In this document: positions 1 through 16,732 of the stretch, one piece after another
Numbering within the stretch: the first letter of the stretch is position 1
How the letters are laid out: each line of letters starts with the position of its first letter
NCBI GenBank assembly: GCA_040218735.1
Contig: JAVJQW010000052.1
Location: forward strand, 1 to 16,732
Reading direction: 5' to 3'
DNA from: Deltaproteobacteria bacterium
Lineage (GTDB): Bacteria > Myxococcota > Kuafuiibacteriia > Kuafuiibacteriales > Kuafuiibacteriaceae
Length of the DNA stretch: 16,732 nt
The notes under the pieces: generated by a model
The model's database searches: none
What the model was told of the DNA's origin: nothing
The model's input: only the letters and a program-made list of their open reading frames with translations
Position numbers and translations under genes: made by a program

Positions 1-510
1 GACGGACCATGCTCGGGAGCGCCGCACGAGAGAAGCGACCATCTTCGTCGATGCGATGGCGAACGCGACCACGAGGAGGGGTGCGCTGACGGTCGCCTGG
101 AGCCAAAGCGCCACCAGGGGCCCAACGATCAGGAGCTGTCCCGGAAGGATGGCGCGCCACGCGCATAGCGCGAGCGCGCCGACGACAGCCCAAGACGCCG
201 CGAAGGACGCCGACAGACGCCAACCTCGCCGCCGCCCTATCGAGGCGAACGCCAGGTTGGTCGAGGTGAAGATCACGAGGCCTGCCAGGCACCCCGCTCC
301 GGCCCGCAGTTGCCCCACGTGGATGAGATCCGTGATCCGCACCAACAGCTCGCGCCCGAAATCCGCGGCGACGATCGTCATCAACAGGATCGCAATCGGG
401 ACAAAGACGAGGAGCCACCCCGCGGTGACCCCCGAGACGGCAAAGATCCGAGCCCGGCCAAGCCGAGTGCGCTGGCGGTCGACGCTCACGTGGTTCTCGA
501 TGCTATCCAT
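1..510 (-). CDS. Multi-pass membrane protein, hypothetical (3' end runs off the window)
   Basis: Open minus-strand frame from ATG at 510 to position 1: MDSIENHVSVDRQRTRLGRARIFAVSGVTAGWLLVFVPIAILLMTIVAADFG... with several hydrophobic segments. It is absent from the ORF track because it has no stop in the window. The + ORF 56..532 reads like its antisense shadow. Confidence 0.6.
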   Translation of the reverse strand, partial: MDSIENHVSVDRQRTRLGRARIFAVSGVTAGWLLVFVPIAILLMTIVAADFGRELLVRITDLIHVGQLRAGAGCLAGLVIFTSTNLAFASIGRRRGWRLSASFAASWAVVGALALCAWRAILPGQLLIVGPLVALWLQATVSAPLLVVAFAIASTKMVASLVRRSRAWSV

Positions 511-556
511 CTCCTGGGGAATGCCAACGTAGCGCCCGGGCCCAGGCGAAATTCAT

Positions 557-679
557 CGGGGAGGGCGACGTCGAGCGCCTCTTCGAGCAACCCCGCAGCG
601 GGGCGAGTTCCGCCGCCAGAACAGAACGAGCAACGCTTCGTGCATCCGTAGGCGGTATCGCGCGGGGCACGCTACCACG
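557..679 (-). pseudogene. Degenerate copy of the rpn-like gene 5' end and its promoter region
   Basis: Aligns by eye to 1538-1658 at about 80% identity with 2 indels. It translates (with a +1 shift) as MHEALLVLFWRR/TRPAAGLLEEALDVALP versus MHEALIDLFRQRTRLAPELLEEALGVALP. The first ATG is mutated to ATA (656-658). Confidence 0.8.
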
Positions 680-779
680 AGCGTTGGAGCGTTCTGTTTC
701 GCTGGAGCTGGAGCTCAACCTGCAGCTGCGTGTCCGGGTCCGAGCGTTCGATGTTGTCGTCGGCGCCCACGCGCTCGCC

Positions 780-1016
780 TCAGACGTCGGAGAGCACGTC
801 GTCCGTGGAGGTCGCTTCGAGCGCGCGGTCGAGCCACAGCTCGAGGCGGGCCGCGTCGTGGCACGACTCGATGGTGGTGCGCTGTTCGTCTGAGACCGCG
901 AGACCGCGACGCTCGAGCACGCGCAGGAGCATCGCGGCGCGTCCTTTTTCCTCGCCCTCGGCGAAGTACTTCTTCGCGAACTCGGACTGGTACTCGAACT
1001 TGCCGGTGGCGACCAT
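780..1016 (-). CDS. Candidate intragenic small protein (RpnS-like antitoxin), 78 aa, in frame with rpn
   Basis: Minus strand AAGGAG (1026-1031), a 9-nt spacer, then in-frame ATG (1016-1014) immediately before the C-terminal domain (MVATGKFEYQSEF...). Confidence 0.5.
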   Translation of the reverse strand: MVATGKFEYQSEFAKKYFAEGEEKGRAAMLLRVLERRGLAVSDEQRTTIESCHDAARLELWLDRALEATSTDDVLSDV

Positions 1017-1637
1017 CGCTTGCAGCTCCTTCGCAACGGCCTCGCCGAGCGAGGCCATCACCAAATCAGCGTACAGCGCGGCTCGGGCATCGTCGAGCGC
1101 GGAAACGGCGGTGAGTGCCGTGGTCACGACGTCGATGCTTCCTGGGGCCTGACCGTGGGCGATCGCGGAGAGGACCGCGAGCTCGGGGGCGCGTTCGGCT
1201 CGCACCGGGTCCTCGATACGCGGCACGACGGCCGGGCCGAGCACCCACGGCGTGAACGTCCCCTGCGGCCCCAGAGCGATTGGCTCGGCCGCCCACGCGG
1301 CGACGCGCTCGTGGGGCGTCACGACGAGGACCGACACCTCGCAGCGAATCTTCGCGCGCAACGCCGTCAGGTAGAGCGGCCACGAGTACTTCTTGTTGCC
1401 GTCCCGGCGCAGCTGCACCTCGACGACGATGCCGTGCACGGGGATGCCGTCCATCAGCAGGACGACGAGGTCCGCGTGATACTCGGTCGGAACGATCTGC
1501 GTGAGCGTGGCGTCCTCGGTTCGGACGTCGTCATAGGCGGGGAGGGCGACGCCCAACGCTTCCTCGAGCAGCTCCGGCGCGAGGCGCGTTCGCTGCCGGA
1601 ACAGATCGATCAACGCCTCGTGCATCACTGACGGCAT
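780..1637 (-). CDS. Rpn/YhgA-like PD-(D/E)xK nuclease-fold protein
   Basis: 285 aa. Catalytic-like ADLVV...VVEVQ pattern and SWPLY. The C-terminal segment YQSEFAKKYFAEGEEKGRA..LLRVLERRG..D..RLELWLDRA is typical of Rpn-family tails. Confidence 0.8.
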   Translation of the reverse strand: MPSVMHEALIDLFRQRTRLAPELLEEALGVALPAYDDVRTEDATLTQIVPTEYHADLVVLLMDGIPVHGIVVEVQLRRDGNKKYSWPLYLTALRAKIRCEVSVLVVTPHERVAAWAAEPIALGPQGTFTPWVLGPAVVPRIEDPVRAERAPELAVLSAIAHGQAPGSIDVVTTALTAVSALDDARAALYADLVMASLGEAVAKELQAMVATGKFEYQSEFAKKYFAEGEEKGRAAMLLRVLERRGLAVSDEQRTTIESCHDAARLELWLDRALEATSTDDVLSDV

Positions 1638-1647
1638 CGCGCGGCGG

Positions 1648-1656
1648 ACGCTACCA
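1648..1656 (-). promoter_or_regulatory. Putative extended -10 promoter (TGG-TAGCGT) of the rpn-like gene
   Basis: TGn-TAnnnT motif ending 10 nt before the ATG, with no SD (short or leaderless mRNA). An identical motif is retained at 669-677 in the decayed copy. Confidence 0.45.
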
Positions 1657-1686
1657 CGGGAGCGGGGACGTTCTTGTTTGTCGCCG

Positions 1687-1934
1687 CCTTTGCGGTCTTC
1701 GGCCCGCGGTTGTGCTTCGGTTTCGGGGGTGCGCCGGCGCGCCTCCTCTTCGAGGCCTCACGCCTCGAGCTGCCGCCCCTTCGGGGTCGGTGCGGCTCTG
1801 CTTTCGGTCCCCTCGCTTCACTCGGCTCGGCTTCGCCTCGCAGAAAGCGCCGCACCGCCTCGAGGAGCTCGGACGGTCGCGCCCGTTTGGCGAACCCCCG
1901 ACCCAAGCACGGCCGCGAGGCTGAGCTCGAAAGG
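1687..1934. repeat. Long hairpin element, copy 1 (conserved core 1754-1876), upstream of radC
   Basis: Core is about 92% identical to 15973-16096. Nested complementary arms: 1687-91/1930-34, 1705-17/1905-17, 1723-30/1894-1901, 1736-41/1878-83, 1788-96/1849-57. Confidence 0.9.
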
Positions 1935-1943
1935 AAGCCGACG

Positions 1944-2417
1944 ATGAACTCTTCACCCGCGCCCAGGAAGCCAACCCCCCCCAAGCGACACACGTACAGC
2001 CTGCGTACGGTTCGCTTCCACGTGGCCGAGCCCGTCACGCGCCACATCCAAACGCGCGACGATCTGCGCGCCGTCCTCGGGCCGCTCTTCGACAACCTCG
2101 ACGGCGACCGGGAACACTTCCTCGTCCTCGCCCTCAACGCGCGCGGCCGCGTTATCGGCTACCAGGCCGTTGCGACTGGAACGGCGACGGCTTGCCTGGT
2201 GCACCCGCGCGAGGTCTTCCGAGTCGCAGTCGCACTCGGGGCGGCGTCCATCATGGTCGCCCACAATCATCCGAGCGGCGAAACCGCGCCGTCTCGCGAG
2301 GATCACCTGCTCACCGAGCGTCTCGTCACGGGCGGCGCACTGTTGGGCATCCCGGTGCTCGACGCGGTGGTGTGGACGCCGGGCGGCATCGAGACGACGA
2401 TGCCGGGGTCGGAGTGA
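1944..2417 (+). CDS. radC: RadC-like JAB/MPN domain protein (short form typical of mobile elements)
   Basis: REHFLVLALN, VHPREVF, AHNHPSG..PSRED and LLGIPVLD motifs. Likely start is ATG 1944, after GAAAGG. Confidence 0.9.
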   Translation: MNSSPAPRKPTPPKRHTYSLRTVRFHVAEPVTRHIQTRDDLRAVLGPLFDNLDGDREHFLVLALNARGRVIGYQAVATGTATACLVHPREVFRVAVALGAASIMVAHNHPSGETAPSREDHLLTERLVTGGALLGIPVLDAVVWTPGGIETTMPGSE

Positions 2418-2434
2418 GCGCAAGGAGCCCCGAG

Positions 2435-2734
2435 ATGAACCGCAGCCTCAGCTTCAACCCCACCGAACGGCGGATGATCGAACTCGCCAAGACGTTCCCG
2501 ACGTTCGTGCGTCGCCCCGAGGCCGTCGAGCCCTGGCGGCCGCGCGACCTCGATTCCTGGGCCGCCGCCGCGAGTCATGGCGAAAAGCTCGCGGCGCAGT
2601 TCCTCCTCGCCGTCTGGGACCCGAGTCATGATTGGGTCTGCGGTCGGTTCGACGTGATGGAGGCGCTGTCGATCTGGGATGCGCCACACCGCGAGGCCTT
2701 CTTGGCGTGGGCGTCTACCCCGTGGTGGCCGTGA
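2435..2734 (+). CDS. Hypothetical protein, 99 aa, Trp-rich (ends AFLAWASTPWWP)
   Basis: AAGGAG SD at 2422-2427, ATG at 2435, 17 nt after the radC stop. Protein-like composition. Confidence 0.75.
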   Translation: MNRSLSFNPTERRMIELAKTFPTFVRRPEAVEPWRPRDLDSWAAAASHGEKLAAQFLLAVWDPSHDWVCGRFDVMEALSIWDAPHREAFLAWASTPWWP

Positions 2735-2824
2735 TCCCCGCGGTCACCTCGCCCCGTCGAAAGTCTCCGAGGCCTTCCTCTTCCACGCTTGACGACGGCG
2801 CGTCAGTGACGATTCCCCTCCGCC

Positions 2825-3112
2825 ATGACAAGGCTTTCTACCGCCACCGAGGCGTATCGCGACTTACACTTCGCCATGTTCTTCTGGATTCCTGTCGCCG
2901 ACGCTCGCAACTTCAAGCCGCCTTCGGGATGGGTCACAGGTTTTCGTAACCAGCTCGTCGACGGCGAAGAGGCGGTTCTCTTCAAACACCCGGGTCGCGA
3001 GCGCGCGATATGCAAGCATATAGATGACCATCCGTTGACCCGGAAGGAGCGACTCTACGTCGACTACTTCGCAGCGCATCGCGCGCGGGCCTCCCGACTC
3101 TCCACGTTCTGA
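2825..3112 (+). CDS. Hypothetical protein, 95 aa
   Basis: ORF with globular, non-Arg/Ala-biased composition, co-oriented with its neighbours. No clear SD. Confidence 0.5.
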   Translation: MTRLSTATEAYRDLHFAMFFWIPVADARNFKPPSGWVTGFRNQLVDGEEAVLFKHPGRERAICKHIDDHPLTRKERLYVDYFAAHRARASRLSTF

Positions 3113-3186
3113 ACGCGGGGCTGTTCCCCCGGGCTTCGAGCACTCCTATCTCGCCCTTCGCGCCTGTGTGCGTAAGCATCACAACG

Positions 3187-3849
3187 ATGGACACCTCCCT
3201 CGCCCTCGCCGCCGTCATCGCCGCCCGCCACCGGCAAACACTCGACGTCCTGAAGGAGATCGCGCCCGAACGCGCCGTGGCGCTCGAAGCCTCCTGGACC
3301 GAAGAGCTGCAGAAAGCGTCTGAGGCAGTTGGGCCCGCGCCTGCGTCCCACGCATCTCGTACGCTGACGACCCCGTCCGGAGATCAGGTTGATGTCGACG
3401 AAGGGATGGTTGCTTTCGTTCGGGAGCTCTGGCGACTCGGCATCCCGACGAGCTCATGCTGCCAGGGGGGGCTAGGCAGTTCCGATGATCCCTTCGATCC
3501 CGATCATCCGGCCCACGTCTCCTTCTTCCATGTCGACCACGCACTGGCCTTCCTGCAACTCGCGGACGGACCCAAACCGACGCACGTTGCTTGGAGCGGA
3601 CCGGATTCTGACGGCTTCAACGACAGCCTCCATGCCCGAATGATGGGCTCGAATTTCTTCGAGCCGGAGCGCGAGTGGGAATACTCGGCCTTTCTCGAAT
3701 GCGAGGGCGAGAACAACGCCGACGACAGCGGCATGCGTCTTGACGGCTACACTCTATCGATCCTGGTCTACCTTCCGCCCGAGGATGTGGCGCGTGTAGC
3801 GGTCAACCTTGCTGCGCAGCCGCCGTTGGCGAAGCCATTTGCGTGGTGA
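3187..3849 (+). CDS. Hypothetical protein with a TYW3-like motif
   Basis: VDVDEGMVAFVRELWRLGIPTSSCCQG...AHVSF resembles the D-x2-I-x2-LV-x2-LN-x2-G-x2-T-x2-SC-x-G pattern of TYW3-fold proteins. Likely ATG is 3187. Confidence 0.65.
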   Translation: MDTSLALAAVIAARHRQTLDVLKEIAPERAVALEASWTEELQKASEAVGPAPASHASRTLTTPSGDQVDVDEGMVAFVRELWRLGIPTSSCCQGGLGSSDDPFDPDHPAHVSFFHVDHALAFLQLADGPKPTHVAWSGPDSDGFNDSLHARMMGSNFFEPEREWEYSAFLECEGENNADDSGMRLDGYTLSILVYLPPEDVARVAVNLAAQPPLAKPFAW

Positions 3850-3980
3850 GATGGTCGCAACTTCTGCGTAGCTCGAGCCTCACGGACGTTTCTCCGCGCG
3901 CCCGTTGACGACTGCTTCACGGTATCTACGCAAGACCGCCCCGGCAATCTGCCGGGAAACATCATCAAGGAGAACAAGTC

Positions 3981-4127
3981 ATGGCGAAGAGTGGTGGAAG
4001 CAAAGGCGGAAGCGGCAGCAGTGGTGGAGGCAAGGGCGGATCCGGCAACAGCGGCGGGAACTGGCCAAGCACCACCGGGAATCCGTCTGGTGGTGGGCGA
4101 GGCAACAATCCCCCGAAGGGCAAGTAG
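3981..4127 (+). CDS. Small Gly/Ser-rich peptide, 48 aa
   Basis: Strong SD (AAGGAG) then ATG. Sequence is MAKSGGSKGGSGSSGGGKGGSGNSGGNWPSTTGNPSGGGRGNNPPKGK. It is below the ORF-track length cutoff. Confidence 0.7.
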   Translation: MAKSGGSKGGSGSSGGGKGGSGNSGGNWPSTTGNPSGGGRGNNPPKGK

Positions 4128-4329
4128 CCGCGTCGCTATGTCCGTCGACAGTGACCCTCCGCAGCCGCGAAGCTGCGGTGCGTCGGGGTGCGCCCAGAGC
4201 GGAATCGGAGCGACAACGCCAGGTGCGCGAGGAAGGAGTCAGCGACGAATCTCCGGCCGCTTCGGGTCGGCGTTCGATGTCTGAGCATCTTCCGTTGTGA
4301 TACGGTAGCGACCGACGGACTCAACGACT

Positions 4330-4740
4330 GTGAGTGACGCACGACCACCGCGCGATGCTGCGCCTGAAGACCAAAGACGATCCTTTCAGCGATGGCTAGC
4401 TTTGAGCGGACTCCCGTTCCTCGATCTGCGTGGTGCTGACCTGCGTGGTGCCAACCTCCGGTACGCCCGGCTTGCCCAAGCCAACCTCTCCGGCGCCGAC
4501 CTTCGAGGTGCTGATCTGCGTCACGCGAATCTCAACGGCGCTAACCTCTCTGGCGCCGACCTGTCCGGGGCCGACCTCGGCAGTGCGTGCCTTGAGGGCG
4601 CCAACGTAGCTGGCGCCTGCCTTGAGGGTGTCGACTTTTCTGCTGGAGCTTCGTTTCTGGGGACGACCCTTCTGAGCGCGCAGTGGAGCCACATTCGACT
4701 GGTCGCCGGGCGAATGTCTCGCGAGCGCTGGGCGGCATAG
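4330..4740 (+). CDS. Pentapeptide repeat protein
   Basis: Tandem A(D/N)L(R/S)G repeats ([51 protein letters not shown]). Possible TGA-TACGGT extended -10 at 4298-4306. Confidence 0.85.
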
Positions 4741-4804
4741 CCCTCCGCACGTCGACGCTTCCCCGTGACGACGTCGCAGAGGCCCAACACAGCCGTGCCC
4801 CGCG

Positions 4805-4815
4805 TTATGTCAACT
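4805..4815 (+). other. Isolated XerD-arm-like half site (TTATGTCAACT)
   Basis: Matches the XerD arm pattern TTATGTnAAnT. The upstream 17 nt do not resemble a XerC arm. Confidence 0.5.
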
Positions 4816-4852
4816 CGGCGCTCGAACCCCGCACCCTGACTGCGTTTTTCCA

Positions 4853-4880
4853 GCTTCCGATAAGGGTCATTATGTCCACT
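4853..4880 (+). other. dif-like XerC/XerD recombination site
   Basis: GCTTCCGATAA-GGGTCA-TTATGTCCACT has 11-6-11 architecture with the ATAA-N6-TTATGT core (E. coli dif is GGTGCGCATAA-TGTATA-TTATGTTAAAT). It is intergenic, between convergent gene blocks. Confidence 0.75.
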
Positions 4881-4958
4881 CAGTATAATACACTTGAGCG
4901 AAGCACGGTGTGTAGATCGAGTCTGCGCGACAGCGCCGCCGAACGCAAGCAGGCGGAT

Positions 4959-5150
4959 TCAAGGACCTCGAGGCGGGATGCGTGATTGCTCTTCACTAAG
5001 CCCCATCGCTTCTCCGAGCCGGTAGTGGGCATGCTCCAGCGCCTTTCTCGACACCTCACTGGGGTCGAGCACGTGCTCAATCAGAAGAAAGAGCGCCTCT
5101 GTCTGGCGCTCAACGTGGCGCAGAATCTTGGTCGTCTCATCGTCGGTCAT
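4959..5150 (-). CDS. Small hypothetical protein, 63 aa
   Basis: MTDDETTKILRHVERQTEALFLLIEHVLD..., helical-looking. AAGGTGG lies upstream of the ATG. Confidence 0.5.
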   Translation of the reverse strand: MTDDETTKILRHVERQTEALFLLIEHVLDPSEVSRKALEHAHYRLGEAMGLSEEQSRIPPRGP

Positions 5151-5202
5151 GTATGCCACCTTGCGTATCACAAAGCGTTCAGTTCGTTCGGAACGAATAA
5201 CC

Positions 5203-5734
5203 TCAGCGCCCGACTGCGGCCGCGACGGTCGCCTCAGCTTCGGTTTGCACGGTGATTTCTGCCGCCCTCATCCCGGCCTGGCGTTCCGCCTCCTGGCGCT
5301 GCATCTCGCCGCAGAACTCGAAGATGCTCGCCCGCTCTTCGGCGCCGCTCCAGGCGTCCTCAAGTTCGCCATCCGCTGTGAACTTCTCGTCCTTCGCGCC
5401 GTCGGTTCGGAAGACGAAGATCCGCAAGCGCGAACTCGATCATCGTCTTCGTGCCGCGGCTGCGGCCGTCCCAGACCGCCACGAGACCATCCGCGTTCTG
5501 TGCCATCTGGCGATTGCGGATTGGGCCGGCGCGCTTTCCGTATGTGCGCCAGTCGGCAGGAAACCGGTGCACTTCGATCTCCCGCTTCGCAGCCCAGCGC
5601 TCTCCAAACTCGTCCGCACCGCGCGCCGTGCCAGATACGATGGCGCTCGCAAACCCAATCCACGGACATCGGTCCAGCGCCTCGTTCACCTGCGCCTCCG
5701 TGGCGTTGCGGCTGCCGGCGACGATGACTCGCAT
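5203..5734 (-). pseudogene. SLOG-superfamily (YspA-like/DUF2493) protein with a C-terminal EERAxI-type helical tail, frameshifted at about 5428
   Basis: MRVIVAGSR...IVSGTARGAD...PADWRTYGKRAGPIRNRQMA..AD.LVAVWDG.SRGTKTMI is the typical pattern. The expected final strand LRIFVFRTDG continues in another frame (5427-5203). The start overlaps the PRTase stop (TAATG). Confidence 0.8.
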
Positions 5735-6234
5735 TACGGCAACAGCTTCCGAAGTACAGCCTGGGCCGTTCCGCTCGAGCTTCCATTGAATGGACGATTG
5801 GTGCCGACACTGTACGCCCCGCGAGGGACCGGCGCGAATGGATCGCTCTTGATCTGGATCTCTTGGTACAGCGTGCGCCCCCCAAACTTCCCAAGCGCAA
5901 CGCCGGCAACGAACGACGCACCCGCAGCCCTCAGTAATCCCGCCGCGACAGCGAAGGACACGCCGTACGTCGTGCAGTCGTCGATGACGACAACGCTTCG
6001 GCCGCTGCACTTGCCGCGGTAGAACGGGTTCAGGTGCAGCGTTTCGATTTGCTCCGCCGGATCCTCGCGGTCGCCGCCGCCTCCGGCCGAGCGCTTCGAG
6101 GAGGCGGCATGACGAATGAAGAGCGGTTCGTTGCGCTTCGCGTAGCGAACGGCCGACACCGTTGTCCGAAGCCGATGCGTGAAGTCGCTGAGCACTTCGG
6201 TGTCGTCGTTCGCGCTGCCCGACGAAGGATAAGA
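5734..6234 (-). pseudogene. Type I phosphoribosyltransferase (ComF/ShosT-like), apparently 5'-truncated
   Basis: PRPP-binding loop VVVIDDCTTYGVSF. The frame is open upstream through YPSSGS to a stop at 6289-6291 with no ATG. The GTG at 6195 has no SD. Confidence 0.7.
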
Positions 6235-6611
6235 CCTGTCGACGGTCTCACGCCAGGTCGGCCACGCGAACGTACAGACGACGGCACGCTACGATCGGCG
6301 CAGACCGCTTTCTCGCACAAGACGCCAGTGCATCGCCATTCGCTGCTACAGAGCACCCCTACCGTCCCGTGCGTCAGTCGACGCCGCAGCGATCCTCATT
6401 CTCTATGTACGCGGAATCGCGGTCCCCATCGCGTAGTTCTTGCGGCACGTAAGTCGGTAGGGACGTGCCCCTACGGCGCGCAGAACGGCAGACGGGCAAC
6501 CGCAACGCCAAAACCTGAGACAGATGACCGGACGCGTGAGGTAGCAGGTTCATCAACGCCGCAAGATCCAGCTCTGGTGCCCAACCGCGTGAAGCTCTAG
6601 TATGAGGAGCG

Positions 6612-6929
6612 ATGCATCTCCGCCTCGTCATCGCAGCGGCGTTCGTTGCGCTGTTCGCGGCCAGGCAATCTGGGGTCGTCGAGTTTGTGGAGCACCAGAT
6701 TGGTGGGTGCCTGGCCGCCTGCCCGGATGACACCGACGAAGGGGAGTGCCCGCCCGACTGCGAGATGTGCGTTTGTTCACCGGCGACACGAACGCTGGTG
6801 CCGGCGGCCGCCAATCTCCTGACGCCGATTGAACGGCCGACGCCGCGCCTCGAGGTCCCGGCGGAGCGTCCGCCGAGCGGTGTCGTTCACCGAGTCTTCC
6901 GTCCCCCACGCTGCGACGTGTTCGCCTAG
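6612..6929 (+). CDS. CzcI/DUF2946-like leader protein (N-terminal hydrophobic segment, Cys cluster, C-terminal RPPR)
   Basis: GAGGAG SD. Contains CLAAC...CPPDCEMCVC and ends VFRPPRCDVFA. It is the first ORF before the efflux operon. Confidence 0.75.
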   Translation: MHLRLVIAAAFVALFAARQSGVVEFVEHQIGGCLAACPDDTDEGECPPDCEMCVCSPATRTLVPAAANLLTPIERPTPRLEVPAERPPSGVVHRVFRPPRCDVFA

Positions 6930-6977
6930 ACCCCTGGGACAAACGAGCGACCTCGTCGCTCCACGGGAGACGTACGC

Positions 6978-8252
6978 ATGAAGGTCCACCTGCATCGGGT
7001 GGGTCCCGCCGTTTTGCTCGTCGTCGTCGCGCCGCGCGCGGCGAACGGGGCCGAACCGGCTCGGGATCCGATCCGTATCAACCTCGACCGCACCCGCAGC
7101 ATCGCTGCGGAGAGCGCCCCGATCATCGTCGCCGCTCGCGCACGTGCAGATATCGCCGCGAGCAACGTCGCAGGAGCCTCGGTGCTCGTGCCATTCAACC
7201 CCCAGCTCACCGGTGGAGCTGGCCCACGGGTCCGAGCGCGCGACACCTTGCTTGACGTCGACATCGCGTTGCGCCAGCGCTTTGAGATCGGAGGCCAGCG
7301 CTCAGTCCGAATCGATCGCGCTGAGGCCGACACCGAACGCTCCCGAGCGATTGCCAACGACGAGCTCAGACGCACCCTAGCCCTCGCGTCCGCGACCTTC
7401 GTCGCGGTGCTTCATGCCGAGGCGGCGTTCGACGTCCGCACCGAGAGCGCTTCCGTCGCTCGCTCGCTCCTCGCCAGTGTTCGACGCCGCCACGACGTGG
7501 GAGAGATCGGCGGTCTCGACGTCAACGTCGCGACGGTATCGCTCGCGCGGGCCAACGCCGCTCGAGAGCGCGCTGCGGCGCGACGCGCCGACGCGCTGGG
7601 ACGACTCCGCGGACTCCTCGGGTTCGATCCCTCGGCCCGCCTCGAGGTCGACGGCGCGCTGAACCGACTACCGGACTTCTCGGACGTCGCCCTCGAAGAG
7701 CACCTCGAAGCACGACCGGACTTCGAGGCGGTTCGTGCGAGCGCGCGCTCGGCCGAGGCGGAGGTGTCACTCGGTCGCGCGGAGGCCTGGCCGGACGTCG
7801 GTGTCTTCGTCCGCTACGGACGTGAAGAGAACGCCGACATCGCGACGGGGGGGCTGTCGGTGTTCGTCCCGATCTTCGACCACGGCCAAGGGCTTCGCGA
7901 ACGCGGACGGGCGCGCCTGAGCGCCGCCGAGGCGGAGCTCGACGCCAAGAAACGGATGACTCTCGCCGAGCTTGCGGGGAAGACGGAGGCCTACGCGCAC
8001 CTGCGCACCGCGGTTCGAGCCTACGAGACCGAGGCACTCCCGCACCTGTTCGAAAACCTCGAACGCGGGCGCAAAGCGTATCAGGCGGGTGCAATCCCCA
8101 TCGGCGAGTTCCTCAGCATTCAACGCGAGATGGTCGCGGCGCGTATCAGCTACGTCGACCTTCTCCTCGAGGCACGCCTCGCGGCCTTCGAGATCGAATC
8201 GATGGCAGGGCTCCTGCCGTCACGGTCACACGACCCCGGAGAACAACCATGA
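6978..8252 (+). CDS. czcC: TolC-family outer-membrane efflux protein, CzcC-like
   Basis: 424 aa with a signal-like N-terminus. Motifs PFNPQL, LRQRFEIGGQR, RPD, VPIFDHGQG and YQAGAI. Operon context fits. Confidence 0.88.
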   Translation: MKVHLHRVGPAVLLVVVAPRAANGAEPARDPIRINLDRTRSIAAESAPIIVAARARADIAASNVAGASVLVPFNPQLTGGAGPRVRARDTLLDVDIALRQRFEIGGQRSVRIDRAEADTERSRAIANDELRRTLALASATFVAVLHAEAAFDVRTESASVARSLLASVRRRHDVGEIGGLDVNVATVSLARANAARERAAARRADALGRLRGLLGFDPSARLEVDGALNRLPDFSDVALEEHLEARPDFEAVRASARSAEAEVSLGRAEAWPDVGVFVRYGREENADIATGGLSVFVPIFDHGQGLRERGRARLSAAEAELDAKKRMTLAELAGKTEAYAHLRTAVRAYETEALPHLFENLERGRKAYQAGAIPIGEFLSIQREMVAARISYVDLLLEARLAAFEIESMAGLLPSRSHDPGEQP

Positions 8253-8560
8253 AGCTCGAAACCATCACGCTCTCGATCGTCCTCGCCTTCGCTGTGGTCG
8301 GCTGCAAACAAGAGGCTGCCGCGCCGACGGCCGACTCGAACCTCCACGCGAAGAGCGACGTGACCCCCGGCTCGCACGAAGACTGGTGCGGAGAACACGC
8401 GGTGCCAGAGTCCCAGTGCACGCGGTGCAACGCGGCGCTGATCCCCGCATTCAAGGCCACCAACGACTGGTGCAAGGAACACAACCTCCCCGAGTCGCAG
8501 TGCCTTCGCTGCAACCCGGATCTGAAGATCGTCCGACCGCCCAAGGAGACATCGCGGTGA
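8249..8560 (+). CDS. Small lipoprotein with two W-C-x2-H-x2-PES-x-C-x2-C metal-binding repeats
   Basis: Lipobox VVGC. Repeats DWCGEHAVPESQCTRCN and DWCKEHNLPESQCLRCN. ATGA overlap with czcC. Confidence 0.85.
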   Translation: MKLETITLSIVLAFAVVGCKQEAAAPTADSNLHAKSDVTPGSHEDWCGEHAVPESQCTRCNAALIPAFKATNDWCKEHNLPESQCLRCNPDLKIVRPPKETSR

Positions 8561-10056
8561 TGCCGAGAGTCGAAACGTCGCTCATCGTCGTCCTGATCGC
8601 GGTCGTAGCCTGTGACGACCCCAAGGCCGCTCGGGGCTCGGAGGTCACCGCGACCGAGGAGAGCTGCGCGCACGCCTTGCCCGAAGCGGTCTGCCCGAAG
8701 TGCAACCCGGCGCTCGTCGCCGTCTACCAGGCCAAGGGTGACTGGTGCGCGAGCCACGGCTTCCCCGAGTCGTTCTGTCCGATCTGTCGCCCGGGTGCTC
8801 GACTCGAAATCGACGAAGAGCGCGGGGACTGGTGCGCCGAACACGGGCTGCCGGAGTCGAAGTGCACGCAGTGCAACGTCGACCTCATCGCCGGGTACAA
8901 GGCCGCCGGCGACTGGTGCGCAGCGCACGGCTTCCCGGAGTCGGCATGCCCGATCTGCAGTCGGCCGGCCGGCACCCCGCCACCTTCGGCGATCGAACCC
9001 GGCACGAAGATCCGCTTCAAGTCGGTCGAGATCGCCAAAGCCGCCGGCATCGCCGTCGCCAAGGCCGAAGCGTCCGCCCTCGGCGTCGGAGTCGAGTGCA
9101 CGGCGCGCCTGACGTTCGACCAGAACAAGGTCGCCGACATCCGGGCGTCGATCGCTGGGGTCGTGCAAGCCGTGCTGGTGGATCTCGGGCAGGAGGTGAA
9201 GCTCGGACAGCCGCTCTTCACGCTGGAGAGCCCCCGGGTGGGTGAGTTGCAAGGGCAGGTCCGCGCAGCACGACAACGCGTCGCGAGCGCTCGCGCCGAC
9301 TTCGGTCGCCAGGAGAAGCTCCGCGAGGACGACATCGCGTCCGCGCGACAGGTCGAGCTCGCGAGGCAAGAGCTGGAGGCCGCCGAGGCGGAGCTTCACG
9401 CGCTCAACTCGGGGCTTCGCATCGCCGGGGCCTCCAGCGACAGGAGTCGGGGGCGCTATCAACTGCGCGCGCCGAAAGCAGGCAGCGTCGTACGACGCTC
9501 CGCGACCGTCGGCACGTTCGCGACGGAGGAGACCTCTTTGGCCACCATCGCCGACACCCACGCGATCTGGGCGCTGCTCGAGGTCCGCGAGCTCGATGCG
9601 GCGGCGCTTCGCCTCGGACAGTCCGTCGTCCTGTCCGTGGACGGGCTCCCCGGTCAGACCTTCTCCGGAGCGATCACCTGGATCGCATCCGAGGTGGATC
9701 CGCGCACCCGCACCGTCGCCGCGCGCGCCGAGGTCGCCAACCCCGAAGCACGGCTCCGCGCCAACCAGTTCGCGCGAGCGACGATCGCCGTAGCCTCTCC
9801 CGAGAACGCAGTGACGGTGCCGCGTGGTTCGGTGCAGCGTGTCGGTGATGAGAACGTCGTCTTCGTACGGACCGACGAACGGACGTTCGAACCCCGGCCC
9901 GTGAAGCTCGGGCGGTCGGGCCAGGGTCGACGGCAGGTCATCGGGGACGTCGCGGCCGGTGACCTCGTCGCCACCGACGGAGCGTTCCTGCTGAAGACGG
10001 AGCTGTCCAAGGAGAGCATCGGAGCGGGGTGTTGCGAGGTCGAGGGGCCCAAGTAG
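8560..10056 (+). CDS. czcB: RND membrane-fusion protein, CzcB-like, with four N-terminal Cys/His repeats
   Basis: Start overlaps the previous stop (TGATG). Lipobox-like VVAC. MFP core motifs IRASIAGVV..V.VDLGQEVK.GQPLFTLES, LRAPKAGSVV and VDPRTRTV. C-terminal GAGCCE. Confidence 0.9.
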   Translation: MPRVETSLIVVLIAVVACDDPKAARGSEVTATEESCAHALPEAVCPKCNPALVAVYQAKGDWCASHGFPESFCPICRPGARLEIDEERGDWCAEHGLPESKCTQCNVDLIAGYKAAGDWCAAHGFPESACPICSRPAGTPPPSAIEPGTKIRFKSVEIAKAAGIAVAKAEASALGVGVECTARLTFDQNKVADIRASIAGVVQAVLVDLGQEVKLGQPLFTLESPRVGELQGQVRAARQRVASARADFGRQEKLREDDIASARQVELARQELEAAEAELHALNSGLRIAGASSDRSRGRYQLRAPKAGSVVRRSATVGTFATEETSLATIADTHAIWALLEVRELDAAALRLGQSVVLSVDGLPGQTFSGAITWIASEVDPRTRTVAARAEVANPEARLRANQFARATIAVASPENAVTVPRGSVQRVGDENVVFVRTDERTFEPRPVKLGRSGQGRRQVIGDVAAGDLVATDGAFLLKTELSKESIGAGCCEVEGPK

Positions 10057-13000
10057 ATGCTCGAGCGAATCATCGACCTCTCACTGACCCATCGCGCCGC
10101 CGTGCTCGCGGTGACGCTGATCCTCGTGATCGGCGGCGTCGCCTCGTTCGCGCGGCTGCCCTTCGACGCGTTCCCCGACACGACGCCGGTGCAGGTCCAG
10201 GTGAACACCAACGCGCCGGCGCTGGCTCCGCTCGAGGTCGAGCGGCAGATCACGTTCCCTCTCGAACAAGCCGTGAGCGGCCTGCCGGGGCTCGTCGAGG
10301 TGCGCTCCGTTTCGAAGTTCGGCTTCTCGCAGATCACCGCGATCTTCGCCGACGAGATCGACATCTATCTCGCGCGTCAGGTGCTGGCGGAGCGTCTGCA
10401 CTCGGTTGGGCTTCCGCCCGGGGTGGAGCCGCCGTCGCTCGGCCCCGTCTCGACCGGCCTCGGCGAGGTCTTTCAGTACCTCGTCGAGAGCGACGAGCTG
10501 TCCGCGATGGAGCTGAGGACACTGCACCACTGGGTGATACGCCCGCAGATGCTCCAAGTCCCGGGGCTTGCGGAGATCAACACTTGGGGCGGCTTCGAGA
10601 AGCAGTTCCACGTCATCATCGATCCCGATCGTCTCCTCAAGTACGACCTGACCCTCGACGACGTCGCCGACGCACTCCAACGCAACAACGCCAACGCAGG
10701 CGGCGGGTACGTGCAGAAAGGGGGTGAAGCGATGTTGGTGCAGGGCATCGGGCTCGCGACGAGCATCGACGAGATCGAGCAGATCATCGTCGCCGCGCAC
10801 GACGGCGTCCCCATCTTCTTGCGCGACGTGGCGGAGGTCGCGATCGGCCACGAGATCCGTCGGGGGGCCGTCACCGCCGACGGACGCGGTGAAGCGGTGC
10901 TCGGGCTCGGCTTCATGTTGATGGGTGAGAACAGCCGCGCCGTCACGAAGCGGCTCGAAGCGCGCCTCGACGAAGTTCGAGCGAGCCTCCCGGACAACGT
11001 GCGGCTCGTGCCCGTCTACTCGCGCACCGACCTGGTCGACCGGATCCTCGTCACCGTGAGGAACAACCTGCTGGAAGGGGCGCTGCTCGTCATCGCCGTC
11101 CTCTTCGTTTTCCTCGGCAACCTGCGCGCCGGCTTGATCGTCGCCGCGGCCATCCCGCTGTCGATGCTCTTTGCCTTCAGCGGCATGCTCCGGTTCGGCA
11201 TCGCGGGCAGCCTCATGAGCCTCGGCGCGATCGACTTCGGGCTGGTCGTCGACAGCTCCGTCATCATGGTGGAGAACGCCGCGCACCGCCTCGCCGAGGA
11301 CGAGACCGGGCGATCGGTTCGAGAGGTCGTCCGCGACGCGGCCGCGGAGGTGCGCAGGCCGACCCTCTTCGGAGAGCTGATCATCGCGATCGTCTACCTC
11401 CCGATCCTCGCGCTCGAAGGGATCGAGGGGAAGCTGTTCAGACCCATGGCGTTGACGGTCATCTTCGCGCTCGCCGCATCGATGGTGCTCTCCGTGACCT
11501 TGATGCCTGTGCTCGCGAGCCTCGTCCTGAAGAAGGGCCAACGGAACGAGGAGACCGCGGTCGTCACCTGGCTGAAGCGTCGCTACACACGCGCCCTCGA
11601 CGTCGTCCTTCGGAGGAAGGAAGCCGTCCTCGCGGTGGTCCTCCTGCTGCTCGGCAACGCGCTCTTCCTCGCGAGCCAGATCGGGACGGAGTTCGTCCCG
11701 CGGCTCCGCGAGATGGCGGTCGTCGTCAACACGGTCCGGCTCGCGGGGGTCTCACTCGAAGAGTCGGCTCGCTACGGTACCCAGATCGAGAGGCGGTTGC
11801 TCACAGAGTTCCCCGACGAGATTGCCCACACCTGGACTCGAACGGGCAGCGCGGAGGTGGCGACCGACCCCATGGGTCTGGAGGTCTCCGATGTCTTCAT
11901 CACGCTGACCCCTCGAGCGCGGTGGACGAAGGCCAAGACACAGGACGCGCTGGTGCTGCGGATGAACGAGGCCCTCGAAGGCCTGCCGGGGATGCGGACG
12001 ATCTTCACTCAACCGATCGAGATGCGGACGAACGAGATGATCGCCGGAATCCGTGCGGACGTCGGAATCAAGCTCTACGGCGACGACTTCGACATCCTCC
12101 GCGGGAAGGCCGCGCAGATCCGACAACGGGTGGAGGCGACCCCGGGCGCCGCTGACGTGACCGTCGAGCAACTCACGGGTCTCCCGGTCCTCCAGATCGA
12201 GGTGGATCGCCTCGCCGTCGCGCGCTACGGCGTCGCCGCTGAACACGTCTTGGAGGTCGTCGAGGCGCTCGGGACACAGAAGGTCGGAGAGGTTGTCGAC
12301 GGCCAGCGCCGCTTCGACCTCGCCGTGCGCCTCGACGACCGGTACCGGACCGACCCCGCCGCGGTCGGCCGGATCTTGGTGACGACGACGAAGGGCGAGC
12401 GGCTCCAGCTGAGCCAGCTCGCGAAGATTCGCGTCGTGGAGGGGCCGGCGACCATCAACCGCGAGTGGGCAAAGCGTCGAGTCGTCGTCCAGGCGAACGT
12501 GCGCGAGCGCGACGTCGGCTCGTTCGTGGAGGAGCTGCGCGAGACGATCCGGCGCGACGTACAGATGCCGCCCGGGTACTTCGTCCGTTACGGCGGCCAG
12601 TTCGAACACCTCGAACGCGCGCGAACGCGCCTCGTGATCGTCGTGCCGATCGCGCTCGTGTTGGTGTTTGTGTTGCTCTACTTCACCTACGGCCGGATCG
12701 GCGACACCCTCCGTGTCTTCACGGGCGTTCCGTTCGCAGCGGTGGGTGGCATCGCGGCGCTCTGGCTCCGGGACCTGCCGTTCAGCATCTCGGCTGCGGT
12801 GGGGTTCGTTGCGCTCTCGGGCGTCGCGGTCCTCGGCGACATGGTCCTCGCGGCGAGGATCCGGCAGCTCGCGGACCGAGGCATGGCACTCGGTGATGCC
12901 GTGCGCGCGGCGGCGGCTTCCCGTCTGCGGCCCGTGTTGATGACCAGCTTGGTCGCGGCGCTCGGGTTCGCACCGATGGCACTCAACACCGGCGTCGGCG

Positions 13001-13113
13001 CCGAAGTTCAGCGCCCCCTCGCAACCGTCGTCATCGGCGGCATGCTGACCGCGACGCTGGGTACGCTCTTCGTCATGCCTATTCTCTACGTGATCATCAG
13101 GCGCAGCGAATGA
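10057..13113 (+). CDS. czcA: Heavy-metal efflux RND transporter, CzcA/CusA family
   Basis: 1018 aa. Motifs DAFPDTT, GPVSTGLGEVFQY, SLGAIDFGLVVDSSVIMVEN, RLRPVLMT and GAEVQRPLATVVIGG. Confidence 0.95.
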   Translation: MLERIIDLSLTHRAAVLAVTLILVIGGVASFARLPFDAFPDTTPVQVQVNTNAPALAPLEVERQITFPLEQAVSGLPGLVEVRSVSKFGFSQITAIFADEIDIYLARQVLAERLHSVGLPPGVEPPSLGPVSTGLGEVFQYLVESDELSAMELRTLHHWVIRPQMLQVPGLAEINTWGGFEKQFHVIIDPDRLLKYDLTLDDVADALQRNNANAGGGYVQKGGEAMLVQGIGLATSIDEIEQIIVAAHDGVPIFLRDVAEVAIGHEIRRGAVTADGRGEAVLGLGFMLMGENSRAVTKRLEARLDEVRASLPDNVRLVPVYSRTDLVDRILVTVRNNLLEGALLVIAVLFVFLGNLRAGLIVAAAIPLSMLFAFSGMLRFGIAGSLMSLGAIDFGLVVDSSVIMVENAAHRLAEDETGRSVREVVRDAAAEVRRPTLFGELIIAIVYLPILALEGIEGKLFRPMALTVIFALAASMVLSVTLMPVLASLVLKKGQRNEETAVVTWLKRRYTRALDVVLRRKEAVLAVVLLLLGNALFLASQIGTEFVPRLREMAVVVNTVRLAGVSLEESARYGTQIERRLLTEFPDEIAHTWTRTGSAEVATDPMGLEVSDVFITLTPRARWTKAKTQDALVLRMNEALEGLPGMRTIFTQPIEMRTNEMIAGIRADVGIKLYGDDFDILRGKAAQIRQRVEATPGAADVTVEQLTGLPVLQIEVDRLAVARYGVAAEHVLEVVEALGTQKVGEVVDGQRRFDLAVRLDDRYRTDPAAVGRILVTTTKGERLQLSQLAKIRVVEGPATINREWAKRRVVVQANVRERDVGSFVEELRETIRRDVQMPPGYFVRYGGQFEHLERARTRLVIVVPIALVLVFVLLYFTYGRIGDTLRVFTGVPFAAVGGIAALWLRDLPFSISAAVGFVALSGVAVLGDMVLAARIRQLADRGMALGDAVRAAAASRLRPVLMTSLVAALGFAPMALNTGVGAEVQRPLATVVIGGMLTATLGTLFVMPILYVIIRRSE

Positions 13114-13622
13114 GGCGCTGGGTTCGAGTCCTGCTGGTGTTGGTGCTGGTCCAGGTGGCGCTTGTCGTCGTCTACCGACTGAAGACCTCCGACACGAACC
13201 GCCTGTCCATGACACCACTCGACGAGGCCGCGCCCGAACTCGTCTTCGAAACTTCGTCGGGGGTGCGGCACGACCTCTCCGCGGAGACCGGACCGGTCGT
13301 CGTCCACTTCTGGGCGACGTGGTGTCCGCCGTGTCTCGATGAGCTCCCGCACCTCCTCGAATTCGCTGAGCAATCGGATATTCGTGTATTGGCAGTGAGC
13401 GTCGACCCGGACTGGGAGAGCATTCGCGCGTGCCTGAACGGACAACTCCCCGCCGCCATCGTGCGGGCTCACTCACGCGATGCCGTGAGACCCTTTGGCG
13501 TTGGCACTCTGCCGGAGACGTTTGTCGTCGGGAGCGACGATACGCTACGTGCCCGCTTCGCTGGAGCGCAGGACTGGCGATCCGCCACTCTTCGGCGAAC
13601 CATTGCAAACATCGCCAAATAG
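13110..13622 (+). CDS. TlpA/ResA-like membrane-anchored thioredoxin
   Basis: N-terminal TM segment, VVVHFWATWCPPCLDELP and FGVGTLPETFVV. ATGA overlap with czcA. Confidence 0.9.
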   Translation: MRRWVRVLLVLVLVQVALVVVYRLKTSDTNRLSMTPLDEAAPELVFETSSGVRHDLSAETGPVVVHFWATWCPPCLDELPHLLEFAEQSDIRVLAVSVDPDWESIRACLNGQLPAAIVRAHSRDAVRPFGVGTLPETFVVGSDDTLRARFAGAQDWRSATLRRTIANIAK

Positions 13623-13786
13623 AGCGCGGTGAGCGACCTTTAGGTTCTTCACGGTGGTGCGAAAGGGCTGCCGGCCAGCGCTCGCACCTGAGCAGCGCGC
13701 TCACCGATCCGTCGGACGATGGGTCGTGAACGCTCGTCGCGAACGTCGGCGCGGAGCTCGTTCGCAGCTTATCGGGGCGGCCACGC

Positions 13787-13826
13787 GAACATCGCGACGG
13801 CATCGGGAACATCGAGACGGCATCGG
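13787..13826 (+). repeat. Two-copy 20-nt tandem repeat
   Basis: GAACATCGCGACGGCATCGG / GAACATCGAGACGGCATCGG, one mismatch. Confidence 0.7.
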
Positions 13827-13949
13827 ACACGTGACCAGGCTCCGCAGTTTCGTGCGTATCCCCGCGAGATCATCGTCGCCGAAGAAGACCGCAGCCAGCC
13901 GCGCAAACGCTGGTCGGGCGGGCCAACCCCGGGCCGCTCCGCGGCGCGC

Positions 13950-14491
13950 ACGCCAGATGTCGCCATCGCTGCGCTGCACGCCGAGGGATCCGCGTCGTCA
14001 TGTTGACGGGAGACAGCGCTATCACGGCGACCGCTGTCGCGAAGAAGCTCTCGATCGACAACGTCGTCGCGGACGTCCTCCCGGGACGAGAAGGGGCCGT
14101 CGTGAAGCGGCTGCAGGACGAAGGTCGCACCGGTCGCCATAGGCCGGCGAACGGCATCAACGACGCTCCGGCGTTGGCGCAGGCTCAGGTCGGCATCGCC
14201 ATGGGCACGGGTACGGACGTGGCCATGGAGAGCGCCAGCGTCACGCTCGTGAAGGGCGACCTTCGCGGCATCGTGCGCGCGCGGCGGCTGTCACGCGTGA
14301 CGATGGCGAACATCCGACAGAACCTCTTCTTCGCGTTCGTGTACAACGCGCTCGGCGTGCCCGTCGCGGCGGGCGTCCTGTATCCGTTCTTCGGCATGCT
14401 GCTCAGCCTCATGCTGGCCGCCGCGACGATGAGCTTCAGCTCGGTGTCGGTGATCGCCAACGCGCTGCGCCTCCGGCGAGCCGAGGTGTGA
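13950..14491 (+). pseudogene. copA: C-terminal remnant of a Cu(I) P1B-type ATPase (CopA-like)
   Basis: [41 protein letters not shown] and MSFSSVSV.N are present. There is no DKTGT, CPC or N-terminal part. Several indels (about 13987 and 14130-14152). Confidence 0.88.
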
Positions 14492-14565
14492 CGCGCGCGT
14501 GGCGCCGAGGGCCGCCGTGCTGCGGCACTTGCGAAACGCCGGGAGATCAGTGCGTGTGGTGAACC

Positions 14566-15300
14566 ATGAAGCGCTGGACCTTCTGCATGTTCACGGCCGC
14601 GATGGCCACGCCGACGACGGGGTGGGCACACCTCGAGGTCACTTCGCCTGCGAGCCGATACGGCGGCCGCGTCCTGAAGGAAGGCCCCTGCGGTCAGCAG
14701 AACGGAACGCGCAGCCAGAACGTCGCCACGTTCGCCGCCGGCGAGACGATCACGATCGTCTGGAACGAGTACATCGACCACCCCGGACACTATCGCATCG
14801 CGTTCGACGAGGACGGCGACGACGACTTCGTGGATCCGCCCTGTCTCTCGGGGTGCAATTCGAGGAACCCGACCGTCGAGCTGTACAGCAACGACACGGT
14901 GCTCCTCGACGGCATCGCCGACCGCAACGGAGGCAACTACGCCGTCGACGTCACGCTCCCGGACGTGGCCTGTTCGAACTGCACCCTCCAGATCATTCAG
15001 GTCATGTACGACAAGCCCCCGTACACGATCCCCGGGAACGAGATGTACTACCAGTGCATCGACCTCGTCCTGGTCCGCGCACCGACGCCGGACGGTGGAG
15101 TGGTCGATGCCGCCGTCGCGCCGGACGCCGGTGCGACGCCCGACGCGGGCGCGACGGCCGACGCCGATTCGACGCCGCCCGACGACGAGGATACGGGCTG
15201 TCGCTGCGTTCCCAGGCGCGGGGCGCGACCGGGAGTGCTCGTCGCCCTCGCGCTGGGAGGACTGTGGCTCGTTCGCCGTCGCCGTCAGGCCGGCGCCTGA
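14566..15300 (+). CDS. His-brace LPMO-like copper-binding protein (SCE4755-like) with a MYXO-CTERM-type anchor
   Basis: Signal peptide ends GWA|H, so the mature protein starts with His. Also KEGPCG, IDHPGHYRIAF, CSNCTLQIIQVM and YYQCIDL, a PDAG linker, then GCRC, a TM segment and RRRR. Confidence 0.85.
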   Translation: MKRWTFCMFTAAMATPTTGWAHLEVTSPASRYGGRVLKEGPCGQQNGTRSQNVATFAAGETITIVWNEYIDHPGHYRIAFDEDGDDDFVDPPCLSGCNSRNPTVELYSNDTVLLDGIADRNGGNYAVDVTLPDVACSNCTLQIIQVMYDKPPYTIPGNEMYYQCIDLVLVRAPTPDGGVVDAAVAPDAGATPDAGATADADSTPPDDEDTGCRCVPRRGARPGVLVALALGGLWLVRRRRQAGA

Positions 15301-15572
15301 AGCCCGAGCATCCCGAGGATCTTCATCAGGACGGCGTTGTTGCCGAGGTCCCGATTCGCGGCGAATGCGTCGTTTACTCCGTTCTGCGTCCCCGTCGGAT
15401 CCTGCTGGAGCATCCTCTTCAGCTCCCCGAGCACGTCGCGCGCCCCCGCGCGGTTCGACGGACAGCTTGGGCAGCGGCCGCACGCCTGGCAGGCACCGCT
15501 GCGGCAGCAGCCGGACGCACCGCAAGGGGACGCGGTGCTCTTGACGTTGGCAATTCGGTCGAGGTTCGGCAT
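15285..15572 (-). CDS. Small Cys-rich protein, 95 aa
   Basis: GGAGG SD (15578-15582) 5 nt before ATG 15572. CGASGCCRSGACQACGRCPSC followed by a helical tail. Confidence 0.55.
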   Translation of the reverse strand: MPNLDRIANVKSTASPCGASGCCRSGACQACGRCPSCPSNRAGARDVLGELKRMLQQDPTGTQNGVNDAFAANRDLGNNAVLMKILGMLGLQAPA

Positions 15573-15916
15573 GACGTCCTCCAAAAGCAACGTCCGTGCC
15601 CAGTCGGCGGCGCCATCCTTCTGGGCAGCGCCGCCCGGCTGAATGAGGCAGGTGCACCGGCTGCGAGGCAGAGTCGCGGCGCGGGCGTCAGGCGGACGTC
15701 GAGGTCCGGACGACGCGGGTGGGCCGATGCTCATAGCTCGGTCCGATCCCGTTGAAGCGCCTCCGGAACTGAACTGGTCATCGCCGGGCATCCTGGGCGC
15801 TGGGTCGTAGACCGCAAGTTTTCGTCACAGCCTCCATCGATGACGGGCGGTTCGCGCTTCACGCGCCAATGTTCTTGGCGGTCGTTCTCTGAAGCCGCCG
15901 TTCCTGCCTTCACTCA

Positions 15917-16144
15917 GGCCTTCATCCCAGGCGGTGCACGCCATCTTGGGATTCGTGGCTCACCTCCCTTCGGGCCTCACGCCTCGAGCTGCCGCCCCTT
16001 CGGGGTCGGCGGGGTTCTGCTTTCGGTCCCCTCGCTTCGCTCGGCTCGGCTCACACCTCGCAGAAAGCACCCCGCCGCCTCGAGGAGCTCGGACGGGTCG
16101 CCTGCTCACGAACCCAAGACGGCCCGCACCGCGGGCGAAAGGCC
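15917..16144. repeat. Long hairpin element, copy 2 (conserved core 15973-16096), upstream of the ssDNA-binding-like gene and ardC
   Basis: Nested arms 15917-22/16139-44, 15931-37/16126-32, 15944-50/16113-19, 15952-57/16107-12 and 16007-15/16069-77. The core is shared with copy 1. Confidence 0.9.
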
Positions 16145-16152
16145 AAAACGCG

Positions 16153-16455
16153 ATGAGCAACAACGACACCAACTCCGAAACGACCACGAAGAACACCGCC
16201 GCCGGCGAGCGCGTCCGCACCCTCCGCGACGGACTGTTGTTCGTCACCATCTGGGCACAGCCGAGCACGAGCACGTCCGGACGCATCTTCCACTCCGTCT
16301 CCTTCGAGCGGCGCTACAAGGACAAGAGCGGCGCCTGGCGCGGCACGAAGTCGCTGCGTCCCCACGACCTGCAGCGCATGGCGGCCCTCCTGCAACAGGC
16401 CCACGACCTCATCCCGAAGCGCGAGGACGAGCCGTCGGAGTCGACCGCGGCCTGA
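16153..16455 (+). CDS. Small mobile-element protein, putative PC4-like ssDNA-binding fold
   Basis: RDGLLFVTIW...FHSVSFERRYKDKSGAWRGTKSLRPHDL..MAALLQQA looks like a beta-meander plus C-terminal helix. The fold call is an inference. Confidence 0.7.
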   Translation: MSNNDTNSETTTKNTAAGERVRTLRDGLLFVTIWAQPSTSTSGRIFHSVSFERRYKDKSGAWRGTKSLRPHDLQRMAALLQQAHDLIPKREDEPSESTAA

Positions 16456-16473
16456 GCCCCAGTAGCGCCCCCA

Positions 16474-16502
16474 GGGCGGCCCCGCCGCGCGGCGGGCCGC
16501 CC
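16474..16502. other. Near-perfect GC palindrome/hairpin between the two leading-region-type genes
   Basis: GGGCGGCCCCGCCGCGCGGCGGGCCGCCC, with no U-tract. Confidence 0.6.
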
Positions 16503-16530
16503 GCGAGACCTCCACGAAAGAGAGGACGAC

Positions 16531-16732
16531 ATGAACAAGAACGCAACCATCTACGAACGCATCACGAACCGCCTCCTCGACCAGATGCGCTGCGGAACGC
16601 TCCCCTGGCTGAAGCCTTGGAACGCCGACGCCAACGCCGTCATCGGCCTCCCTCGCAACGGCACGACCTCCCGCCCCTACAGCGGCATCAACATCATCGT
16701 GCTGTGGGCCAGCGGCTTTCCTGACGCGCGGT
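16531..16732 (+). CDS. ardC: ArdC-like antirestriction/ssDNA-binding protein (DUF1738), partial
   Basis: GAGG SD. MNKNATIYERITNRLLDQMRCGTLPWLKPW...LPRNGTTSRPYSGINIIVLW matches the ArdC N-terminal PW.KPW / Y.GIN signature. It runs off the window. Confidence 0.9.
   Translation, partial: MNKNATIYERITNRLLDQMRCGTLPWLKPWNADANAVIGLPRNGTTSRPYSGINIIVLWASGFPDAR

Follow-up and report, generated by a model that had tools for sequence, protein, structure and literature searches.

A covarying hairpin family upstream of anti-defence genes in Myxococcota, a candidate class of single-stranded DNA promoter

Single-stranded promoters are the means by which plasmids activate anti-defence genes while the incoming DNA is not yet double-stranded. 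According to the published accounts cited here, such promoters precede ssb, psiB, ardA, klcA, and M.EcoGIX, some classes are non-homologous to Frpo, those demonstrated so far are confined to enterobacterial plasmids of the IncF and IncI groups, and earlier searches were based on similarity to Frpo or on E. coli -35 and -10 boxes (PMC11541004, PMC12672017, bioRxiv 10.64898/2026.01.09.698686). The window analyzed here, a stretch of 16,732 nt, is an entire contig belonging to a conjugative element of a Myxococcota genome. An initial annotation reported two large hairpins in this window, in front of radC and of an 'ssb-like' gene followed by ardC, raising the question of whether they are the functional analogue of Frpo in another phylum.

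Structure and distribution of the hairpin family

Copy 1 (type 1) is a complete stem-loop on the minus strand (1680..1943), which extends from the base up to the position preceding the ATG of radC in DNA and RNA folds (arm-duplex z-scores of -5.7 and -5.8). At its base, the Shine-Dalgarno (SD) region (1928-1934) is paired with positions 1687-1691. Copy 2 (type 2; 15896..16152, minus strand), delimited by folds and arm duplexes, ends just before the ATG at position 16153 and harbors an SD-like sequence (16135-16141) within its basal stem. As proposed, both regions folded into hairpins of about 250 nt. The SD-like motif CGAAAGG was present upstream from both ATG codons, at a spacing of 9 and 11 nt rather than the 9-10 nt first described.

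The conserved core occupies positions 1750..1880 of the minus strand in copy 1, modelled on the strand antisense to the genes (covariance-model match of 153.1 bits in R1 and 135.5 bits in R2), and positions 15969..16100 of the minus strand in copy 2 (148.8 and 134.2 bits, respectively). The repeat was confirmed, since segments 1754-1876 and 15973-16096 are 92% identical, and the three compensatory pairs reported in a single stem were found exactly as claimed. In copy 1, the 5' half of this 8-bp helix, GGTGCGGC on the plus strand (1789..1796), pairs with the 3' half, GCCGCACC (1849..1856). The corresponding halves of copy 2 are GGCGGGGT (16008..16015) and ACCCCGCC (16069..16076). The compensatory columns are CG/UA, CG/GC, and CG/UA, and the helix contains no unpaired change. 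A third sequence type, present in contig C65, is intermediate in this helix (GGCGCGGC/GCCGCGCC), and variants at positions 1791, 1793, and 1796 also occur in contigs of public runs. The apical region of copy 1 (1800..1848, minus strand) comprises small helices and a loop motif, antisense GAGCCGAG-GA-AGCGAGGGGACC-GAAAG, whose sequence is conserved across copies (alignments A7 and A8).

The genome of the window harbors six copies of the core (about 123 nt) belonging to three sequence types, which were the only ones detected by nhmmer --max within 11.6 Mb. Each copy is located inside a hairpin of about 250 nt whose end coincides with the ribosome binding site (RBS) and ATG start codon of the next gene, namely radC, a small ORF, or a 100-aa ORF preceding ardC. 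Searching with a covariance model built on the core revealed 10 further full-length copies, distributed over three additional genomes of Myxococcota (four in G092, one in G032, and five in G023). The element was present in 4 of 151 genomes, including that of the window, and spanned three families. Conservation is located in the center of the hairpin, the cores of the different types being 88-92% identical. The outer arms, initially considered as unrelated, are instead strongly diverged, with identities between types of 25-70% for the left arm and 61-76% for the right arm (40-50% for shuffled arms).

In a 17-row alignment, 94.1% of the cells were paired in comparison to 72.5% in shuffles, none of the 500 shuffles reached the observed value, and both-sided changes were present in 28 of the 39 pairs, these counts being based on alignments fitted to the structure of the model and on copies that are not mutually independent. 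Pairing was 36-52% in controls in which the partner was slid by 1 to 3 columns, and covariation was also assessed on an 11-row alignment. The tests on these alignments indicate that the hairpins form a structured family with significant covariation. A comparison with Rfam, suggested by the initial annotation, gave no match (E ≤ 1) for the whole window on both strands among 4227 families. A blastn search (word size of 11) of positions 1687-1946 against the 72,556 plasmid records of PLSDB gave no match at E ≤ 1e-3; likeness to Frpo/ssi was judged through this search, with the hairpin rather than Frpo as the query and on the assumption that PLSDB includes plasmids of the IncF and IncI groups.

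Raw folding energy was unexceptional for the GC content of the genome (about 70%), the values for the six copies (-61 to -81 kcal/mol) being comparable to those of 1300 random windows of 270 nt (-65.7 ± 9.8 kcal/mol). After GC correction of 955 windows, no hairpin window ranked in the top 25. Relative to dinucleotide shuffles, the z-scores of the DNA folds of copies 1 and 2 were -3.4 and -3.2 for the plus strand and -1.9 and -3.5 for the minus strand. The feature that exceeds chance is the pairing of the arms, in agreement with their reported self-complementarity. The cognate arm duplexes of type 1 (-49 to -51 kcal/mol) were matched by only 1 to 3 of 3000 genomic arm pairs. For the antisense duplexes of type 2 (-42 kcal/mol) and type 3 (-38 kcal/mol), this level was reached by 20 and 97 of the 3000 pairs, respectively. 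Cognate duplexes were also stronger than most cross-type pairings.

Downstream genes, folding strand, and location on the conjugative element

All 16 full-length copies are located directly 5' of an ORF in the same orientation, and in the copies examined (types 1-3 and G092:C390) the basal stem extends to the SD or the ATG. The genes located 3' of the element encode RadC (two copies), the 100-aa ORF plus ArdC (three copies), ArdA (three copies, one of them truncated), a DUF932 protein (one copy), and unknown small ORFs (seven copies), which are kinds typical of establishment or anti-defence regions. In the window, copy 1 leads a radC-like gene encoding 157 residues (1944..2417, plus strand; PF04002, 4e-32, with additional NCBIfam and PHROG matches). 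Copy 2 leads the 100-aa ORF (16153..16455, plus strand), which is followed by the beginning of ardC (16532..16732, plus strand; phrog_7245, 3.8e-11). The latter gene extends past the end of the window into contig C44, which overlaps the window contig by 141 nt and encodes the ArdcN and MPTase-PolyVal portions. The identities of radC and ardC were therefore confirmed by family matches. The 'ssb-like' label of the 100-aa ORF was not supported, since family searches with this ORF (16153-16455) gave no match; it is rare, with four relatives in a word-indexed search.

Scans for promoter motifs upheld the reported lack of canonical -35 and -10 boxes. No sigma-70-like site was detected in 1600-2000 and 15750-16200, and no TTGACA-like, TAnnnT, sigma-54, or ECF pattern was common to the copies on either strand.

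The strand on which the element folds was deduced from wobble pairs. On the antisense strand, the modelled stems contain 28 G.T cells versus 2 A.C cells, which correspond to G.T on the sense strand, and the outer arms display a wobble ratio of 24 antisense to 7 sense. This bias points to the DNA strand templating the led genes, as a single-stranded promoter needs. The antisense DNA fold was also the more stable one in 15 of the 16 full-length copies, by 2.6-15 kcal/mol, an asymmetry that for single copies lies within 0.5-2.5 standard deviations of the background (standard deviation of 5.8). The exception is the type 1 copy of the window, which favors the sense strand.

The initial annotation was right in placing the hairpins on a conjugative element, which is about 60 kb in size and encodes a TrwC-type (MOBF) relaxase, a T4CP, VirB2/B4/B10-like proteins, and SSB. 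The genes behind the hairpins have the same orientation as the T4CP-MTase-relaxase (TrwC) operon, and oriT is probably located upstream from the T4CP-relaxase operon. MOBF systems have a usual polarity of transfer, which has been established for F and R388. Based on this polarity and on the co-orientation with the relaxase operon, the transferred strand would be the template of the hairpin-led genes and hence the strand that folds. A location in the classical leading region, as for Frpo, does not agree with this oriT: the two copies of the window would be at distances of about 30 and 45 kb from it, and the T4SS genes, rather than the hairpin-led genes, would enter first under that polarity. 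Variants of the element differ in the presence of hairpin-plus-ORF modules (positions 1419-2367 of C65 are replaced in C47), and an insertion adjoins a hairpin copy in C22.

Possible functions of the hairpin

The best explanation for these observations is a cis-acting element whose active form would be the folded single DNA strand that templates the downstream genes. By analogy with Frpo and the ssp elements of IncF and IncI plasmids, we consider it an even chance that the family is a new sequence class of single-stranded promoter or priming hairpin acting on the template strand. The hairpin of about 250 nt would form once the conjugative element enters the recipient in single-stranded form, and would be recognized by the polymerase machinery (presumably RNA polymerase or primase), probably via the conserved apical loops and the junction and not via a -35/-10 mimic. 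Transcription would start inside the hairpin, where synthesis of the complementary strand may also be primed, and the transcript would exit through the RBS-bearing arm into ardA, ardC, radC, the DUF932 gene, and the small ORFs. Since the hairpin would disappear in double-stranded DNA, the activity would be specific for single-stranded DNA and expression would be transient. The existence of a family, its covariation, the template-strand bias, and the uniform position 5' of ORFs, including anti-defence genes, preserve this part of the initial proposal. The lack of a sigma motif, the distance of 30-45 kb to the inferred oriT, the ordinary folding energy, and the sense-favoring copy count against it. 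We put forward more tentatively a version in which the promoter, or combined promoter and primer site, would lack a sigma-70 duplex mimic. An alternative sigma factor, the host primase, or an element-encoded protein would then recognize conserved apical loops left single-stranded on a hairpin with a three-way junction, and the hairpin would have been recruited repeatedly before ArdA, ArdC, RadC, DUF932, and unknown small proteins on Myxococcota mobile elements.

The hairpin could alternatively be a regulator of establishment genes comparable to EGeRS1, acting as double-stranded DNA or RNA rather than as transferred single-stranded DNA. The structure would be an insulator blocking upstream read-through, leaving the genes silent in the established element until a factor from the host or from the element itself activates them. 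The anatomy is the same as that described for EGeRS1 (PMC8708921), and the lack of a promoter motif, the inclusion of the SD and ATG in the basal stem, and the distance to the inferred oriT all agree with this mode of action. We regard it as rather unlikely, since a 28:2 antisense wobble bias is not expected for an element acting as sense RNA or double-stranded DNA; PLSDB also provided no sequence match.

Priming or replication could be the only function of the element. It would then serve as an initiation site on the single strand, where a primosome or primase enters, or, like ssp2 of F, as a programmed roadblock to synthesis of the complementary strand, and its location in front of genes would be secondary. 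Frpo also primes and ssp2 stalls conversion, according to the ssDNA promoter reports (PMC11541004, PMC12672017, bioRxiv 10.64898/2026.01.09.698686). The bias of the structure to one DNA strand, the conservation of the apical loops, as for a protein recognition site, and the absence of a promoter motif are in line with this function. Priming would not demand that 16 of 16 full-length copies abut an ORF in one orientation or that the SD or ATG be included in the basal stem where examined, making this explanation distinctly unlikely.

Folding of the sense RNA as an mRNA leader would hide the SD and AUG until a protein, processing (e.g. by RNase III), or a transcript starting within the structure opens it. 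This is what the SD-containing basal stem reaching the start codon (types 1-3 and G092:C390) and the sense preference of the type 1 copy of the window would suggest. We find this very doubtful, as the sense fold is weaker in 15 of 16 copies and mismatches spoil sense pairing yet keep antisense pairing both in the core (28 versus 2) and in the arms (24 versus 7); no Rfam family was matched either. The better folding of the antisense strand and its wobble pairs would instead suit a cis-encoded antisense RNA pairing with the leader of the gene, for which FinP provides a comparison. The promoter of such an RNA would need to be inside the element, because the downstream genes differ, and the common part contains no antisense promoter-like motif; with an unusual length of about 250 nt in addition, this function is very improbable. 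A selfish palindromic repeat (MITE or REP-like) or a recombination site at gene-cassette borders, as might be proposed for a multi-copy element whose hairpin-plus-ORF modules vary between element variants, is hardly credible for 1-6 copies per genome that are all before ORFs in one orientation with none elsewhere in 11.6 Mb, are conserved in their center rather than at their ends, and have no integrase or transposase beside the copies examined.

Comparison with known systems

The Myxococcota element is a covariation-supported family in another phylum and lacks E. coli-type -35 and -10 boxes, offering a test case for the recognition of single-stranded DNA where the sigma-70 mimic is missing. 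Its covariance model is directly usable for searches, and the uncharacterized small ORFs behind the element are flagged as candidate anti-defence genes.

The element shares with Frpo/ssi (ssp1), ssp2, and ssp3 of IncF and IncI1 plasmids, as portrayed in the reports, a large intergenic stem-loop directly upstream from anti-restriction, SSB, or SOS-inhibition operons, the presence of several copies per element, classes devoid of mutual sequence similarity, and a structure on the gene-templating strand, where it is required in ssp1-3 (PMC11541004, PMC12672017, bioRxiv 10.64898/2026.01.09.698686). Unlike ssp1-3, it has no reconstituted -35/-10, contains a conserved apical loop motif, is located far from the inferred oriT, is hosted by Myxococcota with no match in PLSDB, and is known from sequence alone.

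Apart from Frpo, the nearest counterpart described is EGeRS1 of pLS20. In the pLS20 family of Bacillus, EGeRS1 is repeated, GC-rich, and composed of multiple inverted repeats immediately upstream from the RBS of establishment operons such as that of ardC, and is described as devoid of a sigma-A promoter, just as no promoter motif was found in the Myxococcota element (PMC8708921). The likeness is one of anatomy only, namely a repeated structured sequence directly upstream from the RBS of establishment-type genes without a constitutive promoter motif, and the PLSDB blastn search revealed no sequence relation. EGeRS1 differs by its size (420-750 bp versus about 250 nt) and its branched structure. 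Its transferred strand is the non-template strand and a single-stranded promoter was judged unlikely, in contrast to the template-strand bias of the Myxococcota element; a repeated structured sequence before ardC therefore need not be a single-stranded promoter (PMC8708921). If the Myxococcota element acted like EGeRS1, this would add an independent second case of the mechanism.

The CUP repeats of IncN plasmids (pKM101/R46) are also conserved repeats preceding several leading-region genes, including anti-restriction genes, and carry an ordinary double-stranded DNA promoter with repressor sites. Motif scans of the Myxococcota element revealed no such arrangement.

Finally, hairpins non-homologous to the element were found upstream from related genes in other bacteria. 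The Paludisphaera plasmid PALBO2 encodes a 41%-identical homologue of the 100-aa ORF preceded by a long hairpin, which is more stable on the template strand (-91.0 versus -74.7 kcal/mol), as is the hairpin preceding an ArdC-like gene of the same plasmid (-95.5 versus -78.7 kcal/mol). These two hairpins were the most stable among the 20 intergenic stretches tested on PALBO2. The genes that they lead are antiparallel to mobF, implying that, in this plasmid, either oriT has a different polarity or the strand that folds stays in the donor. A hairpin upstream from ardC in a Burkholderia plasmid displayed the same preference (-87.9 versus -75.9 kcal/mol). These Planctomycetota and Burkholderia cases suggest that template-strand hairpins before ardC may be widespread outside enterobacteria.

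Hairpin copies in the window

The window spans the entire 16.7 kb of one contig (C31), from a genome of 11.6 Mb in 70 contigs. Hairpin copy 1 (1680–1943) is followed on the plus strand by radC (1944–2417), a run of small ORFs extending to ~6900 and including one for a pentapeptide-repeat protein (4330–4740), a czcCBA-like efflux cargo (6978–13113), a thioredoxin-like gene (13110–13622), a C-terminal fragment of a copper ATPase gene (14000–14491), and a gene of the SCE4755 family (14566–15300). Hairpin copy 2 (15896–16152) precedes a 100-aa ORF (16153–16455) and the start of ardC (from 16532), also on the plus strand. The ORF at 14000–14491, whose similarity to copper P-type ATPases is confined to their C-terminal ~160 residues, is a gene remnant adjoining the czcCBA-like cargo situated between both hairpins. 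The minus strand carries two genes without family (1–510 and 780–1637), which look like paralogues diverging from hairpin 1. A module of ~140 nt is present twice (557–699 and 1538–1679, 78% identical), at the 5' ends and in the upstream regions of these genes.

The initial annotation proposed that a hairpin is repeated at these two positions with compensatory changes in one stem, and this was borne out. The cores of the two copies (~1754–1876 and ~15973–16096) are 92% identical, and an 8-bp helix differs between them at three pairs, with both sides changed in each. Each region forms a single long imperfect hairpin on either strand (z –1.9 to –3.5 relative to dinucleotide shuffles). The SD-like sequence, whose association with the stem had also been pointed out, lies inside the basal stem, which extends to the start codon. 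The outer arms had been described as unrelated; they are in fact diverged homologues.

The genome harbors six copies of three sequence types, copies 1 and 2 of the window being of types 1 and 2, respectively, and a sensitive profile search of the genome detected no others. Folding energy was rejected as a detector and, taken alone, as evidence since it does not discriminate at the GC content of this genome: the six copies range from –61 to –81 kcal/mol, versus –65.7 ± 9.8 kcal/mol for random 270-nt windows, and none of the hairpin windows was among the best 25 of 955 in a GC-corrected ranking. A score counting coaxial pairs was rejected as noisy, five of the six top background windows listed being loose, bulge-rich folds and the remaining one a real long inverted repeat. 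A long, near-perfect chromosomal inverted repeat of CAAGTTCAAG/GGGCAAGGG-type units (contig C41, ~288870–289060) is unrelated to the hairpin family. The signal that rises above chance is the pairing of the arms of each type with one another. Own-arm pairing amounts to –49 to –51, –42, and –38 kcal/mol for the three types, values matched by 1–3, 20, and 97, respectively, of 3000 genomic arm pairs of equal geometry, and cross-type combinations of arms are mostly weaker. A short stretch containing CGAAC, located in the right arms ~25–35 nt 3' of the core (~1893–1899 and 16109–16115 in the window), is common to the local types and to the copies found in three other Myxococcota genomes (G023, G032, and G092), despite divergence of the arms elsewhere.

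Covariation, strand asymmetry, and downstream genes

A covariance model of the core was built on the strand antisense to the genes. Among 151 Myxococcota genomes, it retrieved four full-length copies from G092 and one from G032. A second model including these copies added five copies in G023, together with a partial, doubtful match in another genome (G006). With the stricter filters of Infernal and in this sample of genomes, carriers thus number 4 of 151, the genome of the window included, and belong to three families. In an alignment of 17 rows, which was fitted to the model and hence favors the structure, and in which copies from the same genome are related, 94.1% of the cells formed pairs versus 72.5% in shuffles, none of 500 shuffles reaching the observed value. 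Both sides were changed in 28 of the 39 pairs, and control structures in which the partner was slid by 1–3 columns were only 36–52% paired. Helices have been wholly swapped for other complementary sequences, and the apical stretch is nearly constant in sequence. These results indicate that the element is a real structured family supported by covariation. Rfam contained no match to it.

The 72,556 plasmid records of PLSDB contained no sequence match to the element, an exact two-block pattern of the core had no match in genome_contigs, and two matches to this pattern in metagenome_contigs were rejected, being coding sequences with no likeness beyond the pattern. DNA searches with the core returned short marginal matches only, both in 20 genomes of the family and order and in 401 genomes of the phylum, the latter search scoring just two candidates per genome. 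Contigs from DNA runs of three studies contained the core with arms of types 2 and 3 attached, indicating that the family is present in other samples.

Wobble pairs in the family are biased to one strand. The modelled stems contain 28 G·T cells on the antisense strand versus two A·C cells, which correspond to G·T on the sense strand. Across the outer arms of all six copies of this genome, the wobble ratio is 24 to 7 toward the antisense strand, type 1 of the window being the exception. With DNA folding parameters, the antisense strand was the more stable in five of the six local copies, and by 2.6–15 kcal/mol in all five copies of G092 and G032 and all five copies of G023. Relative to the background asymmetry (sd 5.8), differences for single copies are within 0.5–2.5 sd, and what counts is the consistent sign rather than any single value. 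Together, the biases in wobble pairing and stability favor a structure formed by the DNA strand from which the genes are transcribed. A structure of this polarity acting on an antisense RNA rather than on the template DNA strand is less likely, and the same biases argue against a leader in the sense RNA. In a metatranscriptome (X18), contigs covered the core with a summed depth consistent with copy number; since DNA may be present in the library and such contigs are incapable of showing transcript starts, this coverage was given no weight. Searches for promoter motifs in the hairpin copies, including the sigma-54 motif, found none.

Every copy has an ORF directly 3', in a single orientation. 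In the genome of the window, two copies precede radC, three the 100-aa ORF and ardC, and one, on contig C65, an 85-aa ORF followed by another ORF. The copy of G032 precedes ardA. In G023, two copies precede ardA, one of which is truncated, one precedes a DUF932 gene, and two precede paralogous ORFs without family; the four copies of G092 precede ORFs without assigned function. The neighborhood of one G023 copy encodes ParB, a replication-relaxation protein, ArdA, RadC, and an SNF2 helicase with DUF1156. Behind the copy on contig C154 of G023 (locus L077, 1633–1872), the ORF stops after ~30 residues of ArdA-like sequence and is probably interrupted. The 100-aa ORF had just four relatives in a word-indexed search and none in genome_contigs. 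For RadC, besides the copies of the same genome, only homologues with 39–62% identity were found (68 of 401 phylum genomes, counting the unpublished G195), and the plasmid records gave a single, unrelated match.

The conjugative element and its inferred oriT

The window is linked to contigs C44, C51, and C30 by 141-nt overlaps between contig ends. After ardC, the opposite strand encodes SprT-like, DUF6161, and SSB proteins, large surface-type proteins, and a kinase. The chain continues with a sigma-54 activator gene and virB10-, virB4-, and virB2-like genes, followed, again on the radC strand, by a small ORF and genes for a T4CP, a D12 methyltransferase, a TrwC relaxase, and an RCC1-repeat protein. 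On C51 (4017–7180, locus L051), a Ser/Thr kinase gene of the conjugative element lies beside that of a sigma-54-dependent activator. The relaxase end of the chain returns to hairpin 1 in the variant contigs C22, C65, and C47. Relative to the window, C22 (438–1417, locus L015) has an insertion of ~1 kb with a Schlafen/AlbA_2-domain gene directly upstream of the hairpin, whose arms pair more weakly and whose outermost left arm has been exchanged. The type-3 hairpin of C65 (1419–2367) makes up a module together with its two small ORFs. The sister element C47 (8530–12704) has 4.2 kb of other genes in place of this module, with no comparable hairpin at the start of the segment (z –1.65).

Upstream from the small ORF, T4CP, methyltransferase, and TrwC genes, a 57-nt unit occurs three times in tandem on C30 (~1400–1770, locus L052), next to a stretch that is richer in AT and carries inverted repeats. 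This region, also one of the most structured windows once GC content is corrected for (z –3.8), is likely to be the oriT; inspection by eye for known nic motifs revealed no clear match. The small ORF may encode a ribbon-helix-helix accessory protein. The polarity of transfer of F and R388 was taken as a guide. With this polarity and the inferred oriT, the strand passed to the recipient would serve as template for radC and ardC as well as for the relaxase operon, in agreement with the strand bias of the hairpins. The same reasoning would place the two copies of the window ~30 and ~45 kb from the candidate oriT on an element of ~60 kb, and so outside the leading region in the usual sense. Neither G023 nor G032 encodes a close relative of the relaxase, and its relatives in G092 are on contigs other than those of the hairpins.

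Analogous hairpins and known systems

Hairpins non-homologous to the family occupy similar positions elsewhere. In the Paludisphaera plasmid PALBO2 (NZ_CP019084.1), long hairpins (2631–3008 and 40464–40854) precede an ORF homologous to the 100-aa ORF, with 41% identity, and an ardC-like gene. The hairpin base covers the SD, the template strand is favored by 16–17 kcal/mol in both, and both surpass in stability all others of the 20 intergenic stretches tested for this plasmid, for which z-scores are rough (12 approximate context-preserving shuffles). A ParB-family gene follows the homologue of the 100-aa ORF, and a third structured stretch (5057–5396) precedes a plus-strand operon. PALBO2 is non-mobilizable according to MOB-suite, yet has an annotated MobF relaxase and T4CP. 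The hairpin-led genes are antiparallel to mobF and so do not fit a transferred template strand, unless the oriT is elsewhere. A Burkholderia plasmid ardC is associated with a hairpin having a template-strand bias of 12 kcal/mol. In another genome (G046, contig C17, ~44320–44610; locus L057, 1120–1410), two strong hairpins (z about –6) directly precede ardC, with neither strand bias nor sequence likeness to the family; a gapless inverted-repeat finder failed to detect them. The latter ardC element also carries genes for TraM, topoisomerase III, and AbiEii.

The element most likely acts as folded template-strand DNA. The folded strand would drive early expression of anti-restriction and establishment genes, and would perhaps also prime. 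Our literature search found no report of a single-stranded DNA promoter for Myxococcota, and titles and abstracts on ardC, stem-loop promoters, and the leading region included none on these phyla. Frpo/ssi and the recently described classes ssp2 and ssp3 are large stem-loops before leading-region operons, active on single-stranded DNA only, with –35 and –10 boxes rebuilt in the stem (PMC11541004; PMC12672017; bioRxiv 10.64898/2026.01.09.698686). The myxobacterial family is like these classes in anatomy, gene company, and strand logic, but lacks the –35/–10 boxes. The other close analogue is EGeRS1 of pLS20, which is repeated, structured, and located just before the ribosome binding site of ardC and other establishment operons; it is devoid of a promoter and blocks read-through, and differs in that its transferred strand is the non-template strand (PMC8708921). 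The kind of element is already known, and what is proposed to be new here is its sequence and its recognition.
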